A stretch of DNA of 64,000 bases from Vulcanimicrobiota bacterium (GTDB taxonomy: Bacteria > Vulcanimicrobiota > Vulcanimicrobiia > Vulcanimicrobiales > Vulcanimicrobiaceae): contig CAVZQC010000003.1 in NCBI GenBank assembly GCA_963777315.1, positions 11,009 through 75,008 on the forward strand, written 5' to 3'. Below the pieces are notes generated by a model, which ran no database searches, was not told the DNA's origin, and was given only the letters and a program-made list of their open reading frames with translations. The translations under genes were made by a program, and so were the position numbers. Positions 1 through 64,000 of this stretch are shown one piece after another (within the stretch, counting starts at the first letter, position 1; the number at the start of each line of letters is the position of its first letter).

Positions 1-380
1 TTCAAGGCTGGAGCGGGATCGCGCAGTGGGGCGGAGTCTCGCTGGTGCGGTTGATCGATTTGGTGAAGCCGCGCGCCACCGCACGCGCGGTCGAGTTCAT
101 TTCGTTCGGCGATGGCATTTTTGGTGGCGTCTATTACGATACGCAGCGTCTCGAAGACATCATCAAGCCCGAATGTTTACTCGCGTACGAAATGAACGAT
201 GCGGCGCTTCCGCAGATCCACGGTGCTCCGTTGCGCCTTCGCGTCGAGAATCAACTCGGCTTTAAGATGGTCAAGTGGATCCGCGAGATCCGCTTTGTCG
301 AAACGGCGAGCGCCGTGGGCAAAGGCTACGGCGGGAAAAACGAAGATGATGAGTATTTCGATCTCTTGCCGTACATTTAG
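1..380 (+). CDS. Molybdopterin-dependent oxidoreductase (sulfite-oxidase/YedY-type), C-terminal part; 5' end lies outside the window
   Basis: The frame opens at nt 3 (QGWSGIAQWGGVSLVRLIDL...) and continues into ORF 45..380. EMNDAALPQIHGAPLRLRVENQLGFKMVKWIREIRF is typical of the Mo-cofactor-binding domain of this family. Confidence 0.75.
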   Translation, partial: QGWSGIAQWGGVSLVRLIDLVKPRATARAVEFISFGDGIFGGVYYDTQRLEDIIKPECLLAYEMNDAALPQIHGAPLRLRVENQLGFKMVKWIREIRFVETASAVGKGYGGKNEDDEYFDLLPYI

Positions 381-399
381 CGTGCACCGCCCGTCACCG

Positions 400-1001
400 T
401 CAACCGAGGGGTAGTATTTCGCGCTCGAACGCGCTGTTGAGCACGATGGCGAGGCGGCATATAAGGCCAACAACGTAGAAAGGATCAAGAAATACCCGCC
501 GATGTGGCCGACACTCGCTCGCGCGTCCAAATAGCAGTGCCGCGAGCGTGAACCCGGGCACGAGTGACCAGAGCAGCGCGACGAATGTTGCGTTGATCTG
601 CAGGCGGCTATGCCCAAGACCAAGGAGATGTACCCGAAGCAGAGCATCCCAACCGCTAGTAGGAGCTGATCGCCCGGTGAGCCGGCGATGACTTTTGCAT
701 GGTTGAGCCAGAGGTATGTGGCGGTCAACGCATTGTTGGCGCCGTACGAGCAGAACGCCGTCCCGGCGAAGGTAGTGCCGTTGCCGAAGACCAGGACGCC
801 GGCGACGAACTGCGCGATGCCGGCGAAGATCAGCCCGGAGCGGACAGCGGCGATAAGCGAGTTGGTAGACGCGAAACCGCCGAAGACCAAGGCGATCACA
901 AGCGTTCCGACGGCGAATCCCAAGAGCCCCATCGCGCTGGGATCGGTGGGCGCTAGGTCTAGCGTTTCAGGCTGGTCGTGTTTGTGCGATGCCGTGGTCA
1001 T
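400..1001 (-). pseudogene. GPR1/FUN34/YaaH (SatP-like) acetate/succinate channel gene, interrupted by about three frame changes
   Basis: Starts at the internal Met of ORF 177..1100 (MTTASHK...DPSAMGLLGFAVGTLV...GNGTTFAGTAFCSYGANN). The C-terminal third is readable only by alternating two frames: ...LGIAA / LQINATFVALLWSLVPGFTLAALLFGRAS / VGHIGGYFLILSTLLALYAA / LAIVLNSAFEREILPLG*. The true stop is at 400-402. Confidence 0.6.
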
Positions 1002-1152
1002 GGGGGCGAAGTTCCTCGAAAACTGCACGAATCGACGAGGCTGGAGAACGGCACGTAGGTTTTGCAAGCCGGAACACGGCGGCACCGGCTGAGACGGCAT
1101 CTCACAGATAAGCGGGATCTTCGACGCGTAACGCCCGCTTCCTGAGGCGAGA

Positions 1153-1204
1153 CCTTCTGCCTAAAACCGCACAGAGTTGCCGGCTTCGCCGGTTTAGACT
1201 GTAC
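1153..1204 (-). promoter_or_regulatory. Conserved intergenic element, copy 1 (minus-strand reading GTACAGTCTAA-N19 hairpin-CTGTGCGGTTTTAGGCAGAAGG)
   Basis: Read directly from the sequence. The spacer holds the hairpin CCGGC-GAA-GCCGG. Lies about 150 nt upstream of the SatP-like gene. Confidence 0.6.
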
Positions 1205-1347
1205 TGGTGCAACCTCGCCGTTCGGTGTGTACCGCTTTCCTCATCGTTCGCAGAAGGCCGCCGATAGACAATTACGCGTTGAAATGAGCCACGGAAGGTC
1301 GGCGCTGTCCTGGCGGCGATTCCGGCATTTCTCGAAGGAGATATGAT

Positions 1348-1560
1348 ATGGCTACTAAGCAAAAGACGTTCAAGACGATCCCCGTTGGTACCAAAGTATC
1401 GTGGCATTACCGCAGTGCCATCGGTCATGGAACGGTCACCGGCGTGTTCAAGATGGGCACCAACGCAGATAACACAATGTACAGCGTGCACGAGACTGAT
1501 CACCACCCGGGCGAACCAGACATCGTGCACCATACCGGCAAAGCACTCAGTCGCGCATGA
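1348..1560 (+). CDS. DUF2945-type small protein (Tudor-like fold family)
   Basis: 70-aa ORF with an AGGAG Shine-Dalgarno 7 nt upstream. KVSWHYRSAIGHGTVTG...HHPGEPDIVHHTGKAL resembles DUF2945 proteins. Confidence 0.7.
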   Translation: MATKQKTFKTIPVGTKVSWHYRSAIGHGTVTGVFKMGTNADNTMYSVHETDHHPGEPDIVHHTGKALSRA

Positions 1561-1924
1561 GTTTTCACGACCTCAAGGTTGCGGTTTCGCCCGCCAGGCT
1601 CTAGAGCTTTGAAATCGACAGTTGCGTCCGCTGCAATGCTCCGGATTATTTGGTCATGCTGGCGCCGATGACGACCGATCGTCGGCGATTTTTTCGGGCT
1701 TGGCCATCCGCCGCAGTGGAATTTCAACAAGCAGCGCCCGACATTTCTCCGCATTTGTTTCAGGGTTCTCGTCCATCATTGTATAGAGCCTAGAATCGGC
1801 GACAGGTAATTCGACCCAGGCCAAGCGCCCACACGGTTCCATGGCAGGGGTGTATCGAGCGGCCCCAGGTGAAGCAAGGGGACGACGCACTTAGCCAACC
1901 GCGCGAAAAGCGCGACTCCGGATT

Positions 1925-1975
1925 CCCTTGTCTAAAACCGCGCGGATTTGCCCATGGCGGCGAGTTAGACTGTAC
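1925..1975 (-). promoter_or_regulatory. Conserved intergenic element, copy 2 (GTACAGTCTAA-N19-CCGCGCGGTTTTAGACAAGGG)
   Basis: Same boxes and the same 19-nt spacing as copy 1. Two substitutions in the 3' box. Confidence 0.55.
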
Positions 1976-2146
1976 TTTGAGAGTACCGTGATTGGAGAGT
2001 CACTGATTGATCGCGATGAATGAAAACAAAAGCTGCAATGCTGCAACGCGCCCGCGACATCCTCAATCTAAGACAGGCAGCTTCATGTCGGGGATGGCCT
2101 AAGATTGACCTCCACGCCAACGTCGCGATAGCTACGGAGCGGCCCC

Positions 2147-2638
2147 ATGATAAGAAATGAACGTTTGGTTTCCGACAAACGGCCTGCGAAAGTTGCCGTA
2201 TCGAGCGCGGTGACTGTGCCCACGCTTTTTGTGGGATCTTTTCCATCCCGGGAATGCGGCATCGCCACCTTTACGAAAGACATCGTCGACAGTTACGATG
2301 CGCACGGCAGGTCTCGGAGCCACGTCGTTGCAATCGACGATCGGTCGGATTTTGGTTACGTCCACGACTCTCGGGTCATCGGCCGCATCAAGGCGAATGA
2401 GCGCCCATCGTATTATGAGGCCGCGTCACTGGCCAATCGTCATCGGTGCGGCGTGGTCAACATACAACACGAATACGGGCTGTTCGGTGGGCAAAACGGT
2501 GAGTGGTGTCTTGACTTCATTAGCGCATTGAAGAAACCCGTCGTCCTCACCTTGCATACGGTTGTTCCGGCGCCGAACTCGGACCCCGTGATCATCCGTC
2601 GCGAAAAGCAACATGAAGAAGCTGTTGACAAAATGTAA
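2147..2638 (+). pseudogene. N-terminal ~160 aa of a GT4-family glycosyltransferase; C-terminal catalytic half is missing
   Basis: LFVGSFPSRECGIATFTKDIVDSYD...NIQHEYGLFGG...PVVLTLHTV is a typical GT4 N-terminal domain. The ORF stops at 163 aa, and no continuation in any frame is visible in 2639-2894. Confidence 0.5.
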
Positions 2639-2894
2639 GATGATGATCTAAGGCGGGAATTCGAACATATAAGGGCGTCTCTTATGAGAGATCCCCAATA
2701 GGCGGCGCCGTTACGCGCCTGCATGCGGCCCGTCGGGCTCGGAGATGAGCGTGATCCGACCATTATTCGTAGCATTTTACGCCATGGCCCGGAAAAGAGC
2801 ACGGCCACTGCCCGAAAGACGACCGATGCTGCAAGTCGGGCTATGGGGCCAGCAGATAGTCTTCGTTATACGCGGTCGAATGCGGAGATCCGAT

Positions 2895-3659
2895 TTAATA
2901 GCCCGTATATTCTTCGACGCGGACGTCATCGCTGGAAACGCCGGTTCCGGTAAGCATGGCCTTCAGGCCCTTTACCATCCCAGGCGGTCCGGTGATGTAA
3001 TAGATGGCGTTCTGCGTCGCATCGGCATAGTTTGCCAACAGTGCGGCGTCGATCTGACGCGTCTCGCCATCCCAGGGCTGCTTGGAGTCTTTCATATCGG
3101 TCATCGTCGCAACCAAGGAGTAGTTGGGATTGGTTTGTTGTAACGCTTGTAGTTCGGCCAAGAACGCTGCGTCTTCCGGACGACGGTTGGAGTAGAACAA
3201 CACGATCCGATGAGGAAGTTTCAGGTGAGCCGCCTGGAAAACGATGCTGCGAAACGTCGTTACGCCAATGCCTCCAGTGAGCAACACCGCCGGGCGAGCA
3301 GCATTCTCGTGTAACGTTAGATCTCCAAATGGTCCTTCGATCCTCGCTCCGCTCCCTAACGGTTCCGATTTCAGGACTCGTTTGAACGCCGTATCTCGCA
3401 TGCGCGTAGTAATCATGATGGAATCTTCATAGGGTGCGCTTGCGATGGAAAACCCGCGCTTATTACCTTCGCCGTCCGTCTCGGGTGGATTCGGAAGCGT
3501 GATGTCGATGAACTGTCCCGCGATAAACGTCCAATCCGGTGGCTTTTGAAATTCGAAAGCCATCGTGCCCTCGGCCACTTGCCGGCGTGCCTTGAGTGGG
3601 GATAAAAATGTCGGCCACGTTGTTGCAGTTTCCACGTTCCAACCTTCGATAAATCGCAA
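2895..3659 (-). CDS. FAD/NAD(P)-binding oxidoreductase of the ferredoxin-NADP reductase (FNR-like) fold
   Basis: RQVAEGTMAFEFQKPPDWTFIAGQFIDITL...RGFSIASAP...LLTGGIGVTTFRSI...YITGPPGMV. The start is uncertain: 3659, or a GTG about 20 nt downstream. Confidence 0.8.
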   Translation of the reverse strand: MRFIEGWNVETATTWPTFLSPLKARRQVAEGTMAFEFQKPPDWTFIAGQFIDITLPNPPETDGEGNKRGFSIASAPYEDSIMITTRMRDTAFKRVLKSEPLGSGARIEGPFGDLTLHENAARPAVLLTGGIGVTTFRSIVFQAAHLKLPHRIVLFYSNRRPEDAAFLAELQALQQTNPNYSLVATMTDMKDSKQPWDGETRQIDAALLANYADATQNAIYYITGPPGMVKGLKAMLTGTGVSSDDVRVEEYTGY

Positions 3660-3697
3660 CTGACAACCTACAGCCGCAGCGCCGTTCCACGAGGGAA

Positions 3698-3748
3698 CCT
3701 TTGCCTAAAACCGCACAGAACTGCACGCCTCGTGCAGTTAGACTGTAG
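3698..3748 (-). promoter_or_regulatory. Conserved intergenic element, copy 3 (CTACAGTCTAA-N19 hairpin-CTGTGCGGTTTTAGGCAAAGG)
   Basis: The spacer holds a 7-bp hairpin, CTGCACG-AGG-CGTGCAG. Lies upstream of the FNR-like gene. Confidence 0.6.
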
Positions 3749-3945
3749 TGGCAGAACTTCGGATATTTGGATACGTGGTTTTGCGGCTTAGTTTAAGCGT
3801 GCCTGACCGCGTGTGACGCGTGCGCAGCTGGCACGACGGAATGCTTCGTGCTCTTCCTTCCTATCGCCGCGATTTTCAAACTCCGCACCGTCGTCCACCA
3901 TATGCTGATGTTCGCACCTCTCGCGACGCTTGGAGCAACTGTTAC

Positions 3946-4557
3946 ATGATCAAACATCTCACTGCAACCTCAATTACAGCCATCGTGCTGCTTACGTCCG
4001 CCGTTCCATTCGCCGCGTTGGGAGCAGCGATGAACCGCTACGGCGGTCCCGTGTACACAGGCGCGCCGGCTCTCGGCACGACGGCGGCCTTGGTGAAAGC
4101 CGGCGGCGGGGCCGGACATTTTTCGCTCGCCACCGCGCTGACCTCAATGGTCGGCCCCAAACTCGTCAACGATGAGGTTGGAAAGTTGACGAAGCAGTAC
4201 GGGAAGCACGCCGTCAGTCAATGGATGACAGGGTTTAATTTTTCGGTGGAAGATTCGTTGCGGCTTGCCGCCAAGGCCGGCGTCAGTCTTCCAAGTCCGA
4301 CCGCCGACTTACACGGCAAAGCGCTAGCGGCTGCGCTCGTTAGTGCAGGCGTCGACCCGCAAACCAATGTGTTCTGGGCCGGTCGACTGTACGACAAGAC
4401 GGTCACTCACGCAATCCACGATCAAGCAATGAACGATATCGACGCCAAGTACGGCGCAACGACGGATATGATCACGCACAAAATTAGCAACCAAGCGATG
4501 TACGATCTTGCGCACTCGCTGGGCGATACACATGTACGTCTTGCGTCGCTGCACTGA
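3946..4557 (+). CDS. Secreted hypothetical protein
   Basis: Internal ATG of ORF 3820..4557 gives [28 protein letters not shown], a signal-peptide-like N-terminus. No family recognised. Confidence 0.5.
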
Positions 4558-4574
4558 ACTGGAGCACGCAAATC

Positions 4575-5414
4575 ATGTTTGCATCTATTCCATTCCTCGT
4601 CGTTTACGCCATCATCGTGTTGCTGCTGATTGCCTCGGTAAAGATTATGCGCGAGTACGAACGGGCTGTGCTCTTTCACCTTGGCCGCTTCCGTAGCGTC
4701 AAAGGCCCAGGGCTGATTCTGGTGATTCCGTTCATCCAGCAAATCGTACGCGTGGATCTGCGTGTGGTGGTCATGGAAGTGCCGACGCAGGATGTAATAT
4801 CGAAGGACAACGTGTCGATGAAGGTTGACGCGGTCCTATATTTCCGCGTGGTCGACGCGGAGAAAGCCATCATTCAGGTCGAAAACTTCTTGCCCGCCAC
4901 GAATATGCTTGCCCAGACGACTCTACGGTCGGTGCTCGGCGAGCATGAGCTTGACGAGATGCTGTCTGAGCGAAATAAACTCAACGCCGACGTGCAGACG
5001 ATCGTAGACGCGCAAACGGAAGCCTGGGGAATTAAAGTCAGCAACGTTGAGATTCGCACGGTCGAGTTGACGGAAAACATGATTCGGGCAATTGCGAAGC
5101 AAGCCGAAGCGGAGCGCGACCGGCGCGCGAAAGTCATTCATGCCGAAGCCGAGTTCCAGGCTGCACAGAATCTGGTCAATGCTGCGCAAATTCTTGCGAG
5201 TATTCCCGCGGCCATGCAACTGCGCTATCTCCAAACGCTCAGCGAGATCGGCGCAGAACAAAACTCCACAACGATCTTCCCGATGCCCATAGACCTCATC
5301 AAGCCGTTCTTGGAAATTCTTGATAAAAAAGCGGCAGTGCCCGTATCCCTTGTTGCTACGGACATGTCGATACCCGCTCCGGATTCGAACGGACGGCCGC
5401 TGAGCCCAACGTAA
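4575..5414 (+). CDS. SPFH/band-7 (stomatin/slipin-like) membrane protein
   Basis: N-terminal TM segment followed by [14 protein letters not shown]...[12 protein letters not shown]...[22 protein letters not shown]...[17 protein letters not shown]. Confidence 0.9.
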
Positions 5415-5583
5415 CGCTCATGCGTAAGTCTCGAGTAGACTTTTGGTATTCCCGCACCGCAGCATAACCCCGTCAGCCTGGCGAGGAAATCGCGATTCTG
5501 GGCCCTTTGGAGGGATAAAGTCAGCACCGTATCTTTTTTCTGATGGCCGTGCTTGTTAGCGCAAAAGCTCAGTCGTTAGGGTC

Positions 5584-6342
5584 ATGAGCGAGACGCTTAG
5601 CGCGCAGGTCGGCGCTCGCGGCCTTGGCTCGACGGATCGTCAGGACCGTTGGTGGCTCGCGCCGGCTGCGGGCGGCCTTGGGCTCGCGATCTTCATTGTC
5701 TACTCGACTTGGGCGGCATTCGCCGGCGTTGACTTCAGCTACGGACCCTATCTATCGCCATTTTATTCGCCGTATTTTCGGCCGGCGTGGTTCCCGCTTT
5801 CCGGTTCATTGCTCGTCCTGTGGGTTCCGCTCGGTTTTCGCTTGAGTTGCTATTACTATCGAAAATTGTACTATCGATCGTATTTCTTGAGCCCGCCCGC
5901 GTGCGATGTGAGCGAGCCGTCACGCACCTACACCGGCGAAACCGCCTTTCCGCTGAAATATCTGCCGATGGTGCACCGCTGGTTTCTCTATCTCTCGATC
6001 GTGGTGCTGATTTGGCTGTGGATCGATGCCTTTAGAGCCTTTGATTTCGGCGGCCGTTTCGGCATCGGACTCGGAACGCTCGTCATGCTGGTGAACGTCG
6101 TTCTCTTAAGCGGATTCACGTTCGGCTGCCATGCGCTGCGAAACGCCGTCGGCGGCAACTTACGGTGCTTTTCGTGCGCGGCGTGCGGCGGTGTGCGCTA
6201 TGGTGTCTGGCGGACCGTGACCCGGCTCACGATGCAGCATCAATTCTGGGCGTGGCTGAGTTTGTACGGAGTGGGGCTCACGGACTTGTATATCCGGCTG
6301 TGCGCGATGGGAGCGATCAACGACCCGAGGTTGCTTTTCTGA
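5584..6342 (+). CDS. Polytopic membrane protein, putative membrane anchor of the downstream succinate dehydrogenase/fumarate reductase
   Basis: Several hydrophobic helices. Its stop overlaps the sdhA start (TGATG at 6340-6344). Function is inferred from operon position only. Confidence 0.6.
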   Translation: MSETLSAQVGARGLGSTDRQDRWWLAPAAGGLGLAIFIVYSTWAAFAGVDFSYGPYLSPFYSPYFRPAWFPLSGSLLVLWVPLGFRLSCYYYRKLYYRSYFLSPPACDVSEPSRTYTGETAFPLKYLPMVHRWFLYLSIVVLIWLWIDAFRAFDFGGRFGIGLGTLVMLVNVVLLSGFTFGCHALRNAVGGNLRCFSCAACGGVRYGVWRTVTRLTMQHQFWAWLSLYGVGLTDLYIRLCAMGAINDPRLLF

Positions 6343-8150
6343 TGGATGAAAGCGGACATCCGGTTTATCGCGCGGACGTTCTGGTCATCGGAGCGGGCGG
6401 CGCAGGACTTCGGGCAGCGATCGAAGCTCCGGCAGCCGGTGCGCACGTGGCGATCGTCTGCAAATCGCTTCTCGGCAAAGCGCACACGGTCGTCGCCGAA
6501 GGCGGCATCGCCGCGGCAATCGGCAGCGTAGATCGGGAAGACACGTGGCAAGTCCATTTCCGCGATACGATGGCCGGCGGTAAATACGTCAACGATTGGC
6601 GGATGGCGGAACTGCTTGCGCGCGAAGCGCCGGGTGAGATTCATAATCTCGAGCAGTGGGGCGCGCTCTTCGATCGCACGCCGGAGGGCGGCATCATGCA
6701 GCGGCTTTTCGGCGGGCACACCTTTAGCCGGCTGGTTCAGGTTGCGGACCGAACCGGGATCGAACTCATTCGAACGCTACAAGACCGAACCGTGGAACTT
6801 AAGCTCGACGTGTACATGGAGTATACGATTACGCGGCTGCTGCTGCGCGACGGACGCATCGCCGGCGCAGCGGGCTACGTTCGCGAAACGGGCCGCTTCG
6901 TGGTGTTCGAGGCGCCCGCCGTGATCGTGGCCACCGGCGGTTCCGGACGACTGTACTCCGTCACGTCGAACTCCTGGGAAGGCACGGGTGACGGCCACGC
7001 GCTCGCGTTCGCCGCCGGCGCCGAACTCATCGACATGGAATTCGTGCAGTTTCACCCGACCGGCATGGTGTGGCCCTTAAGCGTGCGCGGCATTCTGGTC
7101 ACCGAATCGGTGCGCGGCGAGGGTGGCATTCTTACGAACAGCACGGGCGAGCGGTTCATGCAGCGCTACGACCCGAAACGCATGGAACTTTCCACGCGCG
7201 ACATCGTCGCGCGCGCGATTCATACCGAGGTTACCGAGGGGCGCGGCTCGCCGCACGGCGGCGCATTCTTGTCGATCGCGCACAAGTCCGCAAAGTTCAT
7301 CAAACGGAAATTGCCCTCAATGTACAGCCAGTTCATGGAGTTCGCACACGTGGATATTACCAAGGAGCCGATGGAGGTGTACCCCACGACGCATTACATC
7401 ATGGGCGGTATCCGTGTCGATCCCGAAACTGCGGCGACGACCGTACCTGGCTTGTTCGCCGCCGGCGAATGCGCGGGTGGTTTGCACGGCGCGAATCGGC
7501 TGGGCGGAAACTCGCTCTCCGATCTGCTCGTCTTCGGCCGGCGAGCCGGCGCGGCTGCGGCGGCGTATGCGCGCAGCGCCGACCGCCCTATGCCAGAGCC
7601 GCTGCAGATCGAATGTGCGGAGCACGAGATGCTCGCGCCTTTCGAGCCCGGCGATGGCGAGAATCCATTCGCGGTGCAGGAAGATCTGCAGAGCATGATG
7701 ATGGCAAACGTCGGCGTGTTTCGCACGGAGCAGGGATTGCGGAATGCGCTCGACCGGCTAGACGGCCTTCGCAGACGGGCCGCCAATGCGCGCGCTACCG
7801 GTTCAAGGCTCTACAATCCGGGTTGGCACACGGCGCTCGACCTCAAGCACATGGTGCAGATCGCCGAAGCGATCGTGCGGGCCGCGCTGCTGCGATGCGA
7901 GAGCCGTGGTGCCCACACACGCGTCGATTTTCCAGCTTTGGACGGTGCACTGGAAAAGGTCAATACGGTGACAACGATGGTCGATGGAGCAATGCAGACG
8001 ACGTTCGTCGAGCGCGCGCGCATGCCGGGTAATCTCGCACGTATCCTGTTCCCAAACGTTGCCTCCAACGGCGAACTGACGGGATACGATAAAACGCTGG
8101 CCGATTCGTTTCCCGCCAGCGATCCGCCGCCCGGACCGTTGACGATCTAA
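6342..8150 (+). CDS. sdhA: Succinate dehydrogenase/fumarate reductase flavoprotein subunit
   Basis: Internal Met of ORF 6165..8150: ADVLVIGAGGAGLRAAIEA...HTVVAEGGIAAA...FVQFHPTGM...ESVRGEGG...GGLHGANRLGGNSL...ESRGAH. Confidence 0.9.
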   Translation: MDESGHPVYRADVLVIGAGGAGLRAAIEAPAAGAHVAIVCKSLLGKAHTVVAEGGIAAAIGSVDREDTWQVHFRDTMAGGKYVNDWRMAELLAREAPGEIHNLEQWGALFDRTPEGGIMQRLFGGHTFSRLVQVADRTGIELIRTLQDRTVELKLDVYMEYTITRLLLRDGRIAGAAGYVRETGRFVVFEAPAVIVATGGSGRLYSVTSNSWEGTGDGHALAFAAGAELIDMEFVQFHPTGMVWPLSVRGILVTESVRGEGGILTNSTGERFMQRYDPKRMELSTRDIVARAIHTEVTEGRGSPHGGAFLSIAHKSAKFIKRKLPSMYSQFMEFAHVDITKEPMEVYPTTHYIMGGIRVDPETAATTVPGLFAAGECAGGLHGANRLGGNSLSDLLVFGRRAGAAAAAYARSADRPMPEPLQIECAEHEMLAPFEPGDGENPFAVQEDLQSMMMANVGVFRTEQGLRNALDRLDGLRRRAANARATGSRLYNPGWHTALDLKHMVQIAEAIVRAALLRCESRGAHTRVDFPALDGALEKVNTVTTMVDGAMQTTFVERARMPGNLARILFPNVASNGELTGYDKTLADSFPASDPPPGPLTI

Positions 8151-8981
8151 TGCGCATGCCGCAACCACTTGCGCTCGAACGCACACCGACGGACCAGCTC
8201 GATGCGCGCCGTGCGCAGACGGGGCAAATGGTGACGCTGCGGATCAATCGCGGCGAAAAGGGTGACGTGGCCGGAACTTGGGTCGATTTTGCCGTTCCGC
8301 TCGAGCCCGGCATGGTGGTTCTGGATGCGGTCTTGTACGTCCAAGCGCATTTCGCCAATGACCTTGCCGTCCGCTGGAACTGCAAGGCGGCGAAGTGCGG
8401 GTCGTGCTCGGCCGAAGTCTGCGGCCGTCCGAAGCTCGATGTGCCGCACGCGGCTGGAAGAACTGGACTGCAAAGAACCGATCCTGGTTCAGCCGCTCCA
8501 GACGTTTCCGCGGATTCGCGACCTGGTTACCGACGTATCGTGGAACTATCGCGTGAACCAGACGATCCCGCCGTTCAAGCCGCGTTCCGACCGGGAGTGG
8601 CGGTTTTATCAGCGCGACGTCAATCGCGCGCAGGAGATGCGCAAATGCATCGAGTGCTTTTTGTGTCAAGATGTCTGCCACGTCCTGCGTTATCAGACCG
8701 AGGTGAAGCCTCGATACGCCGGGCCCCGCTTCTACGTTCGAATCCTCGGCCTTGACGCTCATCCAATGGACAGCGAGAATCGGCTCGAACTGCTCAAGGG
8801 TGAAGCCGGCATCGGATTATGCAACGTCACGAAATGCTGCACGGAAGTGTGCCCTGCGTACATCGAGATCACCGATAATGCGATCATTCCGGCGAAGGAG
8901 CGCATCGTCGACGCGTATCACGACCCACTCAGAACGCTGTTTCATAAAGTGCGCCTCTTGATGAAGCGCAAGTCATCGTAA
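8150..8981 (+). pseudogene. sdhB: Succinate dehydrogenase/fumarate reductase iron-sulfur subunit, split by a 1-nt frameshift near 8438
   Basis: Frame of ORF 8150..8755 gives VVLDAVLYVQ...LAVRWNCKAAKCGSCSAEVCGRPKL. Frame of ORF 8262..8981 continues MCRTRLEEL...CIECFLCQDVC...CTEVCP. The junction reads AAG CTC G ATG TGC. Confidence 0.8.
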
Positions 8982-9838
8982 TGGTGCTTTGTTTCGTAGC
9001 CGCGCTAGCGGCAGCCGTTTTCGCTTGTAGTGGACCGCCGGCCTCATCGCAAAAGCTCTACGTCGTGAACGCCGGTAATAGCACGGTGAGCGTATTCGAC
9101 CTAACCGGTTCCTTGGCCGCAGTCACCGTGATCTCGGGCGGCGGCCTGTACGGGCCCTCGGGGGCAGCCGTCGACGCGAAGGAAGATCTCTACGTCACGA
9201 ATCCGGTCCTCGACAGCGTGAGCGTCTTCGATACGCGGCATGATGATGCGGCACTGCCGCCGATCACCGGCCCGCGTAATCGATATTATCCCGGCGGCGC
9301 GGCATTCGATGCCGACGGCAATCTCTACATCGCCAATGCCGGCGTCGACGCCATCTCCGTGTTCAATAATTTACCGAGCGCGGCGGCGCGGACGATAACC
9401 GGAGGCGGCTTGAGCGCACCTTGGGGCGTAGCAGTCGGCGTCGACGGCAAGCTTTACGTCGCCAACGAGCGCCGCAACAGCGTGAGCGTTTTCGATACCA
9501 GACATGGCAACGCTTCGCTTACCGCGATTACCGGCAACGGGCTGAACTTTCCCTTCGGAGTAGCGATCGCGCCGAATGGCAAGCTCTACGTCGCGAATTT
9601 TGACGGCAACAGCGTGAGCGTTTTTAACACCACGCGGGCAAATGCCCCGCTCGCGCCGATTACCGGCGGAGGTTTGCACCACCCCTCCGGCCTGGCACTC
9701 GGCGCCCATGCCAGGCTCTACGTTGCAAACGCCGCTTCCAACAGCGTAAGCGTGTTCGACACGACGCTCAGAAACGCGGCGCTAAAACCGATCACCGGCG
9801 GCGGCTTGAACTTTCCGTATGGCGTTGCAATCCGCTAA
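8981..9838 (+). CDS. NHL/YVTN-type six-bladed beta-propeller lipoprotein
   Basis: Lipobox VFAC at the N-terminus. About six repeats of LYV(A/T)N...NSVSVFD(T)...ITGGGL..P.G.A. Confidence 0.75.
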   Translation: MVLCFVAALAAAVFACSGPPASSQKLYVVNAGNSTVSVFDLTGSLAAVTVISGGGLYGPSGAAVDAKEDLYVTNPVLDSVSVFDTRHDDAALPPITGPRNRYYPGGAAFDADGNLYIANAGVDAISVFNNLPSAAARTITGGGLSAPWGVAVGVDGKLYVANERRNSVSVFDTRHGNASLTAITGNGLNFPFGVAIAPNGKLYVANFDGNSVSVFNTTRANAPLAPITGGGLHHPSGLALGAHARLYVANAASNSVSVFDTTLRNAALKPITGGGLNFPYGVAIR

Positions 9839-9869
9839 AAACGCATTTCCGTCAGCCGGTGAGGTTTGA

Positions 9870-11531
9870 ATGCCGCTCGTCCCTTCTCGCTATCAGCCGG
9901 CACTCCCAATCGACCGTATCATCGTTCACGGCACGCCGGATAGCGATGCCGTCACGATGGATGTCGTGTTTGTCGGCGGTGGCGCTGCGGGGCTGGCTGG
10001 AGCGATCGAATTGGCGAACCTCGTGAAGCAAGACAACGCGAGCGGCGGTTCGCTGGGCGATGTGCAGATCGCCGTACTCGAGAAAGCACCGGGATTAGGA
10101 GAACACAGCCTCTCGGGTGCAATCGTCAACCCGAGCGCGATGCGTGAACTTTTCCCCGACGTTTCCGACGCTGAGTTTCCATTCCGCGGACTCGTTAAGA
10201 ACGAGCGAGTATGCTTGCTCACCCGTGACCGTACTATCCGAATCCCGACGCCGCCGACAATGGGAAATCACGGCTACTACATCGCGTCTCTATCCGAGAT
10301 CGTGCGCTGGTTAGGCCGGCAGGCGGAAGCGTTAGGAGTAAACGTGTTTACGGGGTTCCCGGTGGATGCGCTGCTCGTCGATGACAATCGCGTGATCGGC
10401 GTGCGGACAGCGGCGTCAGGCCTACTGCGCGACGGCTCGCGCGGCAACGCATACGAGCCGCCGCAAGAGATCGCTTCGCGCGTCACCGTGTTGAGCGAGG
10501 GCAGCCGCGGCATGCTCGCGGAGGCGTATTTTCAGTGGCAGGGCATCACAAGCGAGAACCCTCAGATCTTCGCGCTTGGCGTAAAAGAAATCTGGGAGAG
10601 CAAAAGCACACTCGAGAGCGTCATCCACACGCTCGGCTGGCCTTTACGGCGCGACACGTTCGGCGGCAGCTTCATCTATCCGCTCGCACCGAATCTCATC
10701 GCGATCGGTTTGGTTGTCGGAATGGACTATCCGGATGCCTCGCTCGACGTGCACGCGATGCTGCAGCAACTGAAGCTACATACGCTAATCCGCCCATTGC
10801 TCGAAGGCGGCCGCATGCTCGAATGGGGCGCGAAGACGATTCCGGAGGGTGGCTATTATGCGCTGCGCAGCCGGCGATCCGGTGACGGACTCATTATCAT
10901 CGGCGATGCTGCCGGTTATGTCGAAGTCGCGTCGCTTAAAGGAATCCATTACGCGATGCAGTCCGGAATGTATGCGGCGCGCGCGATCTTCGACGCGTTG
11001 AAGTCGAGTGATACCTCGGGCAGATCGCTCGCTGCTTGCGACCGATCCGTCGACGCAAGCTTCATCGCGAGTGATCTGCGCAAGCGCCGTAACATGCGTC
11101 TTGCTTTTCAAGGCAGCAACCTTTACGCCGGCGGCATCAAGGCTGCGATGAGCGGGCTGACGAACGGTGCGCTTTTTGGCCGCAAGATCGATTCGCGTGC
11201 CGACGCAGACGTCCCGCGCGCTGTACGGGCTACCGCAGTATCGGCGTTCACTGCCGATGGCACGCTCACATTCAACAAGCTCGAAGCGAACTTCCGCTCC
11301 GGCAATGCGACGCGCGACGACATCCCATCGCACCTCATCGTCGGCCCCGACATTTCACCTACCGTCGCGGACTTGTATTCGCACATGTGCCCCGCGGGCG
11401 TTTACGAGCGACATGGGGACAAACTCATCGTAAATTCGCCGAATTGCATCGATTGCAAAGCGACCGATGTGATCGGTCCGCGGTGGACGCCGCGCGAGGG
11501 CACGAGTGGACCCCGCTATCGGTTAATGTAA
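9870..11531 (+). CDS. Electron-transfer flavoprotein:ubiquinone oxidoreductase (ETF-QO)
   Basis: DVVFVGGGAAGLAGAIEL...SGAIV...GDAAGYV...HYAMQSG. C-terminal CPAGVYE...NCIDCKATDV...WTPREGTSGPRY is the 4Fe-4S region. Confidence 0.9.
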   Translation: MPLVPSRYQPALPIDRIIVHGTPDSDAVTMDVVFVGGGAAGLAGAIELANLVKQDNASGGSLGDVQIAVLEKAPGLGEHSLSGAIVNPSAMRELFPDVSDAEFPFRGLVKNERVCLLTRDRTIRIPTPPTMGNHGYYIASLSEIVRWLGRQAEALGVNVFTGFPVDALLVDDNRVIGVRTAASGLLRDGSRGNAYEPPQEIASRVTVLSEGSRGMLAEAYFQWQGITSENPQIFALGVKEIWESKSTLESVIHTLGWPLRRDTFGGSFIYPLAPNLIAIGLVVGMDYPDASLDVHAMLQQLKLHTLIRPLLEGGRMLEWGAKTIPEGGYYALRSRRSGDGLIIIGDAAGYVEVASLKGIHYAMQSGMYAARAIFDALKSSDTSGRSLAACDRSVDASFIASDLRKRRNMRLAFQGSNLYAGGIKAAMSGLTNGALFGRKIDSRADADVPRAVRATAVSAFTADGTLTFNKLEANFRSGNATRDDIPSHLIVGPDISPTVADLYSHMCPAGVYERHGDKLIVNSPNCIDCKATDVIGPRWTPREGTSGPRYRLM

Positions 11532-11541
11532 GAGGCGCTTA

Positions 11542-11715
11542 TCACTCGCCAGGTAGCGCCCCCGTAGCGAGATAGAGCACCCATGGTTTTCCAGGATGGT
11601 GATCCTTCGGGAACACCGTTCCTTTTTCGAACGCCTGCCGGTGGCCGCATTCAGCACATTCATACTCGCCGCTAACCGTTACGGTATCGCCGCACTTTCC
11701 AAATATTTCCGCCAT
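11542..11715 (-). CDS. Small (57 aa) Cys-containing, zinc-ribbon-like hypothetical protein
   Basis: Below the ORF-track size cut-off, translated by hand: MAEIFGKCGDTVTVSGEYECAECGHRQAFEKGTVFPKDHHPGKPWVLYLATGALPGE*. Lies 23 nt downstream of the SDR gene on the same strand. Confidence 0.4.
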   Translation of the reverse strand: MAEIFGKCGDTVTVSGEYECAECGHRQAFEKGTVFPKDHHPGKPWVLYLATGALPGE

Positions 11716-11738
11716 TTAATCAGCGTACCCAGGTCAGC

Positions 11739-12461
11739 CTAGGCATTAGAGAACAACGGAATATTGACGCCACTGGCAGCCGCCCAGGGAGTGTCGAGCA
11801 ACGCGACGATCAGCCCGGCCACGTCGTTGGGGGTCAGCCCCGGCCGCAGGTGAGGATTGGCGCGCCTCAACATCTCGGTGTCCACCGCACCTGGGCTGAT
11901 GCAAAACGCGCTGATTCCGTGCGGTTTGCCCTCCGCGGCGATCGCCTCGGTGAGCCCGACTACCCCGTGCTTGGAGGCGGTGTACGCGGCTAAGCCCGCA
12001 AACTTCTCGGTCGCGTAGATGCCCGAGAGAGACGCGATATTGACGATGCGGCCCTCGCCGGCCGCGCGCATCGCGGCAAAAGCCGCGCGGCAGCACAGGA
12101 AGGTTCCGGTGAGATTGGCGGCGAGCGTCTCCTCCCACATCTGGACTGTCGTTTCATCAAACGGTACGTTGATGAGGGATCCGGCGGCGCAGACCAGCGC
12201 AGCAGGCGCGCCGAGGCCGGCAGCAACGGCGAAGAGCGCCGCCACACCCTCAGCCCGGCTGACGTCTGTCGGCACCGCTGTTGCCTCACCGCCGGCTTTG
12301 CGTATGCAGTCGCTCACCGTTTCGAGTGCCGCTCTGTCCCTGGCAGCGAGAACCACGTGCGCGCCCGCTTTCGCCATCGCTTCGGCGGTTGCGCGACCGA
12401 TGCCGCGGCTTGCACCGGTGACAATAGCGATGCGGCCGGCGAGCCAATGGTCATCAGGCAC
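11739..12461 (-). CDS. Short-chain dehydrogenase/reductase (SDR)
   Basis: IAIVTGASRGIGRATA (TGxxxGxG), NIASLSG and YTASKHG (YxxxK). Confidence 0.9.
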   Translation of the reverse strand: MPDDHWLAGRIAIVTGASRGIGRATAEAMAKAGAHVVLAARDRAALETVSDCIRKAGGEATAVPTDVSRAEGVAALFAVAAGLGAPAALVCAAGSLINVPFDETTVQMWEETLAANLTGTFLCCRAAFAAMRAAGEGRIVNIASLSGIYATEKFAGLAAYTASKHGVVGLTEAIAAEGKPHGISAFCISPGAVDTEMLRRANPHLRPGLTPNDVAGLIVALLDTPWAAASGVNIPLFSNA

Positions 12462-13548
12462 CGATGTGTGTCCCCACCGATCGCATCATCCGGCTGTACA
12501 GTTCCTCGTGAGCCTTAAGACTAGACTCCAGGCCGAGGCACATCTCCGCCCGCTGACGACAGGCATAACGCGAAATGCCGGTTGCGGCCTTGCGCACCGC
12601 CGTTGCGGCCGCTGCGATGTCGTCCCGAGCAACGAGAAACCCGGTCCGCCCGTCTGCGACGACCTCCTCGAGACCGCCGCGTCGGAAGGCCACGACCGGC
12701 GTTCCGGCGGCCTGTGCCTCCGCCGCGACCATGCCGAAGGGCTCATCCCACATGGACGGGCACACCACGACGCTCGCATGCGACATGATCGTCCAAAGAA
12801 CGGCCCGGTCGACCGCGGCATGGACCGCAACGCCGGGTTCGCCGTGCCGGGGATAGACGTGTTTGCGCGCGTAGTCGAGATCGTAGGGGTCGCCGTAGAG
12901 ATCGATGTGCTCGCCGGCAAGCTTGGCGATATCAATGGCCTTTGCCGCACCTTTCTCCGGGCTGAACCGCCCTGCGAAGACGACGCCAACGCCGCTCGAT
13001 CGCGACCACGGCACCTCATGCGTCGGCACTCCGTTGGGCAGCACCTGGTCAATGCGGGTGAGCATGTTCCAAGCGTGCTCCTGAAAAGCGGAAACAGCGG
13101 CCACGGCTGGAGAGGCGGCGCTACGGCGCACAACTTCGAGGGCAGCGAGCACCGATGGATCCGGGGGCAGGTGCAGGGTATGGACGACGGGGACGGCCAA
13201 GGCGGCGGCGAGCCTGATCGCCGCCGCGTCAAATGCATGATTGTGCACGATGTCATACGGAACTTCCCGAACGGCTGCATAGACCGTGGCGAACGCCTTT
13301 TCTGCAGTCAAACCGTCGCGGCGAATTGGCGAGTCGGCGCGATACAGCGTGCTCGCAAGCGTTGCCGCATCGATCCCGGTGTCGATCGTCGAAACCGCCG
13401 GTATGTCCGATCCAGTGGCCGCGTAGACGTGGACCTCGTGGCCTCGCGTTTGCAAACCAGCGGCGAGATCGGCGACAACCGACTGTGAGCCACCGCGTTG
13501 TGGTTCGCGAATGGCGCTCACCAGCGGCGCAATAAGCGCGATTTTCAA
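12454..13548 (-). CDS. GT4-family (group 1) glycosyltransferase
   Basis: MKIALIAP...GGSQSVVADLAAGLQTRGHEV...FAGRFSPEKG...CPSMWDEPFGMVAAEAQAAGTPVVAFRRGGLEEVV. Overlaps both neighbouring genes by a few nt. Confidence 0.85.
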   Translation of the reverse strand: MKIALIAPLVSAIREPQRGGSQSVVADLAAGLQTRGHEVHVYAATGSDIPAVSTIDTGIDAATLASTLYRADSPIRRDGLTAEKAFATVYAAVREVPYDIVHNHAFDAAAIRLAAALAVPVVHTLHLPPDPSVLAALEVVRRSAASPAVAAVSAFQEHAWNMLTRIDQVLPNGVPTHEVPWSRSSGVGVVFAGRFSPEKGAAKAIDIAKLAGEHIDLYGDPYDLDYARKHVYPRHGEPGVAVHAAVDRAVLWTIMSHASVVVCPSMWDEPFGMVAAEAQAAGTPVVAFRRGGLEEVVADGRTGFLVARDDIAAAATAVRKAATGISRYACRQRAEMCLGLESSLKAHEELYSRMMRSVGTHIGA

Positions 13549-14315
13549 GTGCCGATTTTCTTGTATGCCAAGTCCCGCGGCGGGTTTATCTTCAATATTT
13601 CATACGGGACGTGCCGCTTGCCGCGGTGCCGGATCTGTTGGACAGCATGAGGATAAAAGATCGCCGCCAGCTCCACCGCTTCAGAAACGCTCGCGAATTC
13701 CACCGCCATCTCGCCGGGAAATGACTCGTACGTATAGCCACGCTCCGCCAGCCATTCCGGATGGTTCGGCCACACTATAACCACCCGACCTCCGGTTGCG
13801 CACGCGCGTTCCATCTCCGCGAGACCGGCATCGCCGCCGTGCGCCGGATCAGGTGTAAGCGCGGAGCAGCTCACCACGAGTTCGGCCGATCCATCGGACA
13901 CCGGAAGCGAATCGAAAAATCCGGAAGTGACGTGCAGATCGGAGGCGCCGGTGCGGTCGGCAAACTTTTTCGCTAGGAGGGTTCGCAACTGGGCAGAGGG
14001 TTCAACCGCTATGAGGTGATCACAGCGATCGCTAAGCGTTGCGGTGAGCCGGCCGGTGCCCGGGGCGACCTCGACGATCCTCGCGACGTGATGCGGCAGC
14101 CGGTCGAGGACTCCGGCATGGATCCGCTCCGCGCTGACCAGGCGATCGTAGATTTCAGGCTCGAGCCGGTACAGCAGTTCCCACGCAAGCGCGATGTGCT
14201 TTTGCGGATCGGGTTCCGGGCTGAGAAAGCGCCGCGCCTCATCTTGGTTGAGGACGCTCAGATCTTCCCTGGTGTAACGGCGACCCAGCTCGCCGACGCG
14301 CGCCGACGCGATCAC
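13545..14315 (-). CDS. Class I SAM-dependent methyltransferase
   Basis: IVEVAPGTGRLTATL...LIAVEPS. The start is set at the GTG at 14315, 5 nt after the upstream gene's stop; the longer ORF to 14465 would overlap that gene. Confidence 0.7.
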   Translation of the reverse strand: MIASARVGELGRRYTREDLSVLNQDEARRFLSPEPDPQKHIALAWELLYRLEPEIYDRLVSAERIHAGVLDRLPHHVARIVEVAPGTGRLTATLSDRCDHLIAVEPSAQLRTLLAKKFADRTGASDLHVTSGFFDSLPVSDGSAELVVSCSALTPDPAHGGDAGLAEMERACATGGRVVIVWPNHPEWLAERGYTYESFPGEMAVEFASVSEAVELAAIFYPHAVQQIRHRGKRHVPYEILKINPPRDLAYKKIGT

Positions 14316-14319
14316 GGCG

Positions 14320-15345
14320 TCAACCGTCTGCGCTGTACTCGGCGCAGTTCTTCTCGGTTTCCCAAACCTTGATGCAGCGCAACGTGGCGACGCCTCGGAA
14401 GTGCGGCGCAAGCCGATTCCAGAACGCCACGGCCAGGTTCTCGGCGGTGGGAATGCATCCCACAAGCCACGGCACGTCGGTGTTCAAATTGCGGTGGTCG
14501 ACGTGCTCGATGATCTCGCGACCGATAAGGTGCGAGAGCTCCTTCAGATCAGCGACGTAGCCCGTTGAAGCATCGGCTTTCCCGCCGATGGCGACTTCGA
14601 GCACATAGTTGTGGCCGTGGAGATTCACACATTTTCCGAACAAGCGCCGGTTTTCGTGATCGGGAAGATCCGGGTCGCATAGTTGGTGAGCGGCGCTGAA
14701 CGATTCGCGGCGGCTAATGCGGAGTTCGGCACGGCGGGCGACGCCGTTCCTTCCTTCGGCGCGCGCCAAAAATTCCGCGCGGGCGCCGGCATCGTCGCGA
14801 AGCGCGCCGAGCAGCATCGAGGTCGCGGTCTTCGTACCCGGTTTTTGCACACCGCGAAGCGACATGCACAGATGCTCCGCTTCGAGTACCACGCCAACGC
14901 CCTTGGCATTCAAGGAGTGCTGGAGGCTATTGGCAATCTGCGCGGTGAGATGCTCTTGCGTTTGGAGGCTGCGCGCAAAGTGCTCCACCAGGCGAACCAA
15001 CTTGGAGAGACCGACGATTCTGCCCACCGGCAGATAACCGATGTGCGCAACTCCGACGAACGGCAAAAGATGGTGACGACATAGCGAGTGGAACGGGATC
15101 GCGCGCATGAGCACGAGGCCATCGTAACGCTCCTCGTTCGCAAAGGTCGTCATCGCGAACGCCGGCGGAGTGACCATCTCCGCGAGCGCCGCTGCAACGC
15201 GCCTTGGCGTTTCCGCGAGGTCTTCTTCCGATGGATCGAAGCCGAGGGCGATAAGCAAGTTTCTGGCGGCCTTCTGCACCGCAGGCACGTCGACGGCACG
15301 CTCGGCCTCATCGCACGCGAGCCCGAATGTCACAGCAGCGCGCAT
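14320..15345 (-). CDS. folE: Fusion protein: GTP cyclohydrolase I (FolE) plus a 6-carboxytetrahydropterin/6-pyruvoyltetrahydropterin synthase (QueD/PTPS) domain
   Basis: N-terminal half: ETPRRVAAALAEM...FHSLCRHHLLPFVGVAHIGYLP...GLSKLVRLVEHFARSLQTQE...HLCMSLRGV. C-terminal half: SFSAAHQL...GKCVNLHGHNYVLEV...DHRNLN...TAENLA. One uninterrupted ORF. Confidence 0.85.
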   Translation of the reverse strand: MRAAVTFGLACDEAERAVDVPAVQKAARNLLIALGFDPSEEDLAETPRRVAAALAEMVTPPAFAMTTFANEERYDGLVLMRAIPFHSLCRHHLLPFVGVAHIGYLPVGRIVGLSKLVRLVEHFARSLQTQEHLTAQIANSLQHSLNAKGVGVVLEAEHLCMSLRGVQKPGTKTATSMLLGALRDDAGARAEFLARAEGRNGVARRAELRISRRESFSAAHQLCDPDLPDHENRRLFGKCVNLHGHNYVLEVAIGGKADASTGYVADLKELSHLIGREIIEHVDHRNLNTDVPWLVGCIPTAENLAVAFWNRLAPHFRGVATLRCIKVWETEKNCAEYSADG

Positions 15346-15368
15346 CTGCTTGCGACCTCCACTACGGC

Positions 15369-15758
15369 TTATCGCCTTCCGGTTGTCGCATTTGTCGATC
15401 GCAATCGGCGCTTCAATACGCCGCGCAACACGACGGCTTCGTTGTGTTCGGTATCCTTTGCGCCGTAGATCAGCGTTATAGCGTGTCTGGGTTTCGCGTG
15501 AGTGACGATAGCCGCAATTGTCTCGCGCGCCTCGGATTCTTTCAGCTCGGCTTTATAGCGCTTCTCGAACTCGGGCCAACGCTCGGGATCATGACCGAAC
15601 CACTTCCGTAAAGCGGTGCTCGGTGAAACGCCTTTCGCCCACATATCGAGATGAAGGCTGACTTTACTGACCCCACGTGGCCAGAGCCGGTCGACCAGTA
15701 CACGAAAGCCGTCGTTCCTCGTTCGTTTTTCGTACGCGCGTTTCAATAGAAGTTCCAC
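15369..15758 (-). CDS. DUF488 (YeaO-type) protein
   Basis: KRAYE...DGFRVLVDRLWPRGVSK...DMWAKGVSPSTALRKWFGHDPERWPEF...ITLIYGAKDTEHN. Confidence 0.85.
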   Translation of the reverse strand: MELLLKRAYEKRTRNDGFRVLVDRLWPRGVSKVSLHLDMWAKGVSPSTALRKWFGHDPERWPEFEKRYKAELKESEARETIAAIVTHAKPRHAITLIYGAKDTEHNEAVVLRGVLKRRLRSTNATTGRR

Positions 15759-15822
15759 GTTAAGTCTTCCTGTTGCGGATTGTCTGCGAGGCAGCCGCTC
15801 GGTGTAACGGAAGCCGGCAAAG

Positions 15823-15872
15823 ACAGCATAATCGGTTCGGAAGCCGAGAGTCTGTGCGCTTTTAGACGGCGG
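15823..15872 (+). promoter_or_regulatory. Conserved intergenic element, copy 6 (plus strand: ACAGCATAA-N20 hairpin-CTGTGCGCTTTTAGACGGCGG)
   Basis: Same boxes as the other copies, oriented toward the hemerythrin gene about 160 nt downstream. Confidence 0.55.
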
Positions 15873-16030
15873 AGATGAACCTTCTGGGGCTACGATTCAG
15901 GAGGTCGATTGAGGCGCAGCCGCTGTCGCCTGATGAGCCTATTTAAGGAAGGGAATGCATGCTAAGGGATTGGTTAATCGAGTTTGCCACCTGCCAGCGC
16001 TACGAATAGAACGAAGAAAGAAGACCCCGA

Positions 16031-16501
16031 ATGAACGCGATCACTTTACTGAAAGCCGATCACAATGCCGTCCAAGGCTTGTTACAGCAAATCAAATGTC
16101 TCGACGAGTCAGCGCATGGACAGCGGCGAGAACTCTTTCGACAGATCGATAAAGAGCTAACCCTGCATTCCAAGATTGAAGAAACGATCTTTTATCCCGC
16201 GCTCAAGCAAAAGGCTTCGTTTTCGGACGACGATGATGCTACACAGGAGGTTCTGGAGGCATACGAAGAGCATGCCAACGTGAAGAGCATGCTGCAAAGG
16301 TTGGAAAGTACCGATGCGGCGGACGAGACGTACAACGCGAAACTTCAGGTGCTGAGCGAGTTGGTGAAACATCACGTGCACGAAGAAGAGCACGAGATGT
16401 TCAAAGAAGCGAAAGACCTGATGAGTGAATCGGAGCTCGAGCAGCTTGGAGCACAATTGGCGCAAGCCAAAGAGCAGATGCTCAGCAGGGCCGCTGTATA
16501 G
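16031..16501 (+). CDS. Hemerythrin-domain protein
   Basis: LLKADHNAVQGL...LTLHSKIEETIFYPAL...EHANVK...HHVHEEEHEMF. Confidence 0.85.
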   Translation: MNAITLLKADHNAVQGLLQQIKCLDESAHGQRRELFRQIDKELTLHSKIEETIFYPALKQKASFSDDDDATQEVLEAYEEHANVKSMLQRLESTDAADETYNAKLQVLSELVKHHVHEEEHEMFKEAKDLMSESELEQLGAQLAQAKEQMLSRAAV

Positions 16502-16512
16502 AAGCGCCGCGG

Positions 16513-17055
16513 CTGCTCACGCTCGGACACGGAACTGCGAGTGAGGATGACCTCGCGCGGCTCATTCGGGGAGCCGCGATCCAATCGCTCGTCGACGTCC
16601 GCACCGTCCCCAAAAGCCGCCGCCATCCGCAGTTTTGGCGCGAAGAGATGGAGCGCTGGGTCCCGGAACGCAGTGGAAGCACGTATCGCTGGGAGCCCGC
16701 TCTGGGGGGCTTTCGCAAGACCAACCGCAACAGCCATAACGTCGCGCTGCGCCACCCTTCGTTTCGCTCGTATGCAGATTACATGGAAACCGAGGCCTTC
16801 GCAATCGCACTCAAAGACGTTCTCGCGCAAGTGACGATGGTGCAGCTGGCGATCATGTGTTCGGAGACCGTTTGGTGGCGTTGCCACCGCCGGCTCATCT
16901 CGGATGCCGCACTCCTGCTCCACGGCGTTCCGGTGCGGCACTTGATGCACGACGGCAAACTGCGGCCGCACATTCCCACGGCCGGCGTTCGCACGACGGC
17001 GGAGGGAATGCTCCGCTATGACGTACTGTTCGAGACCGCTGACATTATGGAGTGA
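16513..17055 (+). CDS. DUF488-family protein (long form) with no canonical start codon ahead of its conserved N-terminus
   Basis: The frame opens after a stop at 16426-16428. LLTLGHGTASEDDLARLIRGAAIQSLVDVRTVPKSRRHPQFW precedes the first ATG (16648). The paralog at 48944 has ATG where this copy has CGG. CTG at 16513 is the only plausible start. Confidence 0.6.
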   Translation: MLTLGHGTASEDDLARLIRGAAIQSLVDVRTVPKSRRHPQFWREEMERWVPERSGSTYRWEPALGGFRKTNRNSHNVALRHPSFRSYADYMETEAFAIALKDVLAQVTMVQLAIMCSETVWWRCHRRLISDAALLLHGVPVRHLMHDGKLRPHIPTAGVRTTAEGMLRYDVLFETADIME

Positions 17056-17949
17056 ATGATCGATATGGCAACACCAGACATCACGGGCGGATCCGATCCC
17101 CAAGAATCCAAGGAAACACGAGCCGTTGCAGAAAGCGCGCAGAAACTGGTGCATAAAGCGTTCGCCGGCGCGGGGCCGAGCGGTCAAACGCTCAAGAACT
17201 TTCTGAACGGAACCTGGCTTGGGAATCCACTGCACGTCGTTCTAACAGACGTTCCCATCGGCGCGTGGACGGCCGCCCTGGTTTTCGACGCAATGCAGTG
17301 GGCCGGCGGCCGCGACGACCTTGCAACTGCCGCAGACGCCGCCGTGGCGATCGGCATAGCGGGCGCGCTCGGAGCAGCGCTTACCGGCGTAACCGATTGG
17401 CAGGATGCGGACGCCCCGGCTCGCCGAATCGGCATGCTGCACGGTATCTTGAACGTGAGCGGAACGGCCTTGTTCGCCGCCTCGCTGATTTCGCGCAAGC
17501 GCAAGTCACGCAGTATGTCTCGAATACTGCGTGCGCTCGGGTATGGGCTAATGACCACCGCTGCCCATCTGGGTGGCGAGATGATTTACACGCACCGCGT
17601 GGGCGTTGACCGTACCGCCGGCCAAACGTTTCCAACGGACTTTGTTTCGGTGTTGGCCGACTCGGATCTGTTAGAATCACAGCCGAAGCGCGCCGAGCAC
17701 GATGGTGTTCCGATCCTGTTGGTGCGACGTGGAGCGCAGATCTTTGCTCTGGCTGAGACGTGTTCGCATTTCAGCGGACCGCTCTCGGAAGGCAAACTCA
17801 TGGGAGACAGCATTCAGTGTCCGTGGCACAAATCACGATTCGCGCTGGAAGACGGCCGCGTACTCGACGGACCGGCTGTACACCCGCAACCGTGTCTGGA
17901 AACTCGCGTGCGCAACGGCCAGATTGAAGTGCGATCACGCGTTGGTTGA
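17056..17949 (+). CDS. DUF2231 membrane domain fused to a Rieske [2Fe-2S] domain
   Basis: N-terminal part has TM helices (HVVLTDVPIGAW...). C-terminal part has CSHFSGPL...CPWHKSRF. Confidence 0.85.
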   Translation: MIDMATPDITGGSDPQESKETRAVAESAQKLVHKAFAGAGPSGQTLKNFLNGTWLGNPLHVVLTDVPIGAWTAALVFDAMQWAGGRDDLATAADAAVAIGIAGALGAALTGVTDWQDADAPARRIGMLHGILNVSGTALFAASLISRKRKSRSMSRILRALGYGLMTTAAHLGGEMIYTHRVGVDRTAGQTFPTDFVSVLADSDLLESQPKRAEHDGVPILLVRRGAQIFALAETCSHFSGPLSEGKLMGDSIQCPWHKSRFALEDGRVLDGPAVHPQPCLETRVRNGQIEVRSRVG

Positions 17950-18934
17950 TAAACACGGCAAGATACTTCTAACGGGAGTGAAGCCGACCGGAAAGCCCCA
18001 CTTGGGAAACTATCTCGGCGCGATGCGACCTGCGTTGGCTCTGGCAAAGAATGGATCGGCCATGCTTTTTATCGCAAACTATCACGCCTTGACGACCGTG
18101 ATCGATGCCGGCCAACTGCGTTGCTTTACATACGATGTTGCCGCATCGTGGCTCGCTGCGGGCCTGGATCCCGAACGCGTGGTCTTCTATCGCCAATCCG
18201 ACGTGCCTGAAACGTTCGAGCTGTTCTGGCTGCTTTGCTGCACGACGCCGAAGGGAATGATGAATCGCGCGCATGCGTACAAGGCGATCGTCGATGAGGA
18301 TTTGGCCCTCGGACGCGCCACCGACGCCCACGTTAACATGGGCACCTATGGCTATCCGATTCTGATGGCGGCAGACATCCTGCTTTTCGATGCCAATCTC
18401 GTCCCAGTAGGAACAGACCAGACGCAGCACGTCGAAATGGCGCGCGACATCGCGCAACGGTTCAACCGTTCGTTCGGCCCGGTCTTGACCGTTCCAGAAC
18501 TGCTCCTGAGCTGCGATCATGACCCCTTTCTTGGCATCGACGGCCGCAAGATGAGCAAGTCCTTCGATAATGCTATCCCACTATTTGCTTCGAGCGACGA
18601 ATTGCAAAAGCTGCTGGGTGCCTATAAGACCGACAGCACCGATGCCCGCGCGCCGAAGGATCCCGGTACAAACGGCCTATTTAGCATTTACGCAGAATTT
18701 GTCGACGCGGAAAAAGCAGCCGCTGTGCGCAAGGCGCTCCTCGAAGGTGACATGTCTTGGGCCGACCTCAAGTGCCTCACGTTTGAAACCGTCGACGAAG
18801 AGCTTTCTCCACTGCGGCAGCGCTACGATAGAATGCGCGATGATGTGGCCATGCTGGAACACACGCTTACTCGTGGAGGGGCAAGGCGCGTGCAATTGCA
18901 CGAAACACCATGTGTCGCGTGCGCGACGCAATAG
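17942..18934 (+). CDS. trpS: Tryptophan--tRNA ligase
   Basis: KILLTGVKPTGKPHLGNYLGA (HIGH-type region) and GRKMSKS (KMSKS). The start is placed at TTG 17942, overlapping the upstream stop; the longer ORF from 17702 lies inside the Rieske gene. Confidence 0.9.
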   Translation: MVDKHGKILLTGVKPTGKPHLGNYLGAMRPALALAKNGSAMLFIANYHALTTVIDAGQLRCFTYDVAASWLAAGLDPERVVFYRQSDVPETFELFWLLCCTTPKGMMNRAHAYKAIVDEDLALGRATDAHVNMGTYGYPILMAADILLFDANLVPVGTDQTQHVEMARDIAQRFNRSFGPVLTVPELLLSCDHDPFLGIDGRKMSKSFDNAIPLFASSDELQKLLGAYKTDSTDARAPKDPGTNGLFSIYAEFVDAEKAAAVRKALLEGDMSWADLKCLTFETVDEELSPLRQRYDRMRDDVAMLEHTLTRGGARRVQLHETPCVACATQ

Positions 18935-18954
18935 GCGTCGGGCAGGCGTACGAG

Positions 18955-19854
18955 CTACGGTGACCGCCGCAGTGTCGCGCGGAACATGTCTTTGTCGGCG
19001 ATGGAATAGTACAGGTAAATCGCATCGCCTTCTTCCACCGAGGAAGCCGCAAAGGCGATATCGGTATCACTTGTCTCGCGCGGAGGAGGCGGCGTAATCA
19101 TCGGTTCTTCGCAACGCGCAACGATACGAGTATACCTTGCGTCGAAGACGGCCCAACCGATTCGCCATTGCGCCTCTCTGGTCGCGCCGTTATAGAACAT
19201 GACCGGCCGCTCTGGATCCGTAGCGAGCACGGGTCCTGTGCTCAGGTGCCACGAGTCCCACCGTTCCGGCCGCGAATCGAAGAATGAGGGCAGCACTTGC
19301 CACGGACCATCGACGGCGGGGGCGGATGCAATGCCAATTTTCGATGCGGCCTCGAAAGCGTACTCGAAAAAGAGTCGCCACGTGCCATCCGCAACCCGGG
19401 CAATCGTTGCTTCCTTTGGGTTTTGGCGCTGCGGCGCCGAAGAAAGCACGACCCCTCGCTTTTCTAAATGTTCGACGTCGGGCCCGGCACCGAGCAACAG
19501 TTGCCCACGCTTGAATGTTTGGTTCCAGCCGGTGTAATAGACGTAGCATGTTCCGTCGACTCTCGCCAGTGTCGGATCTTCGCATCCGTCTTTGTCGTCG
19601 TCACCGGGGCCCGGCGCAATCACCGGATGATCCCCCATGCTGAAGTGCAAACCATCGCGCGAGCGGCCGTAGTAGACGCGGGCAACCTTTTCGGCTGCAA
19701 TCGTCGAGCGATTGACGGCGCGCAGTAAGAGTCCATACTGCGGTCCCTGCCGCCACACGAACGGACTGAGCGTGTACATCTGGGCAAGCGGGCTGTTCCG
19801 CTTCAACTCAAGTGACGTAATTTCTGCGACCGCGAAACCCGGTGTCTGAGCCAT
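18955..19854 (-). CDS. GH130/DUF377-like five-bladed beta-propeller glycosidase/phosphorylase family protein
   Basis: GCEDPTLARVDGTCYVYYTGW...IGIASAPAVDGPW...WDSWHLSTGP...MFYNGA...IGWAVFD...YLYYS. Family level only. Confidence 0.65.
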   Translation of the reverse strand: MAQTPGFAVAEITSLELKRNSPLAQMYTLSPFVWRQGPQYGLLLRAVNRSTIAAEKVARVYYGRSRDGLHFSMGDHPVIAPGPGDDDKDGCEDPTLARVDGTCYVYYTGWNQTFKRGQLLLGAGPDVEHLEKRGVVLSSAPQRQNPKEATIARVADGTWRLFFEYAFEAASKIGIASAPAVDGPWQVLPSFFDSRPERWDSWHLSTGPVLATDPERPVMFYNGATREAQWRIGWAVFDARYTRIVARCEEPMITPPPPRETSDTDIAFAASSVEEGDAIYLYYSIADKDMFRATLRRSP

Positions 19855-20031
19855 TATCCATTCCCCTCAAACCTTCGTGCATCACAGCCCAAAACTGCTG
19901 ACGATAAATATTCCCGCTGCAACGCTTACGGCTAACGTCCTCGCCCAGCCGGCGGCCTTGAGCCATGGCGAAAAGGGCCTGCCTTGCATCACTTTCTGAT
20001 CTCCCGCTTGCGAGCGGCATGAAGACGAGCG

Positions 20032-20271
20032 TTATCGGTGTGGCGATGCCGCCGGAGATCGAACTGATGAAAAGCAGCCGTATCGGCTGATGGCTTGCAC
20101 GGCCGCAAGCATGGGGATCGCGAGCAACACCAGCCAGCCTAGTCCGTAGGCCGTTGTCGACCCGATAACAGCCAGCGTCGCAACGGTCGTCGGATCATTG
20201 TCCGATGCCGCCGAAATGATGCCCGGACCATTGAACGCAAGAAGCCGGACCTGCCCCGCTGAGGGGATCAC
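20032..20271 (-). pseudogene. N-terminal fragment of an NRAMP/MntH-type metal transporter gene
   Basis: The 79-aa ORF reads LLAFNGPGIISAASDNDPTTVATLAVIGSTTAYGLGWLVLLAIPMLAAVQAIS, the conserved first two helices, then stops. No remainder of the roughly 400-aa protein is visible. Confidence 0.55.
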
Positions 20272-20363
20272 CGCTTGCGCCTTCTTTTCTGCCGGGCAAG
20301 ATTCATCGTTTTTGCCGTTACCCAGCGCGTGTAAGCGAAACGGCGCTTGGGCATGGGAAGACC

Positions 20364-20771
20364 ATGGAACAAAACGAAAACGTTGTTCTCCAAGAGCGCT
20401 TCGGGCAGGCCGTTAACTCAGGCGATTTCAGCGCCTTCAATCAGATCGTCGCGCCCGATGTTCTCGACCACGATCCAGCTCCCGCTCAGAGAGCCGGGCC
20501 CGAGGGCTACAAGGATTTCTTCGGCGCGCTCCGCACCGCGTTTCCGGACCTGAAAATCAGCGTCGACCACCTCGTCGCAGGCGGCGACTCCGTCGCAATA
20601 GCGTACACCATCACCGGGACGCATCGCGGCAACCTCCTCGACCATGCCGCGACGGGCAAGCCGGTCAGCGCGCGCGGCGTGCAGATAGCGCGCTTTCGGC
20701 AGGGCAAAATGGTCGAACGCTGGGGAAGTTCCGATCAGCTCGGTATTCTCCAGCAAATCGGCGCGGTTTAA
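20364..20771 (+). CDS. SnoaL-like ester cyclase family protein
   Basis: DHDPAP...GPEGYKDFFGALRTAFPDLKISVDHLVAGGDSVAIAYTITGTHRG...G...ATGKPVSARGVQIARF..GKMVERWGSSD. Confidence 0.85.
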   Translation: MEQNENVVLQERFGQAVNSGDFSAFNQIVAPDVLDHDPAPAQRAGPEGYKDFFGALRTAFPDLKISVDHLVAGGDSVAIAYTITGTHRGNLLDHAATGKPVSARGVQIARFRQGKMVERWGSSDQLGILQQIGAV

Positions 20772-20858
20772 AAGCGATCGTCTGTCTGGACGGACCGGCC
20801 GAGCCGGATCACGTGGGGCGGACGGATGGGTCGCTCGCGTGAGCCGAGAGAGGCGTAA

Positions 20859-22214
20859 ATGATGGAGCAACTCTTCGACCTTGTGGTCATCGGCACGGGA
20901 AGTGCCGGACAGACCGTTGCGCAGCGGTGCCGTAAAGCCGGCTGGAGTGTGGCCATCGTCGATCGCCTGCCCTTCGGCGGTACGTGCGCGTTGCGCGGCT
21001 GCGATCCCAAGAAGGTTCTCGTGGACGTTGCGCGGTTGGTCGCTTGGAGCGAACGGATGCACGAGCGCGGCGTTGTGACGCAGCCGCTCCATATTGATTG
21101 GACCGAACTCATGCGCTTCAAGCGCACGTTTACCGATTCTGTTCCCGAGGAGCGTGAACGTGCGTACGCGGAAAGCGGTATCGTGCCGTTTCATGCGCAG
21201 GCACGGTTCGTCGACCGCGATCGCGTTGCGGTCGGCGAACACGTGCTGATTGCAAAACACGTCGTTATCGCCAGTGGAGCAAAACCGGCACCCTTGCATA
21301 TCGACGGAGAAGAGCATCTCGCGACGAGCACGGATTTTCTCGAGCTCGAAAATCTGCCGAAGCGCCTGATCTTCCTGGGCGGCGGATTCATTTCGTTTGA
21401 GTTTGCGCATGTCGCGGCCCGCGCGGGCGCGCAAACGCGCATCCTCGAACGCGAGCCACGCGTGCTCGCCCAGTTCGATGGCGACCTCGTTGAGCGTCTC
21501 GTTCTGGCGACACGCGAGCGCAGCATCGAAGTTGATCTCGAAACGACGGTTACGGCGATAGAGAAAACTGATGGAGACTTCATCGTACGTGCTACCCGAG
21601 GCGGGAAACCGCTTGAACTGCACGCCGATCTCGTCGTACACGGCGGCGGCCGCGTACCGGACGTCGATGATCTGCAACTTGCGGCCGGGAGTGTCGCTCG
21701 TATCGGTGCAGGTATCGAGGTGAATGAATACTTGCAAAGCACGAGCAACCCGGCTGTGTATGCGGCCGGCGATTGCGCCGCCGGCGGAGGAGCCCCGCTT
21801 ACACCGGTCTCGGCGTTGGAAGGCGAGCTGGTGGCAGAGAACCTGCTGGGCGGAAACACACGAACGGCCGATTTCGCCGGACTGGCAAGCATGGTATATG
21901 CAATCCCGCCGCTCGCGATGGTCGGGTTGACGGAGGAGACCGCTCGCACCCAAGGACGAAAAGTGCGCGTTCAGTGCGGCGACACTTCGCAATGGTACTC
22001 CTCCCGCCGTGTTGGCGCAAAGCACACTGCGTACAAGATTGTCTTCGACGACGACCGCAATGAGATCGCCGGTGCGCATATCTTGGGCTTCGATGCGGAA
22101 GAACTTGGCAACATTTGTTCACTCGCAATCCGGGCTAAGGTCAAGGCATCCTCCATACCCGGCGTGCTTTTCGCCTATCCGACCGGCGCCTCGGAGCTCC
22201 AATACATGCTATAG
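20859..22214 (+). CDS. FAD-dependent pyridine nucleotide-disulfide oxidoreductase (glutathione-reductase/mercuric-reductase-like)
   Basis: FDLVVIGTGSAGQTVA...GGTCALRGCDPKKVL (redox-active CxxxxC), a second GGGFISFEFA dinucleotide fold, and a C-terminal dimerisation region. Confidence 0.9.
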   Translation: MMEQLFDLVVIGTGSAGQTVAQRCRKAGWSVAIVDRLPFGGTCALRGCDPKKVLVDVARLVAWSERMHERGVVTQPLHIDWTELMRFKRTFTDSVPEERERAYAESGIVPFHAQARFVDRDRVAVGEHVLIAKHVVIASGAKPAPLHIDGEEHLATSTDFLELENLPKRLIFLGGGFISFEFAHVAARAGAQTRILEREPRVLAQFDGDLVERLVLATRERSIEVDLETTVTAIEKTDGDFIVRATRGGKPLELHADLVVHGGGRVPDVDDLQLAAGSVARIGAGIEVNEYLQSTSNPAVYAAGDCAAGGGAPLTPVSALEGELVAENLLGGNTRTADFAGLASMVYAIPPLAMVGLTEETARTQGRKVRVQCGDTSQWYSSRRVGAKHTAYKIVFDDDRNEIAGAHILGFDAEELGNICSLAIRAKVKASSIPGVLFAYPTGASELQYML

Positions 22215-22229
22215 AATGAGTATTGCCGT

Positions 22230-22649
22230 TTACAGCACCGGATAGCCCAGGCCGCCGCCCCAATAGGGTGCGTAACCGTAGTAGCCGTAGTACGGGCCCC
22301 AGAACTCGGGGTTTCGGATCTCATCGAGCTTCGGATCGTATGCAGGCGAGTTCACAACGTGCTCGCGCGTGTGCTTAATGCTCACCGCGTCCGGGGTAAT
22401 GCTCGAAACCGCTTCGACGGGAATCAAGAAGTGGCGCTCGCCTAGTCCAAGAAAACCACCTGCGGCAACTTGGAGCATCCGGACTTTTCTCTTGTCTTGA
22501 TCGATGAACAGATCACTGACGTGCCCGATGTCTTCGCCGTGCTGATCCAGCACTTTTCGTTCTCGAATGTCTTGGTCCGGCGCTGAAACGGTGAGGTTCG
22601 CGTCGCTTAATTTGACGAGGACATCTTTTTCTTGCGAGTCTTGTGGCAT
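22230..22649 (-). CDS. PRC-barrel domain protein with a Gly/Tyr-rich C-terminal tail
   Basis: Start at Met 115 of ORF 22230..22991, preceded by an AGGA Shine-Dalgarno. VLDQHGEDIGHVSDLFIDQDKRKVRMLQVAAGGFLGLGERHFLIPVEAV, with the tail WGPYYGYYGYAPYWGGGLGYPVL. Confidence 0.8.
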   Translation of the reverse strand: MPQDSQEKDVLVKLSDANLTVSAPDQDIRERKVLDQHGEDIGHVSDLFIDQDKRKVRMLQVAAGGFLGLGERHFLIPVEAVSSITPDAVSIKHTREHVVNSPAYDPKLDEIRNPEFWGPYYGYYGYAPYWGGGLGYPVL

Positions 22650-22761
22650 CAAACTGTCCTTTAGGTAGCGGCACGAAGCGCCGCTACCTACATAATAGGT
22701 CATCGGCGTACCCCTTTCCGCGCGGTTTCGAACGGCCGCGGTTGTGCCGAACCGCTTTTTT

Positions 22762-22810
22762 CCGCTGTCTAAAACCGCACAGATTCCCCGCTTCCTGTGG
22801 CTTAAAATGG
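22762..22810 (-). promoter_or_regulatory. Conserved intergenic element, copy 4 (CCATTTTAA-N19-CTGTGCGGTTTTAGACAGCGG)
   Basis: Same 3' box and 19-nt spacing as the other copies. Lies upstream of the PRC-barrel gene. Confidence 0.55.
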
Positions 22811-22846
22811 GGTTTTCAGGCCACCGGTACCCTGCGCGGAGCGCCC

Positions 22847-23212
22847 ATGCTTTTGAGCAATCGGCCTCGGACAATATCGCTGCTCGCCCTCCTGATACCG
22901 CTGGTGAGCGCATGTTCGCACGGCACAAGTTCTCAAAGTCCAACATCCCGCTTGTCGCCTTCGGCAACGCAGCTTTCGGGCAGTGTTTCACGAGGCGCCG
23001 TCGTGTTTGCCACCAACTGCGCGGTTTGCCATGGAGCTTCCGGAAAGCAGGGGGGCGTCGGCCCGTCCCTTGCTTACGAACGCGGCCGAAAGAATGACGC
23101 CGCGACCATTTCCTGGATCAAAAACCCGGCGCCGCCGATGCCCAAACTCTACCCCTCGCCTTTGAGCGCGCAAGACGTTGTGGACGTCGCCGCCTACGTG
23201 CAGTCGTTATAG
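22847..23212 (+). CDS. Monoheme class I cytochrome c lipoprotein
   Basis: Internal Met of ORF 22643..23212. Lipobox LVSAC, heme motif NCAVCHG, and a distal PPMP Met region. Confidence 0.8.
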   Translation: MLLSNRPRTISLLALLIPLVSACSHGTSSQSPTSRLSPSATQLSGSVSRGAVVFATNCAVCHGASGKQGGVGPSLAYERGRKNDAATISWIKNPAPPMPKLYPSPLSAQDVVDVAAYVQSL

Positions 23213-23227
23213 CAGTGGAGCGTTTTT

Positions 23228-23953
23228 ATGGCTGATGGTAAGACCGCACCGATCGATCGCCGCGGCTTTTTGAAGACGAGCGCCGCGGGGCTGTTGCTTG
23301 GAACGAGCGCGGTCGGCGGATGCGCGCCGAAGATGGCCGATACTTCAACCAACGCGGCGCAGGAAGCCCGACGAACCGCTCTGCTTTTTTTCACGCAGAC
23401 GGAAGCGAACACGGTCATCGCCATGGCCGAACGCGTCTTCCCGGCTGACGCAAACGGTCCCGGCGCAACCGATACGCACGTGATGCAGTTTTTGGACCGT
23501 CGATTGGACGGCGCGTATGGACTCGGCGCGACGATGTACCTGCAGGGGCCGTTTGTCAAACCGCAGACGAGCGGGCACGGGTGGCAGATTCCCGCCACAC
23601 CGCGGGACGTCTATCGCGATGCCATCGCGGCTATAAACGTGTTCGCTTCCGCTAAACACGGAAGCCAATTTTACAATATCCCCATCGAGCAGCAAGATGC
23701 GGTTCTTGCTGCTGCCGAGAAGGGCCACATCGACTCCTTCCATATCTTTAAGTCGGACGACTTTATGACGCTGTTCATCACGCATGTTACCCAAGGGTTG
23801 TTTGCCGATCCCCTCTACGCCGGAAACTACGGCGTAGTCGGATGGAAATTCATAGGATTTCCCGGCGACCCCATGGCGTACGGCGATCAATATGAAAAAT
23901 TGATCGATCAGTACAAGACGTCTTACAACGTAACGCCGGAGCCGTTACAGTGA
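23228..23953 (+). CDS. Gluconate 2-dehydrogenase subunit 3 family protein (Tat-exported small subunit)
   Basis: Twin-arginine motif DRRGFLKTSAAGLLLG. FFTQTEANTVIAMAERVFPAD is typical of this family. Overlaps the next gene by 4 nt. Confidence 0.85.
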   Translation: MADGKTAPIDRRGFLKTSAAGLLLGTSAVGGCAPKMADTSTNAAQEARRTALLFFTQTEANTVIAMAERVFPADANGPGATDTHVMQFLDRRLDGAYGLGATMYLQGPFVKPQTSGHGWQIPATPRDVYRDAIAAINVFASAKHGSQFYNIPIEQQDAVLAAAEKGHIDSFHIFKSDDFMTLFITHVTQGLFADPLYAGNYGVVGWKFIGFPGDPMAYGDQYEKLIDQYKTSYNVTPEPLQ

Positions 23954-25695
23954 TTACGCATAAAGAGGTGGACGCCGTGACGATCGGCGTGGGCTGGACC
24001 GGTGGAATCTTAGCCGCCGAGTTGACGAAAGCGGGGCACACGGTCGTCGGCCTCGAACGCGGCGGTCCGCGCACCACCCAAGATTGGCAAAACGATCACG
24101 ATGAGCTGCGCTTCGCCGTCGATAATGCCCTGATGCAGAAGATGGCCGTCGAGAGTTGGACGCTGCGCCATGACCTACGCGAAACGGCACTCCCGTTTCG
24201 GCAACTCGGTTCCTTTCTGCCCGGGATTGGCGTTGGCGGTGCCGGAGTCCATTGGAACGGCCAGACGTACCGATTCCATCCCAGCGACTTCATCATGCGA
24301 AGCCATCTGATCCAGCGGTACGGCAAGCAAATGCTCCCTGCCGATTGCACGATTGCCGACTGGGGCATCACGTGGACTGAGATCGAGCCGTACTACGACA
24401 AATTCGAATATATGGCCGGCGTTGCGGGCAAGGCCGGCAACGTCAAAGGCAAGATCATCGCGGGCGGCAATCCCTTCGAAGGTCCCCGTGCACGCGATTA
24501 CGCGTTACCGCCCGCCAAGCTCGCGGAAACGACGGTACTCTGGGGCCAAGGCTGCACTAAAATGGGATACCACCCCTTCCCGCAACCGTCGTCAAATTTG
24601 CCGGAAGCCTATACGAATCCCGACGGCATCGCTCGTGCGGCCTGCACCTACTGCGGCTTTTGCGAGCGCTTTGGCTGTGAAGTCGGAGCCAAAGCGGATC
24701 CGACCGTCACCGTATTGCCGGTTGCGCAACGCAGCGGGAAATATGAATTGCGCACGGGCGTTAACGTCATCCGCATTAACCACGACGGGAAGCGCGCGCG
24801 CAGCGTCACGTATATCGACCGCCTGGGTGAGGAACACGAACAGCCCGCGCACATCATCCTGCTCACGGCGTTCGTTTTCAATAACTGCAAACTGCTGCTC
24901 GTTTCGAAGATGGGTCGGCCGTACGACCCGCACAGCGGCCAAGGCGTCGTGGGCCGCAACTACGCCTATCAAACGACGCAAGGCCACACGGGCTTTTTCG
25001 ATGATAAGTCGTTTAAGCGCTACATGGGCTCAGGCGCGAATGCGGTGACGATCGACGACTTCAACGCCGATAACTACGACCATCACGGCCTCGGCTTTTT
25101 CGGCGGCGGTTCGATCTACTGTCAAAACACTGGGGCGCGGCCAATAACGCAAGTGAGCGTCCCTGAGGGTACGCCGAAGTGGGGCGCACGGTGGAAGGCA
25201 GCGCTCAAAAAGTATTACGACGCGCAAATGGAGATCGTCTATCAGGGGGAGAGCCCATCATATCGAGCGCACAGTTTGGATCTCGATCCGACCTACCGCG
25301 ACGCCTACGGGCTCCCGCTCACGCGCATCACGTTCGACTACACCGAGAACGAGCGCAAGATGGTACGGTTCGGCGCAGACAAAGTGCGAGGCATTCTGCA
25401 TGCGGCGGGCGCTTCGCACATGAACGTGCATCCCGAACTCGAGCCGCACTACAGCACCGTCCGCTATCAAACCACGCATAATGTCGGCGGCTGCATCATG
25501 GGAAACGATCCCGGCAATTCAGTCGTCAATAACTATCTGCAGATGTGGGATTTTGACAACGTCTTTGTCATCGGCGCCTCCGCTTTTCCGCAGAATGCGG
25601 GATTCAATCCAACCGATACCGTTGGCGCCCTTTCATATCGGGCTGCGGACGGAATCATCAATCATTACATGAAGAAACCCGGACCGTTGGTCTAA
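23950..25695 (+). CDS. GMC-family FAD oxidoreductase (large subunit of a gluconate-2-dehydrogenase-type enzyme)
   Basis: VDAVTIGVGWTGGILAAEL...CTYCGFCERFGCEVGAK...HNVGGCIMG...NVFVIGASAFPQN. Confidence 0.9.
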   Translation: MITHKEVDAVTIGVGWTGGILAAELTKAGHTVVGLERGGPRTTQDWQNDHDELRFAVDNALMQKMAVESWTLRHDLRETALPFRQLGSFLPGIGVGGAGVHWNGQTYRFHPSDFIMRSHLIQRYGKQMLPADCTIADWGITWTEIEPYYDKFEYMAGVAGKAGNVKGKIIAGGNPFEGPRARDYALPPAKLAETTVLWGQGCTKMGYHPFPQPSSNLPEAYTNPDGIARAACTYCGFCERFGCEVGAKADPTVTVLPVAQRSGKYELRTGVNVIRINHDGKRARSVTYIDRLGEEHEQPAHIILLTAFVFNNCKLLLVSKMGRPYDPHSGQGVVGRNYAYQTTQGHTGFFDDKSFKRYMGSGANAVTIDDFNADNYDHHGLGFFGGGSIYCQNTGARPITQVSVPEGTPKWGARWKAALKKYYDAQMEIVYQGESPSYRAHSLDLDPTYRDAYGLPLTRITFDYTENERKMVRFGADKVRGILHAAGASHMNVHPELEPHYSTVRYQTTHNVGGCIMGNDPGNSVVNNYLQMWDFDNVFVIGASAFPQNAGFNPTDTVGALSYRAADGIINHYMKKPGPLV

Positions 25696-25729
25696 TGGGG
25701 CACGATGGCGCACCTCGCTCGGATCTCGC

Positions 25730-26635
25730 GTGAGCGTGCGCGTCACCATCACGCCCGTTGCGCCGTATCGCCTGGACTTGACGGCTCAGGCCTTGCGCCG
25801 CGTGAACAGCAACCTCGTCGACGTCCTCACGCCCGATGGAACGTATTTACGGGCGTTGCGCGGCGACGGCTGCGTCAACATCGTTGAAGCGCAACAAGAA
25901 CCGGACGGACCCCTCGCGGTGCGGATTAGCGGACGCGGCGCCGGCGCGCATGTGGAAACCGTCAGCACGATCTTGGGGACGGATGTTGACCTGCGCCGTT
26001 GGTACCGCCGCGTTGCGCGGTTCCCTTGGTTAGCCGCCCTTGCTCGAGATCTTCGCGGCGTGAAGCCCCCACGCTATCCGGGGTTGTGGGAGGCCCTGTG
26101 CAACGGGATCGTGTTCCAGCAGCTGAGCATAGCGGCCGCCTCCACGGCCATGCGGCGGCTTGTGGAGCGCTTCTCGGAGCCCCTGGAACACCGCGGCGTT
26201 GCGCTTCGCGCCTTTCCGTCCCCGGATGTGATCGTGCAGGCTGACGATCACGACCTGTTGAGCTTGGGATTGAGCCGCCAAAAAGTGACGTATCTGAAGG
26301 GTGCCGCCGCAACGGTGATGTCGGGCGCGATTACCTCTGCACGCATTGAATCACTCCCGACGCCGCAGGCGCTCATAGAGTTGCAAACGCTCGACGGGAT
26401 CGGGCGCTGGAGCGCCGCGAACATCTTACTGCGCGGCTTCGGGCGTCTGGACGTGTTCCCAATGGGCGACACTGGCGTAGCACGGAACATCAATCTCCTA
26501 TCCGGCGATCCGCGCATTAGCCTGGACGAGGTCCTCCTTGCGCTCGGCGATATGCAAGGGATGCTGTACTTTCACCTCCTGCTCGGCAAACTGCGCAGTC
26601 GCCCGGCATTTTCACCGGCAGCGGCTGTGAATTGA
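25730..26635 (+). CDS. DNA-3-methyladenine glycosylase II (AlkA-like, HhH-GPD superfamily)
   Basis: GTG start. GIVFQQLSIAAAST...LDGIGRWSAANILLRGFGRLDVFPMGDTGV. Confidence 0.8.
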   Translation: MSVRVTITPVAPYRLDLTAQALRRVNSNLVDVLTPDGTYLRALRGDGCVNIVEAQQEPDGPLAVRISGRGAGAHVETVSTILGTDVDLRRWYRRVARFPWLAALARDLRGVKPPRYPGLWEALCNGIVFQQLSIAAASTAMRRLVERFSEPLEHRGVALRAFPSPDVIVQADDHDLLSLGLSRQKVTYLKGAAATVMSGAITSARIESLPTPQALIELQTLDGIGRWSAANILLRGFGRLDVFPMGDTGVARNINLLSGDPRISLDEVLLALGDMQGMLYFHLLLGKLRSRPAFSPAAAVN

Positions 26636-27154
26636 ATGACAAAAGGCCAAGACATTCTGCTCGCATTCGCTATCGCCGCAGCCATGGCTGTTGCGTTGAT
26701 GCTTGCTATAGCCTTCAGCACATTGGGCCGCACCGCCGATTCATCAACGCGAGAACACGGCGCACGCACACTGCGCCGCTGGTGGTTTGTCGCGCTGCTC
26801 GGCGCGGTTATCGCATCATTTGTTATCTCGATCCGCTGGTTTCCGTATCCCACCGTGGCCGAAAGTGCATCGTCTCGGCATTTTTCCGTTGTCGCATTTC
26901 AATATCACTTTCAAGTCCCGGCGGAGGTCCCCGTGAATACGCATATCATCTTTGATGTGACTTCCGCAGACGTCAACCACGGCTTCGGCATCTACGATCC
27001 GCAAGGTACGCTGCTGGGGCAAGTGCAGGCGATGCCCAACTACACCAATCATCTGCCGTTCTATTTCAGTCGAATAGGTCGCTACACGATTCGCTGCCTG
27101 GAATATTGCGGCATCGGACACCCCGCGATGCTTGCCGTGTTCCGGGTGCAATGA
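26636..27154 (+). CDS. Heme-copper oxidase subunit II (cupredoxin with a CuA site, no fused cytochrome c)
   Basis: Two N-terminal TM helices. HGFGIYD ... CLEYCGIGHPAM fits the CuA pattern H...CxExCxxxHxxM. Confidence 0.8.
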   Translation: MTKGQDILLAFAIAAAMAVALMLAIAFSTLGRTADSSTREHGARTLRRWWFVALLGAVIASFVISIRWFPYPTVAESASSRHFSVVAFQYHFQVPAEVPVNTHIIFDVTSADVNHGFGIYDPQGTLLGQVQAMPNYTNHLPFYFSRIGRYTIRCLEYCGIGHPAMLAVFRVQ

Positions 27155-28659
27155 TGGCGTCTGTGGTCGCAATCGATGCAAGCCCGGCTCGTCGCATCAT
27201 GTGGATGTACATCAATGCCGGTCTGGCGATTTTTGCCGGCATGGCGGTGGTCGGCTTTCTGATGCGAGCAGAGCAGGCGCGTCTCATCGCGCTCAGTCCC
27301 GCCATGTTTTACGAGCTGATGACCGTGCACGGCACATTAATGGTGCTGGCCGTCGTGATGGCTTCGATGGGAATGTTGTGGTATCTGCTTCGAGCCGAAG
27401 GATATATGGACGAAAACGTTGCGACGTGCGCGTACGGCGTTATGAGCGCAGGCGTCGCGACCATATTCGCGAGCGTGTTCGCAGGAGGCTTCGGCGGCAG
27501 TTGGACGTATCTCTATCCGCTGCCGTTCGTCAATCCATCGTGGGCGCAGTGGTCGATAGGCCTGTTCCTGATCGGTCTCGCGCTCGTCACTCTCGGCTGG
27601 AGCGTGTGGTGTATCCAACTGCTCGGTCTGGTTCTTGCGAAATACGGCGGATTCCGCGGAGCCTTCGGTTGGGATGTCGTTTTCCATCCGAAGTCCGCCT
27701 CCCTAAAAGAAACGCCGTCGCTGCCGGCGCTCGCAGCATTGGTGGTTTCACTTTCGGGGCTCATCACGGCCGCGGACGGCACGACCATCGGCGTTGCGCT
27801 CATGGTTCACTGGATCGATCGCAGCGTAGCGCTCGACCCGCTTTGGGCGAAGAACCTGACGTATTTCTTTGGACACGAGCTGGCGAACCTCGCGATGTAT
27901 ATGGCGGTAGCCGCCGTGATTATCGGCTTGCCGCGTTACACGGGCAGAGAGCTGCGCGTCTCGCCGATGTGGATCATCGCCTGGTGGGCGACGCTCGTCT
28001 ATGTCGCACTCGCCACGTTCCACCATCTGTACTATGACTTCGTCCAATTTCGTCCGCTCCAATACATCGGCGAGTTCGCATCGTATTCGGAGGCCCTGCC
28101 GGTCGCGGTTGTGACAATTTTCAGCGGGCTGATGCTCGTCTATCGCTCCGCAATGCGATGGACGATGGGCTCGTTGTTTATTTATGCCGGCTTGATCGGG
28201 TGGGTTGTCGGCGGCATCGGCGCACTCACTGACGCGACGATCCCGTTCAACATGGTGCTTCATAACACGTTGTGGGTGCCGGCGCACTTTCACAGCTATT
28301 TGCTGGAAGGCGTGCTGCTCTTCATCATTGGCTGGGTGTTCATGATGCTGGAAGAGCGCAGCCGCAAGGCGACCTCGCTGCTGATTCGCTGGGTCATCGG
28401 TCTCGGAGTCTTCGGCGGCGGAGCGCTGTTCTTAGCCGGCTTTTACGTAGCGGGTGCGAACGGCGTGCCGCGCCGCGAAGCCGAGCAACCTGCGCCGGGA
28501 CCGCACATCGCTCTGTGGGCAACGTTTGGCGCGATCGTGTTGCTCCTTGGGCTCATCGTAGCGCTCCTCGAGGCCATCCGATTGGCAGCACCACCGCGCG
28601 TGGAGGCAATCGAAGTCGCCGCAGCACCGCCCCTCGACAGTCGACCGGCAAGAGGCTGA
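27151..28659 (+). CDS. Heme-copper oxidase subunit I, divergent (B-family-like)
   Basis: ATGA overlap with subunit II. TVHGTLMV, YFFGHELANLAMY, ATFHHLYYDF and VLHNTLWVPAHFHSYL supply the usual six His ligands. The Tyr expected four residues after the first CuB His is Asn. Confidence 0.85.
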   Translation: MMASVVAIDASPARRIMWMYINAGLAIFAGMAVVGFLMRAEQARLIALSPAMFYELMTVHGTLMVLAVVMASMGMLWYLLRAEGYMDENVATCAYGVMSAGVATIFASVFAGGFGGSWTYLYPLPFVNPSWAQWSIGLFLIGLALVTLGWSVWCIQLLGLVLAKYGGFRGAFGWDVVFHPKSASLKETPSLPALAALVVSLSGLITAADGTTIGVALMVHWIDRSVALDPLWAKNLTYFFGHELANLAMYMAVAAVIIGLPRYTGRELRVSPMWIIAWWATLVYVALATFHHLYYDFVQFRPLQYIGEFASYSEALPVAVVTIFSGLMLVYRSAMRWTMGSLFIYAGLIGWVVGGIGALTDATIPFNMVLHNTLWVPAHFHSYLLEGVLLFIIGWVFMMLEERSRKATSLLIRWVIGLGVFGGGALFLAGFYVAGANGVPRREAEQPAPGPHIALWATFGAIVLLLGLIVALLEAIRLAAPPRVEAIEVAAAPPLDSRPARG

Positions 28660-28667
28660 AATACAAC

Positions 28668-29123
28668 ATGAAAAGCCCGATGTGGCGCATTGCTGCATGG
28701 ACGCTCGGCGCCGTGAGCGTCGCCGTAGCGGTAACACCCTCAGTGATGGCGCCCATCACGGTGCCGGTTTCTCTGCACCACGTTTGGCATGCTGCTGTGA
28801 TCGCACTCGGTATCGCCACCGGCCTGCTCGCGAGCGCAGAATCAAAACCGAGCCTTGAACATCCGAGCGCGATGTGGATTGTACCGGTCGTTATCGCGCC
28901 GATGGCCGCAATGTATCTGATGTGGCCGGCCCTCTTTGGATATCTCGACGTGCATCCGTCACTCCATGGTTTGGATCATCTGATTTTTGTCGGGCTCGGA
29001 TTCATCACAGCGTACGCCGGCGAACGGTACGTTCGCGGAGTGGGATGGACTACCGGGATTTTGTTCGAATGCATGGCGCTGGCCGCAGCCGGCTTTTTCG
29101 GGATCTCGCCAGGCGCCGGTTGA
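28668..29123 (+). CDS. His-rich four-helix membrane protein, possible oxidase accessory factor
   Basis: Internal ATG of ORF 28272..29123, 9 nt after the subunit I stop. MKSPMWRIAAWTLGAVSVAVA...LHHVWHAAV...HPSLHGLDHLIFVG. No family recognised. Confidence 0.5.
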   Translation: MKSPMWRIAAWTLGAVSVAVAVTPSVMAPITVPVSLHHVWHAAVIALGIATGLLASAESKPSLEHPSAMWIVPVVIAPMAAMYLMWPALFGYLDVHPSLHGLDHLIFVGLGFITAYAGERYVRGVGWTTGILFECMALAAAGFFGISPGAG

Positions 29124-29175
29124 GATTGTCGAGATTGCGACGAGCCGCTGTATCAACGGCTACATTGGAGACACT

Positions 29176-29345
29176 GTGAAATTAGTAACTGCAATAAATG
29201 CGCAAGCCTCGAGCATGCGACGCTGATTACGGAATCCAATGAATTCGCGAACTATGATGTCGGCAACGATACCTGCACGCTCGTCCATCGACATGCAGCC
29301 CTTGAATGGCAGGCAATTACTGGCGCGCCTGCCGATCGACCCTAA
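29176..29345 (+). pseudogene. Frameshifted paralog of the small gene at 51508..51759
   Basis: The GGAGA-N4-GTG start context and VKLVTAINAQA are conserved. A 1-nt deletion relative to the paralog (gcctcgag versus gctctcaag) shifts the frame; afterwards HATLITESNEFANYDVGNDTCTLVHRHAALEWQAIT reads in the other frame. Confidence 0.45.
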
Positions 29346-30095
29346 CGCAGCGATCGTCGCTGCATCGGCCTGGGCGAAAATCGGGGACCGCGTTCATCGG
29401 TCCGGCGGATCGCCGGAAACAGCGGAAAGAATCGCTGAAAGTATCGCTAGCGCATAGTGCGGACGATTGTAGCCAGAAGCCAAACAATTGTCAAACCTCC
29501 TGCCGATGCGCCACATAGCATGAACAACCAGTGTGAAACGAACGTCGACATCCCGTTCCGCTCCACCACCATCGTTTCCGCAGCAGCGGAGCCGCCGTGC
29601 GTGGTCACGCATGCGCTGGGCGGGACGCGGCATGATGCCTAGTTAGCTCAGCGCCGCACAGCCCGCCTTGGAAATTATCGCAGCTACTGGCCAGCACATT
29701 AAAGGACAATTGCTTTCTGCAAAGGACTTCATAGCGCCCACTCCTGCGCCCCCAAATGTTCTAGGTTACTATCTGTATGATAGCCGAGCAATTCCGTGGA
29801 ACGGAAGGCTTCCATCGCATCCCATACGGATCCGGATTCGAGCGTCGATGCCGACCGCCGTCGGAGGCGTGGAACTGAAAAAATGCCGTGTTTCAATCGG
29901 TAATTGCATCGCCTTCGACCGGAACAAAGGCGCGTCTATTCGTCCCAAGTCGCGGCGGGCAATGTTCTGATGGGACGCCTTCGTTGAAAAAAGGCTGCTT
30001 GCATTTGCCGTAAACACGACCGGCGATGCCTGGATCGTCCACTAAGGCTGTTATGCTTGAAATGTTTGTCGAAGTCGAGTAACGTTGTGATCCTA

Positions 30096-31720
30096 ATGAC
30101 CAGTCGTACTTTACTTCGAAGCGGCGCCCTTTTTGCGATGGGCGTCGCGGTCGCAGTTGCCGCCGTCATCAACGTTGCCCGCTCGAGCGCGGCGACCCCC
30201 ACCGTTCCATCCGATATTCGCGCGATCTTCGATAAGCCGGCTTATAAGAATGCAACGTGGGGATTGCGCGTTCAGGATGGGCCGAACGTCCTTTTGAATC
30301 TAAATGCCGCGCGGCCGTTTCTCATCGGATCGGTGCGAAAGATCTTCACAGTCGGCGAGCTGCTGAATGCAGTCGGCGGTGCCCACACGTATGACACGCC
30401 GGTGTACCGCTCCGGCACGATCCAGGGGGCGTCCTGCGCGGGAATCTGATTTTGGTCGCGTCGGGCGATCTCACGATGGGCGGCCGCGCCAATCCAGAAG
30501 GAACGATCGCCGTCAGCAACTGGGACCACAACGAAGCCGATAGTTTGGGCAACGCCATATTGACCAAGCCGGATCCCCTCGCAGGGTATCGCCGGTTAGC
30601 GAGGGCGATCAAATCTGCCGGTATCAATCGGGTTGCGGGTGAAGTGGTCATCGACGACCGGCTGTTCAAGCCGTTCGATTTTCGTGGCCAATTCAACGTC
30701 AAGCCGATCTTTGTCAACGACGATTTGGTGGACATTTCGGCCGTGCCTGGCGGTAAGATTGGAAACGTAAGTAATGTGACTTGGCGGCCGAAATCCAACG
30801 CGCTTAGCATCAACAATCGTTTACGCACTGGAGCTCCGAATTCTGCGCCTAGCGTCGCTATCGATCCGTTTTTGCCCGCGTGTATCGGACGGCTCAATTG
30901 TAGCTCCGCCATCAAAGGAAATTTGCCGCGCGGTTACGTTCCGCCGCTTACAGGGCGGCACGTCCTCGTTCAAGCTGTGCGGATCGTACAGCCGTCCAAT
31001 TATGCGAGAACCGTCTTGATCGAGGCGCTCAATGCAGCAGGGGTTCGTGTCGACGCGCCGGTTGTAGAGCCGAACCCGACGCGCTTGTTACCCGCGAAAG
31101 GCTCGTATCGCTCGAACGCCAAAGTCGCCGAATTAACTGGCATGCCTTATGGTGAGGACGCCAAGCTGATTCTAAAGATCAGCTACAATATCGGTGCGGA
31201 CACGAGTTTAGTGCTCTTCGGACTGACGCGCAACGTGGATTCGATGCCTGCGGCGCTGCAGGTGGAGCGACAGAACCTCAAGTCGCATTACGGCATCAAC
31301 CCTGATCAGTACCACTTTGTTGATGGAAGCGGGGGTGGAGATTCCACCGCAACGAATGCAGCGGTGACGGGCATGCTCGACCAGCTCGCGAAAACGCGGG
31401 AGCATAAAGCGCTTTTTGACGCGCTGCCTATCCTGGGAGTCGACGGTTCGCTGGCCTTCGTCAAAGATTTCGAGCGCGATTCCACGCTTGCAGGAGCGGC
31501 CGGCAAAGTACACGCGAAGACCGGGACGTACGTAGGCGGATCGCCTTCGGCGATGATGCTGAAAGGACAAACTTTGGGCGGCTACATTACAACCAAAACC
31601 GGCCGCCATCTAACGTTTGAACTCGTGGTCAATAACGTGCCCATTACCGGCATCCACGATCTAACAAAAGTGTTCCAAGACGAAGGCACGATTTCGGCAA
31701 TGCTCTGGCGCGACTACTAA
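30096..31720 (+). pseudogene. dacB: D-alanyl-D-alanine carboxypeptidase/endopeptidase (PBP4, peptidase S13), frameshifted in a G5 run
   Basis: ORF 30057..30449 gives a signal peptide and ...LIGSVRKIFTVGELL...VYRSGTIQG. ORF 30452..31720 continues in another frame: GVLRGNLILVASGDLTMGGR...GSGGGDSTAT...KTGT. The switch is at GGGGG 30425-30429. Confidence 0.8.
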
Positions 31721-31751
31721 GTTTAATTGGTATTCCTAGAATCAACTCACG

Positions 31752-32117
31752 ATGTTACGCGAGCAGTTACGCGACCACTCGACGTTCTTCGGTTTCGCAT
31801 CTGCGCTGGTTTGCGCGATTGTCGCCGGCAGTGTATCCCATTGGTCTCCTATCTGGATGGCCGCGACTACTATTGCGGGCATTTTCCTTTTTCCGCGCTG
31901 CTTCTATGGGTTCCAAGAAGCGCGAGCACTTCGTGATGCGGACTTCGAACTAGGTTCTGGAAAGTCCGTCAGCTGGTACGTCGAGCCGCCTCCGAATCAG
32001 CTTAAAGCGAAAGCCCATGCTGAGATGCGTCGCCAGGAAGCGGGTGACGCACCAGACGACACCGAGTGGCGGCGTCTTGCCGGCGAAAACGACACCCGTC
32101 GGGGCGATACACGTTAA
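31752..32117 (+). CDS. Hypothetical two-TM membrane protein
   Basis: 121-aa ORF with two hydrophobic segments and a charged C-terminal tail. No family recognised. Confidence 0.4.
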   Translation: MLREQLRDHSTFFGFASALVCAIVAGSVSHWSPIWMAATTIAGIFLFPRCFYGFQEARALRDADFELGSGKSVSWYVEPPPNQLKAKAHAEMRRQEAGDAPDDTEWRRLAGENDTRRGDTR

Positions 32118-32176
32118 GTTCGTTGCATAGCAATCTACGTGTTCCAGAGGGCGTTTCCGCCGAAACGATTGCCGAA

Positions 32177-32221
32177 TATGGTCTAAGATCGGGTCATAGC
32201 GACCATGCGCTTTTGAAAAGC
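32177..32221 (+). promoter_or_regulatory. Conserved intergenic element, copy 7 (TATGGTCTAA-N16 hairpin-CCATGCGCTTTTGAAAAGC)
   Basis: A variant copy lying between two plus-strand genes. ACAG...CTGT of the other copies is replaced by ATGG...CCAT. Confidence 0.45.
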
Positions 32222-32407
32222 ATTACGCTTGACACGATAGCGCTGCTTTGGGACGCGAATGCAAAACCTCATAGCAATGATTGAGTGAAACCCGCGTGCT
32301 GCGGCGTAATGAAACCCGGTATCTGCAAGCAGCAGCATGACCTAAAGGAACGGCGGACGATTCGGCAAAGGCTGACCAGCCCCCAGTGGCAGAACGGAGC
32401 AGAATTT

Positions 32408-32581
32408 ATGTCAACCGACGCGAAGCAGGCACTAGACGAACACGCGCGTTCTATCGATTCGCTGCATCAACAGTTGGCCGCCATGCCGGGCGCGGACAAA
32501 GAACGTTTGAAAGAAGTCGTCGGCAAATACAAGGCGGCCCACAAGCAGTTTGAAGACGACGCGCTCGGGTGTATGAACTAA
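32408..32581 (+). CDS. Small (57 aa) helical hypothetical protein
   Basis: Internal ATG of ORF 32285..32581, preceded by a GGAG Shine-Dalgarno. MSTDAKQALDEHARSIDSLHQQLAAMPGADKERLKEVVGKYKAAHKQFEDD. Confidence 0.4.
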   Translation: MSTDAKQALDEHARSIDSLHQQLAAMPGADKERLKEVVGKYKAAHKQFEDDALGCMN

Positions 32582-34095
32582 CCGCGCAGCAGTTCCTCGA
32601 GCGCGATCCCATCGGGACAGCCTAGTCCCGTGCACGGGTTCCATCCCGCTTGCGCGTTGTAGACTCCATTACTCCCGCCAACCACCTCCCGCATGGGTTG
32701 TGGATTCGAACCATAGAGCAGCGGCGCGAAAAAGCCGATAGGTTTCGAAAGCCGTTCGTTCAGCCGTGCAGCAAGCGCCGCCCACATCGGTGCGACTGCG
32801 CTCGTTCCCCCTGCGGCTAATTCCGTGCCGTTGAGATATACCAAATATCCCGGCGATTCTTGTGCTGCAACGTCGGGCACACCCCGTCCCGGCGTCACCC
32901 GCAGCGCAGCCGCAACTTCTCGTGCACGATCTTGCCACGCGGGCAGTGGAAAATGCTCGCTGAATCCGCCGCCCGTGTGCTCCCATGCAACCTCAGCGCC
33001 CCCGGATTGAATTTGCGTCGCTCCGGCGGCGTGCGCGAAGGGTGCCGATGCAGGCGCAACGACGTGCGGCTTTCCATCGAGCTGCAGTTCGGCGCCATGA
33101 TCTCCTGAAGAGCAAATAACGGTTATGCCGAGTAATGCCGCCGCCGCGAACAAGTCGTTTAAAATATCGAGTGCGCAAGGGGTCCACAGCGGCTCTGGCC
33201 ATCCGTAACTGACGGATATAATCGAGGGGCGCATCTCCTCGTCGAAAACCGCGGCGCGCAGCGCGTCTAGGAGGCCGCGCTCGTCGTCGGGCGCCTGATA
33301 CAGCACGATGCGCGCATCGGGTGCGAGCGCTGCGGCAATTTGCACGTCCAGCGCCGCCTCCAAGTCTTTGACCGTTTCTATCTCGTGGACCAGGCTCGCG
33401 TTGTCGAGGCGTTTCACCTGCGGCTGCTGCGTCGTAAGTGACTGTGCCTGCATGCATTGGGCGAAATCATCCTCGCGAAACTCGCCGCGCAATTGCAGGA
33501 TAGCGATGGTTTGGCCACGCCCGGTGGCCTGGGGAAAGCGGTAGCGTTCCGCTATTTCGGCCGCGCGAAGCGGCGATTCGCGGCGTTGCAAAGCGCCCAA
33601 CCTCTGCGAACGCGGCCACTGGTGAAACCCGAACACGCCCCGCAGTAACGCCGCGATTTCCGCCGGCGCATGCAACGCGCCGTCGCGATGGCGGAAACGG
33701 TATCCGCTGGAATCCTCGAACGTCGCGACGGAAGCTCCGAACGCTTCGATGGAACGATCCAACGGTGCGCGCAAGACCAAGCAACGCCAGTGCTGTTCGA
33801 GGACTTCAATGCGGTGACGAGTGCAGTATGCCCGAAATTCATCGATGGCGCTATCGTCGGCCGCGCTTGCCTTAACCAGGGCCGCGCGTTCTGCATACGT
33901 TCGCGCGCCGATGGAAGTGTGGCCGATCTCGTACGCTCGGCTCACATCCACCGCGTTCTGCGCGTGGGGCTGCAGCCAGGCCGTCAGTAAGACCTCGTTC
34001 TCCGCTCGAACGTCTCCTACGCGCGTACTCGCCGGCCACTGTGTGCGTTTCGTTCCTGGAATGGCAACGCTCGTCATGCGTGGCAGATTGGACAA
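32578..34095 (-). CDS. S53 (sedolisin/kumamolisin-type) serine peptidase with a pro-domain
   Basis: N-terminal pro-kumamolisin-like activation region, then SGDHGA and GGTSAVAPMWAAL catalytic motifs. Confidence 0.85.
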   Translation of the reverse strand: MSNLPRMTSVAIPGTKRTQWPASTRVGDVRAENEVLLTAWLQPHAQNAVDVSRAYEIGHTSIGARTYAERAALVKASAADDSAIDEFRAYCTRHRIEVLEQHWRCLVLRAPLDRSIEAFGASVATFEDSSGYRFRHRDGALHAPAEIAALLRGVFGFHQWPRSQRLGALQRRESPLRAAEIAERYRFPQATGRGQTIAILQLRGEFREDDFAQCMQAQSLTTQQPQVKRLDNASLVHEIETVKDLEAALDVQIAAALAPDARIVLYQAPDDERGLLDALRAAVFDEEMRPSIISVSYGWPEPLWTPCALDILNDLFAAAALLGITVICSSGDHGAELQLDGKPHVVAPASAPFAHAAGATQIQSGGAEVAWEHTGGGFSEHFPLPAWQDRAREVAAALRVTPGRGVPDVAAQESPGYLVYLNGTELAAGGTSAVAPMWAALAARLNERLSKPIGFFAPLLYGSNPQPMREVVGGSNGVYNAQAGWNPCTGLGCPDGIALEELLRG

Positions 34096-34163
34096 GGGTG
34101 AAACGGAACCCGCCGGCCGGCGCGTTCGGCGGAGGGAAGCAACCCCAGCACGAAGCAGGTCGT

Positions 34164-36962
34164 ATGGGGATGCAGGCTGAGGCCGAAAACACGGTCTCCG
34201 TTCTCCCTACCGGTACGGTGACGTTTTTGTTTTCGGATATCGAAGGCAGCACCGTGCGGTGGGAAAGCGCGCCCGATGCAATGGCGCTTGCGTTAGCGCG
34301 CCATGACGCGATGATGCGCGAGCTCATCGAAGCGCACGGCGGATACGTGTTTAAAACGATCGGAGATGCTTTCTGCGCGGCCTTCGCAAGTACGCCTGAA
34401 GCGACCGCCGCCGCCCTTGACGCCCAGCGCGCCCTTATCGCCGAAGATTTTTCGCACGTCGACGGACTGCGCGTGCGCATGGCACTGCATTCGGGAACTT
34501 GCGGCGAGCGCGGCGGCGACTACTTCGGTCCCACCGTCAATCGGGTTGCGAGGTTGCTCGCAATCGGTCATGGCGGTCAGGTGCTGCTCTCGCGTGCCTG
34601 CGCGGAGCTCCTACGCGGTGACACGCCGCAATACGCTCTGCGCGATCTCGGCAGCCACCGGCTCAAGGACCTCTCCCAACCGGAATACGTCTATCAGCTG
34701 ATGGCGCCGGAATTGCCCGACGCGTTTCCGGAGTTGCTCTCGCTCGATCATCTGTCAAACAATTTGCCGGCTCAATTAACGTCGTTCGTCGGACGCGAGG
34801 AGGTGATGGGTGAGATTAAGGCGCTGCTCGCGCATAACCGGCTCGTGACGCTCGTCGGAACGGGCGGTGCGGGCAAGACGCGTTGTGCGATTCAGGTCGG
34901 CGCAGAATTGCTCGACGGTTCGGGCGACGGCGTATGGTTAGCCGAACTGGCGCCGATCTCCGACGCCTCGCTCGTCACGAGTGCCATTGCGCGCGCATTG
35001 AACGTACAAGCATCGCCGAACCGCCCGATACTGGATACGCTGATCGGTTATCTCAAGCGTAAACGGCTGCTGCTGATTCTTGACAACTGCGAACACGTCA
35101 TCGACGAAGCGCGAACCGTCGCGAGCGCAATACTGCGGGCTTCTCCCGAGGTGCGTATTCTCGTAACGAGCCGTGAGGCGTTGAATATTGCGGGCGAACG
35201 GCTCTATCGCATGCCTTCGCTTGCCGTGCCGCCTACAACGCAGGCGCTATCGCCGCAGGACATCCTCGGATTCGGTGCCTCATTGCTTTTTAGCGACCGA
35301 GCCTTGTCCGTGACCGATCGATTTACGTTGACGGATGAGAACGTCTCGCATGTCGCGGAGATCTGCCGGAGACTCGATGGGATTCCACTGGCCATTGAAC
35401 TGGCGGCCGCACGGGTGAAAGTGCTCTCGCCCAAGCACATCGCGCAGATGCTCGACGAGCGCTTCCGTTTGCTGACCGGCGGCGATCGCAATGCGCTGCC
35501 GCGCCAGCAGACCATGCGCGCCCTGATCGATTGGAGCTACGATCTGCTCACGGACGACGAACGAGCGCTTTTCCGCAAACTCTCGATCTTCGCCGGCGGC
35601 TTCACGCTGGAGGCCGCCGCGATCGTATGCACCGGGAGCGAGATGGATGAAATCGCCATGCTGGATCCGCTTTCGTCGCTCGTAGACAAGTCGCTCCTGC
35701 AAGCCGAGCAAGTTGAAAGTGGGACGCGGTACCGATTCTTGGAATCCACGCGGCAATATGCCCGCGAGCGTCTCGCCGAGCATGGAGAGCATGCAGCGGT
35801 TGCACAGGCGCATGCAACCGCATTTCTGACCCTTGCTGAAAAGCTGGGGCGAAGTTGGGAGACGACGTCCGATCGGGAGTGGTTCGCCCAGTTGGAGCCG
35901 GAGCTGGAAAACTTCCGCGCAGCGTTGAGCTGGTCGCTCGGCGCGCGAGGCGATGTTTTGCTTGGGCAGCGGCTGGCGGGGGCGTTGCATCAAGCGTGGT
36001 GGTCGCTGGCGACGGCAGAGGGGCGCAGGTGGGTGCAGATGGCGCGCGATCTTACCAACGACCAGACGCCCCGGCCGGTGATGGCCGTACTCGATCTCAC
36101 GGAAGCCGAGCTCGCCGCGTCGCTCGTACAATATACGGCAAGCCGTACGGCGTGTGAACGTGCTCTGGGGCACTACAGTGCGATTGGCGATGCCATGGGA
36201 ATTGCGTACGCGCAGCGATGTCTGGCCCTCGCGCTGATCTTTCTGGGAAAGATCGAAGAGGGTGAGGCGCTGCTGGGGCCGGCCCTATCGCAAGCTCGAG
36301 CGCTGGGAGCGCGAAGACTGACGGGAGTCGTGCTGCAGACGCTAGCGGACGCGCGTCATTCGGTCGGTGACGTCAGCGAAGCTCGACGCCTGCACGCCGA
36401 AGCATTGGCCAACCTTCGAGCCGTCGGCGCGGAACGCACGGCCGCAAACGTCTGTGTAAATCTCGGCGAAGCGGAGTTTCACGGCGGAAACGCAGACGAA
36501 GCGCTTCGATGGGCAAGTGAGGCGCTCGCTACCCACCGGTCGTTCAACGCCACGCGCGGTATCGCGTTTGCGCAGATCAACATGACGGCATATTTGACGG
36601 CGCTCGAACGGTACGATGAAGCGCGCCTTTGCGCGCGCGCGGCGATCGGCGCGGCACGCGACGCGCAACTCCAAGTAGGTACGGCATGGGCGCTGCAGCA
36701 TCTTGCGGCAACGGTTGTGCTGCGCCCGGCAGATCCCAAGCAGGCGCGTGACGAACGGCGTTGCGGGACGCGTCTTTTGGGCTACGCCGATGCGCGCCTG
36801 ACTGAACTGGAATCGTTGCGTGAATTCACCGAGCAGCAGGAGTACGAAAAAATGCTTGCCGCATTAGGCGCGGCGTTAGATGCGGATGAAGTTGCAAAGC
36901 TCATGCGGGAAGGCAGCCTCTGGAGCGAAGATCAAGCCGTCGCCGAGGCGATGCTCATTTAA
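34164..36962 (+). CDS. Class III adenylate/guanylate cyclase domain fused to a STAND (NB-ARC/AAA-like) ATPase and TPR repeats
   Basis: GTVTFLFSDIEGST...FKTIGDAFCAAF...GPTVNRVARL, then Walker A GTGGAGKT and LLILDNCEH, then a long helical-repeat C-terminus. The start is set at Met 42 of the ORF to avoid overlapping the divergent S53 gene. Confidence 0.85.
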   Translation: MGMQAEAENTVSVLPTGTVTFLFSDIEGSTVRWESAPDAMALALARHDAMMRELIEAHGGYVFKTIGDAFCAAFASTPEATAAALDAQRALIAEDFSHVDGLRVRMALHSGTCGERGGDYFGPTVNRVARLLAIGHGGQVLLSRACAELLRGDTPQYALRDLGSHRLKDLSQPEYVYQLMAPELPDAFPELLSLDHLSNNLPAQLTSFVGREEVMGEIKALLAHNRLVTLVGTGGAGKTRCAIQVGAELLDGSGDGVWLAELAPISDASLVTSAIARALNVQASPNRPILDTLIGYLKRKRLLLILDNCEHVIDEARTVASAILRASPEVRILVTSREALNIAGERLYRMPSLAVPPTTQALSPQDILGFGASLLFSDRALSVTDRFTLTDENVSHVAEICRRLDGIPLAIELAAARVKVLSPKHIAQMLDERFRLLTGGDRNALPRQQTMRALIDWSYDLLTDDERALFRKLSIFAGGFTLEAAAIVCTGSEMDEIAMLDPLSSLVDKSLLQAEQVESGTRYRFLESTRQYARERLAEHGEHAAVAQAHATAFLTLAEKLGRSWETTSDREWFAQLEPELENFRAALSWSLGARGDVLLGQRLAGALHQAWWSLATAEGRRWVQMARDLTNDQTPRPVMAVLDLTEAELAASLVQYTASRTACERALGHYSAIGDAMGIAYAQRCLALALIFLGKIEEGEALLGPALSQARALGARRLTGVVLQTLADARHSVGDVSEARRLHAEALANLRAVGAERTAANVCVNLGEAEFHGGNADEALRWASEALATHRSFNATRGIAFAQINMTAYLTALERYDEARLCARAAIGAARDAQLQVGTAWALQHLAATVVLRPADPKQARDERRCGTRLLGYADARLTELESLREFTEQQEYEKMLAALGAALDADEVAKLMREGSLWSEDQAVAEAMLI

Positions 36963-37018
36963 GCGTACCAGTGCCGCGTTGCGCTCAGATGCACAGCGGC
37001 GCCACCGAGGAAAACGCT

Positions 37019-38221
37019 TCAAGGCTTTCCGCGCTTCTTCGTGTGCCACCAAGTCCAGGATGGCCTTCGGCGCGTTTTGCGCAAAGCGGGCTGGGCCGCC
37101 GAAGGGGCGACCGGAGCAGGGCGAAAGTTCATGATGACGACGCGAAGTATACCGGCCACCGGCACCGCGAGCAGAAGGCCCGGAATACCGGCCAGCTCAC
37201 CGCCTGCGAGCAAGGCGAGCACGACCGCAAGCGGCGTCAACTCGACGCTCTTGCTGACGACGTTGGGAGCGATAATGTGGCCTTCGAGCTGATTTATCAC
37301 AACGATTCCCAACGTGACGAACAGCGCATTTTCTACGCCGTTTGTGAATAGAGCGATGAAGAAGGCCGGGAGCCAACCGGCAATCGCGCCGATGTAGGGA
37401 ATGACGTCAAGAACGCCGGCAACGGCGCCGATAAGTGCCGCATATTGCACGTGCAATCCCAGCAGCAGGAGCGTCACGAGCGTACCAACGATCGCGGCGA
37501 CGATGAGCTGCCCGCGGATAAAACCGCCGACGACGTGATCGAGATCGGCAATGATTTTCAGCGCCTTCGGCTGCGCGTTCTTGGGGACGAACCCCAGGAG
37601 GGTTCGCTTGAGCCCTTCAGATTCGATCATCAGATATGCCGCCACCACCGGAATGATGACAAACAGCGCCCCTACGGTCACGATGGAGACGAGGACGGGC
37701 AATACGGTACTGGCCACGCCGGCGCCGTATTTCGAAATGTTCAGCTCGAGCTGCGCGGGGAAATCCTTGAGGTAATCACGCAGCCCCGACGGTAGATGCT
37801 TGGTAAATGGATTGTTTGGATCGACTAGCGCGGATTGCGCATGGTTCACCAGCCTGGGAGCATCGTGAACGAGCTGCTGCGCGTCGGCACCAAGGATCGG
37901 CGCGGCGATATAAATCCCGAACGCAATGAGCAGCGCGATCCCCAGATACACGATGGCGATGGAGACACCGAGCGGGAGCCTGCGATTCAGCCGGGTTATG
38001 AGCGGAAAGACGAGATATGCAAAAAGTACCGCGCCGATGACGACGATTGTAAAGGTGCGAACCCGCACCAAAAACTCCAGCGCCTTATAGAGAATGAAAC
38101 CTGCGAGTATGGCGAGCCAGCAGATGCGCACCGCGTACAGCACGCGATCGCTGCGCTGGACGAGCCGTAGCCGCGCGGTTTCTTCCTGTTCTTGACGGCC
38201 GGGAACCGTTCCGTCCTCCAT
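37019..38221 (-). CDS. AI-2E (PerM/UPF0118) family transporter
   Basis: Roughly 8 TM helices, with the ending IPYIGAIAGWLPAFFIALF...LEGHIIAPNVVSKSVELTPLAVVLALLAGGELAGIPGLLLAVP. Confidence 0.85.
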   Translation of the reverse strand: MEDGTVPGRQEQEETARLRLVQRSDRVLYAVRICWLAILAGFILYKALEFLVRVRTFTIVVIGAVLFAYLVFPLITRLNRRLPLGVSIAIVYLGIALLIAFGIYIAAPILGADAQQLVHDAPRLVNHAQSALVDPNNPFTKHLPSGLRDYLKDFPAQLELNISKYGAGVASTVLPVLVSIVTVGALFVIIPVVAAYLMIESEGLKRTLLGFVPKNAQPKALKIIADLDHVVGGFIRGQLIVAAIVGTLVTLLLLGLHVQYAALIGAVAGVLDVIPYIGAIAGWLPAFFIALFTNGVENALFVTLGIVVINQLEGHIIAPNVVSKSVELTPLAVVLALLAGGELAGIPGLLLAVPVAGILRVVIMNFRPAPVAPSAAQPALRKTRRRPSWTWWHTKKRGKP

Positions 38222-38301
38222 TGCGCAGCCGCTCCACTCATGACGATCGCTGCTCCCACCGTTGGTGGCGCTCCTCGCAGTATTTCACTGCGTTCGCCGG
38301 C

Positions 38302-39810
38302 TCAAACGATTTTGACGCGAAATTTTGCAACCACTTTGCCGTTGACCGGCAGCGAGCCGCCGCTATAGGTAAAGGTAACCGTTCCGCCGGACTGAGCGGG
38401 CGCGCACGAGAGCGGCCCGGGCGTGGTCACGCAGGTTGCGCTCGCCGCCACGTATGCCGTGTATTGCGGGATGGGGTCGCTGATGGAAAACGACTGCAGC
38501 GCGAACGCGCGGTGATTGGTAAACGTCAGCGTGTATTCCAGTACGTCGCCGGGCAGTCCATTCACCGTATTTCCCGGCCCGAGGGACTCGGTGATGTTCG
38601 CGACCTGTTTGACGAGATTCGCCGCGGTAAACGTCGTCGTGACCGCGTTCGAAGAAAGTGTTTGCCCACCGTACTCCGAGGGGTCGAACGGAACGCTTCC
38701 CTGCGCGGTATTGACGGCGCTGCCGCTCGAGGAGCTCGTCGAGCCGACCACGTGCAGCGTCGCCGTAGCGCCCGCGCTCAAGTTTGAAGCGGTTGCAACG
38801 ACGGTTTGAGCGCTGGCAGCCGACGTTACGGCGCAAGTGCCGGCGCCGCCGGTCACCGCGCATGATGGCGGTGTGATAGACGAGATTGTGATGCTCGCAG
38901 GGATCGGGTCGGTCAGCGAGGCGCTCGCGGCGGCGAAATATCCCGTGTTCTTGAGCGCGACGTCGTAGAAGAGTGAATCGCCCGGACCGGCAGCGCCGGT
39001 GCCCGCCTTCGCGATCGTGAATGTGGCCGGTACGGATGCGAGATCGTTGACCACGTCGCTTCCGGTCGCAATCGCGGTGTGGCTGCCGACAAGCGCGCCT
39101 GCGGTGGTGTATTCCCACAGCGTCCAAGGAGAACCGCTGCCGATTTGCTCGCAGGCGGCCAGGTCGCCGTTGGGCAAAAGCGCCGCGCCCGTAAGGCTTC
39201 CGCTGGGCCCACTGAGCGTTACGGGACCGGTGACTGCGCCGGTCGTTGCGTTGATCGTGTACAGACTGTGCGTCGCAACGACGTAAAGCGTTTCGTTGTT
39301 GGCTGCAGTCGGAGCGGCGACGATGTCGCCGTTGGTACCGATCGACGTGCTCAGCGTAAGCGTCTTTTGAACCGCGGCCGTGGATGGGTTTACCCAGGCG
39401 ACGGTGTTTGCGCTGGTCATCGTCACGAGGCATCCCGCAGCGCAATACTTCGTCGTAGGATCGAACGACATGCGCGCCTCCGTACCGGACAAACCGGAGA
39501 TCGATCCCACGATCGTTGCGGCACCATAGGCCGTTGCCGACGTCGGCGCGTTCGGATTGAAAGCCGCCTTGACCAGCTGCCCGGAAGCATTCGAAACGTA
39601 CAGATTGCCGCTCAAGTCCTGCGCCAGATCCTGGGCGCTGGTTCCCGAAAAAATACTCCCGTACGATTGAACGACGGAGCCCGACGTGGTGTCGATGAGA
39701 TAGACGCCGGCGCTGTCGCTGAGCACCATGATGGTTGCCGCGCGTCCGGCAGCCATCGCACCGATCCATCCCAGCACGGCCAGCGCCGCCGCAAGAAGAT
39801 AGCGGCGCAT
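38302..39810 (-). CDS. Secreted protein: beta-propeller-like N-terminal half plus two DUF11/TIGR01451-type repeats (operon gene 5)
   Basis: Signal peptide MRRYLLAAALAVLGWIGAMAAGRA. GPGDSLFYDVALKNTGYFAAASASLTDPIP and GLPGDVLEYTLTFTNHRAFALQSFSISDPIP are repeat signatures. The start abuts the stop of gene 4. Confidence 0.7.
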   Translation of the reverse strand: MRRYLLAAALAVLGWIGAMAAGRAATIMVLSDSAGVYLIDTTSGSVVQSYGSIFSGTSAQDLAQDLSGNLYVSNASGQLVKAAFNPNAPTSATAYGAATIVGSISGLSGTEARMSFDPTTKYCAAGCLVTMTSANTVAWVNPSTAAVQKTLTLSTSIGTNGDIVAAPTAANNETLYVVATHSLYTINATTGAVTGPVTLSGPSGSLTGAALLPNGDLAACEQIGSGSPWTLWEYTTAGALVGSHTAIATGSDVVNDLASVPATFTIAKAGTGAAGPGDSLFYDVALKNTGYFAAASASLTDPIPASITISSITPPSCAVTGGAGTCAVTSAASAQTVVATASNLSAGATATLHVVGSTSSSSGSAVNTAQGSVPFDPSEYGGQTLSSNAVTTTFTAANLVKQVANITESLGPGNTVNGLPGDVLEYTLTFTNHRAFALQSFSISDPIPQYTAYVAASATCVTTPGPLSCAPAQSGGTVTFTYSGGSLPVNGKVVAKFRVKIV

Positions 39811-42800
39811 CTACCGGCTTGCCCCCCAGCCGAAGATGCGATCGATGAGGGTTGTGAACGTGAAATAGAATCCCTTGCGTTGCGGCTTTCCGCTCAACGT
39901 CGGATCGATGCTCCCGGAAAAATTGTATCCGGCTGCCAGACGCGCGTCGTTGCCGATTGTGTAACCCGCCTCGGCGGCCACGTCGGTCGTTTGCGCACCG
40001 GGAACGTTGGCCGCATTCAACATCCGCAGCTCAGCGCCCACGTCGAACCGCGTTCCGACGTTTTGACGGGCCCGTAGTCCGAAAAGTGAGGTGTGGGCGG
40101 CGTAATAGCCGTCTCCGTCGAGTTTCTCGGCCACTCTTCCAGCCAGTTCGAACGTATTCCATGGCCGGTACACTTCTTCGAAGGAAAGCACGTCGGTGCG
40201 CTCGGGCAGCAAGGACGAAGTTCCGGTGAGGCGCTCATAGCCGAGCAACGATACCAAGGTGTCGTTGTTCTGCGGACGATAGGCGAGCGAGATGCGGTCG
40301 TCGGCGGCGTTCGTGCCGCTTCCGGAAACCTGATTGAGCGTTCCGAGCACCGCAATATTCGGTCCGACGTGGCCGGTAAGACCTCCGCTGAACGTGGTTC
40401 CTCCCAGCGACCCGGTACGCGACTGATATGCCAGGGCCGCGCGAAAATCTTTGGAATCGGAATAGGCAACCGAGCCGCCGTAGACGGTAAATCCTGCGGC
40501 GCCCGCGCCGGACGCGTTCGCCTGCTGCATCGTGAGGTTTCCACTGAGCCGTTTACCGATGCTGAATTTTTGCGTGACGCCGAGCGCGGAGTAGATGTCA
40601 GTAGCGTTTCCGGTATCCGTAATCAGATAATCGCTCTCAACGTTCATGGCCGGGCTCATCGCGCGTTCGAAGCCGATTTGCGTCGAACGCGTTCCAAGGT
40701 TCGTCAATCCGAGCGCGCCTGCAGATTGCGCGAACGCCGTTGCAGCAGAATCGCTGAGCAGTTGCCGCACGAACACTTTGCTGCGGTCGTCGAACGCATA
40801 ACTCAATTCAGCGGAGGTTTGTGCCGGCTGCGTGGTCTGCGCGGTTGCTCCGGTCAGATCCTGATCGCGCTGAACGTTCAAGCCGACGCGCTTGCTCGGT
40901 TTCCAGTCGAAGCCGAGCTGAGCTTGCATTTGCGTGGAGCGTTGCAGCACATTCGGCTCAGGGGAGCTGCCCGTGAGCGGCGGCGATATGGTCAGTGGAA
41001 CGTTTTGCTGCGCGTGCGCCTGGACGCCGAACAGCAGCGAAATCGTTTTGTTCACCGCTGTATTCCACAGCAGGCTCGCGTTGTTTTGCGCGTCTTCAAC
41101 GCCCGCTCCATGATTGCGCTGGCCATCGGCTTCGAGCGTCAACGTCTGGCCGGGCGCTGCATGACGAGACCACGCAACGCGATAATTGGTAAAGCCCGGC
41201 GAGGATATCCCGCCGAACGGGTCGGCGAAACCGGCTGCGGTGTCTTGATACAGCGCGTCGATTTGATTGGGGCCAATGCGGTCGTTCAAGGTGAGATCGA
41301 TCGCGTTGCCGCCGCCCCCGCTCGAAAGTTGACCCCCCGTAACGCCGGGCGCCGACCCCGAACTCGACGCGTGTGAAAGTATCCACTGGCCGCCCGGAAG
41401 CTTTCCGGTTAATGATTGCGAGACCAAGGAGAAGTTCGATGCTCCGGTGGCATCGTTGACGTAGGAAACGCGCAGTTTGGCTGCCGCTGAGCCGCCGATA
41501 TCGACCCATGCGTTGCCTCCGGTTACTGCCGAATGCGTGGCGATTCCTTGATACTGATACTGCAGCTGCAGCACCTGAGGATTGAAATAGGGGTCGAACG
41601 GCAGCGGAACGTTGATGAAACGCAGCGTTCCGGTTGCATAATCTATCGTGTAATCGACGTTTCGAATCAACGGCGTTTGCGAGATGACGGCGCCGGTTCG
41701 CCGGTCTATCGACGCAAGGGTGATGTAATCGGATCCGACGACGATGTCGGGCTGCAGCGGCTGCGCAAGCGTCAAAAGGCCGCTCACGGGAATGGTCGTC
41801 GAGACGTACGCCACTTGATTGCGCGCCGTGAACGCGTTCACATGAATGTGAGAATCCTTGTTCGCCAACTCGACTTTTGCACCCGAGAGCAACTGTCGAT
41901 ACGCGCCAACCGCGTTGTCATCGCCGGCGGTTGCTTGAAATTGTCCCCACATGATACTGTCGCGTCCGCTGTCGAGGCGTGCGTACAACCGATCGTTGGA
42001 CTCAAAATCGGAAGATCGCGTCGAGGAATCTCCATAGGTTTGATACGGGCGTTCGTTCGGATCGTCCACGAAGGGACCATACGAAGAGAGCGGGGCAAGC
42101 GTGTTCTGCGACTCGTACGCAACGGTCAGCAGAGACTGTTTGCCGACGCGGCCGCTGGCAAACAGTGCAGCGCGTGCCCGGCGCGCGCTGCCGCCGTCGT
42201 CTACGCCATCGCCGTCGACCGCAATCGGCACGGCTCCGGCGCCTACGCTGACCAGTCCGTTGACCAGCGGTTTACGCAGATAGGGCGCGACGTACAGCGT
42301 TTGTGCAGACGTGAGTTCGCCCGCCGCGATTTGCAGCGTGATGTCGCCGGCCGTCAGCCCGGGAACGATGGGAATGCCGACATGCCCTCCGAGGCCGAGC
42401 TGCGCGGTGAAAACCGCGTTTTCGCTGCCGGGCGAGGCTGTGGGCGCCGGCGACGCGCCGGTGGTCGCCGACGGTAAGCCGGCGGATGCAAAGCGCGCAT
42501 CGCCGCGCATGAGCGTGACCTTCACTGGGACTCCCGCCATCGCGGGATCCCCCCAGCGGTCCGTCGCGGAAACATCGAGCAATACGGCGCTTCGGCCGTC
42601 GGCCACGAGCGTGCCTTGCAACTGGGTGCGCAGCGTTGCGGGAGGCCCGCAACCGTAGATTAACGCCGTTGCCGAAGCTCCGCGCAACCCTGCTGCGCCT
42701 ATCGGGGTGGCGACGAGCTCATTTGGGCCGGGCTTGAGGACGACGCCGAAATATTCGAACTGCGCCGTTCCCCCTTTGGCCGAAGCGGTACGGCGTCCGA

Positions 42801-43140
42801 TGCGGGTAAGCGGCACGAGTTCGCCGTTCACGCGCAGCTCCACGCCGGCGCCGTACACCGTGTCGACGACGACTCGCGTTGCAACTGAAGGCGATACCGT
42901 TTTGTCGGACGGAAAAGCGAACGATGCCGTCAGCGGGCCGGTCGCGGTGTACGATTCATGCGCAAGATCCGCGTACTTGATCGAATTCGGCGACTCGGAC
43001 GGTGCCGGGCTCGGGCTGGAGATCGGCGCGGCAACGTCGTCGCCGGTGGCCCCCGATCGCGTCGCCGCCGCGCAGATCAACGAAATGGCAATCATCATGG
43101 CGCCGATTCGGCGAAGCGCATGTGCGATGGCGATTGTCAT
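39811..43140 (-). CDS. Very large (1109 aa) secreted protein: Big_1/invasin-like Ig region plus a long C-terminal putative outer-membrane beta-barrel (operon gene 4)
   Basis: Start at Met 28 of ORF 39811..43221, overlapping gene 3's stop (ATGA). Signal peptide [59 protein letters not shown] is Big_1-like. The last ~700 aa show alternating-hydrophobic strands and end ...RLAAGYNFSG...KGFYFTFT. Confidence 0.65.
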   Translation of the reverse strand: MTIAIAHALRRIGAMMIAISLICAAATRSGATGDDVAAPISSPSPAPSESPNSIKYADLAHESYTATGPLTASFAFPSDKTVSPSVATRVVVDTVYGAGVELRVNGELVPLTRIGRRTASAKGGTAQFEYFGVVLKPGPNELVATPIGAAGLRGASATALIYGCGPPATLRTQLQGTLVADGRSAVLLDVSATDRWGDPAMAGVPVKVTLMRGDARFASAGLPSATTGASPAPTASPGSENAVFTAQLGLGGHVGIPIVPGLTAGDITLQIAAGELTSAQTLYVAPYLRKPLVNGLVSVGAGAVPIAVDGDGVDDGGSARRARAALFASGRVGKQSLLTVAYESQNTLAPLSSYGPFVDDPNERPYQTYGDSSTRSSDFESNDRLYARLDSGRDSIMWGQFQATAGDDNAVGAYRQLLSGAKVELANKDSHIHVNAFTARNQVAYVSTTIPVSGLLTLAQPLQPDIVVGSDYITLASIDRRTGAVISQTPLIRNVDYTIDYATGTLRFINVPLPFDPYFNPQVLQLQYQYQGIATHSAVTGGNAWVDIGGSAAAKLRVSYVNDATGASNFSLVSQSLTGKLPGGQWILSHASSSGSAPGVTGGQLSSGGGGNAIDLTLNDRIGPNQIDALYQDTAAGFADPFGGISSPGFTNYRVAWSRHAAPGQTLTLEADGQRNHGAGVEDAQNNASLLWNTAVNKTISLLFGVQAHAQQNVPLTISPPLTGSSPEPNVLQRSTQMQAQLGFDWKPSKRVGLNVQRDQDLTGATAQTTQPAQTSAELSYAFDDRSKVFVRQLLSDSAATAFAQSAGALGLTNLGTRSTQIGFERAMSPAMNVESDYLITDTGNATDIYSALGVTQKFSIGKRLSGNLTMQQANASGAGAAGFTVYGGSVAYSDSKDFRAALAYQSRTGSLGGTTFSGGLTGHVGPNIAVLGTLNQVSGSGTNAADDRISLAYRPQNNDTLVSLLGYERLTGTSSLLPERTDVLSFEEVYRPWNTFELAGRVAEKLDGDGYYAAHTSLFGLRARQNVGTRFDVGAELRMLNAANVPGAQTTDVAAEAGYTIGNDARLAAGYNFSGSIDPTLSGKPQRKGFYFTFTTLIDRIFGWGASR

Positions 43141-45308
43141 CGTGTATCCTGCAGAGCGAAGTTGACGTCTTCCATGAGGCCGTCGTCGAAGAGTCCGTGC
43201 ACCAAACGCTGCATCGACCACGTGCTGTTCATGCGCGCGTTCGAGAAGGGACGAACGGTCTGCGGAATCGTCGCCGGATCCACGCGTAGCACGTGCATCC
43301 CGGGCCTCACGGCCGCGAACGAGTAGCGTCCGTTCTGATCCGTAAGGACGGAGCTCCCGTCCTCCAGAAAGATACGCACGCCCGCAATGCCCTCATCGCC
43401 TGTGCTGAACCGTCCGGTGCGATGCACGTCCAGAAACACGCGGCCCGTGATCACGCCGCGCTGCGAGAACGCTCCGGCGACCACGCGTACGTCGGCAGTT
43501 GCGCCGGCCGTCGCCGAAACGGCGGTTCCCGGAATCTTCGCTGAAGCGGTCACCGTGTTGACGAGCGTCGTTCCGGCCACCGCTGATGGAAAAACGAGGG
43601 CGGCGTAGACGATGTCGTGCGTCGTCGAGGGAGGTAACGCCGGAACGTTCCAGGTCAGAACGCGCCCGTTTACCGAAGGTTCCAGCGGCGTTGAGTCCAT
43701 GCGCGCCGTGCCGGGTGCGTACGATTCGCCCGGCGGAAGCACGTCCGCTACTTGCGTTTCACCGAGTCCGGATTGCGATGGATTCCCGAATTGGATCGTG
43801 TAGATCAGCCGATCTCCGGGCTGCGCGACCGGCTTATCCACCGCTTTGCTCACCGAGATCGATCGCGCGGTGAACAGCGGGACGTTTCCGAACAATCCGA
43901 ACACGTTGGCAAGCGTTACGTTGGCGGAAGTCAGCACAAAACCACCTGCTTGCGCCAGCGGCTGACCGTCCAGCGACGAAGCCGTGACGTCGTACAGCAT
44001 CTTGCCGGCATCGAGTTTTATAATCAGACCGATCTTGCGGTTCATGAATCCCGGAGCGGTAATCGTCAGGAAAAACTGCGATCCCCCGGGCGCAATCATG
44101 CTCGGCGCGACCGCGAAGGAATACGCGCCGTTCGCGCCGGTGGTGAACGGATTCTGCGTGTTCGCCGTATCGACGGGCGGCACGCCGCTCATATTCACCG
44201 GTTTACCGTTTGCATCCAATAGCGTGACGACTGCTGCGCCCACCGGGCGATCGGCATTTGAAGGATCGAAAACGAGGTTTGCAGTCCCGATCAGCACGCT
44301 CGCAGGCGTCGTATTGGTGGCGGATACGCCGTCGGCCGCCACTTGCGCAACGTTGGTGAAGGTCGCACCGGTCGTCGAATTGGCCAGAACCGAGGCAGTA
44401 AAGGAGACGTCGAACGTCGCCCCGGCCGCAACCGAAGGAATGCGGACCGACAGCGTCCGACCGGAAAGCGTCGCAGCCGAACCCGCCGGCGACCCGTCGA
44501 GCAGCACCGACGAAAGATTCGCTTGCAATCCGGCCGGAACAACATCGGTGACCACCACGTTCGTCGCTGCCGCTTCGCCCGAGTTCTTCGCGCGAATGTC
44601 GAACGTGACGTCGGCGCCGGGGTTGGACTGTACGATCAGCTGCTGATCGACCGTTTTCGATATCTGCGTCGCAGGGCCGCCGATCCCGGTGAATTGCGGA
44701 CCTTGCGCTGCCAAGGCCCATTGCATGCCGGTGTCGCTTTGCAATCCGTTGGAGGTACCTGCGACCGTGGTTTGCGCCGTAATGGAAAGCGGAAACGCCG
44801 TTCTAAGCGCGATGCCGCCCGTTGAAACGACGATCTGCAACTCAATGGAGTCACCCGGCGGGACGCTGGGCGAAACCGTCGATCCAATCGTCGCGGGATA
44901 CGATGCGCCGCCTGCGACGAACGCCGCGGAGAGCAGCTTACCGGGACCGGTGCTTGCGGTCTGGATCGTGTACGCGTCGGTGACGTTGCTGACGTTCGTG
45001 ATTGTGAACGCGCGCGTCACGTTCGATCCGGCGGCGTAGGCGTCGGTCGCCGGATCGACTTTCGATTCCTTCGGCGTGACGGTGAGCGCTCCGACCGGCG
45101 CGTACGTTGTAATCACCGGGTTCGAATCGGCAACATAACTCTGCCCCGAACCGTCTTCATATGTGGCGGTCGCGGTGTTCTGCACTTTGGAGCCTGCCGG
45201 AGTCGCGGTAATCATCGGCCTGAAAGGCGCCGCCTGCAGCAGTCCCGGTGCGAGCGCAGCCAGCGCGAACACGGGGAGAATCTGCCGAACAACGCGTGCG
45301 ATGTTCAC
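43137..45308 (-). CDS. Secreted multi-domain DUF11-repeat protein with a C-terminal SdrD-B/carboxypeptidase-regulatory-like domain (operon gene 3)
   Basis: GTG start and signal peptide. [32 protein letters not shown] and [15 protein letters not shown]...VADVLPPG are repeat signatures. ITGRVFLDV...[25 protein letters not shown] is the C-terminal domain. Confidence 0.75.
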
Positions 45309-45332
45309 GCCGGATGCGCTAAACGCTTCCCG

Positions 45333-47666
45333 TTATTTCGCGATCACCGCGAAGTACAGGATGCCGCCGACCTGTGGCGTCAGCACGAACGTACCGCCGC
45401 CGACTTGATCCATGAACGCGTTGGATGCGACCGCGTTGCCGTTGTCGTTGGGCGTGCTGGATCCGCCGACGACCGCGTACGTCGAGCCCGTGGTGTTGTC
45501 GCCGCAGGTTCCCGCAACGTTGCCGCACTGATTGGTTACCGCAGCACCCGAGGTGAGCGCTTCCTTCAATCCACCCGAATACGTGGCCCAGGTATTCGTG
45601 CCGGCGCCGCCGTCTTCGGTGATTTTTAGCGTTCCCGCGACCATCGCGAGGGCAACGTTTCCTGCTCCACTGACCGTGCTTACCGGAAGCGTATTGAGAT
45701 AGGCGACTTTGTATTGGATTACGCCGGCCGGACAAACGCCGTTCGCCGGAACGGAAGCACCCGCGGGACACCCGGTTGAGAGCACGGTTGCGGTTTTTTG
45801 CAGCGAGATGAAGCCGCCCGGCATGAGCACGTGATAGGTCGAGTTACTGTACGATCCGGATGCTTGTGAGGTCGCGAGCACCTGAACGTATATTGGATTG
45901 AAGTCCGTCGGCGCGTTTGCTCCGCTTGCGCTGCTGTATTTCACGCAGTACGGCGCGGTCGCGCTCGCCGAAACGGAGATCTGATAGTTGCCTGAGCCGT
46001 CTTTGGTAGCCAGATTCGTGCAGTTATAGTCCGTGTACACGCCGGTCACCGTGACGGCCGCCGGCAGGCTCGGAAACGTAAAGGAGTACGTGTCGTTGCC
46101 GCTCGACGTATTCTGAAGATCGCCTGGAACGTTGAGCACCGTGCCGCCGGGGAGCTGGGCGCCGAACGTGCCGTTGGATCCCAGACTCGCTTGCGTGAAA
46201 TCGGTGTTGGTAGTGTTGCTGCCGCAGGTCGCGGTGTTGTAGCAGCCGGAAGCGCCGGCGGCGCCTTTCGGGCCGTTGAGCACACCGGGAACGTTGCTGG
46301 TCGTAGTATTCGACAGGCCGTTGGCCGCAGGATTTCCGCTCGCGGCATTATACGCGGTCGATGGATCGGCGGTACCGTTATTGGGAACCGTTCCCGGCGC
46401 GATGCCCGGACCTTCTACAAAGCCCGCGTTGTCCGCGTATGCCGTGACCGCGACGTTCTTGATCGCATTTCCGGGCGGCAAGTTGGTGAGCGTGAGCGTA
46501 AACTCCAGTTCCGCTTGCGCGTTGCTGACGTTGCCTGCACTCGACCCCGACGACCCGACCGGAATCGCCCCGGTACCGGTGATGTAAACACCCACAAAGT
46601 ACGCGGTGCCGGCGGATGGAGCGGTGGTCGTCCAGCCGGATTTTCCCGTGTTGTCCGTGGTGTAGACGATCGTTGCGGTGTCGCCCGCGATGCTGATGTT
46701 CTTGGTGATGCTGGCGCTCGAAACGGTAAGCGGCACGCCGCCGTTTTGCGGAATCTTGTCGGTGACCAGGATGCCGTTGTTGGTTGCGCTGAGCGCCGAG
46801 CCGGTAATCGTCGTACCGCTTTGGCGAATCGACTGCAGCAACTGCGCGGGCGCAGCGCCGCCGTTGTTCACGTCGATCGTGTAGGTGAGGGTATTGCCCG
46901 AAACGACGCCGGCGGTTTTCTGCAAATCCAAGCGTGCGTCGGCGACGACCGTATCGCCGTACGTGTTCGATACCGCATTGGACGTCGAAGCGCCGTAATT
47001 CGAACCGGTCCCCGGATAAGTGATCGTCGCACCGGCAACCGTAGTGCCCACGGTGCCGGATCCCGCCGTTGTGACTTTATATTGAATCGCCACGTTGATG
47101 AACGCGCCTGCTGGCAGGCCGTAGACGTTCGTGTTTGCGGCCGTCGAAAGATACGTATTGGCTGCGGCGACCGTCGCGAACGTATGCGGCACGCCGTCCG
47201 TACCGGTGACGATGACGTTTTGGAACGTACCGGGTCCGCTGACCGTCGACGTGCCGGCGCCGAGCTGAAAGTAGCCGCTGGAATTTCCGGTGTTCGTCAG
47301 CGTGTAAATGTCGTTGATGACGTTGCCGTACACAATGGGACCGGCCGGCACGTTTTGATTTTGCGTGGTCGAACCCGGCGCAGTTCCGTTGTTCGTCGTG
47401 ATCACCAGCGAAGGCGCGTTCTGGACGAACGTCTGGACTTGATTGGACGTCGAGCTGTAGGTGTTCGTGCCGTCGCTGTATGATGCGCTGGCGGTGTTGT
47501 TGATCGCGGTACCCGGCGCGGTGGAGGATGTCGGCGTTGGCATCGGCGTGTAGATTGGCGGCGGCGTGGCGGCAATGGCGGGTGAAACGCCGATTCTCAC
47601 CGCCGCAAGAGCCAGCCCACAGGCCAGAACGAAAAGCAGGGCCAGCAGGCCGCGCGAAGTCTTCAC
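45333..47666 (-). CDS. Secreted Thr/Gly/Ser/Asn-rich DUF11-like repeat protein, putative major structural subunit (operon gene 2)
   Basis: The start is set at GTG 47666 (GAGGA Shine-Dalgarno 6 nt upstream, 13 nt after gene 1's stop). Signal peptide VKTSRGLLALLFVLACGLALAAV. LDLQKTAGVVSGNTLTYTIDVNNGG is a repeat signature. Confidence 0.7.
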   Translation of the reverse strand: MKTSRGLLALLFVLACGLALAAVRIGVSPAIAATPPPIYTPMPTPTSSTAPGTAINNTASASYSDGTNTYSSTSNQVQTFVQNAPSLVITTNNGTAPGSTTQNQNVPAGPIVYGNVINDIYTLTNTGNSSGYFQLGAGTSTVSGPGTFQNVIVTGTDGVPHTFATVAAANTYLSTAANTNVYGLPAGAFINVAIQYKVTTAGSGTVGTTVAGATITYPGTGSNYGASTSNAVSNTYGDTVVADARLDLQKTAGVVSGNTLTYTIDVNNGGAAPAQLLQSIRQSGTTITGSALSATNNGILVTDKIPQNGGVPLTVSSASITKNISIAGDTATIVYTTDNTGKSGWTTTAPSAGTAYFVGVYITGTGAIPVGSSGSSAGNVSNAQAELEFTLTLTNLPPGNAIKNVAVTAYADNAGFVEGPGIAPGTVPNNGTADPSTAYNAASGNPAANGLSNTTTSNVPGVLNGPKGAAGASGCYNTATCGSNTTNTDFTQASLGSNGTFGAQLPGGTVLNVPGDLQNTSSGNDTYSFTFPSLPAAVTVTGVYTDYNCTNLATKDGSGNYQISVSASATAPYCVKYSSASGANAPTDFNPIYVQVLATSQASGSYSNSTYHVLMPGGFISLQKTATVLSTGCPAGASVPANGVCPAGVIQYKVAYLNTLPVSTVSGAGNVALAMVAGTLKITEDGGAGTNTWATYSGGLKEALTSGAAVTNQCGNVAGTCGDNTTGSTYAVVGGSSTPNDNGNAVASNAFMDQVGGGTFVLTPQVGGILYFAVIAK

Positions 47667-47679
47667 TGATGTTCCTCGA

Positions 47680-48183
47680 TTACGGCTTTTTGGCGGCGGG
47701 ATGTCCGTTGACGCGCACTTCATAGCTGAACGTCTGCGTCTTATGCGGTGCAAGTGCCCGTGGCGCGATCCAGCGCACGGCCTTGTACAACGCCGGGTCG
47801 GCGGCTTTCACGAGCGTTCTTCGCGGCGTCTTCACCGAAAAGGCCGGCCGGGCGGACCAGCTCTTCCCATCCAGCGTGTATTGGACGGCGGCATCGTCGC
47901 CGCGCGCAGACTGCAGAACGTATGAAGTTGCTTGGGGGATGGGGCCGACCGGAACGAGTTTGAACGCGGGAGAGGTTCCTACGTTCGTCGCGACGATCGT
48001 GTAGCGAACGAGATCGCCGGCCTTGAGCGTCAGCCCTTGCACGGGCGTTTGTTTGATTTGACCGTTGCTATGCTGCACAAGCACGCCGCTCAAATGCAGT
48101 TTCACCGCGGGTGCCGCCGCGGCTGCCGCCGAGCAGCACGCAAAAATCGCGCCCAACAGTAAAGGCGCGCGCAGAACTCTCAT
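47680..48183 (-). CDS. Small secreted single-DUF11-domain protein (operon gene 1)
   Basis: ATG at 48183 preceded by a GGGAGG Shine-Dalgarno. Signal peptide MRVLRAPLLLGAIFACCSAAAAAA. LKAGDLVRYTIVATNVGTSPAFKLVPVGPIP is the repeat signature. Confidence 0.7.
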   Translation of the reverse strand: MRVLRAPLLLGAIFACCSAAAAAAPAVKLHLSGVLVQHSNGQIKQTPVQGLTLKAGDLVRYTIVATNVGTSPAFKLVPVGPIPQATSYVLQSARGDDAAVQYTLDGKSWSARPAFSVKTPRRTLVKAADPALYKAVRWIAPRALAPHKTQTFSYEVRVNGHPAAKKP

Positions 48184-48328
48184 GTATCCTCCCAACAGCG
48201 TGCGGTGCACCGGACCGCAACGCTTATTAGCACCACTATCGGAAGGGAAGGCTCGCGCTATAGGTGTCCGGCACTGTACATACGAAAATTTAACGCTGCA
48301 CCGCTCGAGCTCAGCACGCCCACCGATT

Positions 48329-48800
48329 TCACTTCAGCGCGTCGCCGTACTTACCCGAGAGGTTCTCATTTACTTGACCGGTTTCGCCGGCCCAGGGCTG
48401 CTTGGAGTCCTTCATGTCCGTCATCGTCGCAACCAAGGTATAGCGCGGGTTGATCCTCCTGGCGGCGGTTGGAATAAAACAGCACGATACGATGCTGCAG
48501 CTTGAGATGAGCCGCTTGGACGACGATGCTCCGAAACGTCGTGATACGTGTAATGTCAGGTCTCCGAATGGACCCTCGATGTTCGTGGCGCTCTCCAATG
48601 CTTCGGATTTCAAGACGCGTTTAAACGCCGTGCCTCGCGTACGCGTAGCGATCATAATATGTTCTTCGTACGGAGCGCTTGCAACGGAAAAGCCGCGTAT
48701 TGCCTTCGCTGTCGTTCTCAGGCGGAATTGGAAAGCGTGATGTCGATAAACTGCCCGGCCGTAAACGTCCAATCGGCCGGCTTTGAAATTCGAAAGCCAT
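48329..48800 (-). pseudogene. Decayed paralog of the FNR-like gene at 2895..3659
   Basis: MAFEFQ-, then frameshifted. FSVASAPYEEHIMIATRTRGTAFKRVLKSEALESATNIEGPFGDLTLH and YTLVATMTDMKDSKQPWAGETGQV match the intact copy. Internal deletions are present, and the upstream element is retained in degraded form. Confidence 0.7.
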
Positions 48801-48845
48801 CGTGCCCTTAGCGGCTTGCTCGCCTTAAGCGGCGATATAAACGTC

Positions 48846-48892
48846 GGCCACCAAACCGCACAGATAACGTGGACATTTGCCCCCTACGGTGC
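48846..48892 (-). promoter_or_regulatory. Conserved intergenic element, copy 5 (degenerate; the CTGTGCGGTTTGG box is retained, the 5' box is lost)
   Basis: Lies upstream of the FNR-like pseudogene, in the same relative position as copy 3. Confidence 0.4.
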
Positions 48893-48943
48893 AACGATGA
48901 ATCGCGACATTTTTGCTGGGCCGCGGCCCAACGCTACGATAGT

Positions 48944-49499
48944 ATGAGGCGCATGCTGCTCACGCTCGGACATGGAACTGCGGCTGAGGATGAACTTGCG
49001 GCAATCATTCGTGGAGCGGGGTTCGAGTCGCTCGTCGACGTCCGCACTGTCCCTAAGAGCCGTCGTCATCCGCAGTTTTGGCGCAAAGAGATGGAACGCT
49101 GGGTCCCGGAACGCAGTAGAAGCGCGTATCGGTGGGAGCCGGCTTTGGGCGGCTTTCGAAAAGCCAATCGCAATAGCCATAACGTCGCCTTGCGTCATCC
49201 TTCATTTCGCTGGTATGCCGATTACATGGAGACCGATGCCTTCGCAGTCGCGCTCGACGACCTTCTCGCGCAAACGAGGACGGCGCAGGTGGCGATCATG
49301 TGTTCCGAAACCGTTTGGTGGCGCTCTCACCGCCGGCTGATATCGGATGCCGCGCTCCTGCTTCATGGCGTTTCCTGTGCAGCACGTAATGCACGATGGC
49401 AAACTTCGGCCGCACATTCCCACGGCCGGTGTTCGCACGACGGCGGAGGGAACGCTCCGTTATGACGTACTGTTCGAGACCGCTGACGCTATGGATTAG
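48944..49499 (+). pseudogene. DUF488-family gene, paralog of 16513..17055, frameshifted near its 3' end
   Basis: MRRMLLTLGHGTAAEDELAAIIRGAGFESLVDVRTVPKSRRHPQFW...AIMCSETVWWRSHRRLISDAALLLHGV. One extra nt near 49374 follows. The conserved ending HVMHDGKLRPHIPTAGVRTTAEGTLRYDVLFETADAMD* reads in the next frame. Confidence 0.65.
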
Positions 49500-49589
49500 A
49501 CGAGATTTATATGGCAACGCCATCCGGTCGGATTGATGCCGACTTGATGAGGCGGTACGTGTTGCTGGCCGGTAAAACGACCTTATGTT

Positions 49590-50945
49590 TCAGCGGCTCC
49601 GCTCGGGACGATTTGCGTAGCTGAATATTGGCCGCATTGTCAGCCATGCGTAACCCGCCCCCGCTCGATGTGCTAGCGCCTGCAGTGTATCGATTTCTTC
49701 GGGAATATAGTGCGTGTGGTCGGTCTTCGGCCCACAAACGATAAACCCAACCAAGTGAGTGCGTGCCGTCATCGGAAGCATGAGCGCCGCCCGCAAGGGG
49801 TGCTGCGGTGCATCGCATTCGAAGGGCTCGCTCCAGCGGCGTAGTCGCAGCACGGCCAGATCGTTTGCCGACAGTATCTCCGGCGTGCCCTGCACAATCG
49901 GGTGCGACTGTACGAACGTCGCGCCGTCTGCGGTGAAGATTGCGACGTATTGCGACTCGAGGCGCATGCGAAGCGTTTGAAGGGTTTGCGCGAGCAGCTG
50001 GCCTGGGTCGCTTATGAGATCCACCTCATGAGTGAAACGGCGGATAGCGGCCAGTGCAAGCGCCTGCGCGTGAAAGATGATGCGGTTCAAGGCCCGTTCG
50101 ATATATTTGTGCATGCTCGTAATCGAAAAGCCCAGCGCAAGCGCTAAGGCGACTTCCGCGACGATGTGGAAGCGCGAATGCTCGAGCCACTTCCCGAAAG
50201 CCCAATCTGCTAACGCAAGGATGCCGATCGTTAACGTCGTCATGAAACCGAAGACAAGAGCACGGCTCACGACGAAGCGAATATCGAACAACCGGTGCTT
50301 AAGGATCGTGTATGCCAGGGCAACAGGAGCAACAATGAGCCACGCCTGAGTGAGATTTGCGACCGATAACGAAAGTAAACGTCCCGCCGCGTTTTCAACA
50401 GCGGTAAAGAAAACGTAGGGCAAAAAGGCGATTGCGAAAGCGGAGATGGCCCACCGTAGGCGCGTCCGTTCGTCTTGTTCCGAACGCGTATACCTGAAAA
50501 TCAATACGGCAATGCCCGGCACGTAAAGCGCGGCGATGGCTATTTGAATGTCGCTGGTGAGCGCTTGCGGATAACGTATGCCGATTAAGCTCGCGCCGCT
50601 GCAGATATTTGCTAGAGCAAGGACCGGCGCGACAGCGAACCAGAGTATTCGCTCGACGCGTTGAGGCAGGCCGGTGGGCTGCGCATTTGGAAAGCGCAGA
50701 CCGAACGAAAATAGTGCGAACGGGGCGATCGCCTGCAGTACCGGGATCGTAAAGAAGCTGAAGAGTACAATGAGCCACGGCGGAAAATACTGGAGTGCCT
50801 GATCGCCGTTGTACAAGAAGGAAGAAGAAAATATAAAGAACGACCACGTCGTGGGCATGGGACGCAGCAGTACCAAAGCGGCAGCGATCAGTGTATACGC
50901 CACTAAGGACAAGACAGACTGCAATATCCGTCGCATTCTCGGCAA
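49590..50945 (-). CDS. Polytopic membrane sensor with a C-terminal GAF-like domain
   Basis: About 7 TM helices, followed by a cytoplasmic roughly 160-aa domain (LISDPGQLLAQTLQTLRMRLESQYVAIFT...LMLPMTARTHLVGFIVCGPK). Confidence 0.7.
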   Translation of the reverse strand: MPRMRRILQSVLSLVAYTLIAAALVLLRPMPTTWSFFIFSSSFLYNGDQALQYFPPWLIVLFSFFTIPVLQAIAPFALFSFGLRFPNAQPTGLPQRVERILWFAVAPVLALANICSGASLIGIRYPQALTSDIQIAIAALYVPGIAVLIFRYTRSEQDERTRLRWAISAFAIAFLPYVFFTAVENAAGRLLSLSVANLTQAWLIVAPVALAYTILKHRLFDIRFVVSRALVFGFMTTLTIGILALADWAFGKWLEHSRFHIVAEVALALALGFSITSMHKYIERALNRIIFHAQALALAAIRRFTHEVDLISDPGQLLAQTLQTLRMRLESQYVAIFTADGATFVQSHPIVQGTPEILSANDLAVLRLRRWSEPFECDAPQHPLRAALMLPMTARTHLVGFIVCGPKTDHTHYIPEEIDTLQALAHRAGAGYAWLTMRPIFSYANRPERSR

Positions 50946-51271
50946 GAGTTCGTGCCCTCGGATGTGCCACCAGCGTCGCGCTTTTTCCGGAAAGTAGCGG
51001 TAGCACGATGACTTGTCCGGCGTAGCCGACTCCCACGGCGCCTAAGCTTGGTGCGTTCCGCCAGGGTCATCCGAGAGAGGTCGACAGCGTCTCCCACATG
51101 CAAGCCTTGGGCGCGCGCATAGTCGTCGACCGCCGTAACAACCCCGGCGCTATTCGTTCCAAATCCAAAGCTGCTCCAGGGCTGCCATGGATCAACGATG
51201 TCGGGGGCAGTAAATGCCAATGCGCCGAGCGCCAGAAAGAGGATAACGGAGACTCGCAAAAATGTGCGCAT
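50946..51271 (-). pseudogene. Signal-peptide protein (PDZ-like?) immediately upstream of the GAF sensor, frameshifted; possibly the sensor's original N-terminal extracytoplasmic domain
   Basis: MRTFLRVSVILFLALGALAFTAP...GLHVGDAVDLSRMTLAERTKL. An extra A in CTTAGG (about 51045) follows. GAVGVGYAGQVIVLPLLSGKSATLVAHPRARTL then continues in another frame and runs into the sensor start. Confidence 0.4.
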
Positions 51272-51358
51272 AGTCGTCTCTCCTGCGGCTTTTGCTACGG
51301 TTTGGGAGGACACCCCTAGGGCGTGGTCGTCGCGTGCACTGCTCGCAATCGAGTGAGG

Positions 51359-51478
51359 GTCCGCGTACCCGAGGCCGCCGCTCCAATAGGGAGCGTAACC
51401 GTAATACCCGTAATACGGCTTCCAGGACTCGCCGCTCGGGATTTGCGCTAACTTTGGGTCGTATGCAGGACACTGGAC
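51359..51478 (-). pseudogene. Orphan 3' fragment of a PRC-barrel gene, paralog of 22230..22649
   Basis: PAYDPKLAQIPSGESWKPYYGYYGYAPYWSGGLGY compares with PAYDPKLDEIRNPEFWGPYYGYYGYAPYWGGGLGY in the intact gene. DNA similarity is clear by eye. No upstream PRC-barrel domain is present. Confidence 0.55.
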
Positions 51479-51507
51479 GCAGCCTCGTGGGCTGCATTGG
51501 AGAGATT

Positions 51508-51759
51508 GTGAAACTCGTAAACGCAATAAATGCCCAAGCTCTCAAGCATGCCACGCTGATCGCGGAATCGAACGAGTTTGCGATCTACGATGTCGGCAAT
51601 GATACCTACGCGCTCGTGCATCGGCATGCAGCCGTTGAATGGCAAGCCATTACGATCTCGGGCGACGGCCTCTTCCGCGTGCTCGAAATATTGGCTCAGG
51701 CTACCCGCACCTTGTACCGAGATGTCGCGGGTGAGCTTTCAAAGCAACGGCGCTCCTAG
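51508..51759 (+). CDS. Small (83 aa) hypothetical protein
   Basis: GTG start with a GGAGA Shine-Dalgarno 4 nt upstream. VKLVNAINAQALKHATLIAESNEFAIYDVGNDTYALVHRHAAVEWQAITISGDG... A frameshifted paralog lies at 29176. Confidence 0.45.
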   Translation: MKLVNAINAQALKHATLIAESNEFAIYDVGNDTYALVHRHAAVEWQAITISGDGLFRVLEILAQATRTLYRDVAGELSKQRRS

Positions 51760-51791
51760 CCGAAGCTCGAAGCCGTACTCGGCGACGCGAA

Positions 51792-52973
51792 ATGTTCTGC
51801 ACGTTTCTTCTGAGCGCAATACTTACCATCGCGCCCTCCGACGGCTTGCGGGATCGCGCCGTGACGATTGCCGCGCATACGGCGCCGGATCGTGCGCTGG
51901 AGTTCGTTCTGCACCTGCGTGATGCCAACGGCGTCGCTTGGACTTCCCGCGTAGTTGCAGCGACCGACGCGCGCGGCGAGGCCAAGCTCGCCGAACCCAG
52001 GCGCCTTTTCAGCAGCGCGCTGCCATCGGTGGGTACGGCGCCGTTCGCATGGCCGCGGGATCTGCAGCCCGCCACGGGGAGACTCGAGTTAGTGGAAAAC
52101 GGTCGCGTCGTCGCGCAACAGCCGCTCGTACGCCGGCAAATCGGCGCCAATGTGATGCGGCAGCGCATCGCCACGTCGCGCGTGTACGGCGAATCATTCA
52201 TTCCGCGCAACGGCACATCGCTGCCCGCCGTCGTCGTTTTGGGAGGATCGGAGGGCGGTTACCCGATCGACATTCCTGCGATGCTGGCCTCCCATCGGAT
52301 CGCCGCGCTTTCCAGTGCATATTTCGGGGAACCGGGCTTACCGCAAGACCTCGTGGAAGTTCCAATCGAACGGGTGCGCGACGCGGTGCATTACCTCGCC
52401 GCCCTGTCTCGAGTCAACCCGCGCAGAATCGCGGTGCTCGGCGTTTCGCGCGGCGGTGAGCTTGCGTTCGTCGCCGCTGCGCATTTTCCCGAAATTCGCG
52501 CCGCCGCCGGCATCGTGCCAAGCCCGATCGTGGAAGCCGGATTGCGCTTCGGAAAAAGTCCGGTGAACGAATCAGCCTGGACGCTCCAAGGGAAACCGCT
52601 GCCGTTCGCATCTTACGCGCAGATCATGGAGTTCATTCGCAGTGGCAACGCCGCGTCGGTCCCAAACGCCGTGATCGATTTTCAGCGCATCAACGGCCCC
52701 GTCGCAATCATCGCCGGTGCGGACGATCGCCTCGGCCTTTCCGGCCTGCTCTTCAGGCGCACGCTCAACCTGCTTCACCTCCGCGCCGGCGATCTGTTCG
52801 AGGACTATCGCGGCGCCGGGCACCTCATCGAGATCCCTTACACGCCGACCGCAAATCGCGAAACCCTTAAAACTCCGTACGGAATGCTCCAATTCGGCGG
52901 CAACCCAGACGCGTACGCAGCGGCCGATGCTCAAAGCTGGCCACTGCTCGTACACTTCTTGTACGCCCACTAA
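51792..52973 (+). CDS. BAAT/acyl-CoA thioester hydrolase family alpha/beta hydrolase
   Basis: PAVVVLGGSEGG...IAVLGVSRGGELAF (nucleophile elbow) ...GADDR...GAGHLI. Confidence 0.8.
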   Translation: MFCTFLLSAILTIAPSDGLRDRAVTIAAHTAPDRALEFVLHLRDANGVAWTSRVVAATDARGEAKLAEPRRLFSSALPSVGTAPFAWPRDLQPATGRLELVENGRVVAQQPLVRRQIGANVMRQRIATSRVYGESFIPRNGTSLPAVVVLGGSEGGYPIDIPAMLASHRIAALSSAYFGEPGLPQDLVEVPIERVRDAVHYLAALSRVNPRRIAVLGVSRGGELAFVAAAHFPEIRAAAGIVPSPIVEAGLRFGKSPVNESAWTLQGKPLPFASYAQIMEFIRSGNAASVPNAVIDFQRINGPVAIIAGADDRLGLSGLLFRRTLNLLHLRAGDLFEDYRGAGHLIEIPYTPTANRETLKTPYGMLQFGGNPDAYAAADAQSWPLLVHFLYAH

Positions 52974-53110
52974 TTGGTTCTTCGGGGGTTGCGGCCGCAT
53001 TGAGTGAAGTCGATGCACTATAGAGCGGTCCCTCGATGGGGTTAAGGTGTTCGTGGAACGGGAATGGGCTCGAAAACGCTGCAGCGTCACGCACCCGGAA
53101 AGGAGTTTGT

Positions 53111-53563
53111 ATGCCCACGAGAACGGCAAAAGCGCAATGGTCCGGAGAAGTTAAGACCGGCAGAGGAACGATCGAACTTGGAAGTGGCGCGTTCTCCGGC
53201 ACGTATTCGTTCGGAACGCGCTTCGAAAACGAACCAGGGACAAATCCGGAAGAACTTATTGCTGCATCACACGCCGGCTGCTTTAGCATGGCGCTCTCGC
53301 TGATGCTCGGAAAAGGCGGGTATGTACCGAAAACGATTGACACAGCCGCAAAGGTGACGATCGAAGCTCAAGGAGAGGGCTTCGCAATCACGCGCAGCGA
53401 GCTTTCTACCGTCGCTGACGTGCCCGGTATCGGCGAGGAGGAGTTTCAGCGTTTCGCAAATGCGGCGAAGGACGGGTGCCCTGTTTCAAAAGCGTTGGCC
53501 GGAATTGCGATCTCGCTCGATGCGAAACTTGCAACCTCGCGGAATGCGGATCTGCGCCGCTAA
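53111..53563 (+). CDS. osmC: OsmC-family peroxiredoxin
   Basis: AGGAG Shine-Dalgarno. TAKAQWSGEVKTGRGTI...TNPEELIAASHAGCFSMAL...AKDGCPVSKAL. Confidence 0.9.
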   Translation: MPTRTAKAQWSGEVKTGRGTIELGSGAFSGTYSFGTRFENEPGTNPEELIAASHAGCFSMALSLMLGKGGYVPKTIDTAAKVTIEAQGEGFAITRSELSTVADVPGIGEEEFQRFANAAKDGCPVSKALAGIAISLDAKLATSRNADLRR

Positions 53564-53581
53564 CAGCGCGAGCGCATCGCT

Positions 53582-55042
53582 TTACGCGCTTACCGTGGAG
53601 GCCGACTCAGCTTCATTGGAAGCCGCACTGCGCGCAATATACGCCTTGAGCTGCGCGCCGAATTCCCCGAAAATCGTGACTTGGGAGAGATCGATGGGCG
53701 TGAGCGGCAACTGTAGGCGTAGCGCATCGCGGCCGCCCATAGCCCACGGAATGACGCTGCAGAAGAAGAACCCCAACGCCTCGACGGCATCGCAAACCTG
53801 CGGCGTGCCCGGATCTTCGAGCGGCAGGTTCACGTAGACCGCTCCCACATGCCCCAGCACACGGATATCCGCGAGCGCTTGCGTTATTTGCTGCACGGTC
53901 GCGCTGCAGGCTCTAACCACGTCGATGGCGGCAAAACCTTCGCTGCGGGAAACCTCGATGTGCAGATCGCCGGTAGCCGTCGCAGCGCTGCCTTCGCGCA
54001 CGTCGACCGGGAAACCGAGATTACCGTAAATCGTAGCGATCATTTCGCGGTGGCGCGGCGGCGCATAAATCGTACGCGATTCGCGCGCCTTTAGCGGTTT
54101 GATGTAGATCGTAAAACTTTGCCGCTGACCGGCGCCCGTATACTGCATTTGCTTGGGGGTGAAGTCCGCCGGATCGCCGCCAAGCACGATGCCGCAGAGG
54201 CGCGCGCCGATTTTAGCGCTGTCTTCTTGCGTGCGCGGATGCGTGGTCACCGGCTCGGTGTAGAATGCGCCGAAACCCAGCCGCACGGCCTCGTCTTCGG
54301 CAAACTGACGCAACCGTTCGAGCAGGCCGCGCCCCCGATGCGCGGGCGAAACGATAGCAGCGCACCCGTCGACCAGCGGCGTTCCGGGCAGCGGATCGAG
54401 CGCGAAGTGTCCGACGATTTCGCCGTCTTCGGCTACCGCTACGATCGATATGTACGCATTTGCGCTATTCAGCTCGACGAGCCGCTTGGGTACGTAGACC
54501 GAGGGAAAGATGTAGCGATACCCCCACGTTTGGTAGAACGCGCGCGCAACGCCGGGCGCATCTTCGGGTTGAAAGCGCCGTATCACGTATTGCTGCTGCG
54601 GTGCGAGCGGTACGGTCGCTTCGCGGGGCGGCTCTGCGCCGACGTCGGCGATACCGTGCGGGCGTTGCAGCGTGAGCCGAAGTTCGCTTCCCGCTCGGCC
54701 GTGCAGCTTCCACTGCGCGCTGTCGACGCGTTCGAGGATGTTCTCCCAACTCGGGTCGCGGCGCGCGTTGCCGTCGTCGAGCGGCAAGCCTCGCTCCAGC
54801 AGGCAGATCTGCAATTCTTGCGGCGTCCAAACCGCGCGCACGTGAATCGGCTCGCGTTCACCGGCCATGGCATCGCGCACGATGAGTTCGAACCCCAACC
54901 GCGCCGCATCGGCGATCTTGGTGCAGTGCGCTTGGTCGAACTCTGCGCGCGAAGCGGCATCGCCGGCTATATAGGCGGCGAGCGTGGCGTAGCCGGCTTC
55001 CGGCGGAAGCCGCACATCGATAACGTGCTCGATATCGGCCAT
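53582..55042 (-). CDS. Fusion of an HATPase-like (anti-sigma/RsbW-type) N-terminal domain with a GNAT N-acetyltransferase
   Basis: N-terminal part: ARLGFELIVRDAM...IHVRAVWTPQELQICLLERGLPLDD...GSELRLTLQRP. Middle part: IRRFQPEDAPGVA...IVGHFALD...AIVSPAHRGRGLLERL. Confidence 0.7.
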   Translation of the reverse strand: MADIEHVIDVRLPPEAGYATLAAYIAGDAASRAEFDQAHCTKIADAARLGFELIVRDAMAGEREPIHVRAVWTPQELQICLLERGLPLDDGNARRDPSWENILERVDSAQWKLHGRAGSELRLTLQRPHGIADVGAEPPREATVPLAPQQQYVIRRFQPEDAPGVARAFYQTWGYRYIFPSVYVPKRLVELNSANAYISIVAVAEDGEIVGHFALDPLPGTPLVDGCAAIVSPAHRGRGLLERLRQFAEDEAVRLGFGAFYTEPVTTHPRTQEDSAKIGARLCGIVLGGDPADFTPKQMQYTGAGQRQSFTIYIKPLKARESRTIYAPPRHREMIATIYGNLGFPVDVREGSAATATGDLHIEVSRSEGFAAIDVVRACSATVQQITQALADIRVLGHVGAVYVNLPLEDPGTPQVCDAVEALGFFFCSVIPWAMGGRDALRLQLPLTPIDLSQVTIFGEFGAQLKAYIARSAASNEAESASTVSA

Positions 55043-55086
55043 ACGGCACAGTTCGACCGGCGCGTACGCAGCTCCGGCGGGGACGA

Positions 55087-55502
55087 CTATGGCGATCCCA
55101 GCCAGGGATTGGTAACGCTAACCCCTATGTTCTTGAAGTTCTTTTCATTGCGCGTCACGACGCTTAAGTTCCGCTCGAGCGCCGTTGCGGCGACCAATGA
55201 GTCCATCGCGCTGGGCGTAATTCTTCTTTGCTGCAGTGTTGCTACTAATCGGCCCCACCGGTCGGCCACGCCGGCGTCGAATGCCAGGATGCGACCGGCA
55301 AACTGGTCGCGATATCGTTAGTCAGCCACGATTCCAAGGTTGCCTTTTTCGCCGCGTCGTTGCAGCACTCGATTCCCTTGCGGAGTTCGCCGAGTGTCAC
55401 AACGCTGATGTAGACCTGCAGCGGGTCCACAGTGCGCATCCAACCCGCCAATCCGCCGTCTGGGCGCTTTTTCACGACTTCAGAAACAGCGCAGGTGTCC
55501 AT
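55087..55502 (-). pseudogene. vapC: PIN-domain VapC-type toxin, frameshifted near 55305
   Basis: ORF 55245..55502 gives MDTCAVSEVVKK...VVTLGELRKGI...LESWLTNDIA. ORF 55087..55269, extended upstream in its own frame, gives QFAGRILAFDAGVADRWGRL...MDSLVAATALERNLSVVTRNEKNF. Confidence 0.7.
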
Positions 55503-55513
55503 GAGGAACCCGC

Positions 55514-55747
55514 TCAGAGGTCGACCTCACGTAGCGCGCCCGGCAGACGCTCGAGATCCAGATCGACGCCGACGAGCGGCGACGAACGGAAAAACTCGAA
55601 AAGATTTTGTTTTGGGCGGACGGCATTGAAAAGGGTATCGTACGAGATGACGACGACGGCGTCTTTGCCATGCTTGGTTACGCATTGCGGATTGCCCTCG
55701 AGCGCGCGTTGCACTACCTCGCTGAATTGCGACTTGGCATCCTGCAA
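55514..55747 (-). CDS. Phd/YefM-family type II antitoxin
   Basis: MQDAKSQFSEVVQRALEGNPQCVTKHGKDAVVVISYDTL. The stop lies 11 nt upstream of the PIN gene start. Confidence 0.8.
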   Translation of the reverse strand: MQDAKSQFSEVVQRALEGNPQCVTKHGKDAVVVISYDTLFNAVRPKQNLFEFFRSSPLVGVDLDLERLPGALREVDL

Positions 55748-55981
55748 TTGCCAGCGCGCGCACCTTCCGGGAGCGACAGCGCTCCAAAGCGCCGAGAGCA
55801 GCGCATTCGTATGGAACTCGCTGCCACGAATAGACTCGCTGCCACGCTGCCGGCGTGCGGCGCGACGCAGCCCGCGCTTGCTTTTCCACTGTGGTGATTC
55901 TCCTAGACTGTCTAGTCAGTATACCCAGTTGACCGCGCCTCAGCAAGGCCCAACCGGTCGGTGCATTTTTACGGCCGCCCC

Positions 55982-56017
55982 TTGACATTCGCCAAAAATA
56001 TAACTATATAGTTATAT
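55982..56017 (+). promoter_or_regulatory. Sigma-70-type promoter (TTGACA-17 nt-TATATA) overlapped by a perfect 20-bp palindrome, putative ArsR operator
   Basis: TTGACA at 55982-55987 and TATATA at 56005-56010. Palindrome ATATAACTAT|ATAGTTATAT at 55998-56017. An AGGAG Shine-Dalgarno and ATG 56046 follow. Confidence 0.6.
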
Positions 56018-56045
56018 AACCAAACGGTAAAACGAAGGAGCCTCT

Positions 56046-56417
56046 ATGAACGCCACCGCCATCCGCATCAAAGGCATGGACCTCAGCGGCTACATGGTTA
56101 AAGACGCACCCCGCGCCATCGCGTTCTACCGCGACGTCGTCGGCCTCGAGCCCACTCGCATATACACCCAAGATCGCGGCGCGGAATACGATCTCCCCGA
56201 CGGTACCACGTTCGGTCTATGGGGCGGCGGCGGCCCCATTCCGTTTCAGCCCAGCAACGGCGTGCTGTTCGCGGTGGACGACCTCGACCACACCGCGGCC
56301 GTGCTGCAGGCCAAAGGCATCCCGGCCGTCTTCCAAACCGAAACGCCCTCTTGCCGCATGCTCGCCGTGCACGATACCGAGGGCAACAGCGTCTTTTTTC
56401 ACCAGCGCAAATCGTGA
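56046..56417 (+). CDS. VOC (glyoxalase/bleomycin-resistance fold) family protein
   Basis: YMVKDAPRAIAFYRDVVGLEP...FAVDDLDHTAAVLQAKG...AVHDTEGNSVFF. Confidence 0.85.
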   Translation: MNATAIRIKGMDLSGYMVKDAPRAIAFYRDVVGLEPTRIYTQDRGAEYDLPDGTTFGLWGGGGPIPFQPSNGVLFAVDDLDHTAAVLQAKGIPAVFQTETPSCRMLAVHDTEGNSVFFHQRKS

Positions 56418-56749
56418 GCGCGAATCTCGATGCGGTTTTCGGTGCACTCGCCGATCCCACGCGCCGGCGCATCGTCGAACGGCTCGCGCGCCGGCCGCTC
56501 ACCGTCGGCCAGATTGCGGGGGAGTTCCCGCTCTCTCAGCCGGCAATTTCCAAACACGTGCGCGTGCTCGAAGAATCCGGGTTGCTGCGGCGCAGCATCG
56601 AAGGCCGCGTGCATTACTGCAGTTTGGCTCCTGAAACAATGCAACACGTATTAAAATGGCTCGAGCGGCAGCGCCGCTACTGGAACGGCGCGCTCGATCG
56701 GCTCGAAATCATTCTCAAAGAATCATCCGACGAAAAGAGCAAACGATGA
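56414..56749 (+). CDS. ArsR/SmtB-family transcriptional regulator
   Basis: GTG start overlapping the upstream stop (GTGA). FGALADPTRRRIVERLARRPLTVGQIAGEFPLSQPAISKHVRVLEESGLL. Confidence 0.9.
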   Translation: MSANLDAVFGALADPTRRRIVERLARRPLTVGQIAGEFPLSQPAISKHVRVLEESGLLRRSIEGRVHYCSLAPETMQHVLKWLERQRRYWNGALDRLEIILKESSDEKSKR

Positions 56750-57195
56750 CGCAAACAACAGTCCCGGCGCTGGTGATCCGCCGCACCTACGACGCCGCGC
56801 CCGAACGCGTCTACGCCGCTTGGACCGATCCCTCGATCGCCAAACACTTTCTTGGTCCAGGCGAAGTCTGCGCACAAGAAGTCGAGATGGATGTGCGCGC
56901 GGGCGGCACGTACCGCATCGCGATGCGGCGCCCGCAAGGCGATGTGTGGACGGTCGTCGGCGAGTACCGCGAAGTCGTCCCTAACCGCCGCTTGAGCATG
57001 ACGTGGCGCTGGCTGGAAGACGACCCGGCCGACGAACGAGAAACGCTGCTCACGCTCGAATTCAATCCCGACGGCGCGGGAACCGAACTTGTTCTGACGC
57101 ACGAGTGTTTGGCAACGCAAGAGTCGCGCGACGGACACGGCGACGGCTGGAACGCCATCCTTTCACAGTTTTCAGAATTGATGAGGAACGCATGA
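56746..57195 (+). CDS. SRPBCC (Aha1/BPI-like, START fold) protein, copy 1
   Basis: ATGA overlap. IRRTYDAAPERVYAAWTDP...GGTYRIAM...VGEYREVVPNRRLSMTWRW...HGDGW. Confidence 0.85.
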   Translation: MTQTTVPALVIRRTYDAAPERVYAAWTDPSIAKHFLGPGEVCAQEVEMDVRAGGTYRIAMRRPQGDVWTVVGEYREVVPNRRLSMTWRWLEDDPADERETLLTLEFNPDGAGTELVLTHECLATQESRDGHGDGWNAILSQFSELMRNA

Positions 57196-57644
57196 ACCAA
57201 GCAACACTCCCCGCGGTGGTCATCCGCCGCACCTTCGACGCATCGCCGCAGCGCGTATTCGCGGCCTGGACGGGCAAGGAATTCGCAGAAATGATTTGCC
57301 CTCAAGACGTTACGCTGCAAGACCTGCAGATGGACGTGCGCCAGGGCGGTTCGTACAAGATGGACTTGCTCATGTCCGACGGCGACGTTTGGACGCTGCA
57401 CGGCGATTACCGCGAGGTCACTCCGCCGCACCGGTTAGTCATGACATGGAGCTGGATCGAAGACGATCCCAAAGACGCACAAGAAACGCTGCTCACCGTC
57501 AAGCTCACCCCGCAAGGCGGCGGCACCGCGCTCGAACTGCGTCACGAACTGTTCGTGCGCGAAGACTCGCGGGCATCGCACGAAGCGGGCTGGACGGAAT
57601 GTCTGGACAAACTCGCCGCTAAACTGGTTGCCGGCAGCCCGTAG
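57192..57644 (+). CDS. SRPBCC (Aha1-like) protein, copy 2
   Basis: ATGA overlap. IRRTFDASPQRVFAAWTGKE...GGSYKMDL...HGDYREVTPPHRLVMTWSW...HEAGW. Confidence 0.85.
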   Translation: MNQATLPAVVIRRTFDASPQRVFAAWTGKEFAEMICPQDVTLQDLQMDVRQGGSYKMDLLMSDGDVWTLHGDYREVTPPHRLVMTWSWIEDDPKDAQETLLTVKLTPQGGGTALELRHELFVREDSRASHEAGWTECLDKLAAKLVAGSP

Positions 57645-57647
57645 TCG

Positions 57648-57797
57648 ATGAAGCGATCGTATGTCGGCATCGGTGTCGCGCTGGGCGTCGGAATCGGTCT
57701 AGCGATCGGCACTGCGGTCGGGAACCCGTCCGCCGGCCTTGCTCTCGGCGCCGGCATCGGCGTCGCAATCGGGACGGCCCTGAGCGGCCGCAGATGA
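57648..57797 (+). CDS. Possible 49-aa glycine-zipper membrane peptide
   Basis: Translated by hand: MKRSYVGIGVALGVGIGLAIGTAVGNPSAGLALGAGIGVAIGTALSGRR*. Overlaps the 3' tail of the convergent MFS ORF by about 100 nt, so it is uncertain. Confidence 0.3.
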   Translation: MKRSYVGIGVALGVGIGLAIGTAVGNPSAGLALGAGIGVAIGTALSGRR

Positions 57798-59024
57798 AGC
57801 ATCGTCATCCGCACCCGCGCCCGCGCGGAAACGGCCGAGCGCAAACGCGGATCCCACCGCCAAGGCCGGCAAAACGCCGATGAGACGCGCGCTCGCGCCC
57901 ACGATCGCGGTACCGATCGCGGGCGCGAGAATGAGTGCGATGCTGTTGACCGAGTCGCTCACGCCCATGATCGCTCCACGCTCGTCCTTGGGAGCCCGTT
58001 CGGAAAGTATGGTCATGAGCGTGGGCTCTACCATCGCAGCGCCGGCCGCCCATAGGACCAAGACCGGAAAAAACCACGCCAAGTTCTGCACGAAATAGAT
58101 CAGAGCGTACGAAGCGAACAGCAGCAGAAACCCGATCTGGCCCACGCGTACGTTGCCGATGCGCTTGGTCAGCGGCGTAACGACCAGCAGCATCGTTATT
58201 CCGCCCACTATTCCCGCCCCCGCGAGCAGCCAACTCGAATGTTGAATGCTTTGGTGCAGCGCGTGATCCAAGTAGAGCGCGAAGTCGGCCAGTAAGTAAA
58301 CGACGGCGAAGATGAACAGAAATTGCCGGAAGAGCACGCGGCGCACCCCGGGCTTCCAGGCGGCCCGCAGCGATTTTTGGATGCTGGTGCTTTCGCGCTT
58401 GGCGCGCGTACGCGAGGGAAGCAGCCAAAACGTCAGGCCGATGTTGAGCACTTCCAAGCCGGCTGCCACGAAGAATGGAAACTGCAGCCCGTACCGCTGC
58501 AAGAACCCCGCCGCGACGGGCCCGACAATGAAGGCCGAACCGAACACGGCCCCGTAAATCGTGTACGCGCGATTGCGCTGGCGTTCGTTCGTAACGTCCG
58601 CGATGTACGACTCGGCCGCGCCGATGCTGCCGGCTCCGACTCCCGAAATCAGTCGCGAGATGTACACCCAGAACAGCGAACCGGCAAGGGCCAGAATCGT
58701 GTATCCGACCAGCGTAAAGCATTGGGCGATCAGGATGATGAATTTGCGGCCGGCCCGATCGCTGGCTTTGCCCCATATCGGCGCGGCGATCGTCGCGCAG
58801 AACGCCGGAATGCTCAGCAGCATTCCGACCATCCAGTCGTGCGCGCCGTACTTGTGCGCCAGTGCCGGCAGCAGCGGTATGAGCAGCGTGTACCCCAGCA
58901 TGTCCACGAACGTGGTCAGGTAGATCGGCAGCAGGTCTTTTGGAAGATTGACTATCGGGATCTCGCCCGCTGTGGAGCCCGCCTCGGATACCGATGTTGC
59001 TGCTTGTGCCACGCTGTGGGGCAT
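57699..59024 (-). CDS. MFS transporter
   Basis: The start is set at Met 90 of ORF 57699..59291, because earlier Mets collide with the divergent gene. FVDMLGYTLLIPLLP...GKASDRAGRKFIIL...RLISGVGAGS. Roughly 12 TM helices. Confidence 0.8.
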   Translation of the reverse strand: MPHSVAQAATSVSEAGSTAGEIPIVNLPKDLLPIYLTTFVDMLGYTLLIPLLPALAHKYGAHDWMVGMLLSIPAFCATIAAPIWGKASDRAGRKFIILIAQCFTLVGYTILALAGSLFWVYISRLISGVGAGSIGAAESYIADVTNERQRNRAYTIYGAVFGSAFIVGPVAAGFLQRYGLQFPFFVAAGLEVLNIGLTFWLLPSRTRAKRESTSIQKSLRAAWKPGVRRVLFRQFLFIFAVVYLLADFALYLDHALHQSIQHSSWLLAGAGIVGGITMLLVVTPLTKRIGNVRVGQIGFLLLFASYALIYFVQNLAWFFPVLVLWAAGAAMVEPTLMTILSERAPKDERGAIMGVSDSVNSIALILAPAIGTAIVGASARLIGVLPALAVGSAFALGRFRAGAGADDDASSAAAQGRPDCDADAGAESKAGGRVPDRSADR

Positions 59025-59088
59025 GTACCCGAAAACCCAACCGGCGATCCATGGTATCAATTGCGCTCGGTCGGGGAAGAAAAGCGGC

Positions 59089-59571
59089 ATGTGGGACCAC
59101 GGCGTACTGATCGAGTCGGCTCGCATCGACTTCGCGCAGGGAATCGTCGCCGGACTCTGCGGCGGGTTCGCCATGGCAATCGCCATGGCCGTACTGAGCG
59201 TCGCCGTCGGACAAGGACCGTGGCAGATGCCCAAACGTTTGGCGGGCGTGCTGATCGGCCCGGGTGCAAAAGACGGCGGACCGGGCGTCATCGCTTTGGG
59301 ATTTGCGATTCACTTGGTGCTGTCGGCCGGTTTCGGCGCGCTGTTCACGCTGCTGGTCAACCGCCTCACCCACGAATTTTGGCTCACGGGCGTTGCATAC
59401 GCTCTGACGCTGTGGGTGCTCAATTATTGGGGCTCGCAGTTCACTCCGGGCGGGCGGGAACTCACCGAACTCAAAACGTCTTGGCTCAGTCCGCTGGCGC
59501 ATATCGTGTACGGCGGGGTGATGGCGGGTGTGGCGATCGTATTCGCCGCCTCGGCGATGCACTCGGGATAA
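59089..59571 (+). CDS. Hypothetical four-TM membrane protein
   Basis: Internal ATG of ORF 58948..59571: MWDHGVLIESARIDFAQGIVAGLCGGFAMAIAMAVL... No family recognised. Confidence 0.5.
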   Translation: MWDHGVLIESARIDFAQGIVAGLCGGFAMAIAMAVLSVAVGQGPWQMPKRLAGVLIGPGAKDGGPGVIALGFAIHLVLSAGFGALFTLLVNRLTHEFWLTGVAYALTLWVLNYWGSQFTPGGRELTELKTSWLSPLAHIVYGGVMAGVAIVFAASAMHSG

Positions 59572-59576
59572 GGCGA

Positions 59577-59774
59577 ATGCATTATCCAAAGCACGAACTC
59601 GTCGAAAAGCTCGGTGAGCCGGCCGAAGAGAACGTTCGTCCGCATCTGAGCGAGCCGGGCAAACCGATGAACGTTTTGCGCTGGGATTGCGGATGCGGAG
59701 CAACCAAGTTGCGCGATGAACCGCTATGGGAATGGGACGTCTGCGAACGGCATGCAAAAGAGCGGCCTGGTTAA
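59577..59774 (+). CDS. Small (65 aa) hypothetical Cys/His-containing protein
   Basis: ATG located 6 nt after the upstream stop: MHYPKHELVEKLGEPAEENVRPHLSEPGKPMNVLRWDCGCGATKLRDEPLWEWDVCERHAKERPG*. Confidence 0.35.
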   Translation: MHYPKHELVEKLGEPAEENVRPHLSEPGKPMNVLRWDCGCGATKLRDEPLWEWDVCERHAKERPG

Positions 59775-59799
59775 CGGGCCGCTCTTGTACTCGGTAGCG

Positions 59800-60294
59800 C
59801 TAGGCTTTCTTTTTGCGGCCGCCCTTGCGGCGTCCGCCGGCGCTCTTGCGCCCGCCTTTACGGCCGGCTGCAGCTTTGCGCGTCGATTTGCGTCCGCCTT
59901 TGCGTGCGCTGGATTTCTTGCGTCCGCCCTTCTTGCGTCCGCCGGTCGACTTCTTGCGTCCGGAAGATTTCTTGCGTCCGCCGGTCGATTTTTTGCGTCC
60001 GGAAGATTTCTTGCGTCCGCCGGTCGATTTCTTGCGTCCCGAAGATTTCTTGCGTCCGTTGCTTTTCTTGCGTCCGCCGGTCGATTTCTTGCGTCCACCC
60101 GTCGACTTCTTGCGTCCGCCGCCCGACGATTTACGTCCGCCTTTGCGTCCGGCCGCTTTACGCGCGGTGCTCTTGCGGCCGCCGGCCGATTTTCGGCCGT
60201 TCGATTTCTTACGGCCGCCCTTGCGGCGACCGCCTCGGCGTGACGAGCCTTCGTCGCCCATCGTTCCGCCGTTTTCCATCATGTCGGAATCCAT
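59800..60294 (-). CDS. 164-aa polycationic low-complexity protein with tandem GGRKKS(T/S) repeats (histone-H1-like / nucleoid-associated?)
   Basis: ATG 60294 preceded by a GGGAGG Shine-Dalgarno with a 5-nt spacer. A short acidic N-terminus (MDSDMMENGGTMGDEGSS) is followed by about 145 aa made almost only of G, R, K and S. All the other long ORFs across this repeat lack start signals. Confidence 0.7.
   Translation of the reverse strand: MDSDMMENGGTMGDEGSSRRGGRRKGGRKKSNGRKSAGGRKSTARKAAGRKGGRKSSGGGRKKSTGGRKKSTGGRKKSNGRKKSSGRKKSTGGRKKSSGRKKSTGGRKKSSGRKKSTGGRKKGGRKKSSARKGGRKSTRKAAAGRKGGRKSAGGRRKGGRKKKA
59905..60125. repeat. Imperfect tandem DNA repeats (39-bp unit made of 21 nt + 18 nt, CTTGCGTCCGCCGGTCGATTT + CTTGCGTCCGGAAGATTT) inside the polycationic gene
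   Basis: Read directly from the sequence. At least three near-identical 39-bp units plus degenerate flanking units, all in frame (13 aa per unit). Confidence 0.8.
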
Positions 60295-60461
60295 TCATTC
60301 CTCCCTTCGTCCCCGGGGACGAACTTGAGATGTTGGACAGCGCAATATAGCGCTTTGTGCGCATCATAAGGAATTTTTGCAATAATTGCAAATCGGCTCG
60401 GTTTCGCGTTGCGCGCGCGGGCGAATTGCCTCATTTATATAGCGCGCGAACGGGGCGCGAT

Positions 60462-60491
60462 TTGCCGGGGGGTTGACCCCGGCGGTATACT
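60462..60491 (+). promoter_or_regulatory. Putative topA promoter (TTGCCG-18 nt-TATACT) placed so the transcript would start at or next to the GTG start codon
   Basis: TATACT at 60486-60491 and GTG at 60499. No Shine-Dalgarno at a usable distance. Confidence 0.35.
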
Positions 60492-60498
60492 AGGGCGC

Positions 60499-62634
60499 GT
60501 GAAAAAGCCCCTGATCATCGTGGAGTCTCCCACCAAGGCGCGAACGATTAAAAAGTTCTTGCCCGCGCGCTTTGCGGTCAAGGCGTCCGTGGGGCACGTG
60601 CGCGATTTGCCCAAGAGCACGCTCGGAGTCGACGTGGAGCACGGTTTCGCGCCGAAATATCTGACGATTAAGGGCAAGGGCGACATCATCAAGGATCTCA
60701 AATCCGCGGTGAAGGGCGCGAGCGACGTGTATCTGGCGACCGACCCGGATCGTGAAGGCGAGGCCATCGCGTGGCATCTGGCGCAGTTGCTCAAACTCGA
60801 AGAGCCCAAGCGAATCGAGCTGCACGAGATCACCAAAGAGGCCGCCTTGGCCGCCATCAGGGAGCCGCACCGGATCGACATCGACCGCGTGAACGCACAG
60901 CAGGCGCGCCGAATTTTGGATCGCCTGGTCGGCTATAAAATCTCGCCGCTGCTCTGGGCCAAGGTTCGCGGCGGCCTTTCCGCCGGCCGGGTGCAATCCG
61001 TCGCCGTTCGCCTGATCGTCGATCGCGAACGCGAAATCCAAGCCTTCGTCACGCGGGAATACTGGTCGATCGCCGCGCTGCTCTCGTCCGCCGGCGAGCC
61101 CGGCTTGACGTTTTCCGCCGAGTTGCTCCTGCGCGACGGCGAGAAAATCGCCGTGGAAAATCAGGCTCAGGCCGATGCCGTCTTGAGCGATTTGCGCGGC
61201 GCCGCCTACGAGGTCGCGTCGATCAAGCAGCGCGAGGTGCGCCGCCATCCGACCGCGCCGTTCACCACGTCGACGCTTCAGCAGGAGGCTTCGCGCAAAC
61301 TCAAGCTGCGGGTGCGGCGCACGATGCAAATCGCTCAGGCGTTGTACGAGGGCGTCGATTTGGGCGCTGAGGGCACGGTCGGCCTCATCACCTACATGCG
61401 CACCGACTCAACGCGCATTTCGGATCAGGCGCGGGAAGCAGCCCGCGAGTACATCACCCAAACGTACGGTCAAGCTTATCACGGCGGCCGGGCGCACAAA
61501 ATTCGCGAGGGCGCGCAGGACGCCCATGAAGCGATTCGGCCCACCTCCGTCGCGCACACGCCCGAAAGCATGGCGGGAATACTCAAACGCGACGAACTGC
61601 GGCTCTACACGCTGATCTGGAATCGCTTCGTCGCATCCCAAATGTCCGCTGCGGTTTTCGACCAAACCACCGTCGACGTTCGGGCAGGCGCCTACACGTT
61701 CCGCGCCACCGGCAGCGTGGTAAAATTCCCCGGCTTTACCAAGATCTATGAAGAAGGCCGGGACGATTCGGAGGCCGCGCTTGCGACCAAGAGCGAGGAA
61801 GAAAAAAAGCGGCTGCCCAAACTCGAACAGCACGAAGTGCTCGATTTGCGCAAGCTCGAACCCAAACAGCATTTCACCGAGCCGCCGCCCAGGTACAGCG
61901 AAGCCACGCTGGTCAAAGCGCTCGAAGACAATCGCATCGGACGCCCTTCCACGTACAGCACGATCGTCGAAACGATTCAGGCGCGCGGCTACGTCGTGCA
62001 AGTCGAACGGCGTTTCCAGCCCACCGACATCGGCGCGGCGGTGAACGATCTGCTCGCCGAGCACTTTCCCGACGTAGTCGATTTGAGCTTTACCGCGCAA
62101 ATGGAAGGCGATCTCGATAAAGTAGCCGTCGGCGGGGAGAATTGGGTCAAACTGCTCGATCGTTTCTACGGACCGTTCGTCGTGGAACTCGAACAGGCCG
62201 AGAAAAAACTGCCTCGCTTGGAGATTCGCGACGAGCCCACCGACGAGATCTGCCCCAATTGCGAGCGGCCGATGGTCATCAAGACCGGGCGCTTCGGGAG
62301 GTTCATCTCCTGCACCGGCTATCCGGAATGTAAGACGACGCGGCCGATTCTCAAAGACACCGGCGCAAAATGTCCCAAAGACGAGGGCATGATCGTCGAA
62401 CGCAAGTCGAAGAAGGGCCGCACGTTTTACGGCTGCGCCAATTATCCCAAGTGCGACTTCGTTTCGTGGGATCGCGTCGTGCCGCAGCGCTGCCCGGTTT
62501 GCGGTTCGCACGTCGTGGCCAAGACGCGCCGCGGCGGCGCGACGGCGCTCGAGTGCAGCGCGCATAGAGACCACGACGTGAGCAGCATCTCGGCCGGCGT
62601 CACGGAAGAACCGATGGAAGCCGTGTCTCCCTAA
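60499..62634 (+). CDS. topA: DNA topoisomerase I
   Basis: GTG start gives VKKPLIIVESPTKARTIKKFL (TOPRIM). DPDREGEAIAWH, and RTDSTR, which contains the conserved catalytic-Tyr position (residue not checked). C-terminal zinc ribbons CPNCERPM...CTGYPEC and CPKDEG...CANYPKC. Confidence 0.95.
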   Translation: MKKPLIIVESPTKARTIKKFLPARFAVKASVGHVRDLPKSTLGVDVEHGFAPKYLTIKGKGDIIKDLKSAVKGASDVYLATDPDREGEAIAWHLAQLLKLEEPKRIELHEITKEAALAAIREPHRIDIDRVNAQQARRILDRLVGYKISPLLWAKVRGGLSAGRVQSVAVRLIVDREREIQAFVTREYWSIAALLSSAGEPGLTFSAELLLRDGEKIAVENQAQADAVLSDLRGAAYEVASIKQREVRRHPTAPFTTSTLQQEASRKLKLRVRRTMQIAQALYEGVDLGAEGTVGLITYMRTDSTRISDQAREAAREYITQTYGQAYHGGRAHKIREGAQDAHEAIRPTSVAHTPESMAGILKRDELRLYTLIWNRFVASQMSAAVFDQTTVDVRAGAYTFRATGSVVKFPGFTKIYEEGRDDSEAALATKSEEEKKRLPKLEQHEVLDLRKLEPKQHFTEPPPRYSEATLVKALEDNRIGRPSTYSTIVETIQARGYVVQVERRFQPTDIGAAVNDLLAEHFPDVVDLSFTAQMEGDLDKVAVGGENWVKLLDRFYGPFVVELEQAEKKLPRLEIRDEPTDEICPNCERPMVIKTGRFGRFISCTGYPECKTTRPILKDTGAKCPKDEGMIVERKSKKGRTFYGCANYPKCDFVSWDRVVPQRCPVCGSHVVAKTRRGGATALECSAHRDHDVSSISAGVTEEPMEAVSP

Positions 62635-62641
62635 GCGCGCC

Positions 62642-64000
62642 TTGCCGTCCGACACCGGTACCCTAACGGTCATCGGCGCGGGCCTTGCCGGCTGCGAGGC
62701 AGCGTGGCAAGCCGCACAGCTCGGCGTCTACGTCGATCTCTACGAAATGCGTCCGCTTCGCAGCGGGCCGGCACATAAAACGGCACATTTGGCCGAATTG
62801 GTTTGCAGCAATTCGCTGCGCGGCGCGGCGCTTGAAAATGCCGTCGGTTTGCTCAAAGAAGAGCTCGCGCTGCTGGACTCGGTTATCATTGCCTGCGCGC
62901 GCGCGAGCGCCGTTCCGGCGGGCGGAGCGCTCGCCGTGGATCGCGACCTTTTCGCGCAAGCGGTGGAACGGCGCATCGGCGAGCACCCGCGCATTGCGCT
63001 GCACCGGCAAGAAGTCCGAGGGGTTCCGCTCGATCGCACCGTCATCGTCGCGTGCGGTCCGCTGCCTTCGCAAGAACTGCTGGGGTCGATCGATGCATTG
63101 CTGGAGCGATCGCATGGTGCTCGTCTGCACTACTATGATGCAGCCTCGCCGATCGTTGCGGCCGACTCCATCGACGAAACGCCGATGTATCGCAAATCCC
63201 GGTACGAAAAGGGCGACGGCGACGACTACCTCAACATCCCGCTGAGCCAATCGCAGTATCTGGAACTGATCGCCGATTTGCGCACGCTCGCTCGTCACCA
63301 GCCCAAAGGCTTCGAAGATGCGGGGACGAGCCCGACGCCCTACTTTGAAGGATGCCTGCCGATTGAAGAGATGGCGGATCGCGGCGACGACGTTCTGCGT
63401 TTCGGCCCGCTCAAGCCCGTGGGGCTGCGCGATCCTCGCACCGGTAAGACGCCGTATGCGGTCGTGCAATTGCGCAAGGAAAACTCGCTCGGGACGGCCT
63501 TCAACCTCGTGGGGTTTCAAACGCGGCTGACGTGGCCTGCGCAAAAACAAGCTTTTGGCAAGTTTCCGGGATTGCAGCACGCCGAGTGGCTGCGTCTGGG
63601 CGTCATGCACCGCAACACGTTTCTGGACTCACCGCGTTTGCTCGATTCGCATCTGCAGTTGCGCGCGGCCGGCGGTTTGTATTTTGCAGGACAAATCACG
63701 GGCGCGGAAGGCTACGTTGAAGCCGCAGCGTGCGGAGCGATGACCGGAATTCATGCAGCGCGCCGGATGCTGGGGTTACCGCCGCTCGATTTTCCGCGAG
63801 AATCCGCGCTGGGCGCCGTCGTCGCGCATCTGCAGAACACGCAAACCGCCGATTTCCAACCCGCGAACGTAACGTGGGCGCCGTTCCCGCCCTTAGACAA
63901 CGCGGTGCGTGACAAGAAAGAGCGGCGCAGGCTTCTGGCAGCCCGTGCACTGGCGAGCATTCGCGCGTTCCGCGCGGCCATGCCGGCTCCAGCAGCTGCG
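62642..64000 (+). CDS. trmFO: Methylenetetrahydrofolate--tRNA-(uracil-5)-methyltransferase TrmFO; 3' end lies outside the window
   Basis: Absent from the ORF track because there is no stop inside the window. Hand translation from TTG 62642: MPSDTGTLTVIGAGLAGCEAAWQAAQLGVYVDLYEMRP...AHKTAHLAELVCSNSL...GQITGAEGYVEAAA. Confidence 0.9.
   Translation, partial: MPSDTGTLTVIGAGLAGCEAAWQAAQLGVYVDLYEMRPLRSGPAHKTAHLAELVCSNSLRGAALENAVGLLKEELALLDSVIIACARASAVPAGGALAVDRDLFAQAVERRIGEHPRIALHRQEVRGVPLDRTVIVACGPLPSQELLGSIDALLERSHGARLHYYDAASPIVAADSIDETPMYRKSRYEKGDGDDYLNIPLSQSQYLELIADLRTLARHQPKGFEDAGTSPTPYFEGCLPIEEMADRGDDVLRFGPLKPVGLRDPRTGKTPYAVVQLRKENSLGTAFNLVGFQTRLTWPAQKQAFGKFPGLQHAEWLRLGVMHRNTFLDSPRLLDSHLQLRAAGGLYFAGQITGAEGYVEAAACGAMTGIHAARRMLGLPPLDFPRESALGAVVAHLQNTQTADFQPANVTWAPFPPLDNAVRDKKERRRLLAARALASIRAFRAAMPAPAAA

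Follow-up and report, generated by a model that had tools for sequence, protein, structure and literature searches.

A recurrent intergenic element of Vulcanimicrobiota as a probable promoter of the class II activator type

In Escherichia coli, class II promoters that depend on CRP or FNR, such as galP1 and the FNR-activated promoters, carry the regulator site centred at -41.5. The three critical positions of the sigma-70 -10 hexamer are T-12, A-11 and T-7, and the -10 boxes of group 3 and ECF sigma factors differ from a TAnnnT hexamer with G at -14. In CRP bound to DNA, the outer G is recognised by R180 and the inner G:C pair by E181; a centre more conserved than the half-sites and an asymmetric sequence are both atypical of CRP/FNR sites. 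Crp/FNR-family proteins also repress their own genes via sites that overlap the promoters. NtcA-activated promoters of cyanobacteria follow another arrangement, with GTA-N8-TAC placed about 22 nt before TAN3T. The Eremiobacterota (WPS-2) are widespread in soils and peat and have very few cultured members, and to our knowledge almost nothing has been learned about their gene regulation. A further system is SdrP (TTHA1359) of Thermus thermophilus, which is described as activating genes of stress and stationary phase in class II fashion, independently of cAMP, and whose asymmetric in vivo site, TTGTG-N9-CNC, lies by or overlaps the -35 region (PMC8465061).

We analysed a 64,000-nucleotide stretch of a Vulcanimicrobiota contig, called the window below. 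A first-pass annotation had described seven copies of an intergenic element of about 50 nt in it, with a conserved 5' box and 3' box at fixed spacing around a variable hairpin. We consider that the element is probably a regulator-dependent sigma-70 promoter of the class II activator type, situated on the strand opposite to the one in which it had been read (the annotated strand).

The repeated element in the window and beyond

The repeated element of about 50 nt is real and stands far above chance. The pattern AGTCTAA-N14-24-GCGGTTTTAG has three exact matches in the window and none in 100 shuffles, the 14-mer CTGTGCGGTTTTAG occurs there in three exact and several near copies, and a repeat search united four of the window copies in one family (D6). 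We scored the window copies with an nhmmer profile built from 24 aligned copies (alignment A1).

1153-1204: copy 1, profile E = 2e-13
1925-1975: copy 2, profile E = 3e-13
3698-3748: copy 3, profile E = 1e-15
22762-22810: copy 4, profile E = 6e-10
48846-48892: copy 5, profile E = 0.27
48844..48890, plus strand: decayed relic at copy 5, keeping CTGTGCGGTTT as left half-site and TACGGT as hexamer at the right spacing
15823-15872: copy 6, profile E = 4e-7
32177-32221: copy 7, no profile match

Five of the seven copies first claimed (1, 2, 3, 4 and 6) are solid, whereas copy 5 is a relic and copy 7 is not a member, as it has no profile match and the invariant bases are absent. Copy 5 has lost the right half-site, its 3' box being reduced to the left half, and it sits between a reductase pseudogene (48329-48772, minus strand) and a DUF488 paralogue (48869-49465, plus strand). 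The region of copy 5 is duplicated.

The element amounts to 30 copies in total, 25 of them outside the window in Eremiobacterota MAGs and metagenomes. The 17-mer CTGTGCGGTTTTAGRCA, searched in the species genomes of GTDB, returned 53 loci, just six of which have the 5' box at the same distance; all six are in Candidatus Eremiobacteraeota/Vulcanimicrobiota MAGs, and the other loci are chance or coding matches. Nine further copies came from a metagenome scan and the remaining ones from relaxed searches within the fetched loci. Proteins encoded in the window likewise have their best matches in Eremiobacterota. The conservation of the 3' box core is partly a matter of ascertainment, as the core was the means by which the copies were found. 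All copies are intergenic and at promoter distance, and they occupy orthologous positions across genomes while their spacers have diverged. The distribution within the phylum is patchy: the element is absent from locus L075, where only the half-site-like GGTACGGTTTG is present next to a reductase 91% identical and the same neighbouring gene families, and it is also absent from L077 (Meridianibacter) and from the Acidobacteria homologue L079. A literature search with the core sequence returned CRISPR guide scaffolds only, and a search for Eremiobacterota promoters found nothing relevant.

Predicted promoter geometry and direction of transcription

The 5' box has only three invariant columns in A1, namely A13, T17 and A18, and on the opposite strand these three become T-12, A-11 and T-7 of a TAnnnT hexamer. 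Such a hexamer is found on the opposite strand in 30 of 30 copies (TAGACT, TACACT, TAAAAT, TATGCT, TACAAT, TATACT and others). The -10-like hexamers that had been noticed in the 5' box do exist as TACAGT or TATAGT on the annotated strand, but in just 15 of the 30. The conserved C20 corresponds to a G at -14 on the opposite strand in about 23 of 28 copies. Almost no variation occurs in the 3' box over A1 columns 39-57. Counted from the invariant A of the 5' box, or its hexamer, the G of GCGG in the 3' box stands at 30 or 31 nt in all 30 copies, so that the fixed spacing described earlier was borne out in a stricter form than claimed. The direction of transcription assumed in the first-pass annotation would be reversed on the same data, since the invariant bases make a -10 on the opposite strand and the 3' box then lies upstream of that promoter at about -42 and outside its transcript. 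The 19-nt "variable hairpin" would therefore be the promoter spacer.

All promoter positions given here rest on the predicted -10, with the start assumed 7 nt after it. TGTGC-N6-AGRCA has its centre in TTTT, after the second T, and the -10 begins 29.5 bp away in copies of the 30-nt type and 30.5 bp away in those of the 31-nt type (30 of 30 copies together). The site is thereby centred at -41.5 or -42.5 relative to the predicted start. The conserved block, columns 36/38 to 59 of A1, would reach from about -31 to -52, as the footprint of a 22-bp CRP-type site should. At the -35 position stands CAGATA, matching three of six bases. A scan for consensus sigma-70 promoters found nothing at the elements, and an anchored alignment covering 60 nt before the 5' box on the annotated strand showed neither a conserved nor an ECF-type -35. 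The failure to find a conserved -35 and the one-sided conservation of ATATC would both arise because a site in class II geometry overlaps a weak -35.

The left half of the site, TGTGC, is CRP-like, and symmetry extends to G42/C55, both invariant, and to T41/A56. It is interrupted by the right half, AGRCA, and by the conserved centre, CGGTTTTAG, where conservation exceeds that of the half-sites on either side; the site as a whole is plainly not symmetric. On the opposite strand, the element would consist of the 22-bp block cTTTGCCTAAAACCGCACAGAT, an unconstrained stretch of 13-14 nt and then G-n-TAGACT. TAGACT (TAnnnT) would be the -10 box with G at -14, and CAGATA a poor -35 box with a spacer of 17-18 nt. 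The 22-bp block would form the site for a dimeric regulator in the CRP register, with TGTGC-N6-AGRCA enclosed by an outer TGT...RCA dyad. A class II activator bound 41.5-42.5 bp upstream of the start would contact RNA polymerase directly and might thereby offset the weak -35. With this geometry, the five solid copies carry the following putative features.

1155..1176, plus strand: putative 22-bp regulator site of copy 1, reading CTTCTGCCTAAAACCGCACAGA (A1 columns 38-59)
1195..1200, plus strand: predicted -10 hexamer TAGACT of copy 1, with the predicted start near 1207
1926..1947, plus strand: putative regulator site of copy 2, the variant CCGCGCGG on the annotated strand
1966..1971, plus strand: predicted -10 hexamer TAGACT of copy 2, the next plus-strand ORF being 2147-2638
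3699..3720, plus strand: putative regulator site of copy 3, placed by alignment A1 and geometry
3739..3744, plus strand: predicted -10 hexamer TAGACT of copy 3, TAnnnT on the opposite strand
22763..22784, plus strand: putative regulator site of copy 4, placed by alignment A1 and geometry
22803..22808, plus strand: predicted -10 hexamer TAAAAT of copy 4, TAnnnT on the opposite strand
15850..15871, minus strand: putative regulator site of copy 6, with apparently bidirectional use
15825..15830, minus strand: predicted -10 hexamer TATGCT of copy 6, TAnnnT on the opposite strand
15891..15896, plus strand: predicted mirror-image -10 hexamer TACGAT of copy 6, 30.5 bp from the site centre

In the opposite orientation, every copy of the window is followed by a gene on the same strand. 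The plus-strand promoter of copy 1, with the site centre at about -41.5 from the predicted start, would serve the Hva1_TUDOR gene (1348-1560), and a terminator-like hairpin at 1663-1697 follows this gene and closes the unit. In the annotated direction, copy 2 faces no more than a fragment of an SDR-like gene and a terminator-like hairpin in antisense. The copy 3 promoter would drive a gene for a secreted protein (3820-4557) together with an SPFH/Band 7 gene (4575-5414), and secreted-protein and/or SPFH genes likewise follow the copies of L007, L056, L061 and L062. Copy 4 would transcribe the genes for cytochrome c (22847-23212, with GGAG 7 nt 5' of its ATG), Gluconate_2-dh3 (23228-23953) and a GMC oxidoreductase (23950-25695). 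The minus-strand promoter of copy 6 would lead into DUF488 (15369-15758) and a GTP cyclohydrolase I/PTPS gene (14320-15345), and its mirror-image -10 into hemerythrin (16031-16501). DUF488 is the partner at copy 6, at the relic copy 5 and at copy c of L050.

The gene set had been described as stress-regulon-like, and this flavour is kept, although most of the list is replaced: it now comprises Hva1_TUDOR, the secreted and SPFH proteins, cytochrome c with the GMC-type dehydrogenase, DUF488 with pterin synthesis, and hemerythrin via the mirror-image -10. SatP (copy 1), the reductase (copy 3) and the PRC-barrel gene (copy 4), which had been named as targets, have no mirror hexamer in the window and are dropped. 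Of the options first offered, a shared promoter and a regulator-binding site are both retained, but the structured leader, the direction and most of the target genes are not.

Outside the window, a small acidic ORF, ME(R)xxRIHPSDPGPDE, begins with its ATG 7-10 nt after the opposite-strand -10 in five loci (L012, L014, L050, L054 and L081). The element in the same five loci lies directly downstream of the crp gene, and the annotated strand points into the 3' end of crp. Across the five loci, third codon positions of the ORF vary most (39 vs 28 and 22), and the predicted ORF matches the pattern of a leaderless gene. Copy 2 and these five copies have no gene in the annotated direction and one in the opposite direction.

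A second TAnnnT hexamer at the mirror distance of 29.5-30.5 bp is present in six copies, where chance would give about one in 30 copies. A mirror TACAAT precedes a glycosidase-like gene (copy c of L050), a mirror TAYAGT stands 7 nt 5' of the predicted leaderless ATG of an FNR-like reductase in L050, L053, L061 and L062, and crp genes have TAAGCA or TAAGAA at the mirror position. With a roughly dyadic site and a second -10 at the mirror distance, two divergent promoters might be served by one bound protein. The site appears to be used in this way in a subset of copies, and the reductase and crp genes might often be found on the annotated side because of such divergent use; across genomes, these two genes are associated with that side of the element, and the mirror -10 is present in only some of the copies concerned.

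Candidate regulator and rival explanations

A 260-aa Crp-family protein with an HTH_Crp_2 domain and a weak cNMP_binding match is encoded beside a site. The gene adjoins a site in ten of the ten loci with homologues at least 74% identical (L012, L014, L050, L054, L057, L058, L065, L067, L081 and L082), where it is usually divergent from a STAS-domain gene, and five loci have a second, inverted copy of the element so that crp is flanked on both sides. No Crp-family gene was found in the 64-kb window. Four cysteines are invariant across the homologues, which hints at a redox or metal sensor. Among PDB entries, SdrP comes closest in sequence (2zcw; over the HTH, E = 2.6e-5). Homologues at 57% identity (L083 and L084) have the same recognition helix and no clear site upstream; as the helix motif RSGV is invariant down to this identity, co-variation between regulator and site is uninformative. 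In an alignment by eye against the CRP motif given in PMC8465061, the arginine equivalent to CRP R180 is kept and E181 is replaced by serine. The invariant, symmetric outer G42/C55 and the non-symmetric inner pair would fit a protein with R180 kept and E181 changed to serine. We regard this Crp/FNR-family protein with its four invariant cysteines as the likeliest candidate for the regulator of the element.

The structured 5' leader that had been proposed for the element has neither covariation nor a consensus fold in its favour, and Rfam gave no match. The hairpins named in the first-pass annotation exist in copies 1, 3 and 6 but are weak as a feature of the family. The group-averaged MFE of the spacers is -3.77 kcal/mol vs -2.59 kcal/mol (sd 0.42) for dinucleotide shuffles, with 0 of 400 shuffles as low, a modest excess of about 1.2 kcal/mol in self-complementarity; 12 of 30 copies are essentially without a hairpin (MFE -1.8 kcal/mol or weaker). 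RNAalifold gave no consensus structure for 24 copies (-0.21 kcal/mol). A helix of GUCUAA with UUAGRC is 87.5% paired with G-U pairs included, because both boxes are conserved; in none of its pairs have both partners changed, and almost every shuffle attains the observed values. The alternative fold of UACAG/CUGUG with UGCC/GGCA has a two-sided change in one of nine pairs, no better than shuffles. With gathering thresholds, Rfam 15 had 0 matches across the window; when positions 1000-4000 were scanned by E-value, no match up to E = 5 fell on an element. A mini-ORF within the 3' box, GTG-CGG-TTT-TAG, was rejected since its start codon is lost in the variants CTGCGCGG and CCGTACGG.

These results bear most directly on the reading in the annotated direction, in which TACAGT would be the -10 box, transcription would start at the beginning of the spacer, and the mRNA would carry a variable 5' hairpin followed by a single-stranded box CUGUGCGGUUUUAGGCA as a site for a protein, an sRNA or a ligand. 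The TAnnnT hexamer in half of the copies, the spacer self-complementarity above shuffles, the G-U-assisted pairing of the two boxes and the reductase and crp genes on that side in many genomes speak for it. The hexamer is missing in the other half of the copies, while the opposite strand has it in all of them, and neither candidate helix has compensatory changes beyond what shuffles reach. The copies without a hairpin, the near-zero consensus energy, the empty Rfam search and the lack of any gene that way at copy 2 and at the five copies that lie past crp tell against it as well, and neither the invariant A18 nor the conserved C20 would be explained by it. We judge it unlikely as the function of the family, although a transcript from the TACAGT hexamer beginning with the spacer hairpin is conceivable in half of the copies. 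Another reading keeps the opposite-strand orientation and takes the block as an extended -35 or UP-type element for an alternative sigma factor, possibly under the partner-switching STAS/SpoIIE genes near crp. The rigid spacing of 30-31 nt to the -10 in 30 of 30 copies, the contiguous and asymmetric conservation, the A-tract at -41 to -44, the STAS genes divergent from crp in most loci, and the genes with SpoIIE or sigma70_r4 domains nearby in L082 and L083 are in keeping with this idea. We find it improbable, however: the -10 is of the housekeeping type, TAnnnT with G at -14, unlike group 3 or ECF boxes; the conserved block reaches -52, far past a -35 element; the equidistant mirror -10 hexamers are more readily explained by a bound dyadic protein than by a sigma contact, which is directional; and no sigma gene accompanies the sites with any consistency. 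The promoters of sigma-54, sigmaB/SigF (GTTT-N14-17-GGGTAT), cyanobacterial SigF (TAGGC...GGTAA) and sigma-28, as well as RfaH ops, the Irr ICE box, the IdeR box, CIRCE, the marbox and LexA boxes, were compared by eye, unscored, and fail on spacing or key bases.

The same architecture might also belong to a repressor. The bound protein would then occlude the opposite-strand -35 and cover about +13 to +34 of the TACAGT promoter, as an operator for back-to-back promoters, and the overlap of the block with the -35 position, the quasi-palindrome TAnAnTnTA that gives a -10 on both strands in half of the copies, and the autorepression known in the Crp/FNR family would agree with such a role. The weak -35 (CAGATA) is accompanied by no other activating element, so an unassisted promoter is unlikely, and an exact 29.5-30.5 bp on both sides is a requirement of activation and not of repression; repression is quite unlikely in our estimate, and we infer activation. 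A mobile or recombination repeat (MITE, REP or integron attC-like), with conserved ends around a variable palindrome, was suggested by the conserved boxes around a variable and partly palindromic centre, by the likeness of GTCTAAC to the attC inverse core RYYYAAC, by three window copies within 2.6 kb and by the inverted copies that flank crp in five loci. All copies are, however, intergenic at promoter positions and kept orthologously while the spacers diverge, no terminal inverted repeats, target duplications or linkage to an integrase or transposase were seen, and GGTTTTAG does not match the attC core GTTRRRY. Placement and core sequence effectively refute the MITE and attC readings, and a mobile origin of any kind is hardly credible.

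An activator-dependent promoter on the opposite strand accounts for these observations best. A more elaborate version of it, which we put forward as speculation and think doubtful, would be a two-way redox switch. One dimer of the four-cysteine Crp-family protein, bound 41.5 bp from two divergent promoters, would act together with a double-faced -10, TAnAnTnTA, that fires a counter-transcript with a stabilising 5' hairpin through the bound site. One stress or dormancy gene set would be turned on and the other off, and the leaderless acidic proteins and the STAS proteins would feed back on the regulator.

Comparison with known systems

The module is sharply defined by its 22-bp site, fixed -10 distance, predicted leaderless genes and candidate regulator, which makes the regulon directly testable. 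The regulon would hold hemerythrin, the FNR-like reductase, cytochrome c with the dehydrogenase, DUF488, SPFH, Hva1 and STAS proteins, and for annotation the pattern TGTGCGGTTTTAGRCA-N23-24-[A-N3-TA] can be searched in Eremiobacterota genomes.

The closest likeness is to the E. coli class II CRP/FNR promoters, with a site of about 22 bp at 41.5-42.5 bp upstream of the predicted start that overlaps a poor -35. The TGTGC half-site, the outer TGT...RCA dyad, the TAnnnT -10 and a Crp-family gene beside its own putative site are also shared, as may be the 5-6-5 register. Unlike in E. coli CRP sites, the second half-site of the element is AGRCA instead of TCACA, and conservation of the central GGTTTT equals that of the half-sites. 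The putative regulator differs from CRP in having four invariant cysteines and a weak cNMP-domain match, and its recognition motif appears to be RSGVT vs RETVGR in CRP (aligned by eye; CRP motif from PMC8465061). The candidate can be aligned with T. thermophilus SdrP over the HTH region only, where the recognition residues are RRSGVTI vs VRETVTK in SdrP, and the in vitro consensus of SdrP, AWTGTRA-N6-TYACAWT, is symmetric, unlike the element.

The element also resembles NtcA-activated promoters in its 3-8-3 core (here TGC-N8-GCA), followed after 23-24 nt by TAnnnT with no usable -35, and in the reuse of one regulon-wide module before many genes. The triplets, the phylum and the signal are different, and compared with the symmetric NtcA site the element is extended on the promoter-proximal side (ATATC). 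Like the riboswitch-like leaders of Rfam, it is short, conserved, intergenic and recurrent before coherent genes, with boxes around a variable stem; unlike RNA leaders, it has no covariation, consensus fold or Rfam match, and its conserved bases suit a -10 on the other strand. In kind, the element is conventional, being probably an activator-dependent promoter and no new type of element. The motif, its rigid geometry, its apparent two-way use and the linked four-cysteine Crp-family gene are new for the phylum.

Paralogous segments and other features of the window

The window contains paralogous segments that are 76-91% identical, among them the DUF488 genes, the reductase with its truncated copy, and others:

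16512-17051 and 48955-49495, paralogous pair
2895-3659 and 48329-48784, paralogous pair
22238-22346 and 51361-51469, paralogous pair
29208-29320 and 51541-51653, paralogous pair

These pairs point to a past duplication of part of the stress-gene region. The possible 78-aa ORF that the first-pass annotation had proposed at 1654-1890 (- strand) is probably a gene fragment. It contains IPLRRMAKPEKIAD, similar to the motif found at the C-terminus of short-chain dehydrogenases, and is overlapped by a terminator-like hairpin on the + strand (1663-1697).

In the related locus L075, where the reductase is 91% identical, the DUF488-reductase intergenic region is just 54 nt long (9947-10000) and retains the half-site-like GGTACGGTTTGTTGAAGG alone. 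This lineage has either lost the element, a repeated predicted promoter module of ~50 nt, or never acquired it.

Elsewhere in the window, 18/21-nt tandem repeats (TTCTTGCGTCCGCCGGTCGA...) are densely packed across 59810-60240 within an ORF, and their product is probably a basic repeat protein of low complexity. Within the Hva1_TUDOR coding sequence, at 1364-1442 (+ strand), Rfam gives a sub-threshold match to the Glutamine-II riboswitch (19.3 bits, where the gathering score is 33; E = 0.11), for which chance is the most likely explanation.

Translation starts close to the predicted -10 hexamer

The ATG of the FNR-like reductase, at position 3120 of L050 and at the equivalent starts in L053, L061, and L062, lies 7 nt past TAYAGT, and a Shine-Dalgarno sequence is absent at these four starts, which suggests that the phylum uses leaderless mRNAs. 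A small acidic ORF of 44-61 aa, directly downstream of crp (the gene for the candidate Crp/FNR-family regulator) and convergent with it, is conserved as ME(R)xxRIHPSDPGPDE..DDPIFPDD without any Pfam match:

L014, about 4056-4240, + strand, small acidic ORF
L012, about 6690-6860, - strand, small acidic ORF
L050, from 7359 onward, small acidic ORF
L081, 1405-1665, small acidic ORF
L054, small acidic ORF

We consider this ORF leaderless because it starts only 7-10 nt past the predicted -10 hexamer.

The Crp/FNR subfamily and the crp-STAS intergenic region

Genes of the crp family were located in related loci as follows:

L012, 6963-7754, - strand, crp-family gene
L014, 3172-3969, crp-family gene
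L057, 1643-2437, crp-family gene
L054, 3230-4012, crp-family gene

A STAS-domain gene is usually divergent from the crp-family gene, and SpoIIE or sigma70_r4 genes sometimes adjoin it. The crp-STAS intergenic regions of L012, L014, L050, L058, and L065 share a second conserved block, TTAATAATTGCAAATGTAAGC, about 20-45 nt past the predicted -10 on the STAS side, and the similar ATTGCAATAT was found in L053 and L062. The block would fall within the 5' leader of the predicted STAS transcript; alternatively, it could be a further operator.

The subfamily of the candidate regulator is large (3921 proteins at a cut-off of E <= 1e-10). Its members match the cNMP domain weakly and have four invariant cysteines, namely C158, C168, and those of a C-terminal CECY motif (homologues P0121-P0240). 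This four-cysteine subfamily may sense redox state or metals and be linked to a partner-switching module.

Follow-up and report, generated by a model that had tools for sequence, protein, structure and literature searches.

A five-gene operon on the minus strand of the 64,000-nucleotide stretch of Vulcanimicrobiota DNA analysed here (the window) seems, on balance and from computational analysis, to encode an undescribed type of surface fibre or adhesin, in which a polymer built from split domains would be held by an outer-membrane anchor. Open reading frames and their translations confirm the five tightly packed, co-directional genes that the first-pass annotation had placed here: g1 (47680-48183, 167 aa), secreted and with a single domain resembling CLIPPER, the current name of the Pfam family DUF11; g2 (45333-47666, 777 aa), secreted and with several beta-domains; g3 (43137-45308, 723 aa), the proposed base or anchor subunit; g4 (39811-43140, 1109 aa), a predicted outer-membrane protein; and g5 (38302-39810, 502 aa), a candidate tip adhesin. 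The spacings are likewise as described, with 13 nt between g1 and g2, 24 nt between g2 and g3, a 4-nt overlap of the g3 stop codon with the g4 start, and 0 nt between g4 and g5. All five products begin, as had been claimed, with a hydrophobic, signal-peptide-like N-terminus that can be read directly from the sequence, and the AlphaFold2 models place an N-terminal helix at residues 3-25 of g4 and 6-23 of g2. The absence of a chaperone, sortase, ATPase or known secretion component is borne out by the flanking genes. Eremiobacterota (Vulcanimicrobiota) is a diderm phylum with LPS and BamA (PMC6664022, PMC9758169), and the predicted signal peptides suggest that Sec would carry all five proteins across the inner membrane.

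The order g1-g2-g3-g4 is co-linear in ~60 related Eremiobacterota genomes or loci and is kept in essentially every related locus with enough flanking sequence; most sampled Eremiobacterota genomes carry the system, and some have two or more paralogous copies. Matching operon layouts are found in Acidobacteriota (L083, L084), an alphaproteobacterium (L085) and a metagenome-assembled Pseudomonadota genome (L086), so the genes are co-localised well outside the genome in which they were noticed, and the five-gene synteny suggested at first holds for g1 to g4, the fifth gene being variable. Within this same layout, Acidobacteriota and Proteobacteria carry g3 and g4 as a single fusion protein of ~1,700-2,000 aa, with the g3 domain order preserved ahead of the barrel and, in some proteobacterial fusions, an OmpA peptidoglycan-binding domain, seen at the C-terminus in one of them and in keeping with an outer-membrane protein. 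The two genes form a functional pair. Judged from sequence comparison, the system is not lineage-specific, and the g4 barrel family exceeds 3,000 clusters (3256 representative clusters).

In its AlphaFold2 model (pLDDT 76.5, pTM 0.66), g4 takes the form of a very large beta-barrel of outer-membrane type, composed of two Ig-like domains (window 42286-42978, about residues 55-285, with the sandwiches modelled at ~70-285) and then ~40 amphipathic beta-strands (window 39814-42273, residues 290-1109, with strands modelled at 292-1099), the strand count, barrel closure and pore size all being taken from the secondary structure of the model only. Short turns alternate with longer loops between the modelled strands. 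This agrees with the Ig-like N-terminal region and barrel-like C-terminus of the first-pass annotation, for which a strand count is now available, and the protein models as a large beta-strand protein, not as a soluble one. The core of the earlier reading, secreted Ig-repeat subunits together with a dedicated very large outer-membrane barrel, is therefore supported by both the barrel model and the synteny. Conservation in the family peaks in an insert that separates strands 8 and 9 of the barrel (41593-41733, residues 470-516, ...RNVDYTIDYATGTLRFINVPLPFD), where D496, Y497, G504, F508, P512, P514 and D516 are invariant. The model gives this insert four short strands, the one database similarity is to the T9SS SprA model over 23 residues (E 0.009), and a plug-like role or a contact with a subunit is speculative.

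We found no Pfam match for g4 even at E 10, no PDB sequence match and no close Foldseek match; the weak Foldseek neighbours (TM-score <=0.26: LptD, SprA, TonB-dependent receptors, PapC and MtrB) are all large outer-membrane barrels. The likeness to TonB-dependent receptors and LptD, the great size of the barrel and the carbohydrate-binding-type heads of some fifth genes would suit a system for substrate capture and uptake with a SusCD-like logic, in which the Ig-repeat, lectin and beta-helix proteins bind glycans or proteins at the surface for transport through the barrel pore. We consider this very improbable, because profile searches gave no TonB-box, plug or receptor family match, lipoprotein signals are not conserved in the family consensus sequences, no linked hydrolases or inner-membrane transporters are conserved across loci, and a barrel fused to a fibrillar CLIPPER stalk would be unexpected for a transporter. 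The operon as a whole matches no named system in Pfam/NCBIfam HMM, PDB-sequence or Foldseek searches, in agreement with the first impression. Its logic of subunits plus an outer-membrane platform resembles chaperone-usher systems, yet it is not one of them; it also resembles type V systems, and the g3::g4 fusion is autotransporter-like, but the operon is not a member of that group either.

Of the four products said to carry the DUF11 signature, three are recognised by HMM and g2 has the motif only. For g3, Pfam DUF11 scores 69 bits over two domains and TIGR04226 matches with E 1e-11; g5 scores 32 bits with DUF11 and 52 bits with TIGR01451; and g1 passes the TIGR01451 cutoff (29.2 bits) and stays below that of Pfam DUF11 (21.9 bits), which covers it at profile positions 8-67 of 114 only. 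No Pfam or NCBIfam model matches g2; it gives weak hhalign matches to CLIPPER domains, its AlphaFold2 model is an all-beta string of domains (pLDDT 80.6) with generic tandem-Ig Foldseek matches only, and its Acidobacteriota counterparts match DUF7925, a related isopeptide domain. Along g3 the order is N-terminal donor hairpin, CLIPPER, CnaB-like, CLIPPER and SdrD_B-like, with no acceptor end. The SdrD-B-like terminus described earlier does match SdrD_B (E 5e-6), at a score below threshold (27.2 vs 29.7 bits), and this C-terminal domain is the best-conserved part of g3 (57% identity). It belongs to an anchor module (43140-44696, residues 205-723) that always accompanies the barrel. In a variant locus, a 2450-aa protein with at least 15 CLIPPER domains closes with 520 residues that share 42% identity with this module (E 6e-101), and that protein is translationally coupled to a paralogous barrel (L066).

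A beta-hairpin of 35 residues, highly conserved and containing an invariant Asn, opens both g2 and g3, and in the window the motif occurs in these two open reading frames only. In g2 (47409-47522, residues 49-86, TAPGTAINNTASASYSDGTNTYSSTSNQVQTFVQNAPS) the invariant residues are N57, A59, Y63, D65, S74 and N75, Asn57 being the Asn in question, and the hairpin is 62% identical among homologues vs 27-33% for the remainder of the protein; it folds with good confidence in the AlphaFold2 monomer, and its partner may lie in cis, as domain 1 or the protein's own C-terminal domain. The g3 hairpin (45093-45200, residues 37-72) is conserved across the g3 family and is homologous to that of g2 (hhalign probability 98.7%). 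The motif is N-terminal in g2-like and g3-like proteins of three phyla, and of 70 relatives of one g3::g4 fusion protein, 61 have a looser version in their first 130 residues, a few of these being chance matches. When searched against giant multi-CLIPPER proteins, the hairpin HMM gave nothing above reversed-sequence controls.

The hairpin appears to correspond to strands found elsewhere at the end of an intact domain. A CLIPPER crystal structure has a Lys-Asp-Asn isopeptide triad (PMC12617251), and by analogy with it domain 2 of g2 (46407-46937, residues 244-420), an intact CLIPPER-type domain, has the complete triad Lys250-Asp303-Asn404, in which D303 never varies and conservation reaches at least 90% for K250 and N404; the full triad implies an intramolecular isopeptide bond. 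The g2 hairpin resembles the Asn strand of this domain (PPGNAIKNVAVTAYADN vs APGTAINNTASASYSDG), and it aligns with the C-terminal end of three intact CLIPPER domains (hhalign E 0.01-0.07). On the acceptor domains the 114-position DUF11 profile is covered as far as position 67-81, and as far as ~100-103 once a hairpin is appended, but a reversed hairpin raised the DUF11 score of such chimeras likewise, with only ~2.5-4.5 bits specific to residue order. The match between the hairpin and the strands that close a CLIPPER/DUF11 domain is thus a statistically weak one, drawn from sequence.

The complementary pattern is seen at the other end of the proteins, where the C-terminal CLIPPER-like domains of g1, g2 and g5 end just short of hairpin-like strands, and the g1 family, the g2 family and most fifth-gene proteins stop directly past a ...F.V.V(K) strand. 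The g2 acceptor domain (45336-45824, residues 615-777) ends in ...LYFAVIAK before the stop codon (...GT.TF.V.VK in the family); it has a first-strand Lys624 (invariant) and Glu684 (T683/E684 at least 90% conserved) and lacks its own Asn strand. It aligns by hhalign solely with the N-terminal part of intact CLIPPER domains and is not recognised at all by the DUF11 HMM. Acidobacteriota g2-like proteins retain the Lys and Glu (GFVRLDKT...LVITEDG), and across phyla the acceptors of the g2 and g5 types preserve both Lys and acid despite the missing Asn strand. By sequence, g1 is acceptor-only, with a single CLIPPER-like domain and no donor hairpin. Most members of its family end in ...Y.YEVRVK, the window copy having nine extra residues beyond ...YEVRV, and g1-like genes with the same type of ending are present in the Acidobacteriota and Proteobacteria operons. 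The canonical first-strand Lys is absent from g1, as it is consistently from g1-like proteins, and Gly replaces the catalytic Asp at the corresponding position.

A simpler arrangement would be export and anchoring by the giant barrel without polymerisation, in which g4 secretes and/or anchors g3, g1, g2 and g5 act independently as adhesins, secreted or at the surface, and the hairpin is a targeting signal for the periplasmic Ig domains of the barrel, analogous to the TPS domain of two-partner secretion. No part of g2 is better conserved than the hairpin, as expected of a targeting signal, the homology of the hairpin to CLIPPER strands is weak, and the g3::g4 fusions and monolithic CLIPPER proteins of 2450 aa and 3654 aa demonstrate that the system has a non-polymeric version. 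We nevertheless judge this unlikely, since the fusions keep the N-terminal hairpin although their own barrel requires no targeting, g1 and fifth-gene proteins of the same operon have no hairpin, and the truncated CLIPPER-like ends of g1, g2 and the fifth-gene proteins are left unexplained, as is the conservation of Lys and acid in the truncated domains.

The fifth gene is, from its sequence, a variable cassette of head plus stalk. In g5, the earlier assignment of a propeller plus DUF11 stands for DUF11, detected by HMM, and more weakly for the propeller-like head (residues 26-255, PQQ-propeller repeats, E 6.5e-4). One intact CLIPPER domain follows (residues 256-397) and then a C-terminal acceptor CLIPPER domain (window 38305-38619, residues 398-502), which has Lys and Asp without the Asn strand and, beyond a shared DPIP motif, is ~40 residues shorter than its intact neighbour. 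The donor hairpin is absent from g5 and from the fifth-gene proteins of other loci, most of which stop right past the ...F.V.V. strand. This gene is not conserved: elsewhere its position is taken by lectin-, beta-helix- or DUF7933-containing proteins, and an obvious fifth gene is missing at some loci. Among the conserved four, g2 evolves fastest (~33% identity vs 42-46% for g1, g3 and g4, with g1 at ~44% across loci).

These features also bear on a structural role in the envelope, in which g2 and g3, fixed to g4, would tether the outer membrane, form a coat like an S-layer or build a scaffold across the periplasm. The occurrence of the system in most of the Eremiobacterota genomes sampled, the OmpA domain of some fusions and the suitability of isopeptide-stabilised Ig domains for load-bearing roles (PMC12617251) are in keeping with it. 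We hold it to be quite unlikely, however, as the variable lectin-, propeller- and beta-helix-type heads point to ligand binding at a distal tip, the rapid evolution of g2 is like that of an exposed antigen, some genomes have two or more paralogous systems, and one donor and one acceptor per subunit would give linear polymers, not two-dimensional lattices.

In this set g3 alone is donor-only, g2 alone is donor and acceptor at once, and the acceptor-only proteins (g5 and its equivalents) carry variable heads; from this pattern we infer a concrete assembly mechanism that goes beyond the first reading. In the proposed fibre, the Ig-like domains of g4 would lie on the periplasmic side of the barrel, and g3 would be its dedicated partner, with the conserved C-terminal CLIPPER/CnaB module at or in the barrel; because the two are one polypeptide in other phyla, the pair would act like a giant autotransporter with g3 as the passenger. 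The proposed bulk shaft subunit g2, carrying both donor hairpin and acceptor domain, would polymerise head to tail through the split Ig domain, each hairpin completing in trans the acceptor domain of its neighbour on the distal side, in the order tip (g5 or g1) - (g2)n - g3 - barrel. The hairpin Asn would be the residue that normally forms the isopeptide bond. Because Lys and catalytic acid persist in acceptors of the g2 and g5 types, an intermolecular Lys-Asn isopeptide bond, formed by self-catalysis, may lock the joint in an exchange-and-lock step for which no sortase is required. Donor strands combined with an isopeptide lock have precedents in BsaA of C. perfringens, with an N-E-K triad (10.1101/2024.11.04.621531), and in archaeal threads (PMC9715654). 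For g1, which lacks the Lys, we propose a non-covalent role as a cap or chaperone for the donor hairpin, probably through reversible binding, as a cap, a length terminator or a periplasmic chaperone. The fibre would reach the surface by a route through the barrel, with the fast-evolving g2 as its exposed shaft and with binding specificity conferred by g5 and its diverse counterparts through their propeller, lectin and beta-helix heads.

The operon comprises five genes on the minus strand, at 47680-48183 (g1, 167 aa), 45333-47666 (g2, 777 aa), 43137-45308 (g3, 723 aa), 39811-43140 (g4, 1109 aa) and 38302-39810 (g5, 502 aa). ORF calling and translation reproduced exactly the coordinates of the five tightly packed minus-strand ORFs described in the first-pass annotation, and the spacings given there (13 nt, 24 nt, a 4-nt overlap and 0 nt) were borne out. 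A signal peptide had been assigned to every product, and signal-peptide-like N-termini can be read from the sequence in all five, with N-terminal helices present in the AlphaFold2 models of g4 and g2. The earlier interpretation, that of secreted subunits with one dedicated outer-membrane platform, is supported and extended by the results presented here. The operon is a real feature, conserved across phyla and uncharacterised, and within our coverage of the literature, which falls short of all journals, we found no description of the operon, of its barrel family or of a split CLIPPER domain (CLIPPER is the new Pfam name of DUF11).

The genes that flank the operon are unrelated to it (an AI-2E transporter, an adenylate-cyclase/STAND/TPR protein, a DUF488 protein and a GAF protein), and the earlier statement that no chaperone, sortase, ATPase or secretion component is encoded here holds for these genes as well. 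No PapD-like chaperone (PF00345/PF02753) was matched in g1-g5 or in ten flanking ORFs, and the flanks contain no sortase gene. The AI-2E family transporter gene (37019-38221, minus) is on the same strand, 80 nt downstream of g5. In an Acidobacteriota locus (L084:18102-19301) an AI-2E transporter also comes after the operon, with a response regulator ahead of the transporter; the transporter does not adjoin the operon in the 82 Eremiobacterota loci checked, and its co-occurrence in the window may be a coincidence. The 973-aa protein encoded at 34041-36962 (plus) combines an adenylate/guanylate cyclase catalytic domain, an NB-ARC/STAND NTPase and TPR repeats, a STAND-type signalling architecture unrelated to the fibre operon. 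The intergenic region upstream of g1 (48184-48868) includes a good Shine-Dalgarno sequence for g1, GGGAGGATACATG, and a 147-aa ORF (48329-48772, minus) that has no Pfam match and is not conserved beside the operon elsewhere. A scan for promoters and terminators gave a result not above chance, and a search for tRNA and Rfam features found none.

Recurrence of the synteny in related genomes had been proposed as a check on the operon, and tblastn searches of 82 related loci with the five proteins recover the order g1-g2-g3-g4 in essentially all loci whose upstream sequence is long enough. Compared with the window proteins, homologues of g1 average about 44% identity, those of g2 33%, of g3 46% and of g4 42%, so that g2 evolves fastest of the four. 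A fifth gene usually follows the barrel gene and is variable, its product ranging from roughly 480 to 1,360 aa; full-length homologues of g5 occur in few loci only, and elsewhere the position is taken by proteins with a lectin and DUF11, with a beta-helix and SdrD_B, with DUF7933, or with a g2-like C-terminus. Operon copies whose barrels are 37-47% identical to g4 are also found in several genomes labelled Verrucomicrobiia, Limnocylindria, Acidiferrales, Rhodospirillales, Binatus and Armatimonadota (loci L013, L048, L051, L053/L060, L061, L064 and L065). These copies are Eremiobacterota-like, and the odd labels probably reflect mistakes in binning or labelling of the metagenome-assembled genomes, with horizontal transfer as an alternative that may account for them. 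In one Eremiobacterota genome a 677-aa SLH-domain protein is encoded near the operon (L002:20516-22549), a hint that this phylum may use SLH-type tethers between outer membrane and cell wall.

The first-pass annotation had read g4 as an Ig-like N-terminal region followed by a barrel-like C-terminus, and the AlphaFold2 model (50-sequence alignment, pLDDT 76.5, pTM 0.66) agrees, with a signal helix, two Ig-like sandwiches (approximately residues 70-285) and approximately 40 beta-strands within residues 292-1099, a region of about 800 aa. This number is a count of secondary-structure elements in the model. The strands are amphipathic and are joined by short turns and longer loops. The phylum Eremiobacterota is diderm, with LPS and BamA (PMC6664022, PMC9758169). 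A Pfam scan of g4 at E-values up to 10 returned nothing, nor did searching PDB sequences with a profile of the g4 alignment, and Foldseek comparison of the model found only weak likeness to the large outer-membrane barrels LptD, SprA, TonB-dependent receptors, PapC and MtrB (TM-scores ≤ 0.26) and to Ig domains; InvD is among the hits. The most invariant stretch of the barrel family is an insert of g4, RNVDYTIDYATGTLRFINVPLPFD, at residues 470-516 (41593-41733), which is modelled as a small four-stranded element after strand 8 and before strand 9 of the barrel. Its sole echo in the databases is a 23-residue match to the T9SS protein SprA (TIGR04189; E 0.009; 13 bits against a cutoff of 200). 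The position of the insert recalls that of the usher plug.

Homologues of g4 carry Eremiobacterota or Vulcanimicrobiota labels and are all annotated as hypothetical. A profile search of 1.84 billion representative proteins placed 3,256 clusters in the barrel family at E ≤ 1e-3 and 1,320 at E ≤ 1e-30. Many members are 1,500-3,650 aa long, with the g4-like region forming the last ~1,000 residues. One relative of 1,789 aa (P0281) has CLIPPER, CLIPPER, SdrD_B and TIGR04226 ahead of the barrel, which is the exact domain order of g3, and another of 3,654 aa (P0302) has 19 CLIPPER domains there. These g3::g4 fusions come from Acidobacteriota (Pyrinomonadaceae, Vicinamibacterales), with more distant ones from Proteobacteria, and none has a functional name. 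Their neighbourhoods mirror the window, with a small g1-like protein, a g2-like protein matching Pfam DUF7925 (another CnaA-type isopeptide domain) and the fusion itself, and in Acidobacteriota the variable fifth gene overlaps the fusion gene by 4 nt. Some fusions, from Proteobacteria (L086:8001-13982 in a Pseudomonadota metagenome assembly; P0441 and P0444-P0447), have a peptidoglycan-binding OmpA domain (PF00691) at the C-terminus after the barrel, which implies that the C-terminus is periplasmic and that the anchor is mechanically coupled to the cell wall.

A further arrangement is found twice in one Eremiobacterota genome, in the paralogous loci L066 (2529-12823) and L068, which are about 15 kb apart on CAVVMT010000009.1 and lack both g1 and g2. 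Here the fibre protein is a single polypeptide of 2,450 aa with at least 15 CLIPPER and four DUF7933 domains and the g3 anchor module at its end, its last 520 residues being 42% identical to residues 205-720 of g3. There is a 4-nt overlap between its stop codon and the start of the gene for a barrel paralogue of 981 aa, which is without the first Ig domain of g4. Taken together, the fusions and this monolithic variant indicate that the invariant core of the system is the g3 anchor module plus the barrel, and the fibre ahead of that core is either monolithic or made of separate subunits.

Four of the products had been credited with DUF11 repeats, and for three of them this stands: g3 (69.4 bits) and g5 (32.1 bits) score above the curated cutoff of PF01345, and g1, below the Pfam cutoff, is recovered by TIGR01451 (29.2 bits, cutoff 24). 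The fourth, g2, has no DUF11 or TIGR01451 match above cutoff and no Pfam or NCBIfam match (Pfam up to E = 10). Of two further assignments, the SdrD-B-like end of g3 is matched at the C-terminus at a sub-threshold score, and the propeller of g5 corresponds to PQQ-propeller matches in its head that are weak. In addition, g3 matches the RrgB D2 isopeptide domain model TIGR04226. CLIPPER is a CnaA-like Ig domain able to hold an intramolecular Lys-Asn isopeptide bond (PMC12617251), and motif positions predict such a triad in domain 2 of g2 (K250, D303, N404), with candidate residues K216, D253 and N322 at the corresponding positions of the g3 domain at 214-335. A phmmer search of g3 against the PDB gave no match, and Foldseek with the g2 model returned generic tandem-Ig proteins only, with no specific structural relative (TM-scores ≤ 0.3 for g2 and g4). 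A Cys near the cleavage site of g1 and g2 raised the question of lipoprotein anchoring, which we rejected because the residue is present in the window copies but conserved in neither family. None of the five products has an LPXTG or C-terminal sorting signal, their C-termini ending in a beta-strand, and no Por_Secre_tail (T9SS C-terminal domain) was found on g1-g5.

The feature that sets g2 and g3 apart from all other ORFs of the window is a motif of about 35 residues directly after the signal peptide (G-T-x-I-x-N-T-A-x-A-x-Y-x-D...S-N-x-V-x-T-x-V), which we refer to as the donor hairpin. The hairpins of g2 and g3 are clearly homologous (hhalign probability 98.7%, E 2e-16). Across g2 homologues the hairpin is 62% identical, whereas every other part of g2 is 27-33% identical, and Asn57 and five other hairpin positions are invariant. 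The motif also heads g2-like proteins of Acidobacteriota and Proteobacteria, and of 70 relatives of a g3::g4 fusion, 61 have a looser version in their first 130 residues, a few of these matches being due to chance. In a few distant fusions (P0441 and P0444) the N-terminus reads G-T-x-I-S-S-R-S-S-A-S-Y, with Ser in place of the otherwise invariant Asn; the one locus retrieved for them, L087, runs off the end of its contig. To judge from sequence, the hairpin is similar to the final strands of intact CLIPPER domains, those that bear the Asn: it aligns with the C-terminal end of three such domains (hhalign, weak E-values of 0.01-0.07), and it nearly repeats the Asn strand of g2 domain 2 (PPGNAIKNVAVTAYADN against APGTAINNTASASYSDG).

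The complementary pattern is seen at the C-termini. Most members of the g1 family end in ...Y.YEVRVK (the window g1 has nine further residues), the g2 family ends in ...GT.TF.V.VK, and most fifth-gene proteins stop directly past the strand equivalent to the terminal strand of g1 and g2. Coverage of the DUF11 profile in these terminal domains ends at position 67-81 of 114, and the last domain of g5 is about 40 residues shorter, past the shared DPIP motif, than the adjacent intact domain. The C-terminal domain of g2 is not recognised as DUF11 by Pfam; its first-strand Lys, K624, is invariant. In all phyla examined, terminal domains of the g2 and g5 types retain the Lys and an acid (E684, or the Asp of x-D-x-I/L-P) and are without the Asn strand, and g1-like proteins are without the first-strand Lys in every lineage examined. 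Because the Asn of the donor and the Lys and acid of the acceptor are conserved, an intermolecular isopeptide lock between subunits is suggested.

When the hairpin is appended to the terminal domain of g5 the DUF11 score rises from 20.0 to 26.1 or 26.2 bits, and for g1 it rises from 22.6 to 31.4 or 29.4 bits, with coverage extending to profile position ~100-103 in both chimeras. A reversed hairpin also lifts the scores, to 22.3 (g5) and 26.9 (g1) bits, so only ~2.5-4.5 bits are specific to the order of the residues. An HMM of the hairpin searched against giant multi-CLIPPER proteins found nothing above reversed controls. Given the weak hhalign alignments, the weak specificity of the chimeras and this null search, the split-domain model draws on a convergent pattern and not on any single significant statistic. 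The hairpin may also pack in cis within g2 instead of in trans, since AlphaFold2 folds it confidently within the g2 monomer.

In the trans arrangement, all parts would be delivered to the periplasm by Sec export, and g4 with its coupled or fused g3 would form a giant-barrel, autotransporter-like anchor. At the base, the N-terminal hairpin of g3 would complete the terminal domain of a g2, and along the shaft the hairpin of each g2 would complete the next g2. A protein with an acceptor but no donor would cap the distal hairpin: either g5 or one of its variable equivalents, as the adhesive tip, or g1, which in the absence of the Lys would be a non-covalent, reversible cap, a length regulator or a chaperone. 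A self-catalysed intermolecular Lys-Asn isopeptide bond would then seal the joints. We infer in what order the parts assemble, that they pass through the barrel and that they reach the surface. It is quite probable, in our judgement, that the operon encodes, as a minimum, a CLIPPER surface fibre or adhesin system anchored by a barrel, and we lean slightly towards a polymerising fibre.

The kinds of system nearest to the operon are donor-strand pili and autotransporter adhesins, and the earlier remark that it recalls chaperone-usher and type V systems without a named match agrees with family tests for those systems, which were all negative; the domains of the operon do belong to the CLIPPER and CnaB families. 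Like chaperone-usher pili (type 1/P; FimA-H, FimC, FimD), the operon has a proposed shaft subunit, an outer-membrane platform and a variable two-part adhesin consisting of a head and an incomplete Ig domain with no donor. Donor and acceptor are combined in one subunit, the base subunit is donor-only as is PapH, an N-terminal extension would complete the incomplete Ig fold of a neighbour, and no source of ATP is encoded. Unlike those pili, it encodes no PapD-like chaperone, g4 matches the usher in neither family nor fold (PF00577 and related; TM-scores of 0.13/0.17 to PapC), its subunits are multidomain CLIPPER/CnaA-type proteins of 170-780 aa instead of single Fimbrial-family domains, its donor is a hairpin of ~35 residues and not a single strand, with a possible covalent lock, and in other phyla its base subunit and barrel form one fused protein. 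The usher barrel has 24 strands with a plug and N- and C-terminal domains, against ~40 strands modelled for g4.

The resemblance to type V systems (Va, and Ve intimin/invasin) lies in the Acidobacteriota and Proteobacteria polypeptides, in which an Ig-repeat passenger (g3) precedes a C-terminal barrel (g4), and in weak matches to Big_1 and Invasin_D3 within the Ig region of relatives. However, the ~800 aa and ~40 modelled strands of g4 differ from the 12 strands of autotransporters and intimin and from the 16-strand Omp85 barrel with POTRA, Pfam and NCBIfam scans gave no matches to Autotransporter, IAT_beta, Bac_surface_Ag or POTRA, and the extra subunits of the operon appear to lengthen the passenger by polymerisation. 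With sortase pili (SpaA, RrgB) the operon shares CnaA/CnaB-type Ig subunits, isopeptide chemistry, a division into tip, shaft and base and covalent bonds between subunits, the last being only proposed for the operon; it differs in its diderm host and in having neither a flanking sortase nor an LPXTG or cell-wall sorting signal, and the bond proposed is a self-catalysed Lys-Asn bond in a reconstituted domain instead of Thr-Lys transpeptidation.

The proposed joint has precedents elsewhere. BsaA of C. perfringens (TasA family) uses an "exchange and lock" mechanism with an Asn(donor)-Glu-Lys(acceptor) triad (10.1101/2024.11.04.621531), and Sulfolobus threads combine donor-strand complementation with an isopeptide bond (PMC9715654). 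In both, an N-terminal donor segment enters the beta-sheet of a neighbour and a spontaneous intermolecular isopeptide bond follows, and the BsaA triad matches the N57/E684/K624 pattern of g2, although only the logic is common to the two. The folds are unrelated (TasA/peptidase M73-like; thread pilin), the envelopes are monoderm or archaeal and have no outer-membrane barrel, and the split element proposed for the operon is a CLIPPER domain; no match to the TasA/peptidase-M73 family or to a SipW-type signal peptidase was found in g1-g5 or the flanking ORFs. CLIPPER fibrillar adhesins share the CLIPPER domains of g3, g5 and g1 and the Lys-Asp-Asn triad of the crystal structure, kept in g2 domain 2 and g3 domains, and L066 and P0302 represent their classic beads-on-a-string stalks, but those described are single long polypeptides with intramolecular bonds, and the survey of them describes neither a CLIPPER domain split between two polypeptides nor a dedicated giant barrel partner (PMC12617251). 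For the barrel, T9SS SprA (36 strands) and an outer-membrane superfamily predicted with 38 and 40 strands (Solan et al. 2021, PMC8346858) are likewise single-chain barrels far exceeding ushers and LptD, but SprA has no significant sequence or fold match to g4 (TM-score ≤ 0.14), and the operon has no other T9SS components or CTD signals. We also considered and set aside haloarchaeal tat-fimbriae, whose link is only through "DUF1102", the Litorilinea DUF11 grappling hook, which is one protein of 6,596 aa from a monoderm, and a cyanobacterial DUF11 signal-peptide study, which is unrelated.

More tentatively, and with somewhat less than an even chance of being right, the operon may represent a distinct class of fibre or covalent pilus of diderm bacteria, with the largest known outer-membrane barrel, growth by split CLIPPER domains, isopeptide-sealed joints and a Lys-less g1 as cap or chaperone. 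Such a class would span Eremiobacterota, Acidobacteriota, Proteobacteria and probably more. Its ~40-strand barrel, with a built-in or translationally coupled base subunit, would exceed any solved barrel, the fibre would grow as CLIPPER domains split between consecutive subunits are reconstituted, and the product would be a covalent pilus that resembles SpyTag/SpyCatcher chemistry in natural form and needs neither sortase nor chaperone nor ATP.

If true, this would be a new way of building surface fibres in Gram-negative-type bacteria, with covalent links made independently of sortase, chaperone and ATP and with a barrel that exceeds every outer-membrane barrel solved, and it would account for the display of CLIPPER/DUF11 fibrillar adhesins by diderm cells. 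It would offer a testable function for a family of over 3,000 protein clusters whose present labels are "hypothetical", "large repetitive protein" or "TIGR01451 repeat protein" and which are found in Proteobacteria and in the abundant soil phyla Eremiobacterota and Acidobacteriota. The barrel would be a natural case for how BAM folds ~40 strands, and the joints may yield new self-ligating tag/catcher pairs for protein engineering. For the ecology of these organisms, the swappable lectin, propeller and beta-helix tips suggest modular adhesion, with a role in attachment and biofilms in nutrient-poor soils.
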